From positions 248,001 through 312,000 of the forward strand of contig NIVC01000992.1 of the NCBI GenBank assembly GCA_002269645.1: a stretch of 64,000 nucleotides of DNA, written 5' to 3'. Below, piece by piece: positions 1 to 64,000 of this stretch. This DNA comes from Macrostomum lignano. Its lineage: Eukaryota. How positions within the stretch are numbered: the stretch's first letter is position 1; each line of letters starts with the position of its first letter. A program made the position numbers and the translations under genes. Under the pieces are notes generated by a model. That model made no database searches, was not told the DNA's origin, and was given only the letters and a program-made list of their open reading frames with translations.

Positions 1-23
1 TATCCTAGCAAGTATACATGAAG

Positions 24-313
<290 letters not shown>

Positions 314-317
314 CAGT

Positions 318-692
318 ACAAAGCTGGAGATCGCACGCAAGCAGCAGAGTGGAGTTGCTATCACAGGCCTGCTCTGGAATCAGAAGCAACGCTCGATTCG
401 AAAAGACTCAATTTTATTAGAACTTCGACTATCAAACCAGGCGGCCCACTACAGTCCAGCGCGGGGCTGGGGCGGAGGAATGCCCCGCTGCCTCTTCCCC
501 GCCTCCGCCCCTTCGACACCGGCTCCCGTCGCTCCCCTGTTTTGCATAATTTATGCCCCACGCGCGGGCCGAGCGGCTGCATTATTTACCTCGGACCCCG
601 GCAGTTCGGGACGGAGAGTGGCAGCCAGGGCGGACCGAGCCGCCCCCCCACTCATCATCTCCCCCGCAGATCTGCCGAGCTCAAAGGAGTAA
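318..692 (+). other. Possible terminal coding exon of a plus-strand gene starting left of the window
   Basis: The GATA array ends in ACAG, followed by an open frame TKLEIARKQQSGVAITGLLWNQKQRSIRKDSILLELRLSN...SSKE*. GC-rich unique sequence; no homology recognised. Confidence 0.3.
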
Positions 693-845
693 ATCTCGGC
701 AGAGGTCTCTTCTCCCCATTTCTGTCTCTCTTGCTCTCCCTGTTTTTGCAATTTTCATCCGACACCAGTTTTTTGCCGACTGAATGTTGGGGGGATTGGA
801 GTGACTTCAGCTGTTTGAGTGCTTTGCGGTGTCACCGGCTGTACA

Positions 846-1985
846 CCTCTCTCTATCCACCTCTCTCTATCCACCTCCTCTCTATCCACCTCTCTCTATC
901 CACCTCCTCTCTATCCACCTCTCTATATCCACCTCTCTCTATCCACCTCTCTCTATCCACCTCTCTATCCACCTCTCTATCCACCTCTCTATCCACCTCT
1001 CTCTATCCACCTCTCTCTATCCACCTCTCTCTATCCACCTCTCTCTATCCACCTCTCTCTATCCACCTCTCTATATCCACCTCTATCCACCTCCTCTCTA
1101 TCCACCTCTCTCTATCCACCTCTCTATATCCACCTCTCTCTATCCACCTCCTCTCTATCCCCCTCTTTATATCCACCTCTTTATATCCACCTCTCTCTAT
1201 CCACCTCTCTATATCCACCTTTCTCTATCCACCCCTCTCTATCCACCTCTCTCTATCCACCTCTCTCTACCCACTTCTCTATATCAACCTCTCTCTATCC
1301 ACCTCTCTCTATCCACCTCTCTCTCTCTCCACCCCTCTCTATCCACTTCTCTATATCCACCTCTCTCTATCCACCTCTCTCTATCCACCTATCCACTCTC
1401 TCTATCCTCTGGGCCGTAGCCCAGCGGTCTAGCGCAGGCTCTGGTGTACCAGCGACCCAGACTCGATTCCAAGTGCAGTCACATTAATTTGGGGCTGAAT
1501 TGGAATCTCGGCTTGGCTCTGCTCGTGCAATTAACGGCCTTGAGAGCCAACCCCCCAAGGCGCAGTGAAGTGTACATGCCTAACGATAATATAAAGTTAG
1601 GGCCGCTGTACACTCCTGTGTGTGTGTGCCTGCGTACGTATCCGCGCGCTTGTATGCCTGCTCAGGGGAGTCGGCGGAATGGGCAGTAATGCCTCTCGCC
1701 GGTTGTGTGCCTATATCGCTTAAAGTGCGCAGGGTGCACACAGCCCCCCTGCCTCTAATAAAAATATCCACCTCTCTCTATTCACCTCCTTTCTATCCAC
1801 CTCTCTATATCCACCTCTCTCTATTCACCTCCTTTCTATCCACCTCTCTATATCCACCTCTCTCTATCCACTTCTCTCTATCCTTCTTTCTCTATCCGCC
1901 TCTCTCTATTTACCTCCTCTCTATCCACCTCTCTCTATCCTTCTTTCTCTATCCGCCTCTCTATCCACATGTCATCCACTTGTCA
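846..1985 (+). repeat. CT-rich 12-14 bp minisatellite (CTCTCTATCCAC), split by SINE A
   Basis: Tandem units at 846-1408 and 1765-1985. Confidence 0.9.
1411..1764 (+). mobile_element. tRNA-derived SINE, family A, apparently full length (~354 bp)
   Basis: Head GGGCCGTAGCCCAGCGGTCTAGCGC carries an A-box (TAGCCCAGCGG) and a degenerate B-box (GACTCGATTCC); ends ...CCTCTAATAAAAA. Interrupts the CT-rich minisatellite. A second copy lies at 33075-33323. Confidence 0.75.
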
Positions 1986-2015
1986 ATCTCATTTATGTCC
2001 CTCGTCAGCACTCAG

Positions 2016-2190
2016 CTACCACTTACCAACCAGATCCGTTTGAGGGTCGACAACCGAGTATTTTCTGTTCCGACTGTACTGCTGTTGCTGCTGTTGTTGT
2101 TGTTGTTGTTGATGTTGTTGCTGCTGCTGCTGTTGCTGCGGCTGTAACTGTGTCTCGGACTTCTCCAAGTCATTGATGCTCACTGTGACC
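2016..2190 (-). other. Possible coding exon with poly-Q (SINDLEKSETQLQPQ..QYSRNRKYSVVDPQTDLVG) of an unassigned gene
   Basis: Mixed CAG/CAA tract in an open frame with unique flanks, and either a GTAAGT donor or a TAG stop near 2016-2027. No family recognised. Confidence 0.35.
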
Positions 2191-2638
2191 CCAGTTTTCA
2201 TACTCAAAGTAAATTTTATATTTTAAATCAGCAGACTATACCAGCAGACTATGCTCTACTCTCCCAAGTGTCTCTACTGCCCAGCTAAAGTTCGAATTTC
2301 ATTCACAGCTAGAAGTTTGCCCCCCCCCCCGAAGAAAGTTGAGAAAACAATTCCTGACCAATCAGAGTCCGCCGGCACCGCTTTGGTCAATGCTGGCATT
2401 CGCCAATCGCTTGCAAAGCTCGCATATGTAGGAGAAAATACACCAAGGGCATGTAGGGTAGTTGAATAGAAAATACACTGACCTGATTCTGCGTTTCTCT
2501 TAGTCAGAAAAAGAGTAGAGTTCACTGTTCGGCCTCTGGTTTTAGTTGGGGAGCTTGAGTAAAACATGGAACTCAAATGGCTCTGCGGCATTGGGAATTA
2601 CGGAACGCCGGGGAGGGAAATTTGAGCTCTTTGCCAAC

Positions 2639-2960
2639 TGACTGGCTCACTCACTCACTCACTCACACAGTCACTTACTCACTCACTCACTCACTCACTC
2701 ACTCACTCACTCACTCACTCACTCACTCACTTACTCACTCACTCACTCACTCACTCACTCACTCACTCACTCACTCACTCACTCACTCACTCACTCACTC
2801 ACTCACTCACTCACTCACTCACTCACTCACCTACTCACTCACTCACACAGTCAGTCAGTCAGTCACTCACTTACTCAGTCACTCACTCAGTTACTCAGTT
2901 ACTCAGTCACTCACTCAGTCACTCAGTCAGTCATTCAGTCACTCAATCACTCATTCGCTC
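2639..2960 (+). repeat. (ACTC)n microsatellite, decaying at the right edge
   Basis: Direct reading. Confidence 0.95.
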
Positions 2961-3600
2961 AGTTACACAATTTAGAGATTGATTGATTATGACTATAATC
3001 CTTGCAGCTTAAAATTCTTAGCTATTCATGGTTTACCTCGTATTTAAATTGAATTGAAATCTACTTAATTTGCTACTTAAATAAGTAGAGTATACAGGGC
3101 ATTCCATTTAAAAAATATCCTGATCGAAGTCAACACAAATAAACAATTAGCCAAACTCGTCAGTTCCTCTCCAATAGGTAATCAAGTTTTTTAAGGAGCT
3201 TTTTACGGGCTGACTTGCAATGGGCACGCATAATATCTGACAGTTTTATGGGGGCTTGATGCCGAGGTGCTGATAAGGGCTTCTCCTGTCAGACAAGGCT
3301 ATCATCCGCCCTCATCAATCAGTCAAGCACCGCGCCTGTCAGATCGTCTCGGTTGCGAAGGCGGGATAGGAAAATAGAGATTGGGGAAGGAATTGTTGAA
3401 CTGTTTGAACTTCACTCGCTCGACACCTCTCGGAATTGGTAGCTAGGGTGGATCATGCACTCATTGGCAGTAATTAAGTGTACGTTACGACAGTTCGATA
3501 GCTTGACAGATATTTTAAAGTACAGATAAGTTCCCCGACACTAAAGAGTTGCGTTCAATAATCATATTGATTAAATAGCAGAACTAGTTTACTGATCTAC

Positions 3601-4235
3601 CAGAGTATCAGTTGCTGGGCCAGCCTCCCAGATCCTCAGTTGCTGGGCCAGCCTCCCAGATCCTCAGTTGCTGGGCCAGCCTCCCAGATTCTCAGTTGCT
3701 GGGCCAGCCTCTCAGATCCTCAGTTGCTGGGCCAGCCTCCCAGAGTGTCATTTGCTGGGCCAGCCTCCCAGATCCTCAGTTGCTGGGCCAGCCTCCCGGA
3801 TCCTCAGTTGTTGGGCCAGCCTCCCAGAGTATCAGTTGCTGGGCCAGCCTCCCAGAGTGTCAGTTGCTGGGCCAGCCGCCCAGATCCTCAGTTGCTGGGC
3901 CAGCCTCCCGGATCCTCAGTTGTTGGGCCAGCCTCCCGGATCCTCAGTTGCTGGGCCAGCCTCCCGGATCCTCAGTTGTTGGGCCAGCCTCCCAGAGTAT
4001 CAGTTGCTGGGCCAGCCTCCCAGATCCTCAGTTGCTGGGCCAGCCTCCCAGATCCTCAGTTGCTGGGCCAGCCTCCCAGATCCTCAGTTGCTGGGCCAGC
4101 CTCCCGGATCCTCAGTTGTTGGGCCAGCCTCCCAGAGTATCAGTTGCTGGGCCAGCCTCCCAGATCCTCAGTTGCTGGGCCAGCCTCCCAGATCCTCAGT
4201 TGCTGGGCCAGCCTCCCAGATCCTCAGTTGCTGGT
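3601..4235 (+). repeat. 28-bp satellite family S28, array 1
   Basis: Unit CAGTTGCTGGGCCAGCCTCCCAGATCCT with GAGTAT/GAGTGT variants, ~22 copies. Confidence 0.95.
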
Positions 4236-4720
4236 ACAGGCAGAATTCTAAGCAGTAAATTAAGCATCTAATTAAGCTCCCGGACATTTCAAAGCACCTG
4301 TAGCATCAGCCAACCCATTTTGCGGTCTTCATCAAACAACCCAGAATCGGTGAGGCAAAGTCCAATCGTACCCGATAATAGCGTCCAAGAATTCACCAGC
4401 ACCCAATTCGGAAGCAGTCCTAAAGAAGATCTCCTCCCGCTTACATTCCAGTTCCGTGATTATCCGAGCCTACCGCAAAACGCTGGTGCCCGAATTCAAC
4501 AGAATGAAAAGCTGAAAGACGCAAATAGCTGGAGTGCACAGCGAGCAGGGATAGAAAGGGAGGCTGGGAGTTGATGACGAATGTTTATTAGCATTTGGCT
4601 GCCAGATTGACTGTCCGGAGCCTGCAGTAGCCATTGGCCTGGGCCGCCACGTAGCCATGAAAAGGCGTGCTTTTTTGGGGGGGAGTGCAGATTTCAGCTT
4701 AAGGAGCGACCAATCAGTTC

Positions 4721-7700
4721 TGGTGGCGCCATTTCAGTTCTGGTGGCGCCATTTCATTTTTGGTGGCGCCATTTCAGTTTTGGTGGCGCCATTTCAGTCT
4801 AGATAGTGCCCTTTTAGTCTAGAAAGTGCCATTTCAGTCTAGATAGTGCCATTTCAGTCTAGATAGTGACAGTTCAGTCTAGATAGTGACAGTTCAGTCT
4901 AGATAGTGACAGTTCAGTCTACATAGTGACAGTTCAGTCTAGATAGTGCCATTTCAGTCTAGATATAGTGCCATTTCAGTCTAGATAGTGCCATTTCAGT
5001 CTAGATATAGTGCCATTTCAGTCTAGATATAGTGCCATTTCAGTTCAGTCTCGATAGTGCCATTTCAGTCTAGATAGTGCCATTTCAGTCTAGATATAGT
5101 GCCATTTCAGGTCAGTCTCGATAGTGCCATTTCAGTCTAGATAGTGCCATTTCAGTCTAGATATAATGCCATTTCAGTTCAGTCTCGATAGTGCCATTTC
5201 AGTCTAGATAGTGCCATTTCAGTCTAGATATAGTGCCATTTCAGTCTAGATAGTGCCATTTCAGTCTAGATAGTGCCATTTCAGTCTAGATAGTGCCATT
5301 TCAGTCTAGATATAGTGCCATTTCAGTCTAGATAGTGCCATTTCAGTCTAGATATAGTGCCATTTCAGTCTAGATAGTGCCATTTCAGTCTAGATATAGT
5401 GCCATTTCAGTCTAGATATAGTGCCATTTCAGTCTAGATAGTGCCATTTCAGTTCAGTCTAGATAGTGCCATTTCAGTCTAGATATAGTGCCATTTCAGT
5501 CTAGATAGTGCCATTTCAGTCTAGATATAGAGCCATTTCAGTCCAGATAGTGCCATTTCAGTCTAGATATAGTGCCATTTCAGTCTAGATAGTGCCATTT
5601 CAGTCTAGATATAGTGCCATTTCAGTCTAGATATAGTGCCATTTCAGTTCAGTCTCGATAGTGCCATTTCAGTCTAGATAGTGCCATTTCAGTCTAGATA
5701 TAGTGCCATTTCAGGTCAGTCTCGATAGTGCCATTTCAGTCTAGATAGTGCCATTTCAGTCTAGATATAGTGCCATTTCAGTTCAGTCTCGATAGTGCCA
5801 TTTCAGTCTAGATAGTGCCATTTCAGTCTAGATAGTGCCATTTCAGTTCAGTCTCGATAGTGCCATTTCAGTCTAGATAGTGCCATTTCAGTCTAGATAT
5901 AGTGCCATTTCAGTTCAGTCTCGATAGTGCCATTTCAGTCTAGATAGTGCCATTTCAGTCTAGATAGTGCCATTTCAGTTCAGTCTCGATAGTGCCATTT
6001 CAGTCTAGATAGTGCCATTTCAGTCTAGATATAGTGCCATTTCAGTTCAGTCTCGATAGTGCCATTTCAGTCTAGATAGTGCCATTTCAGTCTAGATATA
6101 GTGCCATTTCAGTCTAGATAGTGACAGTTCAGTCTAGATAGTGCCATTTCAGTCTAGATAGTGCCATTTCAGTCTAGATATAGTGCCATTTCAGTTCAGT
6201 CTCGATAGTGCCATTTCAGTCTAGATAGTGCCATTTCAGTCTAGATATAGTGCCATTTCAGTCTAGATATAGTGCCATTTCAGTCTAGATATAGTGCCAT
6301 TTCAGTCTAGATATGGTGCCATTTCAGTCTAGATAGTGCAATTTCAGTCTAGATAGTGCCATTTCAGTCTAGATATAGTGCCATTTCAGTTCAGTCTCGA
6401 TAGTGCCATTTCAGTCTAGATAGTGCCATTTCAGTCTAGATATAGTGCCATTTCAGGTCAGTCTCGATAGTGCCATTTCAGTCTAGATAGTGCCATTTCA
6501 GTCTAGATATAGTGCCATTTCAGTTCAGTCTCGATAGTGCAATTTCAGTCTAGATAGTGCCATTTCAGTCTAGATATAGTGCCATTTCAGTCTAGATATA
6601 GTGCCATTTCAGTCTAGATATAGTGCCATTTCAGTTCAGTCTCGATAGTGCCATTTCAGTCTAGATAGTGACAGTTCAGTCTAGATAGTGCCATTTCAGT
6701 CTAGATAGTGCAATTTCAGTCTAGATATAGTGCCATTTCAGTCTAGATATAGTGCCATTTCAGTTCAGTCTAGATAGTGCCATTTCAGTCTAGATAGTGA
6801 CAGTTCAGTCTAGATAGTGCCATTTCAGTCTAGATAGTGCAATTTCAGTCTAGATATAGTGCCATTTCAGTCTAGATATAGTGCCATTTCAGTCTAGATA
6901 TAGTGCCATTTCAGTCTAGATATAGTGCCATTTCAGTCTAGATAGTGCCATTTCAGTCTAGATAGTGCCATTTCAGTCTAGATATAGTGCCATTTCAGTC
7001 TAGATAGTGCCATTTCAGTCTAGATATAGTGCCATTTCAGTCTAGATAGTGCCATTTCAGTCTAGATATAGTGCCATTTCAGTCTAGATAGTGCCATTTC
7101 AGTTCAGTCTAGACAGTGCCATTTCAGTCTAGATATAGTGCCATTTCAGTCTAGATAGTGCCATTTCAGTCTAGATATAGTGCCATTTCAGTCCAGATAG
7201 TGCCATTTCAGTCGAGATATAGTGCCATTTCAGTCTAGATAGTGACAGTTCAGTCTAGATAGTGCCATTTCAGTCTAGATATAGAGCCATTTCAGTCCAG
7301 ATAGTGCCATTTCAGTCGAGATATAGTGCCATTTCAGTCTAGATAGTGCCATTTCAGTCTAGATATGGTGCCATTTCAGTCTAGATAGTGCAATTTCAGT
7401 CTAGATAGTGCCATTTCAGTCTAGATAGTGCCATTTCAGTCTAGATATAGTGCCATTTCAGTTCAGTCTCGATAGTGCCATTTCAGTCTAGATAGTGCCA
7501 TTTCAGTCTAGATAGTGCCATTTCAGTTCAGTCTCGATAGTGCCATTTCAGTCTAGATAGTGCCATTTCAGTCTAGATATAGTGCCATTTCAGTTCAGTC
7601 TCGATAGTGCCATTTCAGTCTAGATAGTGCCATTTCAGTCTAGATAGTGCCATTTCAGTTCAGTCTCGATAGTGCCATTTCAGTCTAGATAGTGCCATTT

Positions 7701-8910
7701 CAGTCTAGATATAGTGCCATTTCAGTTCAGTCTCGATAGTGCCATTTCAGTCTAGATAGTGCCATTTCAGTCTAGATATAGTGCCATTTCAGTCTAGATA
7801 GTGACAGTTCAGTCTAGATAGTGCCATTTCAGTCTAGATAGTGCAATTTCAGTCTAGATATAGTGCCATTTCAGTTCAGTCTCGATAGTGCCATTTCAGT
7901 CTAGATAGTGCCATTTCAGTCTAGATATAGTGCCATTTCAGTCTAGATATAGTGCCATTTCAGTCTAGATATGGTGCCATTTCAGTCTAGATAGTGCAAT
8001 TTCAGTCTAGATAGTGCCATTTCAGTCTAGATAGTGCCATTTCAGTCTAGATATAGTGCCATTTCAGTCTAGATATAGTGCCATTTCAGTTCAGTCTCGA
8101 TAGTGCCATTTCAGTCTAGATATAGTGCCATTTCAGTCTAGATATAGTGCCATTTCAGGTCAGTCTCGATAGTGCCATTTCAGTCTAGATATAGTGCCAT
8201 TTCAGTCTAGATAGTGCCATTTCAGTCTAGATATGGTGCCATTTCAGTCTAGATAGTGCCATTTCAGTCTAGATAGTGCCATTTCAGTTCAGTCTCGATA
8301 GTGCCATTTCAGTCTAGATAGTGCAATTTCAGTCTAGATATAGAGCCATTTCAGTCTAGATAGTGCCATTTCAGTCTAGATATAGTGCCATTTCAGTCTA
8401 GATAGTGCCATTTCAGTCTAGATATGGTGCCATTTCAGTCTAGATAGTGCCATTTCAGTCTAGATAGTGCCATTTCAGTCCAGATAGTGCCATTTCAGTC
8501 TAGATAGTGACAGTTCAGTCTAGATAGTGACAGTTCAGTCTAGATAGTGCCATTTCAGTCTAGATAGTGACAGTTCAGTCTAGATAGTGCTATTTCAGTC
8601 TAGATAGTGCCATTTCAGTCTAGATAGTGCCATTTCAGTCTAGATATAGTGCCATTTCAGTCTAGATAGTGCCATTTCAGTCTAGATAGTGCCATTTCAG
8701 TCTAGATATAGTGCCATTTCAGTCTAGATAGTGCCATTTCAGTCTAGATATGGTGCCATTTCAGTCTAGATAGTGCCATTTCAGTCTAGATATAGTGCCA
8801 TTTCAGTCTAGATAGTGCCATTTCAGTCTAGATAGTGCCATTTCAGTCTAGATAGTGCCATTTCAGTCTAGATAGTGCCATTTCAGTCTAGATAGTGCCA
8901 TTTCAGTCTA
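4721..8910 (+). repeat. 4.2-kb array of 20/22/25-bp units (TAGTGCCATTTCAGTCTAGA)
   Basis: About 190 units; length variants add TA or TTCAG. Confidence 0.97.
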
Positions 8911-9344
8911 TTTTAGACGCTTTTTTCTCTAGATTGGCGCCATCAGACACAATGTCTGAGGTGACGGGCAGACGGCCGCTCCAATATGAGGCAGCAGCTG
9001 AAATACGAGTCTAAGACCGTCTAGAACCGTGATGAGCCACATCAGCCTTCGGACTTCGGCTCATCAGATAGAAGATGCATAGCAACTACACTGTAATGCT
9101 ATACAAAAATGGCAGAAACAGTCGAATGTTCAGAAGTGGGATTCCAAAGCCAAGGGGAATTCACCAGCCAAACAATTACCGCCCCGCTTCGAGATGAGAT
9201 TGGGATGAATTCCACAACGCCAAATGGGGCTTTGGGATAAAGTTATCGAGCTTAAGCTGGGATCCGTTGCCCAGAGTTTTGGCAGATCCGCCAGTGTCGA
9301 ATGCGTTCGGGTAAACTGCAGCACTATGAGACTTGAATAATACT

Positions 9345-10150
9345 ATTAGATATAGGATAAGACTTGATTAGCACTGTACTAGATTAAGGATCAGATTTGA
9401 TTAGCACTATTAGATTTGGGGTGAGATTTGATCAGAGCTATTAGATTTGGGGTGAGATTTAGTCAGCGCTGTTAGATCTGAAGGTGAGATTTGATAAGCA
9501 TAGCTAGATATGGGGGTGAGATCGGATCATCACTATTAGATTTGGGGGTGAGATTGGATCAGCACATCTACATTTGGGGTGAGATTTGAACCAGAACTAT
9601 TAGATTTGGGGGTGAGATTAGAACAGAAATATAAAATTTGGGGTGAGATTGGATCAGCACTATTAGATTTTGGGGTGAGATTGGATCAGAAATATTAAAT
9701 TTGGGGGTGAGATTGGATCAGCACTATTAGATTTGGGGGTGAGATTGGATCAGAAATATTAAATTTGGGGGTGAGATTGGATCAGCACTATTAGATTTGG
9801 GGGTGAGATTGGATCAGAAATATAAAATTTGGGGGTGAGATTGGATCAGCACTATTAAATTTGGGGGTGAGATTGGATCAGAAATATTAAATTTGGGGGT
9901 GAGATTGGATTAGCACTATTAGATTTGGGGGTGAGATGGATCCAGCACTATTAGATTTGGGGGTGAGATTGGATCAGAATTATTAAATTTGGGGGTGAGA
10001 TTGGATCAGCACTATTAGATTTGGGGGTGAGATTGGATCAGTACATCTACATTTGGGGTGAGATTTGATCCAGCACTATTAGATTTGGGGGTGAGATTGG
10101 ATCAGAAATATTAAATTTGGGGGTGAGATTGGATCAGCACTATTAGATTA
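9345..10150 (+). repeat. 32-bp minisatellite (GCACTATTAGATTTGGGGGTGAGATTGGATCA)
   Basis: Period 32 read at 9721/9753; left units degenerate. Confidence 0.93.
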
Positions 10151-10724
10151 GAGTGATCGAGATTTTCACAGGAAAAATAAGTTGACTAAATCATTTTAAA
10201 CGAAGGTCCGCCAGAGAATTGAATTCCCACAAATTTTCATACTAAGCCTTCAAGGGGTTCAAATCAAGCCCTTCAACAGGAAGTGCCCAGCATAATAAAC
10301 AAACCTAAGTGTGGAACCTGCGGATTCTCACGGTAGTCCTGCCTCTCCGTAGCTCTCATCGGGTGCGGCGGCGCAAGCACCTGTTGATGCGACTGTCGAC
10401 CAGTTTCCGGTTTCTCTTCCGTCTGCATAGCAACGATCTCGAAGGTTGGACCTGACAATATCAGTTCGGTATATTTTCACACTAGACGGGAAGGAGCAGC
10501 CCCTATTATATGCTGATGAATGCCCCAGCTGTCAACCGACTGGGCCCGCGATGCGAGACCCGATTGGCTGGGACCAACTGCGTGATGCTATGCCTGCGCA
10601 AGGAGTTCAGATGGGGTGTGTGAATTGGCACGCACAGGGCTTCACGTGACTCGTGGGACACAATGACCTGAGAGTGTGGCTGTGATCAGTTAACTTTTTT
10701 GGGCACTGTCGCAAATCAAGGACT

Positions 10725-11403
10725 GCCCAGCAACTGAGGATCTGGGAGGCTGGCCCAGCAACTGACACTCTGGGAGGCTGGCCCAGCAACTGAGGATCTG
10801 GGAGGCTGGCCCAGCAACTGAGGATCTGGGAGGCTGGCCCAGCAACTGAGGGTCTGGGAGGCTGGCCCAGAAACTGAGGATTTGGGAGGCTGGCCCAGCA
10901 ACTGACACTCTGGGAGGCTGGCCCCGAAACTGAGGATCTGGGAGGCTGGCCCAGCAACTGAGGATCTGGGAGGCTGGCCCAGCAACTGAGGATCTGGGAG
11001 GCTGGCCCAGCAACTGACACTCTGGGAGGCTGGCCCAGCAACTGAGGATCTGGGAGGCTGGCCCAGCAACTGACACTCTGGGAGGCTGGCCCAGCAACTG
11101 AGGATCTGATAGGCTGGCCCAGCAACTGAGGATCTGGGAGGCTGGCCCAGCAACTGACACTCTGGGAGGCTGGCCCAGCAACTGAGGATCTGAGAGGCTG
11201 GCCCAACAACTGACACTCTGGGAGGCTGGGCCAGCAACTGAGGATCTGGGAGGCTGGCCCAGAAACTGAGGATCTGGGAGGCTGGCCCAGAAACTGAGGA
11301 TCTGGGAGGCTGGCCCAGCAACTGAGGATCTGGGAGGCTGGCCCAGCAACTGACACTCTGGGAGGCTGGCCCCGAAACTGAGGATCTGGGAGGCTGGCCC
11401 AGC
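10725..11403 (-). repeat. 28-bp satellite family S28, array 2 (inverted)
   Basis: Reverse complement of the 3601-4235 unit. Confidence 0.95.
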
Positions 11404-12120
11404 ATAAAATCCAGTTGAGGCATCAGCAAAAAAGTCAGTCTGCAAGTGAAAGTGCAGAGCAAGCCTTTTTATGTTTGCTAACAATAAGCAGATATATGAT
11501 TAAATTCAGTGTCAGTCGGCACAAGTTTGTATTATTCTGCATACAAAAATCATAACCATATTTTTGTTGCGCAACAGATTAAAATAACATAACACAGATT
11601 TGACAGTAATACCATTACAAATCCAAGTAGATGTACCAATCTGGTTAACAGACAGTGCAAGACAAATACGAAGTAGAGCGTATTCCTAGAAAAAAAAGAT
11701 TACTTATTACACCTGGAATATTAGCCTGTGAAACATGACACACGCCACAATACGTGTAGGCACAACAGATAATCACAAAATGGACAGTCATCAATCAGAA
11801 TTACTATAATATTTTAGCAGTAGGCGTCTGGAAAAAAACTCTTTAATCAGTTCTTGAGTGCAGGTCACAGCCAGTAAGATATACAACACCAGTAATGACG
11901 CTTACTTAAGTTTGTAGTACAATATCCAGTAATGTAGAAAAATATAAATATATAAATTATAGAAAATTTATTATATTCAAATAAACAACATCATCAAAGC
12001 TCTAAAAATAATGAATTAGTGAGACAGTACGGTAGCCAAAAATTAATGAGAATGATGAGTACAGTAAGTCCTTACAGATGGAGAAACTTCTATTTAAAAT
12101 GAAGGCAAGAAAATTCTAGA

Positions 12121-12380
12121 TGAAGTAGCTGAAGGAAGATGAGAGGAGATGAGAGATTAGAGAAGAGAGAGAGAGAGATAAGAGGAGAGGTGAGAGATAA
12201 GATAAGATAAGAAAGATGAGAGGATAGTAGAAAGAGGACAGGAGAGGACAGGAGAGGAGAGGAGAGGAGAGAGATAAGATGAGAGATGAGAGATAAGAGG
12301 AGCAAGAAGAGATAAAAGAGATGATGTGAAAGAGATCTGCTGAGAGAGATGAGAGGAGAGGAGAGAGAATGGATGATGAA
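12121..12380 (+). repeat. GA-rich low-complexity tract
   Basis: GAGAG/GATAA/GAGGA degenerate units. Confidence 0.85.
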
Positions 12381-13004
12381 TAGGATGCAAAAGGATTCCT
12401 AACGCTCAAGCCTCAGAAATCACAGGTGCAAGCAATACAACAGCCATTGGCCAACCGATTATATAATGATGGGGTTCTGTCGAAAAAGAATTGATAATAA
12501 TATTCATAATATTAGTAAATAAATAATACAGAGAGGCAGACAAAATAAAATTGGTTAACACAGAGGAACGTGAAACAACAAGAATGCACTGAGTGTCAGG
12601 CACAGAAATCGCAATAAAAAACTTTTGTTCAATTTGTTCTGAAATCAATCATCAACAACAAAAAACATTCGTTGTCAGTAATCAAGAAGCAGATTTTATA
12701 AAGACACTGGGTTTACAACAACTCGCGGCGATCAACCTGTACAACAGTTATTGTGACAGAAGTCAAACCTAATATATAGTAGGACAAATTAATTCCTAAA
12801 TTTTATAGAAATTTCAGTTTGTGGCACTAAGAAATTTACAATCAAAGTAGTTAACTTTTAGCAGAACTAGGATAATAATTTCAAAATATAAAAGGTGTTT
12901 ATCATCTTTAATAAATTCAAATCAAAAACAGACCGGCGAATAACGCGAGGAAGCCACAAACATAAAAAGTCAAATTGTCTTTGTTACAATGGAACAATTT
13001 CTTC

Positions 13005-14040
13005 AAAATTACAGGTGCGCTAAATTATTTAGCCAAACCCCTGCAGAGTAATTACAGGTGCGCTAAATTAATTAACGAATCCCCCACAGAGTAATTACAG
13101 GTGTAATTAGTCAAACCCGCAGAGTAGTTACAGGTGTACTAAATTAATTAACCAAACCCCCGCAGAGTAATTACAGGTGTAATTAGTTAAACCCCTGCAG
13201 AGTAATTACAGGTAAACTAAATTAATCAACCAACCTCCGCAGAGTAGTTACAGGTGTACTAAATCAATTAGCCAAACCCCTGCATAGTAATTACAGGTGT
13301 ACTAAATCAATTAGCCAAACCCCTGCATAGTAATTACAGGTGTACTAAATCAATTAGCCAACCCCCTGCATAGTAATTACAGGTGTACTAAATCAATTAG
13401 CCAACCCCCTGCAGAGTAATTACAGGTGTACTAAATCAATCAATTAGCCAAACCCCTGCAGAGTAATTACAGGTGTACTAAATCAATTAGCCAACCCCTG
13501 CAGAGTAATTACAGGTGTACTAAATCAATTAGCCAACCCCCTGCAGAGTAATTACAGGTGTACTAAATCAATTAGCCAACCCCCTGCAGAGTAATTACAG
13601 GTGTACTAAATCAATCAATTAGCCAAATCCCTGCATAGTAATTACAGGTGTACTAAATCAATTAGCCAACCCCCTGCAGAGTAATTACAGGTGTACTAAA
13701 TCAATTAGCCAAACCCCTGCATAGTAATTACAGGTGTACTAAATCAATTAGCCAACCCCCTGCAGAGTAATTACAGGTGTACTAAATTAATTAGCCAAAC
13801 CCCTGCATAGTAATTACAGGTGTACTAAATCAATTAGCCAACCCCCTGCAGAGTAATTACAGGTGTACTAAATCAATTAGCCAACCCCCTGCAGAGTAAT
13901 TACAGGTGTACTAAATCAATTAGCCAACCCCCTGCAGAGTAATTACAGGTGTACTAAATCAATCAATTAGCCAATTCTCGCAGAGTAATTACAGGTGTAC
14001 TAAATCAATTAGCCAACCCCCTGCAGTGTAATTAAAGGTG
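13005..14040 (+). repeat. 43-bp minisatellite just 3' of the PI3K stop codon
   Basis: Unit CAGAGTAATTACAGGTGTACTAAATCAATTAGCCAACCCCCTG; period 43 at 13501/13544. Confidence 0.95.
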
Positions 14041-14110
14041 CACTAAATCAAACCCATTTGATTACAATATTAAACCAGTCGCACAAATAGAATCTTCACA
14101 GGCTCAAAAA

Positions 14111-17100
14111 TCAGGCAGAACCGGCGGGAAACTTCAGCAATTCGTAGTGCACGCACTCGTCAAGGTACTTGGACAATGGCACGCACAATCGATGCAACTC
14201 CCTGGCCGAATGTATGGCAGGGTTAATCCACACGGCTATGGACAGTTGCTTGTGCGACAGCTCTCTACGATTCAACGAATAGGTGACGACATTCTCTGTC
14301 ACTAGGAAATGGTTCCGCCTGCCGGACAGCTCGTCCTGACAGAAACGGATTTTCTGCTTCGATCGCCGATCCGGCCCGGGCAACAGGTAGAGTTTTAAAT
14401 AAAGACTGCCGCCCGATAGCTGAGCAGTGCTGCTTAAGTTGGTCAGGTATTCTACGCTGATGTACAGAGTCTCCGATTTGGCTTCGTATAGAAAACCGGC
14501 CTGGTTGGAGCAACGGGGGAACAGGTGTTAGGTGTTTGATGGAGCGGCTGCAGGTGTGGGAGTGACTGCTAGTTAAGAGACGTCAGATAGGAGAAGGTGT
14601 CAGGTAGGTGTCAGATAGAAAAGGGTCAGGTAGAGAGGGGCCAGGTATAAAATTGTCAGGTAGAGAAGTGTTAGATACAAAAATTATCAGGTAGAGAGGT
14701 GTCAGGTGTCAGGTGAAGAGGTGTCAGGTAGAGAGAGGTCAGGTATAAAAGTGTCAGGTAGAGAGGTGTCAGATAGAAAAGTGTCAGTTAGAGAGGTGTC
14801 ATATAGAAAAGTTTCAGGTAGAGAGGTGTCAGATAGAAAAGTGTCAGGTAGAGAGGTGTCAGATAGAAAAGTGTCAGGTAGAAAAGTGTCAGGTAGAAAA
14901 GTGTCAGGTAGTGAGGTGTCAGGTAGAAAAGTGTCAGGTAGAGAGGGTTCAGGTAGAAAAGCGTCAGATAGAAAAGTGTCAGGTAGAGAGGTGTCAGGTA
15001 GAGAGGTGTCAGATAGAGAGGTGTCAGGTAGAAAAGTTTCAGGTAGAGAGGTGTCAGATAGAAAAGTGTCAGGTAGAGAGGTGTCAGATAGAAAAGTGTC
15101 AGGTAGAAAAGTGTCAGGTAGAAAAGTGTCAGGTAGTGAGGTGTCAGGTAGAAAAGTGTCAGGTAGAGAGGGTTCAGGTAGAAAAGCGTCAGATAGAAAA
15201 GTGTCAGGTAGAGAGGTGTCAGGTAGAGAGGTGTCAGATAGAGAGGTGTCAGGTAGAAAAGTGTCAGGTAGAAAAGTGTCAGAAAGAAAAGTGTCAGGTA
15301 GAAAAGTGTCAGGTAGAAAAGTGTCAGGTAGAGAGGTGTCAGAGGTAAGATGTCATAGATTAGGGGCAAATAGAATTAGCTCATAATAAAAAGTGAGTAA
15401 TTATTTCATAAAAATGCGTGAAACTACATCACATGCAAATGCCAGGTGCAACGGCCTAACATAACATAAAAAAGCTCCAACCAAACCAACTAATGGGGAC
15501 AGTCCAACACCAGTCGTTAGGTCCGAAACAAGAGCGAGTGCCAATCACGCCAGTGCACGAAGGATCATCAGAAGTTATACATAAATATATACGCGCCAAG
15601 CTAACTAACAAGCTGTCAAAATGAGTCAGGTGTGAAGATCGAGAGGCAAAAAAAAACACAGCACAGGGGAAAAAACGTCTTGCCTGAGATGCACAATCGC
15701 GTCTTCAAAACAGTAAGATGCACACATTGGATTGCAAAGCATGTTCTCTTAGCCACTTTTACACGTGAAGCCCGAAAATTTATGTTAGTTACAGGTAATA
15801 AATATTGTAGGATGATTATTGAACATTTAGACTCTTAGAGAGGGATTTGGACATAAAAGAGAGGGAGATTTGGGTTAAAAGTAAGGAAGCTTTGGGGATA
15901 AAAGTATGGGAGATTTAGGGATAAAAGTATGGGAGATTTGAGGATAAAAGTGGAGATTTGGTGTTAAAAGTTAGGGAGATATAGGGATAAAAGTGACGGG
16001 AGATTTGAGGATAAAAGTATAGGGGATTTGGGGATAAAGTGGCGGAGATTTGGGGATAAAAGTGGCGGAGATTTGGGGATAAAAGTATGGGAAATTTAGG
16101 GATAAAAGTATGGGAGATTTAAAGTACGGGAGATTTAGGGATAAAAGTAAGGAAGATTTGAGGATAAAGGTGGAGATTTGGTGATAAAAGTGGAGGGGGA
16201 TTTGGGATAAAGTGGCGGAGATTTGGGGATAAAAGTGGCGGAGATTTGGGGATAAAAGTATGGGAAATTTAGGGATAAAAGTATGGGAGATTTAAAGTAC
16301 GGGAGATTTAGGGATAAAAGTAAGGAAGATTTGAGGATAAAGGTGGAGATTTGGTGATAAAAGTGGAGGGGGATTTGGGGATAAAGTGGCGGAGATTTGG
16401 GGATAAAAGTGGCGGAGATTTGGGGATAAAAGTATGGGAAATTTAGGGATAAAAGTATGGGAGATTTAAAGTACGGGAGATTTAGGGATAAAAGTAAGGA
16501 AGATTTGAGGATAAAGGTGGAGATTTGGTGATAAAAGTGGAGGGGGATTTGGGGATAAAGTGGCGGAGATTTGGGGATAAAAGTGGCGGAGATTTGGGGA
16601 TAAAAGTATGGGAAATTTAGGGATAAAAGTATGGGAGATTTAAAGTACGGGAGATTTAGGGATAAAAGTATGGGAGATTTAGGGATAAAAGTAAGGAAGA
16701 TTTGAGGATAAAGGTGGAGATTTGGTGATAAAAGTGGAGGGGGATTTGGGGATAAAAGTGGCGGAGATTTGGGGATAAAAGTGACAGGAGATTCGGGAAT
16801 AAAAGTGACATGGTAGTACAGGCTGCCGAAAGCTGGGAAAAAGTTGAGATTCTATATTATTAAAGCGAGCGTGCAGACACAGACATGCGGAAAAATATCG
16901 ACAAAAACAGCAGGTTTTAACGAAAGAATTTAGCTGCCAAAGTAGCACAGGGATTATCAGGGCTAAAGTGTTTGCTAAGAACCTCTTTTCTCGAGAAGCT
17001 AAGCTGTAAAGCAGCCATCATCTATCGCCAGGAGAAGATGTGTGAAGGTGTGAAGCTGAGTAGCTATAAATCCAATACCTTCCCTAAAAACTAATAATAA

Positions 17101-20100
17101 TTATTGATGAGGCCAACCTGTCAAAACCTCCATTCCAACGCATCCTTCACTCATTAATCATGAATAGGTGTGCAAAGCTTCTCTTTAAATTCAAACTTTA
17201 GATTTTCTAATTCTGAGTCAGAGAGCTCTTTGAACTGTGAAGCAGGAAGTTGACTGTTTTCAATATTACTATGATTTTGTTACAATTACACTCGTATACT
17301 TTTTTAATTTATCGCCTTTTTATTAACTACAGATAAAAGAGATCTAAATTGAGTGCATTTATACTACTATTATTTAAGAAGGTAGTAGTGTAATGACGAA
17401 TAGTGAGCAAAACTATTCTTCAGATTAAAAATTACAAACAAGGACTTTTAGACTGTCGGTTCATGCGTTAAAAATAGAATAAAAAACGAGTGACTGATAA
17501 AAATGTGAGTGAGTGAACGAATGAATGAGTAAATATGAGAGTGATTGAGTGAGTGAGTGAATAAGTGAGTGACTGAATGAGTGAGTGAGTGAACTAACGA
17601 CTAAGTTAAAATATGTGAGTGAATGAGTGAACGAATGCCTGAGTAAATAAGAGAGTGAGTGACTGAATGGGTGAGGGAGTGACTGAGTAAATATGTGAGT
17701 GAGTGAGTGAATAAGTGAGTGACTGAATGAGTGAGGGAGTGACTGAGTAAATATGTGAGTGAGTGAGTGAGTGAGTGAATAAGTGAGTGACTGAATGAGT
17801 GAGGGAGTGACTAAGTAAATATGTGAGTGAGTGAGTGAGTGAACGAATGCCTGAGTGAATATGAGAGTGAGTGACTGAGTAAATACGAGAGTGAGTGAAC
17901 GAATGACTGAGTAAATAGGAGTGAGTGAACGAATGACTGAGTAAATAGGAGTGAGCGAACGAATGACTGAGTAAATAGGAGTGAGTGAACGAATGACTGA
18001 GTAAATAGGAGTGAGCGAACGAATGACTGAGTAAATAGGAGTGAGTGAGTGCGTAAATTAGTGAATAATTAATAAAAGTGCCCAACCTTTAGGCTGGGCT
18101 GCTCCCATAGCCGTGAGTCTGCAAGCTGATCCGGTGCCCCGGCTCGCCGCCCAGCTGCGGTTCGCAGTCGGTATAGAAGGCCGAGCTGAGCGAGTCATCA
18201 ACATTGGGGTGCAGCAGCGAGTACAGCAGATCGGACCGGCCGATGCCATCAACGGTGAGCAGGTCAGTCAACCAGCTCTCCAACACCGCGGCCGTCTCTT
18301 CGGCTGTGTCCGCCTTCGACAGGCCGTCCGGAAACGGCTGTCCGGACATGACGGCCGGGTAAGCCGACCGGGCCGCCGTCCAGAACCGGGCGATGTCGTC
18401 GCGAGACAGCTGGACTCGGCCGGTGGAGCCGCCACGACGCCGAACTGAAAATAGAAACTGCAACTGCTGCTGCTGTTGCTGTTGGCTGTTCGAGCTTCGA
18501 ACTCGGACATCTATAGAGTCGGGCATAGACGGACCGAGAGCTCGGATGGCGGTCACTTCAACAATTTCGCCGTCTTGACGTATGCTGTGCCTTAGCGTCT
18601 CAGTTGATGGCGAGGATTGAGATTGCTGCTGCTGCTGCTGCTCAGGATTGAACATTGTGTGAATTCGAAAATTCAACTCGGCACTGTCGTCGCGAAGGCA
18701 TTTGTCTAGCAGGACGGTGAGCTTGCGGCCAGCCTGCAGCTCGTTAAGCGACAGCTCCAGACGGGCTTGCACGTATTCGATGCCTTCTAGGTTGAACCTG
18801 AGCCCGTTGTTTCGGGGGGGGGTGCGTGTTTGAAGTAAAGTCTACCTGCCCAGTCACTATTGCTAAATTATCCCACTCTTAATCCCTAATTATCCAAACA
18901 TTAGTTCCCAATTTTTCCAAATTTAATTCCTAACTATCCCAATTTTAATTCCAATCATCCCAATCTTAATCTTCAAATATTTCTATATTAATTCCCAATT
19001 ATCTCAATATTAATCCCAAAATTATCCGAATCTTAACCCCTAATAATCCCAATCATAATCCCGAATTATCTTAAACTTAATCCCCAATTATCCCAATCAT
19101 AATTCCCCAATTTTCCCAATCATGATCCCAATTATCCCAATCCTAATCTTCAAATATTCCAATCCTAACATCAAATATCCCAATATTAATCCCCAATTAT
19201 CCCAATCATAATCCCGAATTACCCCAATCTTAATTCTGATTATCCCAATCATAATCCCGAATTATCCCAATCTTAATTCTGATTATCCCAATATTACAAA
19301 TGTAATCCCCAAGATTATCCTAGGATAAGCCGGCTTATTCCTCAGTTATCCCAATCTTAATCCAGATTATCCCAGCTAGAATCCCCCAATTATGCAAGTC
19401 ATCTGAAATACCTCACTCACCTGGGGATATTAGCCGGCAGCATAAGCTTAATCATGGTCAACAATAGAATAGAATTTCTCCGCAATATATTGAAGGCGTC
19501 AACGCAGTGCGTGATGAATTGAAAATACCGAGGCGTGACGGCCAGAGTGCCGCCATTAATAGCGTAGAACATGTCCTTAGTGAACACCATCGGCACTCTG
19601 TCGCGAGACACGCCGAGAAATTTCTCGGAATCGCCCAACAATTTGGCGAAGTCGATGTGGAACAGGTGGCCGGTGTGGCACAGCATGATGTTGTCATTGT
19701 GCCGATCGCACACCCCCAGCACGTAGGTTATGACCAGCCAACCGGCGAGGGAGCGCGTGAATGTGTCGACGGCAGAGCTGCGATGGGATTATTATGGGAG
19801 GGGGATAAATTTGACTGTTATGAACGACTGAATCATAAAATCCTAATTGAGTTCGGACATACAAAATATCCCATCCGATTTTCCACACCCTAAAAAGTCC
19901 CATCCGATTACCCACACCCCAAAAAATCCCATCCGATTTCCCACACCCTAAGAAATCCCATCCGATTTCCCACACCCTAAGAAATCCCATCCGATTTCCC
20001 ACACCCTAAGAAATCCCATCCGATTTCCCACACCCTACGAAATCCCATCCGATTTCCCACACCCTAAGAAATCCCATCCGATTTCCCACACCCTAAGAAA

Positions 20101-23100
20101 TCCCATCCGATTTCCCACACATAAAAAATCCCATCCGATTTCTCACACCCTAAGAAATCCCATCCGATTTCCCACACCCTAAGAAATCCCATCCGATTTC
20201 CCACACATAAAAAATCCCATCCGATTTCTCACACCCTAAGAAATCCCATCCGATTTCCCACACCCTAAGAAATCCCATCCGATTTCTCACACCCTAAGAA
20301 ATCCCATCCGATTTCCCACACCCTAAGAAATCCCATCCGATTTCCCACACCCTAAGAAATCCCTTCCGATTTCCCACACATAAAAAATCCCATCCGATTT
20401 CCCACACCCTAAGAAATCCCATCCGATTTTCTACACCCCAAGAAATCCCATCCCATTTCCCACACATAGAAATCTCATTAAACTTTCCACACCCCAACAA
20501 ATCCCATCCCATTTCCCACACATAGAAATCTCATTAAACTTTCCACACCCCAACAAATCCCATCCGATTTCCCACACCCCAAGAAATCCCATCCCATTTT
20601 CCACACATAAAAATCTCATTAATAAACTTTCCACACCCCAAAAAATCCCATCCGATTTCCCACACCCTAAGAAATCCCATCCGATTTCCCACACATAAAA
20701 AATCCCATCCGATTACCCACACCCTAAGAAATCCCATCCGATTACCCACACCCTAAGAAATCCCATCCGATTTCCCACACATAAAAAATCCCATCCGATT
20801 ACCCACACCCTAAGAAATCCCATCCGATGTCCCACACCCCATTCCAATCCCTACAAGCTCATACCTGAGCTCGCTCTCAGTCCTGTTGTGCTTCCTCAGC
20901 CAGTCGAAGACGCAGGCGGCGCCAAACGAAGTCTTAAACTCGAGGTGAATATTTTTCAACGATTTACAATCTGTCACTAATTCAACAAATCCCGCATCGG
21001 CGGAGGTGGGGAACACGCGGAACAGAAGCATGCGCAGGTCCAGGCCCTCTTTGCGCCAGATTAAGTTGAACAGGTAGGTCATCTGCAAGCACAAGGCGTC
21101 TATGCTTAGATTGTCGCCTTTCTTGTAGATGACGGACAGAAGCTGCTGGGCGTCGGACTCGTGAAACGGCTGGAACACCAGGCGCAGAGGCATGGTCTTC
21201 GAGGAGAAGAACGAGCAGCGAGGTATGGAAATGCTTCGGGCCAGTAGCGACATGTCGTGCGGCAGGCGGAAGTGTGACCACCGGCTCAGCATGGGCTGGA
21301 TCTGAGGGACCGGCGTGCAGGGGATCATGAGGTATTGGGATTCAGGTGATTCAGGTTCAGGTGATGCTTAGCTAATGGTTTAGGTGATTGTAGTGCACTG
21401 CTATTGCGGGTCTCTCCTTCGCTCTCTCACTTTAGCCTTCCCCCACGTGCGTGTATGCCCTCACACTGTTACGCAACAGTGGCACGTTGTGCTCACTAGC
21501 TCGTTGTGCTCACTAGTATATATATATGCTTAAATATACGGCCATGAGAGCCCAGCTTCTGCACTTACACAAGCGCACTACAATGATGCTTAGCTAGGGC
21601 TCAGGTGATGCTTAGCTAATGGTTCAGGTGATGCTTAGCTAGGGTTCAGGTGATGCTTAGCTAATGGTTCAGGTGATGCTTAGCTAGGGCTCAGGTGATG
21701 CTTAGCTAATTGTTTAGGTGATGCTTAGCTAATGGTTCAGGTGATGCTTAGCTAATGGTTCAGGTGATGCTTAGCTAATGGTTCAGGTGATGCTTAGCTA
21801 GGGTTCAGGTGATGCTTAGCTAATTGTTTAGGTGATGCTTAGCTAGGGCTCAGATGATGCTTAGCTAGGGCTCAGGTGATACTTAATTAGCTACGGTTCA
21901 GGTGATGCTTAGCTAGGGCTCAGGTGATGCTTAGCTAGGGCTCAGGTGATGTTTAGCTAGGGTTCAGGTGATGCTTAGCTAGGGTTCAGGTGATGCTTAG
22001 CTAGGGTTCAGGTGATGCTTAGCTAGGGCTCAGGTGATGCTTAGCTAATGGTTCAGGTGATGCTTAGCTAGGGTTCAGGTGATGCTTAGCTAGGGCTCAG
22101 GTGATGCTTAGCTAATGGTTCAGGTGATGCTTAGCTAGGGCTCAGGTGATGCTTAGCTAATGGTTCAGGTGATGCTTAGCTAATGGTTCAGGTGATGCTT
22201 AGCTAATGGTTCAGGTGATACTTAATTAGCTACGGTTCAGGTGATGCTTAGCTAGGGCTCAGGTGATGCTTAGCTAGGGCTCAAGTGATGCTTAGCTAGG
22301 GTTCAGGTGATGCTTAGCTAGGGTTCAGGTGATGCTTAGCTAGGGTTCAGGTGATGCTTAGCTAGGGCTCAGGTGATGCTTAGCTAATGGTTCAGGTGAT
22401 GCTTAGCTAGGGTTCAGGTGATGCTTAGCTAGGGCTCAGGTGATGCTTAGCTAATGGTTCAGGTGATGCTTAGCTAGGGCTCAGGTGATGCTTAGCTAAT
22501 GGTTCAGGTGATGCTTAGCTAATGGTTCAGGTGATGCTTAGCTAATGGTTCAGGTGATGCTTAGCTAATGGTTCAGGTGATGCTTAGCTAGGGTTCAGGT
22601 GATGCTTAGCTAGAGGTTCAGGTGATGCTTAGCTAGGGATTCAGGTGATGCTTAGCTAGGGATTCAGGTGATGCTTAGCTAGAAGCTCAGGTGATGCTTA
22701 GCTAGAGGTTCAGGTCCTAGTAAGGATTCTTCAGGCGATTCTCAACTAGAGAGTTTAAACGATGCACTTTGATAGGTCTTAGTATTCGGAATAGTTCACC
22801 TTCATACAGAGTTCATCCCGGAACTGCTCCACAGATTTGTGAGTCTGCAAACGCACTGCCACAGGCTCCAGAGCGTCGATAAGCTGCTCCTGATGCGCCC
22901 ACTCGGTTTCTACGCAAGCGCCGCACAGGTGCCTCAGAGCGGCACTAATTAGAGTTAACCGTCTACGCTGATGCCGACTATCCAGGTTAGATAGCAGCTT
23001 CAATTGCCAATAGAATGTGCTGGCAAAAGCTGGCGAATGCACCGACATAATTAACAATCGGCATAACAGACTAGTCGAGCATAGGTGCGGTTGGCATAGC

Positions 23101-26100
23101 AACGCTTGAGTCATCTGCGGCAGATAGCGCTCCATCTCGTCCGGCTGCAAGCTGGTGAACAGGTGACGAACGGCGAACTCTCGAACTTCGATATCGGCGA
23201 ATTCTGGGCCGAGTAGTTGAAGCAGAGGAGCCAACGGCGTGTCCGCCGGCTGATCAATCGAGGTCCAACGCTCTTGCCAAGCGGTTAAGCAGCGATAGAT
23301 TTGCGGCAATAAATCAGATTTGTAACTGGGAAACGAAAGCAGCACTTGCGGTAGAGAGTTGGCGAAATTAGCTAGAAATATGCTGCGCTTAGATAGCACG
23401 ATGGTCCGGTCTTTATCCGTAAGTTGGCTGCGGGATGGGGTTGATGCTGTGAGCTTGCGACTGTACATTGCGTGAATGTAAATCGGGGGTGAGGGATCGG
23501 GCGGGTTGGTTAACTGAATGTACATCGGGGGTGAGAGATTGGGCGGCTTGGTTAACTGAATGTACATAGGGGGTGAGAGATTGAGCGGCTTGGTTAAATG
23601 AATGTACATTCAGGGTGAGGGATTGAGCGGCTTGGTTAACTGAATGTACATTCAGGGTGAGGGATTGAGCGGCTTGGTTAACTGAATGTACATTCAGGGT
23701 GAGGGATTGAGCGGCTTGGTTAACTGAATGTACATTGGGGTAGGGGAGTGGGCGGGTTGGTTAACTGAATGTACATTGGGGGTGAGGGATTGAGCGGCTT
23801 GGTTAACTGAATGTACATTCAGGGTGAGGGATTGGGCGAGTCGGTAAGCTGAATGTACATTGGTGGCGACTGCATGAAAAGTCCGCCAACGCACCTCTCG
23901 GTGAACTTGCGATTAACAATCCGATGAAAGTTGTCAATATCCTCGCCAGTCATTGGGTCCATGCCGCTCCAGTCGCCGCTGTACAATTTGGAGTCGTAGA
24001 ACCAATCGGCAGGCGGAAACACAATCCTTAACGGTTGGTTGTCACCTTTTCTACGATAATTAGGCATTCGAACGTGCAGCAATAGGGTGCAGGAATTGGC
24101 GTCCTGGTGGCACATGTTGGTCTCGCAGGTTGAATTCCAGGACGCTTTGTTGCGATCGTTCCACATTGGCAGCAGATAGGAGCCCTGCTTCAGAGCTCCC
24201 TAGGATCAGTGACGGGATATGGGATGGGAATATATAATAGCAATGCAAGATTGGCGCTTCGCTTAGTATATTCGTAGATCCTAGGACGCATCAGATATGC
24301 GCCACGAGACACAAGATAGACGCTAAAAATATAGATTGAAGCTGAGACACACGAGTTAAACACCTAATCTCACAAGAAAAACACAAAGACACACGAGATA
24401 AAGACAAAGACACGCGGGATAAGTACAGACACGCGGGAGAAGTACAGAGACACGCAGGATAAGCACAGACACATGAGATAAGCACAAAGACACGCGGGAT
24501 AAGCACAAAGACACGCGGGATAAGCACAAAGACACATGAGATAAGCACAAAGACACGCGGGATAAGCACAAAGACACATGAGATAAGTACAAAGACACGA
24601 GAAAGCTAGGCAGGAGTTTCGGACACACCTTGGCGTCAAACAGCCTCAATCGAACCCATCCGATGGCTTCGTTATTGCGGAAAGTCTCCGGCGTTGGCTC
24701 GCTGCTGTGCACCTGACCGAAGAGCGTGAATGATAGAACTGTTTCACGGGGAAGGCTAGACACCTGTGACCGGTCGAAGGTGAGCTGGGCCGACTCTCGC
24801 CAGTCTGAATTTAATTATAAGGGACATGCAATGCCAGCAATAGGATTAAATGTACAAAATGGATGAGATGGTGCCAATGATACTAAGCCATTTATGACAC
24901 TGATTAGTAATAATTTTACATAGCAGATGTACAGTATGACATGAAATAGTATAGCATATAGCACATTAATTAAGAATTAAGAAACTGATAAATGATACAC
25001 TGATACATGATACCTAGGTACACTAGACCCTAATACATGATACACATGAAACATAGATATACAAGACACTGATAGATAGACACACAAGACACTGATAGAT
25101 AGACACACAATACACTGATAGATAGACACACAAGACACTGATAGATAGACACACAAGACACTGATAGATAGACACACAAGACACTGATAGATAGACACAC
25201 AAGACACTGATAGATAGACACACAAGACACTGATAGATAGACACACAAGACACTGATAGATAGACACACAAGACACTGATAGATAGACACACAAGACACT
25301 GATAGATAGACACACAAGACACTGATAGATAGACACACAAGACACTGATAGATAGACACACAAGACACTGATAGATAGACACACAAGACACTGATAGATA
25401 GACACACAAGACACTGATAGATAGACACACAAGACACTGATAGATAGACACACAAGACACTGATACATGATACACAGATACACACAAGACACTGATAGAT
25501 GATACAGATACGAGCGTACACACAAGACACTGATAGATGATACAGATACACATAAGACACTGATACATGATACACAGATACACACAAGACACTGATAGAT
25601 GATACAGATACACACAAGACACTGATACATGATACACAGATACACACAAGACACTGATAGATGATACAGATACACACAAGACACTGATACATGATACACA
25701 GATACACACAAGACACTGATACATGATACCTAGACACATAAGACACTGATACATGATACCTAGACACATAAGACACTGATACATGATACACATAAGACAC
25801 TGATACATGATACACATACACATAAGACACTGATACATGATACACATATACACACAAGACACTGATACATGATACCTAGACACACAGGACACTGATAGAT
25901 AGACACACAAGACACTGATAGATAGACACACAAGACACTGATAGATAGACACACAAGACACTGATAGATAGACACACAATACACTGATAGATAGACACAC
26001 AAGACACTGATAGCTAGACACACAAGACACTGATAGATAGACACACAAGACACTGATAGATAGACACACAAGACACTGATAGATAGACACACAAGACACT

Positions 26101-29100
26101 GATAGATAGACACACAAGACACTGATAGATAGACACACAAGACACTGATAGATAGACACACAAGACACTGATAGATAGACACACAAGACACTGATACATG
26201 ATACACAGATACACACAAGACACTGATAGATGATACAGATACGAGCGTACACACAAGACACTGATAGATGATACAGATACACATAAGACACTGATACATG
26301 ATACACAGATACACACAAGACACTGATAGATGATACAGATACACACAAGACACTGATACATGATACACAGATACACACAAGACACTGATAGATGATACAG
26401 ATACACACAAGACACTGATACATGATACACAGATACACACAAGACACTGATACATGATACCTAGACACACAAGACACTGATACATGATACCTAGACACAT
26501 AAGACACTGATACATGATACACATATACACATAAGACACTGATACATGATACACATACACATAAGACACTGATACATGATACACATATACACACAAGACA
26601 CTGATACATGATACCTAGACACACAGGACACTGATACATGATACACAGATACACACAAGACACTGATAAATAACCCATCAGACAACTCACCGTAAAACTT
26701 AAGCGATTCGCACTCCATAGGGCACACTAGCGAAGCAGCCTCTGTAGACACCAAATCGTCCAGCCTCTTCTCGCCGTGATGCAGCTCGCAGCTGACTTTA
26801 ATCTTCGAATAGCGCGAGCTTAACGAATCGTTGCCAGGCAGCCTATGCAGCGAACTGACGCAGACGTAAAAATACTCGTGAAAACTGCCAGCCTGCTCCT
26901 CCTGCATGGCCTGACAGCAGCCGTACGGCGTGTCCCAAGTCGATATCTTCGATAGCTGCGCATCCTCGCAACAGAAATGATAATTAGCCGACCAGCAGAA
27001 GCAAAACAAATTCACCTGTTGCAGAAGCGACTCTTGCAACAATTCTAATTTATCAACTAGGGTATTCCTAGGCAACTCGTGCTGGTGATACTTCATGATA
27101 GTCTCGATGTCGTTAATGTATCTGAGAATATCTGGCAGAATTAGATTGCCGCATTTGGTGCAGATGAACTTGACTATCTGAATCAGATGGGTCAGGCTGG
27201 AGTCCTGCGATTGGCCGCTTAGCAGGGCCTGCTTTTGGCGCAGGAATTCGTTTAACAACTGGCTGATTGCAGCGCTGGAGTAGGCGGGGGTGGGTGTGCT
27301 TTTGTAGACTTGCTTGCTCCATTGTTCTGAATTAATCATCAGAAATGATTAGAATTGCTTTGCTTGCTTTGGGGGAGACTGACAGGACGGAGTGGGATGG
27401 AGAGTGACAAGACAGAATGAAAGGGAGAGTGACAAGGCAGAGTTGGATGGAGAGTGACAAGAAATAATGAGAGGGAGAGTGACATAACAGAGTGGGAGGG
27501 AGTGTGACAATCCAGAGTGACAAGTAGAGTGACAAGCCAGAGTGGGAAGTAGAGTGACAGGGCAGAACGAGAGGGAGAGTGACAAGCCAGAGTGAGAAGT
27601 AGAGTGACAGGGCAGAACGAGAGGGAGAGTTACAAGACAGAATGAGGGGGAGAGTGACAAGCCAAGTGAGTAGAGTGACAAGCCAGGGTGAGAAGTAGAG
27701 TTACAAGACAGAATGAGAGGGAGAGTGACATAACAGAGTGGGAGGGAGTGTGACAATCCAGAGTGACAAGTAGAGTGACAAGCCAGAGTGAGAAGTAGAG
27801 TGACAGGGCAGAACGAGAGGGAGAGTGACAAGCCAGAGTGAGAAGTAGAGTGACAGGGCAGAACGAGAGGGAGAGTTACAAGACAGAATGAGAGGGAGAG
27901 TGACAAGCCAAGTGAGTAGAGTGACAAGCCAGGGTGAGAAGTAGAGTTACAAGACAGAATGAGAGGGAGAGTGACAAGCCAAGTGAGTAGAGTGACAAGC
28001 CAGAGTGAGAAGTAGAGTGACAAGCCAGAGTGAGAAGTAGAGTGACAAGCCAGAGTGAGAAGTAGAGTGACAAGCCAGAGTGAGAAGTAGAGTGACAAGG
28101 CAGAACGAGAGGGAGATGTGACAAGACAGAATGAGAGGGAGAGTGACAAGACATAATGAGAGGGAGAGTGACATAACAGAGTGGGAGGGAGTGTGACAAT
28201 CCAGAGTGACGAGTAGAGTGACAAGCCAGAGTGAGAAGTAGAGTTACAAGACAGAATGAGAGGGAGAGTGACAAGCCAGAGTGAGAAGTAGAGTTACAAG
28301 ACAGAATGAGAGGGAGAGTGACAAGCCAGAGTGAGAAGAAGAGTGACAAGGAAGAACGAGAGGGAGAGTGACAAGACATAATGAGAGGGAGAGTGACAAG
28401 ACATAATGAGAGGGAGAGTGACAAGACATAATGAGAGGGAGAGTGACAAGACATAATGAGAGGGAGAGTGACAAGACATAATGAGAGGGAGAGTGACATG
28501 ACATAATGAGAGGGAGAGTGACAAGACATAATGAGAGGGAGAGTGACAAGACGGAATAAGAGGGAGACCGTGTAAAAAATAAGACACCTGGGCCTCACCT
28601 GTCCACATCGCAACTGAAACTGCTGTACTTTGCGGGCAGGTGAAAGGCGGCCTCCAGATCCTCTTTGCTCCGGCCAAGAAATCGCCTGGGATCGCGGATG
28701 TCACTGATGCGCTCCAGGCTGAATTCGTAGCGTTGACAGCGGCAGGTCTCTTGGAATACGGAGTGACTGCGCAGGGCCTCGTCTCTGCGGGTTTTGTGAC
28801 AACAACTGATGGTGATTTTAGCCCGATAGAGGAAAGATAGAGGGGAATCAGACAGGGGAAGATCGGAGGGGGAATCAGACAGGGGAGGATCGTAGGGGGA
28901 ATCAGACAGGGGAGGATCGGAGGGGGAATCAGACAGGGGAGGATCGTAGGGGGAATCAGACAGGGGAGGATCGGAGGGGGAATCAGACAGGGGAGGATCG
29001 TAGAGGGAATCAGACAGGGGAGGATCGAAGGGGGAATCAGACAGGGGAAGATCGGAGGGGGGACTCAGACAGGCAAGGATTGGAGGGACTCAGACAGGCG

Positions 29101-32100
29101 AGGATTGGAGGGAATTAGACAGGGGAGGATTGGATGGGAATCAGACAGGGGAGGATTGGAGGGGAATCAGACAGGGGAGGATCGTAGGGGAAATCAGACA
29201 GGGGAAGATCGGAGGGGGAATCAGACAGGGGAGGATCGTAGGGGGAATCAGACAGGGGAAGATCGGAGGGGGAATCAGACAGGGGAGGATCGTAGGGGGA
29301 ATCAGACAGGGGAGGATCGGAGGGGGAATCAGACAGGGGAGGATCGTAGAGGGAATCAGACAGGGGAGGATCGAAGGGGGAATCAGACAGGGGAAGATCG
29401 GAGGGGGGACTCAGACAGGCAAGGATTGGAGGGACTCAGACAAGCGAGGATTGGAGGGACTCAGACAGGCGAGGATTGGAGGGAATTAGACAGGGGAGGA
29501 TTGGAGGGGAATCAGACAGGGGAGGATTGGAGGGGAATTAGACAGGGGAAGATCGGAGGGGGAATCAGACAGGGGAGGATCGGAGGGGGAATTAGACAGG
29601 GGAGTATCGTAGGGGGAATCGGACAGGGGAGGATTGGAGGGGAATTAGACAGGGGAAGATCGGAGGGTGAATCAGACAGGGGAAGATCGGAGGGGGAATC
29701 AGACAGGGGCAGATTGGAAGGGGAATCAGACAGGGGAGGATCGGAAGGGGACTCAGACAGGCGAGGATTGGAGGGGAATTAGACAGGGGAGGATTGGAGG
29801 GGAATTAGACAGGGGAGGATTGGAGGGGAATTAGACAGGGGAAGATCGGAGGGTGAATCAGACAGGGGTAGATCGGAGGGGGAATCAGACAGGGGCAGAT
29901 TGGAGGGGGAATCAGACAGGGGAGGATCGTAGGGGGAATCAGACAGGGGAGGATCGTAGGGGGAATCAGACAGGGGAGGATCGTAGGGGGAATCAGACAG
30001 GGGAGGATCGGAGGGGAATCAGACAGGGGAAGATCGGAGGGTGAATCAGACAGGGGAAGATCGGAGGGGGAATCAGACAGGGGCAGATTGGAGGGGGAAT
30101 CAGACAGGGGCAGATTGGAGGGTGAATCAGACAGGGGAAGATCGGAGGGGGAATCAGACAGGGGAGGATCGTAGGGGGAATCAGACAGGGGAGGATCGTA
30201 GGGGGAATTAGACAGGGGAGGATCGTAGAGGGAATCAGACAGGGGAGGATCGGAGGGGGAATCAGACAGGGGAAGATCGGAGGGTGAATCAAACAGGGGA
30301 AGATCGGAGGGGGAATCAGACAGGGGCAGATTGGAGGGGGAATCAGACAGGGGCAGATTGGAGGGTGAATCAGACAGGGGAAGATCGGAGGGGGAATCAG
30401 ACAGGGGCAGATTGGAGGGGGAATCAGACAGGGGCAGATTGGAGGGTGAATCAGACAGGGGAAGATCGGAGGGGGAATTAGACAATCGAACTCACGGTCT
30501 CAAATATTCGTCGCGACCGCAGATTCTCAACAAGAACTGATTGACATCCATTTGCCGCTCGCCGTACAAACTAGCTATGCGATCGGAGAGTGCAGAGTCG
30601 AATAGCAAGCTGAACATGACATCCTCAACTTTGCTGGATACTGAGGAAATCCGAAAACAAATTTAATGTTTCTTTTCCGTCTTTGACAATAAAATTTTGT
30701 AAACAATGATTAAATGAATTAATCATTATGTACTTTGTATCTTAGAATCAACCAGTTAACCAAGTATATAGATATCGATTTCTTAAAATCACTCTGTTTA
30801 ACAAGTGTATCGATATCGATATTCTGAGAATAAGCAAGTTAACCAAGTGTATCGATATCGATATTCTGAGAATAAGCAAGTTAACCAAGTGTATCGATAT
30901 CGATATTCTTAGAATTAGCAAGTTAACCAATTGTATCGATATCGATATTCTTAGAATCAGCAAGTTAACCAAGTGTATAGATATCGATATTCTTAGAATC
31001 AGCAAGTTAACCAAGTGTATCGATATCGATATTCTTAGAATCAGCAAGTTAACCAAGTGTATAGATATCGATATTCTTAGAATCAGCAAGTTAACCAAGT
31101 GTATCGATATCGATATTCTTAGAATCAAGCAGTTAACCAAGTGTATCGATATCGATATTCTTAGAATCAAGCAGTTAACCAAGTTTATCTTGATACTAGA
31201 ATGGAACTATAACTCGTTAAAAATGGGTATAAAAACCCTACTATAATACTAATAAGTAGAAACTTACGACTCCAAGTTGTATCAAAGCTAATTCCGGCAA
31301 AGTGCAGTGTGACGGGCACCTCCGTGACAAATACAACACCGCTAGGATTAACGTGATTAAATATGCAGCCAATATTGTCGCAAGAATTGACAAAGTGTCC
31401 GCCGCCGCCGCCGCCCGGCCGTGACGAGGCCGCTGGATTCGCGGGGTCTCTAGGCTGGCATTCGTTTCGTTGAATCCGCTGTATCTCTTCGGAGAACAGG
31501 TACAGCTCCGGGTCTGGGGTGCAGGGTACTACTCGAATATTCGATTCGGTTAGCAATACGGCGTTCCGCAACTGAGAATCGGATTGGAAACCCGGCCGCG
31601 GACTTCGAAGACCCTGAGCATAAATAAGTATATGAATATTTCATTTATCAATTAGTAAGCTTTTATTTTTGAATAATTTTGAAGTCACACAAGACAGACG
31701 CGAAAATATTTGTGCAAGCCGTGTGCAATCACGTCTAAAATGGGATTGCGTCTAATGGCGGCGTGAAGAGTGACTAGCTGTGTGACTAGAAGAGTAACTA
31801 CCTGTGTGACTAGAAGAGCGACTACCTGTGTGACTAGAAGAGTGACTAGCTGTGTGACTAGAAGAGTGACTACCTGTGTGACTAGAAGAGTGACTAGCTG
31901 TGTGACTAGAAGAGTGACTACCTGTGTGACTAGAAGAGTAACTACCTGTGTGACTAGAAGAGTGACTACCTGTGTGACTAGAAGAGTGACTACCTGTGTG
32001 ACTAGAAGTGACTACCTGTGTGACTAGAAGAGTGACTACCTGAGTGACTAGAAGAGTGACTACCTGTGTGACTAGAAGAGTGACTACCTGTGTGACTAGA

Positions 32101-34993
32101 AGTGACTACCTGTGTGACTAGAAGAGTAACTACCTGTGTGACTAGAAGAGTGACTACCTGTGTGACTAGAAGAGTGACTACCTGTGTGACTAGAAGAGTG
32201 ACTACCTGTGTGACTAGAAGAGTGACTACCTGTGTGACAAGAAGAGTGACTACCTGTGTGACTAGAAGAGTGACTACCTGTGTGACTAGAAGAGTGACTA
32301 CCTGTGTGACTAGAAGAGTGACTACCTGTGTGACTAGAAGAGTGACTACCTGTGTGACTAGAAAAGTGACTAGAAGAGTGACTATTTGAGTGACTATTTG
32401 AGTGCCTACAAGTGTGACTAGAATAGTCAATACCATATGAACAACTGCATAGTGGAACTGAAAAATCAGGGCCGAGTGCTATAATCAGAGTAATAGAACA
32501 GGGGTGCCAATAATTAAGCTTATCAGTAACAAAGTGTGTAGTAGGGAATTAATACCACCGCCAGATTTTGCATTAAACCTACTGACAAAAAGCCGTATAA
32601 GTTTCAATCAAAATTTCCATATACTGTAAAACAAAATCAAAGTCAAATTGGGACAAGAGTGTGTACAAGACAATAAATATCGATTTAGCAATACTGCGGT
32701 GTGGGCAGGTAGCTCGTAGGTACCACAAAAGCAAATAGCCAAAAATTTCAACACAACGTTGATCATTAATTTGAAAAAAGCAATTCAAATTTTCTTTCAA
32801 ATTACCCTGTCAATCCGGCATTGATGCAGATGGCCCTGCTCAAAAATGGAAATTTATTTAATCCATAGCAGTTTACATGCGGCTAGCTAGAACAATTATA
32901 CCTAAAATAAAATCCTGCGCTGCTACTAGGTAAAAGTTAATCAGTAGCATAGCATGCATGAAGATGGAGAAAAATGAAAAAAGAACTGTGGCCTCGGCCA
33001 TAGACAAATAAAGCCAATCAAGCGGGCGGTTCGAAGCTGCAACTCTCCCGATGAAATTGGTGCCACTGATTGAGTTTTTTATTTTTTCATTAGAGGCAGG
33101 GGGCTGTGCACTCTGGCGCACTTTAAGCGACATTGTCGCACAACCGGCGAGAGGCATTACTGCATTACGGATACGTACGCAGTCATACGCACAGGCACAC
33201 ACTCACACAGGAGTGTACAGCGGCCCTAACTTTATCTATCGTTAGACATGTACACTTCACTGTGCCTTGGGGGTTGGCCTTCAAGGGTGTTAATTGCACG
33301 AGCAGAGCCAAGCCGAGATTCCAGGTTCAGGTTAGCCTGTTTAAGGCACACTCTCTTTCCTTCTGTCAGACAGACACACTACCGGGTACGTGTCTTCAGG
33401 TTAGCCTGTTCAAGACACACTCTCTTTCCCACTTGTCAGACAGACACACTACCGGGTACGTGTCTTCAGGTTAGCCTGTTCAAGACACACTCTCTTTCCC
33501 ACTTGTCAGACAGACACACTACCGGGTACGTGTCTTCAGGTTAGCCTGTTCAAGACACACTCTCTTTCCCACTTGTCAGACAGACACACTACCGGGTACG
33601 TGTCTTCAGGTTAGCCTGTTCAAGACACACTCTCTTTCCCACTTGTCAGACAGACACACTACCGGGTACGTGTCTTCAGGTTAGCCTGTTCAAGACACAC
33701 TCTCTTTCCCACTTGTCAGACAGACACACTACCGGGTACGTGTCTTCAGGTTAGCCTGTTCAAGACACACTCTCTTTCCCACTTGTCAGACAGACACACT
33801 ACCGGGTACGTGTCTTCAGGGTTAGCCTGTTCAAGACACACTCTCTTTCCCACTTGTCAGACAGACACACTACCGGGTACGTGTCTTCAGGTTAGCCTGT
33901 TCAAGACACACTCTCTTTCCCACTTGTCAGACAGACACACTACCGGGTACGTGTCTTCAGGTTAGCCTGTTCAAGACACACTCTCTTTCCCACTTGTCAG
34001 ACAGACACACTACCGGGTACGTGTCTTCAGGGTTTGCCCATCGTAACGACAAGCCAGAAGGACGATTTTCTTGAGATGTAGCCTTACTGTTTAGAGCGTG
34101 GAACTCACGACTGAAAGGTCAGGGGTTCGATTCCCGATCCCACTCGGAACAATTTGTGTCTTTGACCAAGACACTTAACTCTGCATTGCTTCAGTTCACC
34201 CAGCTGTAAAATGGGTGCCAGCATTAGCTGGGGCAGTTGAGGGTGTGTGTGGCGACTCCCCAGTCCTTGGACTGAACAGCCGTACGCAGCTTCAGATGCG
34301 CGCGGTTTAATAAAAATGGATATAAGTACAAATAGAACTATATAATAATAAAGCAAGAAGACTCACCACACTATCGTCCATTGAGCCGCCAGTTCCAGAC
34401 TCGCCGCCTTCTGAACACAGAGCTGCTGCTCCAATTTGCTGCACAGAGGACGGATTTGGCGAACAAGAATTCGAACGGTTCTCCTGCCGCTGTTGAGGCG
34501 GTTTAAGAAGCGGCACTCGAGATTCCTTAGTCGAATAAGTCGCTGCTACAGTGGTGTCAATAGAGTCCGACACTGAAGCGGAGGCCGCACTGACAACAGG
34601 CAGCCTGGGCGATACTGATCTCCGAGAACTTGGCGCCGCACTATTATCAGGCACAGGAGCCGACGTGCGTCGGCCGCCGGCAGCGGCGTTACTTGAAAAT
34701 GAATTTGAATTCAAATTCGTGCCACTACCGCTGCTGCTGTTACTACTACTAGTAGAAGTAGAGGTTGGCAGCGGAGGCGGCGGCGGTGGCGGCGGCGGCG
34801 GCAGAGAAGGCAGGCCCTGCACTACTGGCGGAGTCGGAGTCGACACGGACCGGCCTAGATGCGCCGGCGTCGCGGCCACCTCAAGGAATTTGATGTCGAA
34901 AATGTCGTCGGCGGTGGGACTGTCGCTGCCGCCGCTGCCACCGCCGCCGCGGTACAGCGGGTCAAAGGCGAGCAGGATGTTCTGATCGACCAT
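14111..34993 (-). CDS. PIK3C2A: Class II phosphatidylinositol 3-kinase (PI3K-C2 family), ~12 exons, ~1640 aa
   Basis: Hand-spliced exons (minus): 34367-34993, 31268-31613, 30496-30640, 28599-28784, 26691-~27320, 24629-24804, 23895-24199, 22800-23460, 20865-21301, 19421-19777, ~18130-18797, 14111-14500. GT-AG sites and phases agree at 9 of 11 junctions. Domain order: RBD (FLLRICGRDEYL), C2 (SSLPRETVLSFTL..GWVRLRLFD), helical (DIEVREFAV..YLPQMTQAL), kinase (SFFSSKTMPL, YKKGDNLSID, GVCDRHNDNIM, HIDFAKLLG), PX, C-terminal C2 (LYLKLYLLPGPDRRSKQK..LSIAVW). PX + C2 tail defines class II; the paralogue name is nominal. Confidence 0.93.
14575..15350 (+). repeat. 15-bp minisatellite (GTCAGGTAGAAAAGT), PI3K intron 11
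   Basis: Period 15 with a 225-bp higher-order duplication. Confidence 0.95.
15840..16810 (+). repeat. ~21-bp minisatellite (GGAGATTTGGGGATAAAAGT) with 174-bp higher-order repeat, PI3K intron 11
   Basis: Marker AAAGTACGG recurs at 16121, 16294, 16468 and 16642. Confidence 0.93.
17500..18055 (+). repeat. (GAGT)n-derived compound repeat, PI3K intron 11
   Basis: Direct reading. Confidence 0.9.
18860..19395 (+). repeat. Degenerate ~21-bp repeat (AATTATCCCAATCTTAATCCC), PI3K intron 10
   Basis: Direct reading. Confidence 0.85.
19865..20850 (+). repeat. 29-bp minisatellite (GAAATCCCATCCGATTTCCCACACCCTAA), PI3K intron 9
   Basis: Period 29 at 19981/20010. Confidence 0.95.
21340..22715 (+). repeat. 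22/23-bp minisatellite (TTCAGGTGATGCTTAGCTAGGG), PI3K intron 8
   Basis: Period 22 at 21961/21983. Confidence 0.95.
21389..21582. mobile_element. Candidate solo LTR (194 bp) inserted in the intron 8 minisatellite
   Basis: Termini TGTAGTGC...GCACTACA (TG..CA, 8-bp inverted repeat), flanks GTGAT/ATGAT (5-bp TSD with one mismatch), internal TATA-like run. Confidence 0.65.
23470..23862 (+). repeat. 42-bp minisatellite, PI3K intron 7
   Basis: Unit AATGTACATTCAGGGTGAGGGATTGAGCGGCTTGGTTAACTG; period 42. Confidence 0.93.
24300..24602 (+). repeat. 21-bp minisatellite (GACACGCGGGATAAGCACAAA), PI3K intron 6
   Basis: Direct reading. Confidence 0.9.
24985..26668 (+). repeat. 23-bp minisatellite (GACACACAAGACACTGATAGATA) with ~730-bp internal duplication, PI3K intron 5
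   Basis: The rare marker GAGCGTACAC occurs at ~25512 and ~26243. Confidence 0.95.
27375..28560 (+). repeat. GA-rich ~25-bp compound minisatellite, PI3K intron 4
   Basis: Units such as ATGAGAGGGAGAGTGACAAGACATA. Confidence 0.92.
28838..30483 (+). repeat. 27-bp minisatellite (GGGGGAATCAGACAGGGGAGGATCGGA), PI3K intron 3
   Basis: Period 27 at 28861/28888. Confidence 0.95.
30765..31165 (+). repeat. 42-bp minisatellite containing the palindrome ATCGATATCGAT, PI3K intron 2
   Basis: Period 42 at 30841/30883, ~9 copies. Confidence 0.93.
31768..32420 (+). repeat. 24-bp minisatellite (GTGACTAGAAGAGTGACTACCTGT), PI3K intron 1
   Basis: Direct reading. Confidence 0.95.
33075..33323 (-). mobile_element. 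SINE family A, 5'-truncated copy
   Basis: Reverse complement of ~1500-1764 with scattered substitutions and indels (shared blocks such as AAGTTAGGGCCGCTGTACACTCCTGTGTG and GCAGTAATGCCTCTCGCCGGTTGTG). The tRNA head is missing where the 70-bp array begins. Confidence 0.8.
33326..34032 (+). repeat. 70-bp tandem repeat, ~10 near-identical copies, PI3K intron 1
   Basis: Period 70 at 33421/33491. Confidence 0.95.
34072..34352 (+). mobile_element. tRNA-derived SINE with CORE-like domain (family B)
   Basis: Perfect B-box GGTTCGATTCC at 34124-34134. 34156-34215 (GTGTCTTTGACCAAGACACTTAACTCTGCATTGCTTCAGTTCACCCAGCTGTAAAATGGG) aligns by eye to the CORE-SINE core (TGTGACCTTGGGCAAGTCACTTAAC...CTCAGTTT..CATCTGTAAAATGGG). 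A-rich tail. Confidence 0.75.
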
Positions 34994-35231
34994 GCCGTCT
35001 GTTTGCTGGTGTTGTCTGCTTTTTTATTTCGTTTACTCTGACTGAAGAATATTCGGCGCCAGCTAGTGGCGGCGAGATCAAACGGAGGCCTGATAATGGC
35101 GTTGTCGGGTCAGACTCATGAGATGGCGAAATTAGTGTGCCAAAGTTTTTTAAACAGTAGCATCTTGTGGTATTCAGAAAGTTTTTTTATTCCCCACAAC
35201 TGCAATTTGACTACCGACTTGAGGGTGGCTA

Positions 35232-35998
35232 GTGGGCCAGCAACTGAAATTCTGGGAGGCTGGCCCAGCAACTGAGGATCTGGGAGGCTGGCTCAGCAAC
35301 TGAGGATCTGGGAGGCTGGCCCAGCAACTGACACTCTGGGAGGCTGGCCTAGCAACTGAGGATCTGGGAGGCTGGCCCAGCAACTGACACTCTGGGAGAC
35401 TGGCCTAGCAACTGAGGATCTGGGAGGCTGGCCCAGCAACTGAGGATCTGGGAGGCTGGCCCAGCAACTGAGGATCTGGGAGGCTGGCCCAGCAACTGAC
35501 ACTCTGGGAGACTGGCCTAGCAACTGAGGATCTGGGAGGCTGGTCCAGCAACTGAGGATCTGGGAGGCTGGCCCAGCAACAGAGAATCTGGGAGGCTGGC
35601 CTAGCAACTGACACTCTGGGAGGCTGGCCTAGCAACTGACACTCTGGGAGGCTGGCCTAGCAACTGAGGATCTGGGAGGCTGGCCCAGCAACTGACACTC
35701 TGGGAGGCTGGCCCAGCAACTGAGGATCTGGGAGGCTGGCCCAGCAACTGACACTCTGGGAGGCTGGCCTAGCAACTGAGGATCTGGGAGGCTGGCCCAG
35801 CAACTGAGGATCTGGGAGGCTGGCCCAGCAACTGCGGATCTGGGAGGCTGGCCCAGCAACTGAGGATCTGGGAGGCTGCCCCAGCAACTGCGGATCTGGG
35901 AGGCTGGCCCAGCAACTGAGGATCTGGGAGGCTGGCCCAGCAGCTGAGGATCTTGGAGGCTGGCCCTGCAACTGCTGAGGATCTGGGAGGCTGGCCCA
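35232..35998 (-). repeat. 28-bp satellite family S28, array 3 (inverted), upstream of the PI3K ATG
   Basis: Same unit as 3601-4235 and 10725-11403. Confidence 0.95.
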
Positions 35999-37479
35999 GG
36001 AACTAAGGATGCAGAACCACCTTGCTGATTTCAGCTTATACACATACAAAACAAACAGAACACAAGAGAAAAACAGTTTAACAGAATCGAACGAAAACTC
36101 TGCCATTGGCATTATTATCATTTAAAAAAGACAAGACTAAACAAGTAGCGCAGTCACACGGACAGTTTGTGGTGCTTTGCAGTTTTGCTTATTATCAAAC
36201 AAACAATAGCGCTGCAGCAATGATTTGGGAGCATTCGAAAAGCAGAGAAGAGCAGAGTGTACAGGCGTTCGCTGCAAGCACGGGGCTTAAACCAGAGCGA
36301 TTGAGTTTGTATTCGCCAATAATACTACTAGTACAGTAAAGTAGCACGCAAACAAAAAATCTCACGCATGAAAAATATGCATTGAATCGAGAGAAAGTCT
36401 TATCTTATATCTATCTGGTTAATTTTGAGCCTGCCAAGCGATCGAGTGACTGCTGGCGATACACCAGCAAAGCTACTTAGCTAAGTACTAAATAAAGAAG
36501 CGACGGGTTTTAATGATGATATACGATAAACTAAATTGGCTAATTAACTTCTTTATCTTATCTTGTCTTTCACCGCACGGCTTCCTATAGGTTGATTGCA
36601 CAAAATCTCTCACCCCTTACCCTAACCGATGTACATTAGCCATATAATTAGCTAATGTTTTGGTTTGTATCTCATTTGGAGGTCAATCTATTAATAACTT
36701 AGTCCTTGAGAAAGAATTACCTGTGCTAAATGCTTCTACTACTGAATATATAAGTATTTTTCACTGCTTTTTCTAGCATTTTAATTGACCAAGAGAGATG
36801 GAGAGAAGTTAAACAAAAAAACCCTATAGGAAACTTCGAGCAATGAGAAACTATACTATTATTTATTAATGCTTTTGACTATGCTTTAGCATGATCACAG
36901 GTATTTACTAAAGTATGAGCGATGAAAAATATTCTCAAAATTGCTGAAATTATATTATACTATTTCACTAGAAATTCACTAATTATAAGCTACATTTACA
37001 AACAATGCATAGATACTGAAATTTAAAATTTAGTTAGGTACATATTTTTAGAATTTTTTTCTTCATATTTTCAAGTGTTAAAAGCTTTACTCCATTTTTA
37101 TGGTGTTTTTTTACTTGATTAGAGATAAAGATTATATTTTGTCTACTTAATCATTTGAAAATAAACTTCATTTTTAACTAAATAGAGCAGACAATAACAA
37201 ATCTGAACTGAGACGCACAGAATAATGGTGTACGTTTGCGGCATAAATTATAATTATAAATAACCAACTGATACGGTTGAAAAGACAAAGTTATAGGGTT
37301 TGTTAAAGGAAGCAAAAATTCAGAAAACACATCAAACGTTAACGGCAAAAATTGACAGGCTTCACAAAATATAATTCAATATTCATTTATAACTATAGTA
37401 TAGTTGAAGTTGATGCAGCAATTTTTTTTTCAAACACTTATTTACTATCTTGAGTTTATTCATAGAGTTTTATGTTTTA

Positions 37480-37895
37480 AAACGGCCCGGTTCAAACAGT
37501 CCGTTGAATAGTCTACACCACAAAACGGCCCCTTTTGAACAGTCTACACTATAATACGGCCCTTTTTTAAACAGTCTACCATAAAACGGCCCTTTTTGAA
37601 CAGTCTACCACAACACGGCCCCTTTTAAACAGTCTACCACAAAATGGCCCTTTTTGAACAGTCTACCACAAAATGGCCCTTTTTGAACAGTCTACCAAAA
37701 AACGGCCCTTTTTGAACAGTCTACCAAAAAACGGCCCTTTTTGAACAGTCTACACCAGAAAACGGCCGTTTTTGAACAGTCTACACCAGAAAACGGCCCT
37801 TTTTGAACAATCTACCACAAAACGGCACTTTTTGAACAGTCTACACCAGAAAACGGCCCTTTTTGAACAGTCTACTACAAAACGGCCCTTTTTAA
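37480..37895 (+). repeat. 29-bp minisatellite (AAAACGGCCCTTTTTGAACAGTCTACCAC) downstream of PDK
   Basis: Period 29; related to the PDK intron 3 array. Confidence 0.9.
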
Positions 37896-38135
37896 CTTTA
37901 AGCTCCGTTTTCAAACGCCCCTTTTAATGTATTTTAAGCGACTCGTTCACACGTCATTGAATGCGCTTTCAACCGGTATATTACTAATATCGAAACAAAA
38001 AATGGACATAAAGCAAAGTCTCTATTTTATTATTTAAAGAAGCAAAAGACATCCATCAAATACTCTTAGTTGCTAAGTAGTTACCTATATACTACTAAAA
38101 GTTTCACTAGTCGAACAAAGTACACTATTTCAGCT

Positions 38136-41100
38136 TCACAAACGAAACTGACTGCTCAGCGATGGATTACTCCAGTCTGGCACTGGCAGATTTGCTGTAT
38201 ATCGTTTAGCCGATGTGATATTAAACACTGGCAATAGTTCGTTAGCCTCGTCGCTAGATTTCTTTAAATAGATATAAGCATCTGTGCCGTAGCCTTCAAC
38301 GCTGGCTAGGGCTAGTTCGCCGTGCAAATAGCGGGCGTAGATGCGCGATAGCGGCAGGCCATAGCCGTACCCAGCTAGAGGCGGCCCAGTAGACGATGAC
38401 GGGCTCACGGGCGAGGCAGTGGTGTACGTGTATTTGAACACTAGCGGCAGCTCGGACCGGGCGATACCGCCGCCTTGGTCCGACACCTGAAGCGGCGAGG
38501 TGAGGGAGGGTTTGCAGTTGCGAAGGGTACATTGTTAAAACGGCCCATTTTAAACAGACATTGTTAAAACGGCCCATTTTAAACAGACATTGTTAAAAAC
38601 GGCCCCATTTCAAACAGACGCTGTTAAAACGGCCCCATTTCAAACAGACATTGTTAAAACGGCCCATTTTAAACAGAAATTGTTAAAAACGGCCCCATTT
38701 CAAACAGACGCTGTTAAAACGGCCCCATTTCAAACAGACATTGTTAAAAACGGCCCATTTTAAACAGACATTGTTAAAAACGGCCCATTTTAAACAGACA
38801 TTGTTAAAACGGCCCATTTTAAACAGACATTGTTAAAACGGCCCATTTTAAACAGACATTGTTAAAACGGCCCATTTTAAACAGACATTGTTAAAACGGC
38901 CCATTTTAAACAGACATTGTTAAAACGGCCCATTTTAAACAGAAATTGTTAAAAACGGCCCCATTTCAAACAGACGCTGTTAAAACGGCCCCATTTCAAA
39001 CAGACATTGTTAAAAACGGCCCATTTTAAACAGACATTGTTAAAAACGGCCCATTTTAAACAGACATTGTTAAAAACGGCCTATTTTGAACAGACATTGT
39101 TAAAACGGCCCATTTTAAACAGACATTGTTAAAACGGCCCATTTTAAACAGACATTGTTAAAACGGCCCATTTTAAACAGACATTGTTAAAACGGCCCAT
39201 TTTAAACAGAAATTGTTAAAAACGGCACCATTTCAAACAGACATTGTTAAAAACGGCCTGATTTCAAACAGACGTTGTTAAAACGGCTCATTTTAAACAG
39301 AAATTGTTAAAAACGGCCCCATTTCAAACAGACATTGTTAAAAACGGCCCATTTTAAACAGACATTGTTAAAAACGGCCTATTTTGAACAGACATTGTTA
39401 AAACGGCCCATTTTGAACAGACATTATAAAAACGGCAATTTTGAAGACATTTTAAAACAGCTTCTTTTTAATAGACGTTGATAAAACGGCTCATTCTAAA
39501 CCGTCCAAAAGTGTCTATTTAAACCAGCTATTTTATTTTCTCTTTATTTTAAGAAGCTGTCTGTATGAGTTAGTCGTGTCTGTCACAGATGTTGGTGCTT
39601 GTTTCGAATAGTCTTAACGAAACAACTCACCCGAATAGTCAAATCCTCTTTACCAACGCAGATCATAACGTGAATAGGCGGCATGTTATCCTCATTCTTT
39701 TCAACCAAGGCTCGCATAGAATTTTTAATAATTTCGAACACCATATGATAGAGATGCGACGGCACATAGGCAAACTCGGTGGTCTTGTCCAGGCCAATCA
39801 CCTGAGTAGTCATGGACGGCGCAGTCAGGTAGAACTGTTCGCACAAGAATCTGGCACTATTGTAGGCGTGGTCAATTACGCCCATAATGTCGCAGTGAGG
39901 ATCTATACTGCCAATCTGTCGGTTGTTGCGAAGATCCGGGCCGAATAAAATCACTGCAAAGTCCCATAGCAACAGGGATTTATCTAGCATTATTTAAGCA
40001 AACGATAGTTATAGTTCCCTTAGCTTCGTCTTTCGAGCTTCCCGTGGATCAATCACATAGCAACGGGGATTTCCATAGTACAGCCATAGTAACGGGGATT
40101 TACATAGTACACCCAAAGCAACAGGGATTTCCCTTGTACATCCATAGCAACGGGATTTCCCTAGTACATCCCTGGTAACCGGGATTTTCCTAGTACATCC
40201 ACAGCAATGGGGATTTCCCTAGTACATCCATAGTAACGGAGATTTCCCTAGTACATCCATAGTAAACGGGGATTTCCCTAGTACATCCAAAGTAACTAAG
40301 ATTCCCTAGTACATTCATAGTAACGGGGATTTCTCTAGTACATCCATAGCAACGGGGATTTCCCTAACATCCATAACAACGAGGATTTCCCTAACATCCT
40401 CAGCAATGGGGATTTCCCTAGTACATCCATAGCAACGGTGATTTCCTTAACATCCTTAGCAACGCGGATTTCCCTAACATCCTTAGCAACGGGGATTTTC
40501 CTAACATCCTTAGCAACGAGGATTTCCCTAACCTCCTTAGCAACGGGGATTTCCCTAGTACATCCATAGTAACGGAATTTACCTCAAATAGTGTTCACAA
40601 GAAAAAAACAGACACAGAAACAGGATTTTTTCTACCCCTCCCCCCTTAGTAACAAGGACCCCATCAGATGAATGCATAAAAGAATACATCTGTCTGTAAC
40701 TCACCGTGCTGACTAATCAACATTCGAATACTAATTCGACTCATATAGAATCGATCCAGGAAGTACTGCACCTGAGCTTCCGTCTGGGTATCCAGGTCGC
40801 CTTCTCGCTCTTTAAGTTCTAATACGCCTTGAGCCATGGTCTCAACAACTTCCCGATGGCGTTCAAGGATTTGAGCCAATGTCTCAGTGAAGTCGGTCAA
40901 ACGTCCATCGCTAGGACGCTTGGGTTCGTCCTTGAAAGCTAGCATATCAAGGAAGCTCTGCTTGTACAAACCAATCACTGTTTTAGTTGACGGCATGGTG
41001 ACCAGACTCTCTGGCAGTAGGTGAATCTCTTGCATTATGTTGGCTAAACGTACTGGCACCTCGTGGCGAAGGAATTTGAATGAATTCTCCTGGGACGGAT

Positions 41101-41936
41101 TTCGACCTGTAGGTATAGGGAAAAGTCAGAACTTTTGGAAAGCCTCTCGTAATTATGTGAAATTAGCTATATACCACAGATACTAAAATAACTAGATAGG
41201 CTACTCAGGCCTATATGCGTAGTAAAACAGCTTTCTACTTTCAGTTCAGTAGCAAAAAAGAATACTTAAGCTATTTTATAAACATAAAGGCAGCTGAAAT
41301 GACTTTGATAACTTCAAAAGCCCAACAAGCTTGCAGGCGTAAACAACTTGCTAATTGGTTCAGCAATAATGTACATTGGTCAGTCCACTGAAATGTACAT
41401 GGCAGCTTTAGGCTGGAATTCCGAGAAGGGCAATAAAAATTGGGCGGGGCGGTGGGTAGTGTGGAAAGGGGCGGTTAGATGATTGAGACTGGTGGGTAAA
41501 AGCCAATAAATGAGCCTTGGCTTTAAAAATATATTAAAATACTTTTGATTAACTCACTACTGAACTGAAAGTAGCTTATACGCAAATGTGCTGACTGGCC
41601 CATCTAGTTATTCAAGTATCTGTGCTATATATCAAATATATAATTGCTGAAACTGCTAATTACAATTTTATGGTTATTGACTTGAAGAAACAATAAATCA
41701 ATAATTACAGAAGACAGGCTATAAACTAAAATATTTGAAAAAAGAACGTAAAATAAAAACTACACTATAACTAAAACACAAAACTAAATCAAAACTACAA
41801 TAGCTACAATGGAAATCTTACCAAAGTGCAGCAGTTTACTAATAGACATTGGCGTTGGCGAATAGGAGCCATATTTGACAAATTCTTTAGCAACATGATC
41901 GGAGAATTGCTTCAGTCTTAGCAAAGTTAAACGCAT
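38136..41936 (-). CDS. PDK: Mitochondrial pyruvate dehydrogenase kinase, 4 exons, 396 aa
   Basis: Exons 41822-41936, 40705-41106, 39631-39953, 38136-38486 (1191 nt), all GT-AG with consistent phases 1/1/0. Motifs: YSPTPMSISKLLHFG, FLRHEVPVRLANIM, FLDRFYMSRISIRMLISQH, YVPSHLYHMVFEIIKNSMRA (N box), VSDQGGG (G1), PLAGYGYGLPLSRIYARY (G2), EGYGTDA. Basic MRLTLLRLK N-terminus resembles a presequence. Confidence 0.96.
38530..39440 (+). repeat. 29-bp minisatellite (AAAACGGCCCATTTTAAACAGACATTGTT), PDK intron 3
   Basis: Period 29 at 38821/38850. Confidence 0.95.
40055..40580 (+). repeat. 29-bp minisatellite (CATAGCAACGGGGATTTCCCTAGTACATC), PDK intron 2
   Basis: Period 29. Confidence 0.92.
41168..41631. 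mobile_element. Degenerate MITE-like inverted repeat in PDK intron 1
   Basis: 41168-41252 is an imperfect reverse complement of 41557-41631 (shared CACAGATACT, AATAACTAGAT, CTACTTTCAGTTCAGTAG). Confidence 0.55.
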
Positions 41937-42136
41937 CACGATCTGCACCGGCTTAGCTGGCTGTTTAAGCGGTTTAACTGTAATTCAGAATAAACACAAT
42001 ATTAATTTTGTTACAAACAACTGCACTGATCTACTCTTTTTAGTAGCAGGATTAGCATTTTGCATATAAAATTGTCAATTAAAAACTAAACATTAAATTA
42101 GCATCTTCACCCTGCACCCTGCACTGCCTAACGGCG

Positions 42137-42497
42137 CCCTCTGATTTCATTAACGCCCTTAAAGCATGGGTATTACTATCATTGTGCCATAGACATTTGT
42201 GTCCTTGACAAAGTGGGACAAAATAAGCGGGCAGTTAATGATATTAACAAGGTTAAACGCAAGAATGTCATTAACTGCCCGCTAATTTGCATTAAAGTAA
42301 GTGTGACTCCTGTAAGCGGACTTAAACGTAGTCTATGGCATTAAAAGGCAAGAATAAGTGCCCAGCGGGCACAAAGGTCATGGTACAATGACATTTAACG
42401 CCAGATTATTCTGTCCCACTTTGTCAAGGACACAAATGTCAATGGCACCATAATAGTAATACTCATGCTTTGCGGGTGTTAATGAGAAATCATCGGG
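42137..42497. mobile_element. MITE-like foldback element upstream of PDK
   Basis: Arms 42141-42226 and 42406-42492 are inverted (a ~30-bp perfect core, GACATTTGTGTCCTTGACAAAGTGGGACA). A nested perfect 16-bp stem lies at 42226-42241 / 42268-42283. No TSD seen. Confidence 0.65.
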
Positions 42498-44419
42498 CTT
42501 ATTGATAACTTTTATGCCTTATAGGAAGAACATTTTATGCTTGCAATCATTACAAGGATAATGTTTTCACAAGGCTCTATACCAAGCCCATATAAAAGGA
42601 TCACTTCTTCATTACACATCAAATTTAGTAGACTTCATTACATTTTCTATTCATAATAATTTAGTTAGCCAAAGGCGATTATACGGTTCAGTGCTTATCA
42701 AGCAAAGCTGACATTAAAAAACTGCATTTGGTGAACTATTTTGTGTTTTTCAGAACCCCAGAATACAGCCAAATAATAGAAGCTGTCGCTAAAAAGCATA
42801 CATTCTTACAATTCTCATTACACTAAGAAGTAGCTAGTTACTTTGTGCTAAAATCTAAAAATGGACATTCAGCATCCACAAGAAGCTTCCACATAGACCT
42901 TTAGCCTATAAGTATTTGTACTATTTTTAGCAACACAACATACAAGACCTACAGTCCTACATACGGTCTGAAAGTTAGTAAAAATGAACTTAAACTAAAC
43001 GAAACTCTTTCTCGAGAGTGGAAAAAGGAAAGACGCAAGAAATTTGTCACTTTATATGTCTGTATTTTTCAATTACCAGTCTTATTTCATAGGTGCACGA
43101 GACGGATGCATAAAAATTTTCAATTAAATAATTAGTTAACACTAATAGGTATCCAAAATGGCCTAGCAATTTGTGTCATTAACAAATAGTTCCCATTCCA
43201 GGCTTCCAATCTCAGAAACAAATTCTAGTAAATATCATCATATCAACTAAAGCGTAGATGATAATTAAGCAGAAGACTCAGATTTTCAGTAGTTAGCGCA
43301 GAAGTATACCCAACAACAGTCTGAAGTGCCACCCTCCACGCGAGTCGACATTGCTTGAAAAATCTGTGCACAGTTTAAAATCGCTATTAATTAAATAAAA
43401 TGCTGTAATAATCTATTGTAACTGACTGTCACCCCCTTTTCAAAGTTCGAGGCGTTGATGTGTGTGTAACTTATTAGATTGAATTTTGAATGAGAAGTTG
43501 TCTTCTTTGACTAAGCATGAAATACGCGCGGTTGGCACTTTTGACTTTTAAAAGGCTCGCATATAAATAAGTAAGGAAAAGTCTAATTTGTAGAAAAAAA
43601 TCTGTCAAAAAAGTTGAAAAACGTACACTCAGCAACATCAAAAACCGCCACCCAAGAGCATTGGCAGAGAGATTGACTTCGGCTCACTACACTGCAATGA
43701 CGCAAGGTTTTCCAACCCTGGCTCAGGGGCACTAAGGTGTGGGTCTAAGTTAACGGTTTTCAATGTTGCCGAGTTTTTTAGTTATAAAAAATGATGAAAA
43801 ACCTTAAACAAAAATTGACTAAAAATGAAAAAAACCACAGACACGTTCGTATGTATATATTATATACTGAAAGCAGGTATAGTTAAAAAATACCGCTGTG
43901 AGGACAATAAAAATGGATAAAAATATGGGAAATATAGCATAATATACACGTAATAACGCACTGTGGCTTAGAGCCTTTCCGACAGATTATGATTAGCTAT
44001 AAACACACTGTTAAATAGATGTTTACCCACACACAATATAAGTTATTTTCATATTTTCACAGTTGCTCCCTGATGTATAGCTATCCCGCCTATCCCATTT
44101 ACACTTTTCATCACGTGACTACTCTCACATCTTTATTGTGTCTATCTGTGCGGAGCAAATTACAGATACCGGTACAATACACATTTAGTTGGTAGCAATT
44201 TGTTAAACAATGGCCAGTTCACGCGCTCATGTCACACGCACTAGTATTTTGGCCATTGTTTCCCTCAGCTACATGATAAAAAAGCAATCTAAATTCTAAA
44301 AAACACGAAATAGCTAGGATTTAAATCATATCAGTGAATAACTTGGACGCAAAAAAAGTTTAGTAACTTAATTACAAAAGCAGTTTTTAGCAAGCTGTCG
44401 ATAATAATAAAAAACCCGC

Positions 44420-47400
44420 TCATAAAGGTCGCCAAACTGGATTGCTAACAGCGGGAAATACTGGTCTAACTGACCATTGAGCCGATTGGCTGGTTGCCAT
44501 CCAACTAGCAGAATCTGGCAATCGAGGAAGTAACAAAGGATTTCCAGTAGAAAATAGTACTGGTTGCTGCAGTTGCTGTTGCATTAGCAAATTAGGACGC
44601 AGCTGAGATTGAAGCTTTGGTGGAACATTCGGCTGAGGCACTGGTGGATGAGGCAAATGAATGAACCCAACTGAGCAACTTTTGATCTTCTTACGAGTAT
44701 ATGAATTATTGTCATTATTATTAGGACCTCTAGGTTCGGTTTCTTTGACATTTTCGTAAACAAGGAATAGACGCCGCTCTGGATAAGCAACAGTTGTAAG
44801 TGGATTCTGGCAAGCAGCCGGACACATAGCTAGTACGCGCAGATCGGGCGGCGGCAATAAAACTGTCAATAGGCGACATGCCGGCAAACCTACGTCCCAG
44901 ATAACGATGCCGCCAGCGTCAAGTATTAATAGGCGGCGATTTGTGCCAGAATAATCCACACTAGCAGTGGCCAAATCGCGAATTGGAGGCCGATTAGCTG
45001 GCAAATGAGGCAAAAATTGATTAGTACCAGCCGAATTAGACGAAAACTTTTGTAATACACAAAGACAGCATCGACGCGCATCAGCATCGGAAGCGTCGAC
45101 AAAAGCTAAATAGAATGCGTCGCCAACTAAGGCTAGTCCAGCGGGCCCGGCCTTTACTCCAAGCAGTATAGGCTCTTTGGCATCAAAGCGACCGCTGGCT
45201 AGATCGATGCCTACGGCTACAGCGACTCCATGTGGTTCTAGGATGCACATAGCAAACACACGATTGCGATAGACACCAACGCTTAGTCGACGAAGTGGAG
45301 CGAACAACTGACGATAATCCGAAACGCGACCGCTGCTGGGTAGCATCAATAGAAGCGAACCGGTGCTATCGGCTGCAAGAATTATTGGTGGCTCTCGGCT
45401 GTCAACTACTAAGTCATCAAAGCTGCCGCCATCAACTGGCATAGAGGCTGGCAGACCGGCCAAGTGATCGATGCGTGACGTCCAAGCAATCTGGCGACAG
45501 TTAAGTCGAGCACCGGCTGAATTTGAATTACCGGATCGAACAGACACAATAGAAGAACCGCTACCGTCGGAGTCGGTCTTTTGTTGTAAGGAGTAAGTAG
45601 TGTAGTAAAAAATTCTAGATGAACAAGGTACACAGCTAACTGATAAAAGTGGCGGAGGTGACACTTTTTCGCTGTCAAGATCAATTTGAATTCCGGAAAT
45701 CGGTAAAGGATCAAGCGAAACTAAGCAATATTCGGTGCTACCTGAAGCTTCCACGTGAAGTAAGCTCGGTGCTAGGACTAATGCTTGTCGACTGTCCGAA
45801 AAAATGACTGAGAACTGCTGCTTATTGAACTGATTTCGTGATACTGTTGAAATAGCTGGAGAATGGGCGCAAAGCTTTAGACGTATCAATGGTGCAAATG
45901 AGCCATGTGATAACAATAAAATACGCCGTTCATTGAATAGAAGCACTCCGGCGTCAGTAACTAAAACCGAGCGAAGAGTGCCGACATCTGTGTTTACAGC
46001 CAAAGCGTCGGGAACAAGAAATTTGCGTGGCGTATTAACGGTGCGGCCTGATGGATCAACAATCCAGACGAGGCAATGTCTCCCAAGCGGTGTGGATGCC
46101 GCAGCAAGCATTTGGCAACGAAAGTCAACTATGGGAGGCGCCGCTAAGCTTATGTCGACACCGGCGTGATCTAAAGCCGGTCGGGTAAAAAGTTTGTCGA
46201 ATTTAATCACATCATTTGATAAGAGTAGAAAAGATATGTCAGCTATTGTAAAATGCCTAATAGAGACGAAACCTGTGTTGGAGAGGCCGTGATTGAAATC
46301 GAGGGGACCCCAAATAGCAAAAAGCCAAAAAATATCGGTGTTGGTATTGACAGCTTTGGTTAAACATAGCGACACGCCCATCGGACACTCCTCAATACGA
46401 CAGGTTTCAGAACCTGGAAGGTGTAGCTCAAAGACACTATTGGAGACGCGGCGAATTAGATTATTGTACTCCGGATCAGGCGTTGCCATTTCCGACAGAT
46501 ACACCACCGGGTTAAGGAATTTAGAAGTGCTAAAGTGTAGACTATTAAGCGAAAGTAGCTTAACATTAGTGAACTTTTCGGCATTCTCTTCCATTAATGA
46601 CTCTTTTCGAAAATTTGCGCAAATTAAACAACCGTCGAGGAATCCGGCAAGTGACCAGTTGGTTGTTTCTGACATCGGTGTCAAATACACGTCTCTGTTG
46701 CAAACTATAACATCATCCTCATCTTTAATCTCAGAGTCAAGATTGGCAAAAAACTTAATCTGATCGCCACTGACTAAAATTGCACAGCTTGAAGCTTCAC
46801 CGAGTGGACTCAAAACTTGCTGCTGAGGCGGCCAAGGTAAAAACGGCGTAGAACTTAAATCAATACTCCTCAGATACCGACCGTCGAAACAATCGTGCAC
46901 ATCAACAGCATCGATATAAGCCAATAGGATTAGGCCACCATTAGGAAGGCAGCACATGTCAACCGGTAATTTATTTTTTTCGGTCGAAAATAAGACATCT
47001 GGTGGCAAATCATTCGCTAAACAAATACCTCCAGCTGTGGCGCGGACACGCAAAGCGACAACACGAATGTAAGCGACAGAAAGACCAGGAGCAAGAGAAG
47101 CTGAACGCGCTAATGCGACAAAGACGCGATTAAGCTCCGATGAGATTGAAAGAGCGACGATTTCTCCACCAAGCATTTTAGACGCAGCAAAACCCCTGGT
47201 CGAATCGAATAAGCGCAGAACTTCAGGCTCCTTGGTTGAAACGGTGACCATGCCAACAATACACCGACAAGATGTTTTAAACATTGCAGCACGAACTAAT
47301 CGAACGGATGGACCAGTAGCAACCCGAACAACTCCATTGACACCAGACGACAACATTAGATCACCAGCGCTGGTCAGAGCAGCCATTTCCGTAGGCTGCC

Positions 47401-49042
47401 CATCTTCATCAACACGCAGAACAGATAGCCAAGATGTTGTGGCTGGAAGCCAAAAGGAAGCGGCGAGTTCAATGGCTTGACTGCCATCGCCGCCATATTG
47501 CAACGATAGTGTACCCATAACCAGACAGAATTTATCTCCCGATCGACACAGAGCCGCAGCCTCAGAATTCGGATCAACAGATTCTATTTGTTTATAGCTA
47601 CGCAAAATCAAAGAACCATTAGACGCATCTTTGGCGTCGATAAACAGAATGGAGTCGCCAGAGTTGCTCAAACCTGTAAGAATTTCTCTGAATGTTATTG
47701 GTCGGAATCGTCCAATCGTGGGACAGTCGTCGAGTTGAGCGTCGCGCAGGCTGACACAGCCGTTGGCATCGGCAACTGCAAACAGACCGGAACCAGGCGA
47801 TGCAACAAGCTTAGGCAAAGAAACCGCATCAACAAACGGAAAGTCAACGACAAAGCGTCGCTGTTCTATGCCAGTGATGGCGTCTACAATGCAACCCACT
47901 CCAACAGCAAAGTCAACAATAATTGCAAGATTGATCGATGGTAAACAGCGCAATTTAATGGATGACAAAGCAGCCGCGTCTGTGACAATTTTGCAAGGGA
48001 CTAAATTAGTCGAAATGCGACAATTTTCTACACCTGAATTGGAAGCAACGATTGACAAGGATAAAAACTGGCCGCTATCGGTCAAGATAAGCGCACGCAG
48101 ATCCCGTCTGCAGTTTGATTTACCGACTTTATCCAGCAAAATGTTAGTACTATCGGCTGCCATTGGTCTACCAACATTCTTTGGAAATTCTATGCTCGTA
48201 ACTTCAACTTTTGATTCATCAGCAAGCCTCAGAATACGTAACTGCTCAAACTGGTCTTGTAACTTGCGAACGAAAAATATTGGAGGCTGCCATGCAAGCG
48301 GAGTCAAAAAGGCTAGCAACTCAAGGTCTACAAACACACGCTCGAAACTATTCTTGGCTCTGCTTAACTTCCAAATAAATGAACGCCCGTCGCTACAAAG
48401 AAGAGCTAATCCATGCTGCGATGAAGTCACGTAACTAAGGCTTGACCAATCAATTGGCTTCTCTGTCGATTCAACATTTATTGAAGGCATCAGCTCAACA
48501 AATTGGGGAAATATCGTTTCTTCCTTGCTTGAATTACTTTTGCTGTCATCATTACTATCTTCTTCACTTTTACTGGTATTGGCTGCATTATGCCGGATAT
48601 AGTCTTCAGGATTGTCCACAGCATCAGCATCTGAGGATGTTTTAACTACATCGGAGTCTAACTCGGTGACATTTGCTTTATTCTCATTAATACAAGAGTT
48701 GGTAGCTCCAATGTTTTCGGTAACAATACTATCTGCAGAAATACTTGTAGCCGATGCTTTGGCAACTGTAAAATCAACTTTAACAATAGGTTTTTTTTCT
48801 AGATCAGTGTCGTTGGACAACTCCGATACAGAACCATTATTTGCTATGCTTTCAAGGCGATCGGCTTCGAAATTTAGTCTAGTCAGACAGGAATTAATAG
48901 CCTCGTTGTTGCCTAACAACAATACTTGTTCCGCTTGGTTACGAAGTCGACGTAACGACGACCAGAGCGACTTGCGAAGCTGATTTGCCTGTTGCTGCTC
49001 TTGACTCTGCTGTTGTTGTTGTTCTGGCAGCTTGGACTCCAT
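44420..49042 (-). CDS. Intronless 1540-aa protein of unknown function (N-terminal helical segment, acidic linker, probable degenerate beta-propeller repeats, Pro/Gln-rich tail)
   Basis: Uninterrupted 4623-nt ORF of non-repetitive sequence with poly-Q near the N-terminus. An acceptor-like site lies 14 nt before the ATG and AATAAA ~280 nt after the stop. I recognise no family; the propeller call rests only on recurring short beta-strand-like motifs (e.g. ILLAYIDAVDVHD, VLVTDAGVLLF, LLILDAGGIVIWD). Confidence 0.85.
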   Translation of the reverse strand: MESKLPEQQQQQSQEQQQANQLRKSLWSSLRRLRNQAEQVLLLGNNEAINSCLTRLNFEADRLESIANNGSVSELSNDTDLEKKPIVKVDFTVAKASATSISADSIVTENIGATNSCINENKANVTELDSDVVKTSSDADAVDNPEDYIRHNAANTSKSEEDSNDDSKSNSSKEETIFPQFVELMPSINVESTEKPIDWSSLSYVTSSQHGLALLCSDGRSFIWKLSRAKNSFERVFVDLELLAFLTPLAWQPPIFFVRKLQDQFEQLRILRLADESKVEVTSIEFPKNVGRPMAADSTNILLDKVGKSNCRRDLRALILTDSGQFLSLSIVASNSGVENCRISTNLVPCKIVTDAAALSSIKLRCLPSINLAIIVDFAVGVGCIVDAITGIEQRRFVVDFPFVDAVSLPKLVASPGSGLFAVADANGCVSLRDAQLDDCPTIGRFRPITFREILTGLSNSGDSILFIDAKDASNGSLILRSYKQIESVDPNSEAAALCRSGDKFCLVMGTLSLQYGGDGSQAIELAASFWLPATTSWLSVLRVDEDGQPTEMAALTSAGDLMLSSGVNGVVRVATGPSVRLVRAAMFKTSCRCIVGMVTVSTKEPEVLRLFDSTRGFAASKMLGGEIVALSISSELNRVFVALARSASLAPGLSVAYIRVVALRVRATAGGICLANDLPPDVLFSTEKNKLPVDMCCLPNGGLILLAYIDAVDVHDCFDGRYLRSIDLSSTPFLPWPPQQQVLSPLGEASSCAILVSGDQIKFFANLDSEIKDEDDVIVCNRDVYLTPMSETTNWSLAGFLDGCLICANFRKESLMEENAEKFTNVKLLSLNSLHFSTSKFLNPVVYLSEMATPDPEYNNLIRRVSNSVFELHLPGSETCRIEECPMGVSLCLTKAVNTNTDIFWLFAIWGPLDFNHGLSNTGFVSIRHFTIADISFLLLSNDVIKFDKLFTRPALDHAGVDISLAAPPIVDFRCQMLAAASTPLGRHCLVWIVDPSGRTVNTPRKFLVPDALAVNTDVGTLRSVLVTDAGVLLFNERRILLLSHGSFAPLIRLKLCAHSPAISTVSRNQFNKQQFSVIFSDSRQALVLAPSLLHVEASGSTEYCLVSLDPLPISGIQIDLDSEKVSPPPLLSVSCVPCSSRIFYYTTYSLQQKTDSDGSGSSIVSVRSGNSNSAGARLNCRQIAWTSRIDHLAGLPASMPVDGGSFDDLVVDSREPPIILAADSTGSLLLMLPSSGRVSDYRQLFAPLRRLSVGVYRNRVFAMCILEPHGVAVAVGIDLASGRFDAKEPILLGVKAGPAGLALVGDAFYLAFVDASDADARRCCLCVLQKFSSNSAGTNQFLPHLPANRPPIRDLATASVDYSGTNRRLLILDAGGIVIWDVGLPACRLLTVLLPPPDLRVLAMCPAACQNPLTTVAYPERRLFLVYENVKETEPRGPNNNDNNSYTRKKIKSCSVGFIHLPHPPVPQPNVPPKLQSQLRPNLLMQQQLQQPVLFSTGNPLLLPRLPDSASWMATSQSAQWSVRPVFPAVSNPVWRPL

Positions 49043-49849
49043 GAAATAAATATTACCTGATTAGAAGTCATAACGCTTATACTAGAAAAGGTCAAGTGTG
49101 TCCCACAGATTAGTGTTTTACTGTTTTTAAACGGATGGAAATTCAAGACCAACGAACCAGTGTGTGTCGCAGACACTCTCAGGGGTAAGCGGAATAAGCA
49201 CAACTGCTTGCCTTCTCCTTAATGAATACAGGTGGCCCGTTGCCCTGATTTGCGGCACTGCCGTTTGCTATACATAGTTCGATGAAAAAATACGTGGGTA
49301 GGGTATTGTTTGGTACGATCTATCACTCCTATTGTAAAAACGGAAAGCAGAAATAAACAATATACAAGAAAGGAAGTCAACAGTTTGGCATTTATTTATT
49401 TAGTTTCACTGTTAGAAAATGTTAATGAGGGCTTTATGACATTAAAAAACAATACTATGCTATACAAAGCTACAACGGACAAAACATGTGAATGTAGATT
49501 AAATTTGGGTTAACTAATAATAGTAATTTTCCATCGATATTGGGTCAGCAACTGAGTTATCATACAAACCTTGCTAGGAATATGTTTCATATTTACAAGT
49601 AGCGAAAAAATTGAAGAAAGCAACAACTGATCAACAGAATACGATTCTGCGTTTCAGGGTAACAATAGTGCAAACAATGCACAAAAAGACAGAGGGAAAA
49701 TAATGGGGAATAAACGCGTATTCAGATAAGAGAAGCAAAATACAGGGTAAGACAATGGAAGAAATATAGATGAAAAGCGAATATATTGTAGAAAAGAGCG
49801 GAGAGAATGTAGGAGACAGCGGAGAGACGGTATCATTAGGAGGGAGCAG

Positions 49850-50375
49850 AGGGGTGGAGAAGAGGTTGGAGACAACAAAGAAAAGGTAGGAGGGAACGGA
49901 AAGGAGGTAAAAGGGAGCGGAGGTAGGAGGGAGCGGTGAGGAGGTAGGAGGGAGCGGAGGAGGTAGGAGGGAGCGGTGAGGAGGTAAGAGGGAGCGGAGG
50001 AGGTAGGAGGGAGCGGTGAGGAGGTAAGAGGGAGCGGTGAGGAGGTAGGAGGGAGCGGAGGAGGTAGGAGGGAGCGGTGAGGAGGTAGGAGGGAGCGGTG
50101 AGGAGGTAGGAGGGAGCGGTGAGGAGGTAAGAGGGAGCGGAGGAGGTAGGAGGGAGCGGTGAGGAGGTAGGAGGGAGCGGTGAGGAGGTAAGAGGGAGCG
50201 GAGGAGGTAGGAGGGAGCGGTGAGGAGGTAGGAGGAAGCGGGGAGGAGGTAGGAGGGAGCGGAGAGGAGAGGATAGGAGTGAGCGGAGAGGAGGTAGGAG
50301 TGAGCGGAGATATGAGCGGAGGAGGTAGGGAGGGAGCGGAGAGGAGATAGGAGGGAGCGGAGAGGAGTTAGGAGG
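49850..50375 (+). repeat. 21-bp purine-rich minisatellite (GGAGGGAGCGGTGAGGAGGTA) 3' of TAF9
   Basis: Direct reading. Confidence 0.93.
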
Positions 50376-50494
50376 AATAAAATACCGGAATAAAAACGAA
50401 GGAAAAGAATGAAGCCAGTGAAGTAAGAAGACAGCTCGCATTATCGAGCAGGTTGCAGAGTGAAAAGATTGATATCTAGAATGCGGGACAATCA

Positions 50495-51097
50495 TTAATC
50501 AGCCTCGGTAAACTTCCGTTTCAATGTGCCACTACCGGTTGTCGGAGCTGATGATCTGGCAGACGACCTGGCCGACGGCGTCGACACCAGCCTGTGTCCG
50601 ACCGCGCCAGATCTGCTGCCGCCAGCGCCAGACGCAACCACAGCCGCCCTGGCCTCGGCTTTGCGCAGCTTAGCCTTATAATTTGGCTGGGTTAAGCAAA
50701 ACTTCTCAGGCGGCAAACGGACTCCGCAATAAGTTTTAATTGGCGGCAATAGTTGAGCATTTTTTGTCTGAGCCACCTCGGTCAGCAGTTCACGAGGCGG
50801 CGGCGACACCAGATCTAAGTCGGCGTGACAGGCGGACGCTAGTTTTAAATCTTCTAAATCTACAGATTTCTTGCCAGCGTGTTGAGCATAAGCCCTGGCA
50901 TCGTCCAGCAGGTCAGTGCAGTACCGGTACATGAACTCTACCAGCTGCTGCACCACGGCCGGCTCGTAGTCAAACACGCCGCATTCGTTTAGCAATCGTT
51001 TAACAGTTTGTACATCGACAGAATCAGTCGCAACTGAATCTGTTGTGGCAGAATTTGAAGAAGCTGTCGACTGCTGTTGCTGCTTCTGGTTGCTCAT
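50495..51097 (-). CDS. TAF9: Transcription initiation factor TFIID subunit 9 (histone fold), 200 aa, intronless
   Basis: VKRLLNECGVFDYEPAVVQQLVEFMYRYCTDLLDDARAYAQHAGKKSVDLEDLKLA..PPPRELL..KNAQLLPPIK..GVRLPPEKFCLTQPNY is the TFIID-31kDa/TAF9 signature. The ATG at 51097 follows the acceptor-like attctctttactccAG; the track's 51136 start is probably an upstream extension. Confidence 0.95.
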   Translation of the reverse strand: MSNQKQQQQSTASSNSATTDSVATDSVDVQTVKRLLNECGVFDYEPAVVQQLVEFMYRYCTDLLDDARAYAQHAGKKSVDLEDLKLASACHADLDLVSPPPRELLTEVAQTKNAQLLPPIKTYCGVRLPPEKFCLTQPNYKAKLRKAEARAAVVASGAGGSRSGAVGHRLVSTPSARSSARSSAPTTGSGTLKRKFTEAD

Positions 51098-52649
51098 TTT
51101 AACTGGAGTAAAGAGAATGCAACAATAATACTGCACGTCTGCAAAACTTAACTATTAATATGATGGGTTTGATAAACATTTGTAAAGACACTTGTTGAAC
51201 TGCTAAAAATTAGTTTTAAACTGCCAGTAAGATTTCTACGTGAGTGCTTATCAATACTGAGTATGAGTATGTATGAGAAGTAGGCAGTGCAGTCACATTA
51301 ATCCATATACTTACCCTATATACTAAAAATGGGTTGTCTCTATAAAAGAAGTATCATGTCAAACACAAAAGAAGCATCATGTTAGACATAAAATATTCAT
51401 TTGGGAATCAAAAAGATTTCAAGGTTTGGACAATTGCTATAATGTAGTGACTTTTGGGGAGAATTGCAGATGTCAAGGCTTATGGAGGGAATCAAGATGT
51501 CAAAGATTATAGGGGGGGGGATTGCTCAGATATCAAGGCTAAGAGATCAAAAGTTACATTTAGTTTATTAAAAATGATTCCATTCTTTGTTGGCTTTCAA
51601 TAGGGGGGGGGGGCACTGATTGCTAGAGGTATCAAAAATATTTTGCTTGAGTCTCCAAACCCAGGGATTGAAAAAAGTTTCCTTTACAACAGCTTTGAAA
51701 CTAATAGCACTAAATACCCCCATATGACTTATATATTTGATCTAAAAACCTCTATATCTATAGCATCCTATAGACAACTAGCTATATTTTATAACTAGAG
51801 TCAAACTTTACAATTAATAGAAACCTTAAAATCTCAAGAATCCCAATAGTTATATTATTTATATATCAAATGAAACCTCAATTATAAAAAATAATTACTT
51901 ATTCTAACATCTAGCTTGGTAAACAATGTGCCAATATAGCATTTGGGGTTCAAGTTCAAATTTAGGGTACCAAAATTTAAGCTGATATGTTATGATATAA
52001 GTTATAACATAAAAATTAGCTTTTAAACTTCTTTATTATTATAGGCTTTATAGTAACTTGAATAATTTAAACTACTATGGTGCTTATACATTTTTCATTG
52101 GCAATAATCTTACAAAAGCTCTTTTGACACAAAACTCTTTAAAAGAGCTACATAAACAAGTTGTAAAATATGTTAGAGCTAGGGCCTAAGATAAATGTAT
52201 TTTTTAATGTTCAAACTTTTTAGGCACTAGCTCTAAGAATATCTAAATGAATAAATAGACAATACTAGGGGCCTAGATTTACATTTTAGTTTAGTCACAA
52301 AATTGCCATACATAATTAGCTATCAAACTTTTGCCACTAAGTGTTATAACTTAGGACCTAATGTATGCTTATATATATTTATTTTTGGAAGTTTAAAAAT
52401 TTGAATAACTGATAAAATGATCAAATTGGTAAACATGGCTCTTAACAGATATTAGTAGATAAGAAAGTGGTAGACAAAATATAGCAAACAAAATCCATGT
52501 CAACCCTAAGAACATATTGCTTATAGTTATAACATAAAAATGTTTTGTTGCAAAAGACAATATATGCTTCTTTGGAAATTGATGAAGCCTAAATATATAG
52601 ACATATAAAGAAATATAGAGAAATTATTCAAAAAAGTTTTTTAGGTAAG

Positions 52650-53140
52650 TCACAAGCAGTGGTCCCACTTATTTGCACCAATTTTTTGTGCCTAGAACTA
52701 ATTTTGCTTAATAGAACTGACCTTAGGGAGATATGCATGGTCCTAACTAGCCAATGCCATAGTTTCTTCCAGAGACATATCTCGTTGCAAACTGGTTGCC
52801 TTCCCACCTGTTCTTTGTGTGGCATTGGAGAGGAGACCGCGGAGCATCATATCACCTTCTACCCATACTTCAACAAGGCGTAGCATAAATACCTTGGCCA
52901 TCCTCAGTGGATGGACAAGCTGACCACCCCGGACAATATCCATGACCTTTGCGCCTTCATCTGGGACTCCAGCTAGATGAGGGTCGCTGATGCCATTGCA
53001 AACCTGCCGACTACTGGCAGGGACTGGGCACACCCCAGGGTTAATCATTGTGCTCTTTTACCTTGGGGTTGCAATAGGGGCCTTGCAGCCTATTTGTGGC
53101 ACCTACACCCCCTGTTAGTAGTAAGTAAATAAGTAAATTC
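52650..53140 (+). mobile_element. Decayed 3' end of a non-LTR retrotransposon ORF2 (C-terminal CCHC-type knuckle)
   Basis: [53 protein letters not shown] resembles the LTGH..C..C..E..EH...C tail of RNase H-bearing non-LTR clades (I/R1/Loa type). It has an internal stop and ends in a short (TAAG/TAAA)n tail. Confidence 0.7.
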
Positions 53141-53417
53141 TTGCACCATTAATTACTTTTTGTCCTTGGCAGTATTGACACTTCTTTGGTTATGAATTAT
53201 AGTAGGCATATATTACCAACTCCAAAATTTTACCAAGCTTTATAACTTATTTCTGACCAAAAATGTGACTTACCTATGAAAAAATCTAAAGCAAAATAAT
53301 GTGGCTTCGGATAAATAATAGGAGTAACTATGACTATGACTATGTATTTTAAAAGCTAGATACCTTATCATCTAATGAGTACTACGTTTGGATTTTTCTA
53401 GGTCAGCATTTTTGCAA

Positions 53418-53555
53418 CTTACCTTGGCTAGAGCTCTTGTCACCTAGCCAAATCAACTAGGTTAGGCCTTAGCCAGGTACTGGGCATATATGACAGTATA
53501 CATTCAAAACTTTTCATATATAACCTTGTACCATAGTCAGAAAAATGGCCTTTTT
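53418..53555 (+). repeat. 138-bp direct repeat, copy 1 (copy 2 at 60738-60875)
   Basis: CTTACCTTGGCTAGAGCTC...AAAAATGGCCTTTTT; two mismatches between the copies. Confidence 0.9.
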
Positions 53556-55664
53556 CACAGAAAATTCTAGCATAATAGATAGTTTGATATGTGCCATGCT
53601 GGCATATTCTGGAGCAACAATAGGCAAAGGAGAAAAATATAGCACCCCTATAGGAAAAATTTGTAAATCTGCGGACAGCATCTAGCGCACTTTTGAAATT
53701 TTTCTAAAATCACTAAATATATACTAATTTCTGCTACATATACATGTATTTCATTTTGCATAAGCAGTAAATCAAATGTAAAAAGTGAGTATTGGTCATA
53801 CTAAACTTTGTTTTTCTGCATTTTGATTTCAGAAAATTTCAATTTTGAGTTTGGAAAGTTAACCAATTTTGATTTTGAGGAAGGCAGTGACTATTCATCC
53901 AGTATCGGGTGAACAATGTGGATATTATTCGTCCGGTACCGGGTGAATAATGTCGTTTTTATTTGTCCGGTAGCATTTAACAAAAGGAATGATGGTTGTT
54001 GACCGAAAATTTGTACATGCGCAATTGAAATTAATTTGCATCACTTCTTGTTATTCATGCTTAAATCTTCTGTTCCAGCTATTAAGCATGTCGTAACAAT
54101 GATCCTTCGCGATACAGGACGCTACATTTTTTTAATTGTATTACGAAGTTGCGAAGTTGCATTGTAGTGAACGGGGAGGTTGTAAATTCTGATCATTTGA
54201 CTGATATAAAACATCAAACTTTGACAGACATGAACGGTATGTGACAGCACAGCAGAATTTAGATTTGTTGAGGACCTAGTGAATGCATCAAGACGCATTT
54301 GATAAAGTAGTAAAGCTAGTATGCTGTGTGTGTCTCTATTGATATTAGTTTTTTGCCAAGCCATAAACATTCTATATTGATCGCCACTTATTAGATCAGA
54401 ATATCAGAAGGCAATGAGCATGCAGGTCGAACTTTTTGAATACTAATTAAAACTAGCTACAAATATGTCCATCAACCAATTCTGCCGCCAGTGGGCCAAG
54501 AAAATTTAGTCTTTTATATGCGTCTGTATTGTGAGTATGTGGGCACAATGTCTCAGGACTGTTGCTTATGTTTTCAGATGCAGTATCCTATATAGTCTTT
54601 GCACAGTTATAGGCATATTTTTACTGGGCTACAAACTTGATTAGTGGGTTGAAAATTGAAAATTTAAATTAAATACTAGCTAGTACTATTATTTGCTATT
54701 GACTGTATGACAGTTACATGTAGCCTTATATTCCTATTTAAAATTGATACATTATAGTATTGATCCTTTCTAAGTTTAGCTGGTTTGTGCTACATGTAGA
54801 ACATGTACAGTAAGATTTGTTGTTTTGTGTGTGGTTTAGGCCTAGCCAATTTTTATTGCTTAGAACTTAAAAGTAAAAAAAAAACTTCTACCTGCTCCCT
54901 TATGCTCCCTGGCTAGACTGCTAGTATCAAGAGAGGAACACTGTATGACACTGTGATGCTTTAATGCTTTGACAACTGTAAATACAATCTGACATTATTT
55001 ACTGTAGATCTATCTGACACCATAAATTATTTGCATATCAACTACAAATGCATTTGACAGACACATTAATTGCACCAGCATAGTTGGTAATTCTTCTTAA
55101 TTTTTTTACTGTTTCTTACATACTTATTTTAAAACTGTGTGACAACATACTGAGCTATAACACCAGCTGTGAACTCCATCAACTTCAGCACCTAGCTGGT
55201 AGCTATTTCTAGCTAGGACATGCAGCAATATGGAATAATATAAATATAATTCTTAGTGGTGCACACATCCTTTCTCTTTTGTCTGCAGTTACTTATGAAA
55301 AGAATACAGGTAACATATTGGTAACAATTGAGGCTCATTTTGCACACCTACTCAATGTCAAAAATGGAATTGTGTATACCTATGTCCTATGGGGTGAGGA
55401 TACTATAAGATAATATTGCCCATAGGTTTTTTGGTAACAAAAATGTGAAACACAAAATTGAGTTTTCTGTGCCATTCAATTTGAAATTCCTTCAATTTAC
55501 CCATGTAGAAAGAATAGACAATTTCTGGTGCAGTGTTACAAAATTACATTCTTATACTCCATAGGATCCCAAGCCATTTAGTTATCTGATATACCAGGAT
55601 GTGTAAATATATGAATTAATTATGCATCCCTTTCAAATTTTACAGCCGAATCCTATGCCAGGCT

Positions 55665-58384
55665 ATGAACGATGAGGAGTCACAGTTTCATATGGGCCAA
55701 AAGTTTGGCTCATATGATGAGCTTCAACTGTTTGTCCATAGATATGAGAAGGCCAACAACACCCAGCTGTTCAAACATGACTCCAGGACGATTGCTGCTG
55801 CACAGTCACATGTACCCAATCGGACTCTGAATCCAAGTCTTAAGTACTATGAGATTGTCTTCAGATGCATACATTTTGGAGAATAGAAGCGCACATCCAA
55901 AGGATTTCGCCCAAAGCTTAAAGCTTTAAGATTTCGCTTAAAAGCCTGCAATTTTGGCAACAACACAAACAATTGAGTAGAGAGCTTGAACCAAAAGTTG
56001 AAGGCTGTCGTGCCGCACAACTCCAACTTTCTTTTGTTCATTCAACGCCTTCTGCAGTTCATTTCATTGACAAGAATGCAGTGGAACAGCAAGATTGCCA
56101 CGACTCTTTGCAAGACAACAGTTCATTCATTTGCTGATGGCTCCACTGAGGACAAGTTTGCCAAGCTGTTGACACCATACGTACTGGAGAAGGTGCTAAG
56201 AGAACTGGAGAAGGCCAATGCACCAATGGCTTCTGCTCTGGAGGAAACGACGTCCACAATCTGCGTCTGCCCCTTCCATCGGCATTTTGCGTTGCCCTGC
56301 AGACACATCTTCCAAAAGCGGAAGTCTGAGGACTTGGAGCTGTTTGCTCCGGAGCTTTGCCAGCAAAGGTGGACACTTGACTACTACAGGCAATGCCGCA
56401 TTGACGAGGAGATGGAGACTGACTCAGCAAGATCAGCGGCGTTCTCCTTTGTTGGCACAAATACCTCACGCCGCATCAAGTCATACCAAGACAGATACCG
56501 CGAGGCGTTTCGTGTGAGTTCTTAATTATTTAAATATGAAATCTGTACCGAGGAATGCACCTTGCCAAGTGGCAGGTACAGATTTTTTCTATCTCAATAG
56601 ATGCCTGTCCATCCAATAGGATAAAACCCAAGAATACTTGTGTTATTGGCCAATTGCCAAGGTTTAGCAAAGGGGGTGCATCAAAAAAGTTAAATTAGAA
56701 GCAACCTTTTCTGTGCTCATTACACTTGTCTATCATATTTGTCAAAATTGAAATCAGAAACGAAAGCAGCAGAGTTGCTGTCAGTCATGGGCGTTTAGAT
56801 GAAAAACATCCTGTCTACTACTACTACCCTCACCCTTTCTCCATTTCTCTGCACAACTTTCCACTCCTGTCTTCGTTTGTCTAAACAGCATTTATTGTTT
56901 TTTCACCTCGCGCAGGTAACAGAAATGATTGAAATAATAGTACAGTGGATAGAACAAGTAATTGGAAACTTGTTGAAACATGTTTCATAGCTGAAATGCA
57001 AGTTGTACTGTCATAGCCTCCTGATACATGTTTTGTAAATCAATCACTAACGCATTGTAGGTTGCACAGCAACTATCATCAATGGCTGCGGAAGCGACTA
57101 GAAGCGATTTCGAATCACGCATCAGTGTACTACAGACGCTTGAGCGTATGTGGTGGATTGGAAGGCACATAGAAGTCTACGACGCTGAGGTGGGCAATCG
57201 CATGCTGATCAACAGTTCCACCGCTTCTCTCAGGGCCAAGAATGCACCTCATGAAAATCCAGAGGTAGTCACATCGCTCGAAGTTCTCGAACTTGAGATT
57301 GACCCCTGGCCTCTGACGGACTCTGCCACCACCAGCCAATATCCTCCGCCTGTGCCAGCCGATGCCGCCGCCGGCGGGGGACCTCCACCTGTGCCAGCCA
57401 ATGCGACCATCAGTGTGGAACCTCCGCCTGTGCCAGTCGATGCCGCTGTCAGCGGGGGACCCCCACCTTTGCCAGCCGATGCCGCGATCAACGATGTTGA
57501 TCCGAGGCCTTCTTTACCAACTTCTCAGTTCCCTACTTTCAAACTTGTGAGACCTGTAAGACGTCGCGGTCACCCTAGGGGTGCGGACACCACTGTCATT
57601 GGCCTAAAATGGCACAAGCGTCCCCGACTGACGACATTCCAAGATCTAAGTCTTCGGACAAAAATGCTTGGTGAGTTCTGCTCCAGTGCATCTGAAATGC
57701 AAAAATATTCCCATGCTCTTTCCGCTTTATACAAGCTAGGTCGTATGAATTTCAGGGCACATGACTTACGTTAGTTTTTGAAAATTCTTCCATCGTATCC
57801 AAGTTTACGTGAATGCGAGCGCTTACTCTGTAGGCTGGTGGACCTGCTCCCGCACCACCAGATGCTACCATCCCGAAATTTATTGCTAGCCTCCAAGCGG
57901 CTTCCCAGCACAGTCAAATCTTACAGTGTCCGTTTGCTACGCCCATATAAACCTTAACTGAATATACTAGCATTACTTGAAAAATTTGTTTGTGCATCAT
58001 CTCTTTCCTACAGTTGCTCTGCTATGGATCACGGATTCAGCAGCTTCTGCTCAGAGGATTCTAGACAAAAAGTGCCTGCTGACCCTAGATGATCTTTGCA
58101 ATCCTCCGAGGCCTGTTCTGCGTGACAAAAGGCAGCAAATAGATGAGCTCGTGGCGCAGCTTTGCACTCCACAAGCTATCCGGCAAGTGCACCACAACAT
58201 CCAGAGACTGAATGCTACGAGCTGGCTGTGCAACTCCTGTCGTAAGGCCCTGGACTCTGCTCTGAGCATCGGTTGCGACTGCTGCCTCGCTTGGGTTCAC
58301 CTTTCCTGTGAAGGCCTGACTTCAGAACCAAGTGAATCATTTTACTTCTGCAAGGTGTGTCGCGGCTCTGTGTTGGTTGATTAG
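55665..58384 (+). pseudogene. Disabled MULE transposase-like gene (ZSWIM3/FAR1-like N-terminus, SWIM finger, Pro-rich spacer, C-terminal PHD finger)
   Basis: Exons 55665-56513, 57061-57670, 58014-58384 with GT-AG sites and matching phases. In-frame stops: TAG 55884-55886 and TGA 55974-55976. SWIM: CVCPFHRHFALPCRH. PHD: CNSC..IGCDCCLAWVHLSCEGL..YFCKVC. NNTNN*VES matches the post-DDE motif of MULE transposases, but no DDE core is present. Confidence 0.85.
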
Positions 58385-58939
58385 GGTTTTCCCCCACCGG
58401 AGCAGTGAATAAGAACTATTTACATATACGAGCATGACTTATGCACGGCACTGACTGCCCTAATAGTATGTATTTCTTATGGACTATGAGTACATGTAAG
58501 TCTCAATAGGTAACATACAGTAACATAGCCATAGCGAAGGATACGAAATAAGGAAAGAGAAGTACTTATGAAGGACTGCGACACTTGGTGTTTTACCTAT
58601 ACTTCAAGAGCTGCAATAACAGCTAGTTTCTCTCTTTGCCTCCGAATATAAGGCACATGCACACGCTAACTGTTGCCGCGTTTTATTATATTTTATATGA
58701 TATTTACAGTCGTCCCTATGTCAAATCAATCACCTCAACGTATCAATTCTGTAACTGCTGATATCTTGCACATGCTGTAATTACATGTACTTCAATCCAC
58801 TATTTTCTTCGTGCGCTATAGTATATATAATTAGTAGTGTTGCCAACTTTGCTATTCGCATGCATGAGCTTTTGAATGCTTGTGCATGTATTTACATCTA
58901 AAATACATGAATACATGAGCTGAAAGACATACAGAAAAA

Positions 58940-59013
58940 AGAAAAAGAAAGAGAGGGGGAACAGATAAGAGAGACAGGTGACAGAGAGGAGAGAGACAGA
59001 GACAGACAGACAG

Positions 59014-59082
<69 letters not shown>

Positions 59083-59088
59083 CAGACA

Positions 59089-59149
<61 letters not shown>

Positions 59150-59362
59150 GGAGAGAGAGACAGACAGACAGAGAGAGAGAGAGTGAGTGAGAAAGAGAGA
59201 GACAGATGGACAGAGAGAGAGAGACACAAATAGACGGAGAGAGAAAGAGAGAGAGAATGAGTGAGTGAGTGAGAGAGAGAGAGAAAGAGAAACAGAGAGA
59301 CAAAGAGAGAGAGAGCCAGAAAGAGATAGATAGAGACAGAGAAAGAGAAAGAGAGAGAGAGA
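58940..59362 (+). repeat. (GA)n microsatellite inside the MULE
   Basis: Direct reading. Confidence 0.95.
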
Positions 59363-60737
59363 GGAATTTCTTATTCGCTTTTTGCTGTAAGGTTAATTCA
59401 TCAGAGTGCAAAATTAGCTTCCCTATACCTGCCTTTGTCTTGCCACTTCTTGTTATTTAGTGTCAATCCTATTGTAATCAAGTTGAGCCTCTTTCTCAGG
59501 CTTTCCTCTAATTTTTCTGGTTGTAACGTCTAAGACTACGGGAACAAGTCATCCTCATAGCATTGGGGCTATTTCGATGTGCACTACATATATTTGCAGC
59601 TGCATGTTTTTTCATCTCATGAGTAGCTGCATGTACATTGGCTCAAGTTTCTTTGTGCTTGATGGTGAAGGTTCATCGATCCATTGAATTGTTGTCTTAT
59701 GCGTGTGTATACATAGATTGCATGGAAATTTTCAAACCCCAAATTTCACACAAAGTGCATGGTGGTTTGTGTGCAAGCGACAGTAGGCTGCAGCACAGCG
59801 CGCATTGAAAAGCACTGTGTATCTGAATTCTGAAGAGAACCTCTTGATCTCCATTTTACACTTTTATATGAACCATCGGCTTTCATACTATACATGTAAA
59901 GCTATCATAAATGAAACTTAAATACGATGGACGTAGCCTTTTATCTCCTGAGTGGTAAAAATATCAACCTACAATTAATCTTTGGTTATGGAAGCAAATT
60001 CACATGCATGTACACTGTAGAGCGTCCCTATTTCATGTGTTTACATTTTACTACTTAAATATGCACAGACATACATGTACCGTGCATTTAACGTAACTTC
60101 TGTACCCAAAGAACCAGAGAGAGAGGGAGAGAGAGACAGAGAGAGACAGAGAGAGATGGGGATATTCACCCCAGTACCGGACAGTATATTAATTTCTGTT
60201 TAGTTTACACAATTCAAAAAATGTAGCATCCTGTATCGCGAAGGATCATTGTTACGACATGCTTAATAGCTGGAACAGAAGATTTAAGCATGAATAACAA
60301 GAAGTGATGCAAATTAATTTCAATTGCGCATGTACAAATTTTCGGTCAACAACCATCATTCCTTTTGTTAAATGCTACCGGAGGAATAAAAACGACATTA
60401 TTCACCTGGTACCGGACGAATAATATCCACATTGTTCACCCGATACCGGATGAATAGTCACTGCCTTCGAGGAAACTGCTCTTTTGGGACATCTCTAATA
60501 ATCCTAAAGTGCGGGAAAATAATTTGACTCTATTCTAAAGTGTGCATCCGCGGGTTTTCAACATTTATTCCAATAGGGTCTAGCACAATATAGTGCAAGA
60601 CAAAAAATTGGTATAGGGCCTAATTTGGTGCAAGACAAAAACTTTTGACAAGACAATATTTTCTCTGACAAAGAATTAGCCTATAATTTCTTTTTATTAG
60701 CACTTTAAGTTTTTTGGTATAGCCTATAGCAAATAGC

Positions 60738-60875
60738 CTTACCTTGGCTAGAGCTCTTGTCACCTAGCCAAATCAACTAGGTTAGGCCTTAGCCAGGTAC
60801 TAGGCATATATGACAGTATACATTCAAAACTTTTCATATATAACCTTATACCATAGTCAGAAAAATGGCCTTTTT
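60738..60875 (+). repeat. 138-bp direct repeat, copy 2
   Basis: Matches 53418-53555. Confidence 0.9.
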
Positions 60876-63349
60876 TGTTGATCACTATACTATAGGGCCT
60901 ATTGATGGCATATTAATTAATCAACAATAACATTGCATTTTCTATGAAACAGACTCAAATTCAAATACAAGTTTTATTGGTATTTTTTCAAATGAAAAAT
61001 TATAGATTTTTGCATTTTTTCAAAAAGTTGTGGCATATAGCATAGTGCAAGCAAACTTTTTTGACAGGATTTGTTCTAGCATAGGCATGCCAATGCCATG
61101 ATCCTGACTATGGACCTTGCATATAGACCCATAAAATGATGAAATGAAAATCTAATTTTATGACTATGCTTGTATATAAAAGATATTATAAAAATGAAGC
61201 CAAAGCCAAAAATCTATATATTAAAAAAACTCTGTATTTCTTAATCAAGTTAAAGCTAAGCCTACTTTGATCATTGAGAAATATATTTGTAACTTCTATT
61301 CGGAGTATTCCCCTTCTTGTCTCTATCTTGCTTCTCTTTTTATTGTCCTTGGGCCCCTTCCTTAATTTTGTTAATAGTATAGGCCTAGCCTACTCCTAGT
61401 CCTAAGTCCTAACCAATAGAAATCCCCTAGGCCTACGCGTACGCCTAAGACTCAAGTACTAAGTACTAACTGATTTCTTAGACTTAGTATCATACCCTGA
61501 TATAGGTCAATGACAAGATATAAAAAGTTCAGGTTTCTAGTATTCTAAAAACGAAAATCTTGCTTGCTTGCTTGCATGCAATCTGATTTTACTAATGATG
61601 TGCCCAATCACTAATGTATAGGCCTAATGTGAAAAATTACGAATGTTTTAAGTCGTTCGTGTCATGTCAAGGAACGACTACTTAAAGTCGTCCTTGGTTC
61701 GTGTACTTTCTTTATTTCTAATAAAGATAAGCCAGGCTCCCAATGCAAATTCTTTTAAAAGATTAACAAAACCACATTAACTAATTATTATAAAAATTTA
61801 AACTTTGTATATTTCAAAGTTTCAAAGAGTTTTTTTAATATTCAATATACAAAAATGGGTTTATAAGTATTCACTATTACGTGAAAGCCGTGGTAATTAA
61901 ATGTAGTCAAGCTCGTACGTACAAATTGAAAACGCGAAAGAAATTGGTTGCTGAATGGAAAGATAACTTATTTATTTTAGAGCAAATCGAAGGCATTGAA
62001 ACATGGACTATTAATTGAGGTAGGGCCAGGTCACAGATGTCAAAATAAATATCGTCACGCTCTGATGATACGAAACAATTGAGGTTGAAATCTCATGAGA
62101 TCGATTGCCCGTCAAAAAATGAAAAAAGCGCCAGTCACGTGATTCTCCCAGACCATCTGGTGCCATGGTTTTTTTACCACAGACCCACATTCCAGGTGGC
62201 TGCCTAATAACTTGAAATCTATCAGATCTTCCAAGATTTTGTAAGTCATCGTCAGATTTTGTCAGACGATTCGTAAGATTGTCAACTAGGGTAGCTGGCC
62301 GGCCATGGCGATTTACATCTACTTGTACCTGTACATAATTAATGACCCGAAAAAGTATGCTATGGAGTAGAATCACAATGGAAAAGAAGAAAAAAATCAT
62401 GAGCGAAAGAGAAAAAGACTAAAGACAATTGTGTACAAAAGAGAGGATACATGTAGGAGAGGGAATAAAATCAAGAATGGGGAAGATAAATGTTTGGAGA
62501 AAAGAGGAGGTAAGTATATCATTGCTACTAGGGACAGTAGTAAGTACAGTAACGGGAAAGGAGCCCCATGTGCCGTCGCATTACTGCTGAAAGTCTGGTT
62601 CTTATCGTCAATATTATTTTTGTTGTTTTTCAATATAAAACTCAATGTAGCCGATCGTACATTCTAAATTCTAAACAATTCTCTACATGAATTATTCTAC
62701 ATAAATTCTCTTAACTGTGGGAATGATGCAATTCGCGTCACTAATGCGAGGCTTAGGCTTAGCTTAGGCTGGTCAGGAGAAAGTGGAGGGTTGCGACTAG
62801 AGTTGGATTAAAGCTGCCACTTGTTGATCACTGGTTTCGGGGTGAAAACAACATGTTTCTGAGTGTATGCATGCATCCTAAAATGCATTTGCAAAAGTAA
62901 ATATCATGCATTCTCTTTAACGAATTCTAGCTTTTTGAACTATCACTACAGTTATAGCCACAGTTCTTATGAGACTAGAGGAATTAACGAGCGTATATCC
63001 CGTACAGCAATACGATGTCGGCCGATGTCCCCGAAATCTATATCGATGTCTATGACAAAAATGTACTTTTACATTACACCGACGTTGCACGTAGGACGTA
63101 AACATCGTAGGGACGTGTATGCAATGCAAAAGCACGTATTTGTCATTGACGCGTCGATAGACTTTGGGAACGTTGGCCAGGCCATGCTGTTTATGTACTC
63201 GTACTATAGGGAACTTTCATTCTCCTCATTTCGCTTCCTTATTTGACACCAGAATAGCTATTAGACTGGATCTGACTTTTTACAGGTTTTTTTCAGCTGA
63301 GAGTTGCACCTTTACAAGCTCATATTGTTTTCTCGTCGAGGACTTTAAG

Positions 63350-63525
63350 AGCCAACCCTAAATAATTGGCGCATATTTCGGCTTGAGAACCGAGGTGTCC
63401 TCGCCGAGGCGCAGACTTTCCTGAAAGAGAATTTCTTAAACTCGTAGAAGATGGCGATACTCGCTCCAGCACGGCCGTTAAACAGCAAGCAGCCGTCAGT
63501 GAAGCAGCGAATGCCCTGGCTGCGC
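63350..63525 (-). mobile_element. Frameshifted RNase H fragment, probably from a non-LTR retrotransposon
   Basis: [19 protein letters not shown], then LGEDTSV and QAEICA in shifted frames, follows the TDGS..G.G..G....SVFQAE..A pattern of RNase HI. It abuts the 17-bp array. Confidence 0.6.
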
Positions 63526-63544
63526 CGGTTCACACAGAGTCTGG

Positions 63545-64000
63545 TCAAATGTCACTGACAGTCAAATGTCACTGACAGTCAAATGTCATTGGCACTCAAA
63601 TGTCACTGCAGACAATCAAATGTCATTGGCAGTCAAATGTCACTGCAGACAATTAAATGTCATTGGCAGTCAAATGTCACTGCAGACAGTCAAATGTCAA
63701 TGGCAATCAAAATGTCACTGACAGTCAAATGTCACTGACAGTCAAATGTCAATGGCAGTCAAAATGTACTGACAGTCAAATGTCACTGACAGTCAAATGT
63801 CAATGGCAGTCAAAATGTACTGACAGTCAAATGTCATTGGCAGTCAAATGTCATTGGCAGTCAAATGTCATTGGCAGTCAAATGTCACTGACAGCCAAAT
63901 TTTATTGGCAGTCAAATGTCACTGACAGTCAAATGTCATTGGCAGTCAAATGTCACTGACAGTCAAATGTCATTGGCAGTCAAATGTCACTGACAGTCAA
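63545..64000 (+). repeat. 17-bp minisatellite (GTCAAATGTCACTGACA), runs off the window end
   Basis: Period 17. Confidence 0.95.

What the first reader, a model, noticed from the sequence alone, without database searches (positions are those of the whole stretch)
44420..49042. Orphan-like intronless 1540-aa protein between TAF9 and PDK
Seen: an intact 4.6-kb single-exon ORF in a region where multi-exon genes are broken up by repeat-filled introns. Layout: poly-Q plus amphipathic helix (1-70), acidic Ser/Asn linker (~70-180), ~1250 aa of beta-strand-like segments, and a P/Q-rich tail. No catalytic, TM or TE motif is recognisable. Inference: a scaffold of three or four highly diverged beta-propellers (NHL/WD40-like), perhaps from a lineage-specific family, a retroposed gene or a domesticated foreign gene. 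It is the best candidate here for a new protein family.
Basis: partly seen in the sequence, partly recalled or inferred. Interest (0 to 1): 0.7.

Follow-up and report, generated by a model that had tools for sequence, protein, structure and literature searches.

The report
Unplaced flatworm gene of unknown function
A real, transcribed 1540-residue single-exon gene of the flatworm Macrostomum lignano, already in GenBank as an unnamed hypothetical protein, has no detectable relative anywhere else, which is common in this genome, and its fold and function could not be settled here.

Summary
It is the longest open frame in the window by far. The window is Macrostomum lignano scaffold NIVC01000992.1. 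The ORF is already deposited there as a 5'-partial, single-exon model, and that annotation is derived from transcripts. A second homeologous copy, PAA79779.1 'hypothetical protein Mlig025131g2', carries one frameshift.

Nothing else matches. This holds for Pfam, NCBIfam, PDB sequences, an exhaustive phmmer search of 1.84 billion representatives, word-indexed searches to E<=10, and a metagenome scan. Without homologues AlphaFold2 fails (pLDDT 31 and 35), so the multi-propeller idea stays untested. No propeller family model matches.

About 35% of ORF-bearing gene clusters in this species are equally unplaced, so the case is ordinary there.

Two side results:
- The two copies are homogenised over the core (pS 0.002 against 0.06-0.07 in the neighbouring genes), so dN/dS on this pair is uninformative.
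- One copy encodes its own ATG. The other has a trans-splice acceptor at that spot, where the spliced leader's terminal AUG would give the same N-terminus.

Best reading: a lineage-restricted or unrecognisably diverged intracellular protein. Low to moderate interest.

The parts
44420..49042 (-). Complete single-exon CDS, 1540 aa + stop. It equals P0002 (the model on M. lignano NIVC01000992.1) plus the first three residues MES.
48833..49042 (-). aa 1-70: poly-Q (EQQQQQSQEQQQ) followed by an amphipathic helix-like stretch. Hydrophilic, no signal peptide. Coiled coil not established.
48476..48832 (-). aa 71-189: acidic Ser/Asn/Thr-rich linker, probably disordered.
44723..48475 (-). aa 190-1440: hydrophobic core that looks globular, with 37 Cys. 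No family match, no significant internal repeats. About 9 recurring strand-turn-strand motifs (found post hoc). Fold unknown.
44423..44722 (-). aa 1441-1540: P/Q-rich, mildly basic tail that includes RKKIK. This is the only part of the ORF that diverges between homeologues as the neighbouring genes do (pS 0.073, pN 0.036).
49040..49051 (-). Start context ATTTATTTCATG. It matches 11 of the last 12 nt of the M. lignano spliced leader. The homeologue has ATTTATTTTCAG| here (a trans-splice acceptor, no ATG).
44132..44137 (-). First AATAAA, 285 nt after the stop: candidate poly(A) signal. No A-run follows it in the genome.
43634..50034 (.). Block of about 6.4 kb with low divergence from homeologous scaffold NIVC01000617.1 (about 0.7% overall, 0.27% in the ORF core). 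Surrounding DNA and neighbour-gene synonymous sites differ by 3-6%. More divergent islands lie just 5' of the ORF and over the P/Q tail.
50495..51097 (-). Upstream neighbour TAF9 (single exon). Its deposited model starts 2 nt after a CTCCAG acceptor. Same strand, 1453 nt from the ORF start.
49884..50375 (.). Tandem array (21/61-nt units) in the TAF9-ORF spacer.
38136..41059 (-). Downstream neighbour: exons of a PDK/BCKDK-type kinase, with 29-nt tandem arrays in its introns.

Best explanation
This is a genuine, transcribed, single-exon protein-coding gene of Macrostomum lignano (transcript cluster Mlig025131). At the sequence level it is restricted to that lineage. It encodes a large, soluble, non-secreted protein with four parts: a Q-rich helical N-terminus, a roughly 120-aa acidic disordered linker, a roughly 1250-aa hydrophobic folded core, and a P/Q-rich tail.

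Shown: the gene is real, intact and annotated from RNA. It has one copy per homeologous scaffold in conserved synteny. It has no detectable relative elsewhere.

Inferred: it acts as an intracellular scaffold or adaptor. The N-terminal helix would mediate self-association and the large, probably beta-rich repeat-like core would bind partners. The low-complexity Q and P/Q ends and the RKKIK motif would fit a nuclear or condensate-associated role.

In the homeologue the mRNA appears to be SL trans-spliced, with the start AUG supplied by the spliced leader. In the window copy the AUG is encoded in the genome.
For: - The ORF is 4.6 kb. P(no stop) is about 1e-36, and it is 2.7 times the next longest open frame.
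- The GenBank models P0002 and PAA79779.1 cover it. That annotation contains only RNA-seq-assembled transcripts, cut at mapped trans-splice and poly(A) sites (PMC5730564).
- The same TAF9-ORF-PDK order is found on two scaffolds.
- In the homeologue the CDS begins on the first base after TTTCAG. That matches the published trans-splice acceptor consensus [T/C]TNCAG, and the SL ends in ATG. SL-ATG + GAG TCC AAG gives MESK, the same N-terminus as the window copy.
- Two of the three indels inside the ORF are in frame: +9 and -6.
- There is no signal peptide or TM segment.
- There are no hits in Pfam, NCBIfam, PDB, 1.84e9 representatives, 5.8e9 clusters at E<=10, or metagenome contigs.
- 35% of M. 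lignano ORF-bearing gene clusters are likewise species-specific.
Against: - There is no direct evidence of translation or function.
- Between the homeologues the core has omega about 1.3 on only 10 changes, and the other copy has a 1-bp frameshift at codon 793. This pair therefore gives no positive evidence of purifying selection.
- Synonymous codon usage does not resemble TAF9 and PDK (GC3 0.39 against 0.53, on a small reference).
- The scaffold and beta-rich parts rest on composition, a post-hoc motif and unreliable models. Periodicity analysis gave no beta signal.
- Published work says most SL-trans-spliced M. lignano genes are conserved ones (PMC8629364). That mildly favours a diverged conserved gene over a truly restricted one.
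- The window copy's deposited model starts at K4, not after any AG. I could not explain this.
Confidence: 0.6

Rival explanations
1. It is a fast-evolving orthologue of a conserved eukaryotic multi-propeller or other large scaffold protein. Examples are a DDB1/CPSF160/SF3B3-type triple propeller, or a Tup1/Groucho/striatin/EML-type protein with an N-terminal oligomerisation helix plus propeller. M. lignano divergence would have pushed it below the limit of sequence detection.
For: - Large folded orphan proteins are rarely born de novo.
- The layout (Q-rich N-terminal helix, S-rich linker, large C-terminal globular region) resembles that design.
- Recurrent hydrophobic-D/S-x-G-hydrophobic hairpin motifs occur at about 9 sites, three of them spaced exactly 104 aa apart.
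- DSSP of the aa 985-1440 model is almost all short strands.
- Alpha-periodicity is depleted in aa 1001-1440 (z about -2.6).
- Trans-spliced genes in this species are mostly conserved ones.
Against: - No WD40, NHL, Kelch, MMS1_N/CPSF_A or HELP model matches, even at E<=10, on the whole protein or on 10 overlapping fragments.
- There are no PDB sequence hits.
- There is no hit among 1.84e9 representatives.
- There are no significant internal repeats.
- The motif was defined after looking at the sequence.
- The models have pLDDT 31-35.
Confidence: 0.3
2. It is a retroposed, horizontally acquired or transposon- or virus-derived gene that has been domesticated.
For: - The CDS is a single exon, in a genome that averages about 4.9 introns per gene.
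- Codon usage is unlike the neighbours.
- The 4 nt before the first exon base in the window copy equal the last 4 nt of the spliced leader, as a cDNA-templated event would leave.
Against: - There are no hits to any bacterial, archaeal, viral or TE protein.
- There is no paralogue in the window, and the protein's database cluster has only two members.
- No poly(A) remnant follows the 3' UTR.
- Only 12 nt, not the 35-nt SL, resemble the leader.
- Both homeologues are in conserved synteny and both lack introns.
- The neighbouring TAF9 is also single-exon.
Confidence: 0.05
3. It is a transcribed but no longer functional ORF: a recently dead gene, or an annotation artefact of pervasive transcription.
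For: - Core omega is about 1.3 (8 non-synonymous, 2 synonymous).
- The homeologue has a frameshift.
- There are no homologues.
- Codon usage is atypical.
Against: - 1540 codons stay open.
- The downstream 758 codons of the frameshifted copy are also still open, so the frameshift is very recent or is an assembly error.
- The ten core differences carry no statistical weight (binomial P = 1.0).
- The N-terminus MESK is preserved by two different start mechanisms.
Confidence: 0.05

Closest known systems
'Macrostomum-specific' genes of M. lignano as defined by Grudniewska et al. 2018 (PMC5816591), e.g. the Mlig-stylet genes; compare the flatworm-restricted Mlig-sperm1
   Same: It is expressed and annotated from transcripts. 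It has no homologue in human, planarian or schistosome, nor in any database searched here. It belongs to the roughly 35% of ORF-bearing clusters in that class.
   Different: No expression pattern or RNAi phenotype is known for it. It is unusually long (1540 aa) and looks folded rather than short or disordered. It lacks a signal peptide, unlike many reproduction- or adhesion-related orphans.
Scaffolds with an N-terminal oligomerisation helix plus beta-propeller (Tup1/Groucho-TLE, striatin, ATG16L1, EML)
   Same: The order of parts is the same: Q-rich helical N-terminus, Ser-rich flexible linker, large C-terminal globular region.
   Different: No WD40 or HELP model matches at E<=10. The core is 3-4 times longer than one propeller. 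The fold is unverified and the coiled coil is unverified. This is a resemblance of layout only.
Triple-propeller proteins DDB1 / CPSF160 / SF3B3 (Pfam MMS1_N, CPSF_A)
   Same: They have about 1200-1450 residues of beta-rich sequence with weak or no canonical WD signatures, and they are soluble nuclear scaffolds.
   Different: Those Pfam models do not match. Those proteins lack a 190-aa Q-rich/acidic N-terminal extension and a P/Q tail. M. lignano would be expected to have recognisable orthologues of them elsewhere.
SL trans-splicing that donates the initiator AUG (flatworm spliced leaders ending in AUG)
   Same: The M. lignano SL ends in ATG. The homeologue's first exon base follows a consensus acceptor, and the SL AUG is in frame with the ORF.
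   Different: Use of that AUG is inferred from sequence and from where the annotated CDS starts, not from reads. The window copy instead carries a genomic ATG at the same codon.

Membership tests
WD40 / NHL / Kelch and other beta-propeller repeat families (Pfam) | Match to the family's repeat profile above, or at least near, the gathering threshold | tested here: not met
   hmmscan against Pfam-A at E<=10 gave 0 families, both on the whole protein and on 10 overlapping fragments of up to 300 aa.
WD40 / NHL / Kelch and other beta-propeller repeat families (Pfam) | Internal repeats of about 40-50 aa | tested here: not met
   Self-BLASTP found nothing. The best self-diagonal window score (34) lies within the shuffle range of 28-45.
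WD40 / NHL / Kelch and other beta-propeller repeat families (Pfam) | Toroidal 4-stranded-blade fold | tested here: inconclusive
   AF2 single-sequence models have pLDDT 31.2 (aa 190-1389) and 34.9 (aa 985-1440) and are not interpretable. Foldseek was not run on them.
DDB1 / CPSF160 / SF3B3 triple propeller | Match to MMS1_N or CPSF_A profiles, or to solved members | tested here: not met
   No Pfam hit. No PDB sequence hit at E<=10 other than noise.
Taxonomically restricted (orphan) gene | No detectable homologue outside the lineage | tested here: met
   Exhaustive phmmer against 1.84e9 representatives found only P0001 from M. lignano. Word-indexed searches to E<=10 found only P0001. The metagenome scan found none. 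Limits: single-sequence sensitivity, and other Macrostomum genomes were not searchable.
Taxonomically restricted (orphan) gene | Evidence of transcription | tested here: met
   Gene models exist in a GenBank annotation that is built only from assembled RNA-seq transcripts. The reads themselves were not inspected.
Taxonomically restricted (orphan) gene | Purifying selection on the protein | tested here: inconclusive
   Homeologue pair: core pS 0.0022, pN 0.0028 (10 changes). Tail omega about 0.49, not significant (P = 0.17).
Processed retrogene | Intronless copy with a poly(A) remnant and an intron-bearing parental paralogue | tested here: not met
   It is intronless. No A-run follows the 3' UTR. 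No paralogue is in the window, and the protein's database cluster has only the two homeologues. Target-site duplications were not examined.
Transposon- or virus-derived gene | Similarity to RT, integrase, transposase or capsid proteins, and multiple copies | tested here: not met
   No Pfam or database hits. One copy per homeologous scaffold.
SL trans-spliced gene with an SL-donated AUG | Consensus acceptor at the first exon base, with the SL's terminal AUG in frame | tested here: met
   Homeologue L001: TTTCAG|GAG TCC AAG, with the CDS starting at the G after AG. Consensus [T/C]TNCAG. The SL ends in ATG. Not met in the window copy, which has CATG|GAG.
SL trans-spliced gene with an SL-donated AUG | SL-containing reads mapping to the junction | not testable with these tools
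   This needs the SL-read track of gb.macgenome.org or the raw RNA-seq.

The most novel reading that the evidence does not exclude
The roughly 1250-residue core is a genuinely new folded protein family confined to Macrostomorpha, not a diverged propeller or any known fold. That would make it one of the largest lineage-born or lineage-remodelled globular proteins known. In addition, the window copy acquired its genomic ATG, and its near-identity to the homeologue, by conversion templated on its own SL-trans-spliced mRNA.
Probability: 0.12. Interest if true: 0.6.

Novelty: new member of a known kind. Interest (0 to 1): 0.3.

Why it matters
As it stands this is one more unplaced gene in a flatworm whose proteome is about one-third unplaced, so it does not change any picture. 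It would matter in three ways.

- **A large folded orphan.** If a deep Macrostomum alignment still gives a fold with no relatives, this is a long, folded, Cys-containing orphan. That would be a good case for asking how large new proteins arise.
- **A hidden conserved gene.** If profile methods show it to be a diverged core eukaryotic scaffold, it would illustrate how far M. lignano proteins drift beyond sequence detection.
- **The two homeologues.** They are a natural pair in which the same N-terminus is specified by a genomic ATG in one copy and apparently by the spliced leader's AUG in the other. The recent homogenisation of the ORF is also relevant to how subgenomes interact in this neopolyploid.

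Tried and rejected
- **Full-length database search.** It returned nothing, not even the 99%-identical homeologue, because the 8000-candidate list was swamped by poly-Q words. I discarded it as uninformative and repeated it on the core.
- **AF2 on aa 190-1389 and aa 985-1440.** pLDDT was 31 and 35. I did not run Foldseek on them because matches to such models are meaningless.
- **dN/dS between the two scaffolds.** No power, because the core is homogenised.
- **Internal-repeat detection by self-BLAST and diagonal scoring.** Nothing above shuffles.
- **Hydrophobic-moment periodicity.** No beta signal. There was only weak alpha periodicity at the N-terminus and alpha depletion in aa 1001-1440.
- **Heptad scan of aa 15-72.** No clear register.
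- **Codon-usage correlation with TAF9 and PDK.** The reference was too small (450 codons). The correct frame scored no better than the wrong frames.
- **PDB phmmer on the whole protein and on three core thirds.** Only noise: nanobodies, thymidylate synthase, G-gamma.
- **Pfam on fragments.** Only a TCTN_DUF1619 hit at E 0.65 in the low-complexity N-terminus, taken as noise.
- **Metagenome contig scan.** None.
- **Literature and supplement searches for 'Mlig025131'.** No mention.
- **cDNA-templated conversion as the cause of the low-divergence tract.** I considered and did not adopt it as the main reading. Low divergence also extends outside the transcript (window about 49434-50034 and about 43634-44234), so the tract boundaries do not single out the mRNA.


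Full report
**1. The observation**

The ORF is real and sits exactly as described: 44420..49042 on the minus strand, ATG start, 1540 aa. Its stop-free frame is 4638 nt, while the next longest in any of the six frames of the window is 1701 nt. From local base composition, the chance of 1540 codons without a stop is about 1e-36.

Upstream on the same strand is a single-exon TAF9 (PF02291, E 1.6e-40). Downstream are exons of a PDK/BCKDK-type kinase (PF10436, E 6.7e-37; HATPase_c), followed by a PI3K. The PDK introns and the TAF9-ORF spacer contain 21-83-nt tandem arrays.

The described layout holds:
- Poly-Q plus a helix-like stretch, aa 1-70.
- An acidic S/N/T-rich linker, aa 71-189.
- A hydrophobic, Cys-containing core, aa 190-1440.
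- A P/Q-rich tail, aa 1441-1540.

There is no signal peptide. The most hydrophobic 19-mer contains two Asp, so no convincing TM segment exists.

**2. Where it comes from**

An exhaustive phmmer search of aa 190-1389 against 1.84 billion representatives found one protein, P0001. It is PAA79779.1, 'hypothetical protein BOX15_Mlig025131g2, partial [Macrostomum lignano]', on NIVC01000617.1 of GCA_002269645.1. That assembly is M. lignano Mlig_3_7 (PMC10733133; PMC5730564).

Its 90% cluster has one other member, P0002 (1537 aa). P0002 is the window's own protein minus MES and lies on NIVC01000992.1. So the window is M. lignano, and the ORF is already deposited as a 5'-partial CDS that is collinear with the genome (4614 nt).

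The GenBank annotation of this assembly contains only genes assembled from RNA-seq (StringTie/TACO). Their ends are cut at mapped trans-splice and poly(A) sites by the TBONE pipeline. A deposited model is therefore evidence of transcription and of the single-exon structure. I did not see the reads themselves.

**3. Homology**

Nothing else matches:
- Pfam and NCBIfam on the whole protein gave no hits.
- Pfam on ten overlapping fragments at E<=10 gave only one noise hit, in the low-complexity N-terminus.
- PDB sequences, searched with the whole protein and with three core thirds, gave only noise.
- Two word-indexed searches of 5.8 billion clusters with the core, to E<=10, found only the homeologue.
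- A metagenome contig scan found nothing.

The first, full-length search missed even the 99%-identical homeologue, because poly-Q words filled its candidate list. It should be ignored.

There is no paralogue in the window and no significant internal repeat.

For context, 35% of ORF-bearing M. lignano gene clusters (10,499) have no homologue in human, Schmidtea or Schistosoma (PMC5816591). Being unplaced is the norm for a third of this proteome.

**4. Structure**

With no homologues to align, AF2 ran on a single sequence and failed. Mean pLDDT was 31.2 (pTM 0.28) for aa 190-1389 and 34.9 for aa 985-1440. I did not run Foldseek on these models.

The hints of a beta-rich, blade-like core are weak:
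- A motif 'hydrophobic strand - D/S-x-G - hydrophobic strand' recurs at about 9 sites, for example LLCSDGRSFIW, LILTDSGQFLSL, AVADANGCVSL and LILDAGGIVIW. Three of them are spaced exactly 104 aa apart. By overlapping count the pattern matches 20 times, against 3.4 +/- 2.3 in shuffles. I wrote the pattern after reading the sequence, so this overstates significance.
- DSSP of the second model is almost entirely short strands.
- Alpha-periodicity is depleted in aa 1001-1440 (z about -2.6).

Against this, no positive beta-periodicity signal appears anywhere, and no heptad register supports a coiled coil. The multi-propeller proposal is therefore neither supported nor excluded. Membership of any named propeller family was tested by profile and not met.

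**5. The two homeologous copies**

The scaffolds share the TAF9-ORF-PDK order. Within the ORF, the copy on NIVC01000617.1 differs by:
- 24 substitutions.
- A +9-nt insertion at codon 774.
- A -6-nt deletion at codon 1448.
- A 1-bp deletion at codon 793, which truncates its gene model to 807 aa.

The remaining 758 codons stay open in the shifted frame, so the frameshift is either very recent or an assembly error.

Divergence is strikingly uneven:

| Region | Total differences | pS | pN |
|---|---|---|---|
| ORF core, aa 190-1440 | 0.27% | 0.0022 (2 changes) | 0.0028 (8 changes) |
| ORF tail, aa 1441-1540 | 4.4% | 0.073 | 0.036 |
| TAF9 | – | 0.060 | 0.009 |
| PDK exon segments | – | 0.067 | 0.013 |
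| Flanking intergenic DNA | 2.3-3.0% | – | – |

Two synonymous changes against about 55 expected gives a Poisson P of about 1e-21. Because synonymous sites are as quiet as non-synonymous ones, this is not protein-level selection. It is recent homogenisation of a block of about 6.4 kb (window about 43.6-50.0 kb). More divergent islands lie just 5' of the ORF and over the P/Q tail.

The cause could be gene conversion between homeologues or collapse during assembly, and I cannot tell which. Core omega about 1.3 rests on ten changes (P = 1.0), and tail omega about 0.49 is not significant (P = 0.17).

**6. The start codon**

- Window copy...ATTTATTTCATG|GAG TCC AAG.
- Homeologue...ATTTATTTTCAG|GAG TCC AAG. 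It has no ATG, and its deposited CDS begins on the G right after AG.

TTTCAG fits the published trans-splice acceptor consensus [T/C]TNCAG, which sits exactly at the junction (PMC8629364). The 35-nt M. lignano spliced leader ends ...ATTTATTGCATG. Trans-splicing of the homeologue would therefore give SL-AUG + GAG UCC AAG = MESK, the same N-terminus that the window copy encodes in its genome.

The four bases before the exon are TCAG in one copy and CATG, the SL's last four, in the other. The window's 12-mer matches the SL's end at 11 of 12 positions and is the only such site in the window. The difference could have arisen by ordinary mutation or by a cDNA-templated event. A third copy or an outgroup is needed to give it a direction.

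Two further points:
- TAF9's model also starts 2 nt after a CTCCAG acceptor.
- TAF9's stop and the ORF's start are 1453 nt apart, about 490 nt of which is tandem repeat. Once the unmeasured TAF9 3' UTR is also subtracted, the pair would probably meet the paper's operon criterion of a repeat-adjusted spacing under 1 kb. Co-transcription is an inference.
- One loose end remains. The window copy's deposited CDS starts at K4, which follows no AG, and I cannot explain it.

**7. Interpretation**

- Shown: a real, intact, transcribed, single-exon gene, with one copy per homeologous scaffold in conserved synteny and no detectable relatives. No catalytic, TM, secretion or TE signature was recognised.
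- Inferred (about 0.6 for the whole statement, much less for the mechanism): a soluble intracellular scaffold or adaptor. Its N-terminal helix would self-associate and its large folded core would bind partners. The low-complexity Q and P/Q ends and the RKKIK motif would fit a nuclear or condensate setting.
- Main rival (about 0.3, and not exclusive at the sequence level): a conserved multi-propeller or other scaffold that has diverged beyond detection.
- Minor rival (about 0.05): retroposed, foreign or TE origin. There is no parental copy, no poly(A) remnant and no hits, and synteny is conserved.
- Minor rival (about 0.05): a dead ORF. Against it, 1540 open codons are preserved, the same N-terminus is preserved by two start mechanisms, and two of the three indels are in frame.

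**8. Verdict**

The orphan status holds. The propeller idea is untestable here. Retroposed or foreign origin is not supported.

The gene is a new member of a known kind: an uncharacterised, taxonomically restricted gene in a genome rich in them, already deposited as hypothetical. Interest is low to moderate (0.3). The most useful outcomes are the negative ones: no family match, no usable structure, and a homeologue pair that cannot support dN/dS. The two side observations, homogenisation of the ORF and the genomic versus SL-donated start codon, are also worth keeping.

Noticed in passing
window 49040-49051 (-) and L001 9986-10003: The two homeologues specify the same N-terminus (MESK) in different ways. 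The window copy has a genomic ATG (…TTTCATG|GAG). The other has a consensus trans-splice acceptor (…TTTTCAG|GAG) and no ATG, so the spliced leader's terminal AUG would be the in-frame start. The four bases before the exon are TCAG in one and CATG, the SL's last four, in the other.
   Followed up: partly
window ~43634-50034 vs L001 ~9000-15400: A block of about 6.4 kb centred on the ORF is far less diverged between homeologous scaffolds than its surroundings. The ORF core has pS 0.002, against 0.06-0.07 in TAF9 and PDK. Divergent islands lie just 5' of the ORF and over the P/Q tail. The cause is gene conversion or assembly collapse, unresolved.
   Followed up: partly
L001 ~12378 (codon 793 of the ORF): A 1-bp deletion (GAAACAACC to GAAAAACC) truncates the homeologue's gene model to 807 aa. 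The downstream 758 codons remain open in the new frame. This could be a real early pseudogenisation or a long-read assembly error.
   Followed up: partly
window 51098-51110 (-); L002 7926-7939: The TAF9 model starts 2 nt after a CTCCAG acceptor, so TAF9 also looks SL trans-spliced. Here the SL AUG would open only a 3-codon mini-ORF (AUG UUA AAA UGA) overlapping the real ATG. TAF9, the ORF, PDK and PI3K are all on the minus strand. The TAF9-ORF spacing of 1453 nt stop-to-start includes about 490 nt of tandem repeat, so the pair probably meets the published operon criterion once the TAF9 3' UTR is subtracted.
   Followed up: partly
window 49033 (-): The deposited CDS of the window copy (P0002) begins at K4 (AAG), 9 nt inside the ORF and not after any AG dinucleotide. 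The reason for this 5' boundary is unexplained.
   Followed up: no
window 55665-58384 (+): A run of plus-strand ORFs includes a SWIM-like CxC…CxH motif (CVCPFHRHFALPCRHIF, 55986-56525), a Pro-rich ORF (57082-57774) and a weak, sub-threshold PHD finger (57977-58384). It may be a transposase-derived or TE-borne gene.
   Followed up: no
window 24977-28704 (-): Long ORFs are open in several overlapping frames (up to 567 aa, no Pfam hit) in a stretch with strong AT skew (0.34-0.45). This looks like low-complexity or repeat sequence, probably within or next to the PI3K gene that starts at 34993.
   Followed up: no
window 38529-39501, 40056-40575, 37504-37893: Three different 29-nt-unit tandem arrays (13-33 copies) lie in the PDK introns. 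Their copy number and sequence differ between the homeologous scaffolds.
   Followed up: no
window 47763-48434 (+): A 223-aa ORF lies antisense to the main ORF. It is most likely a by-product of the sense strand's codon composition.
   Followed up: no
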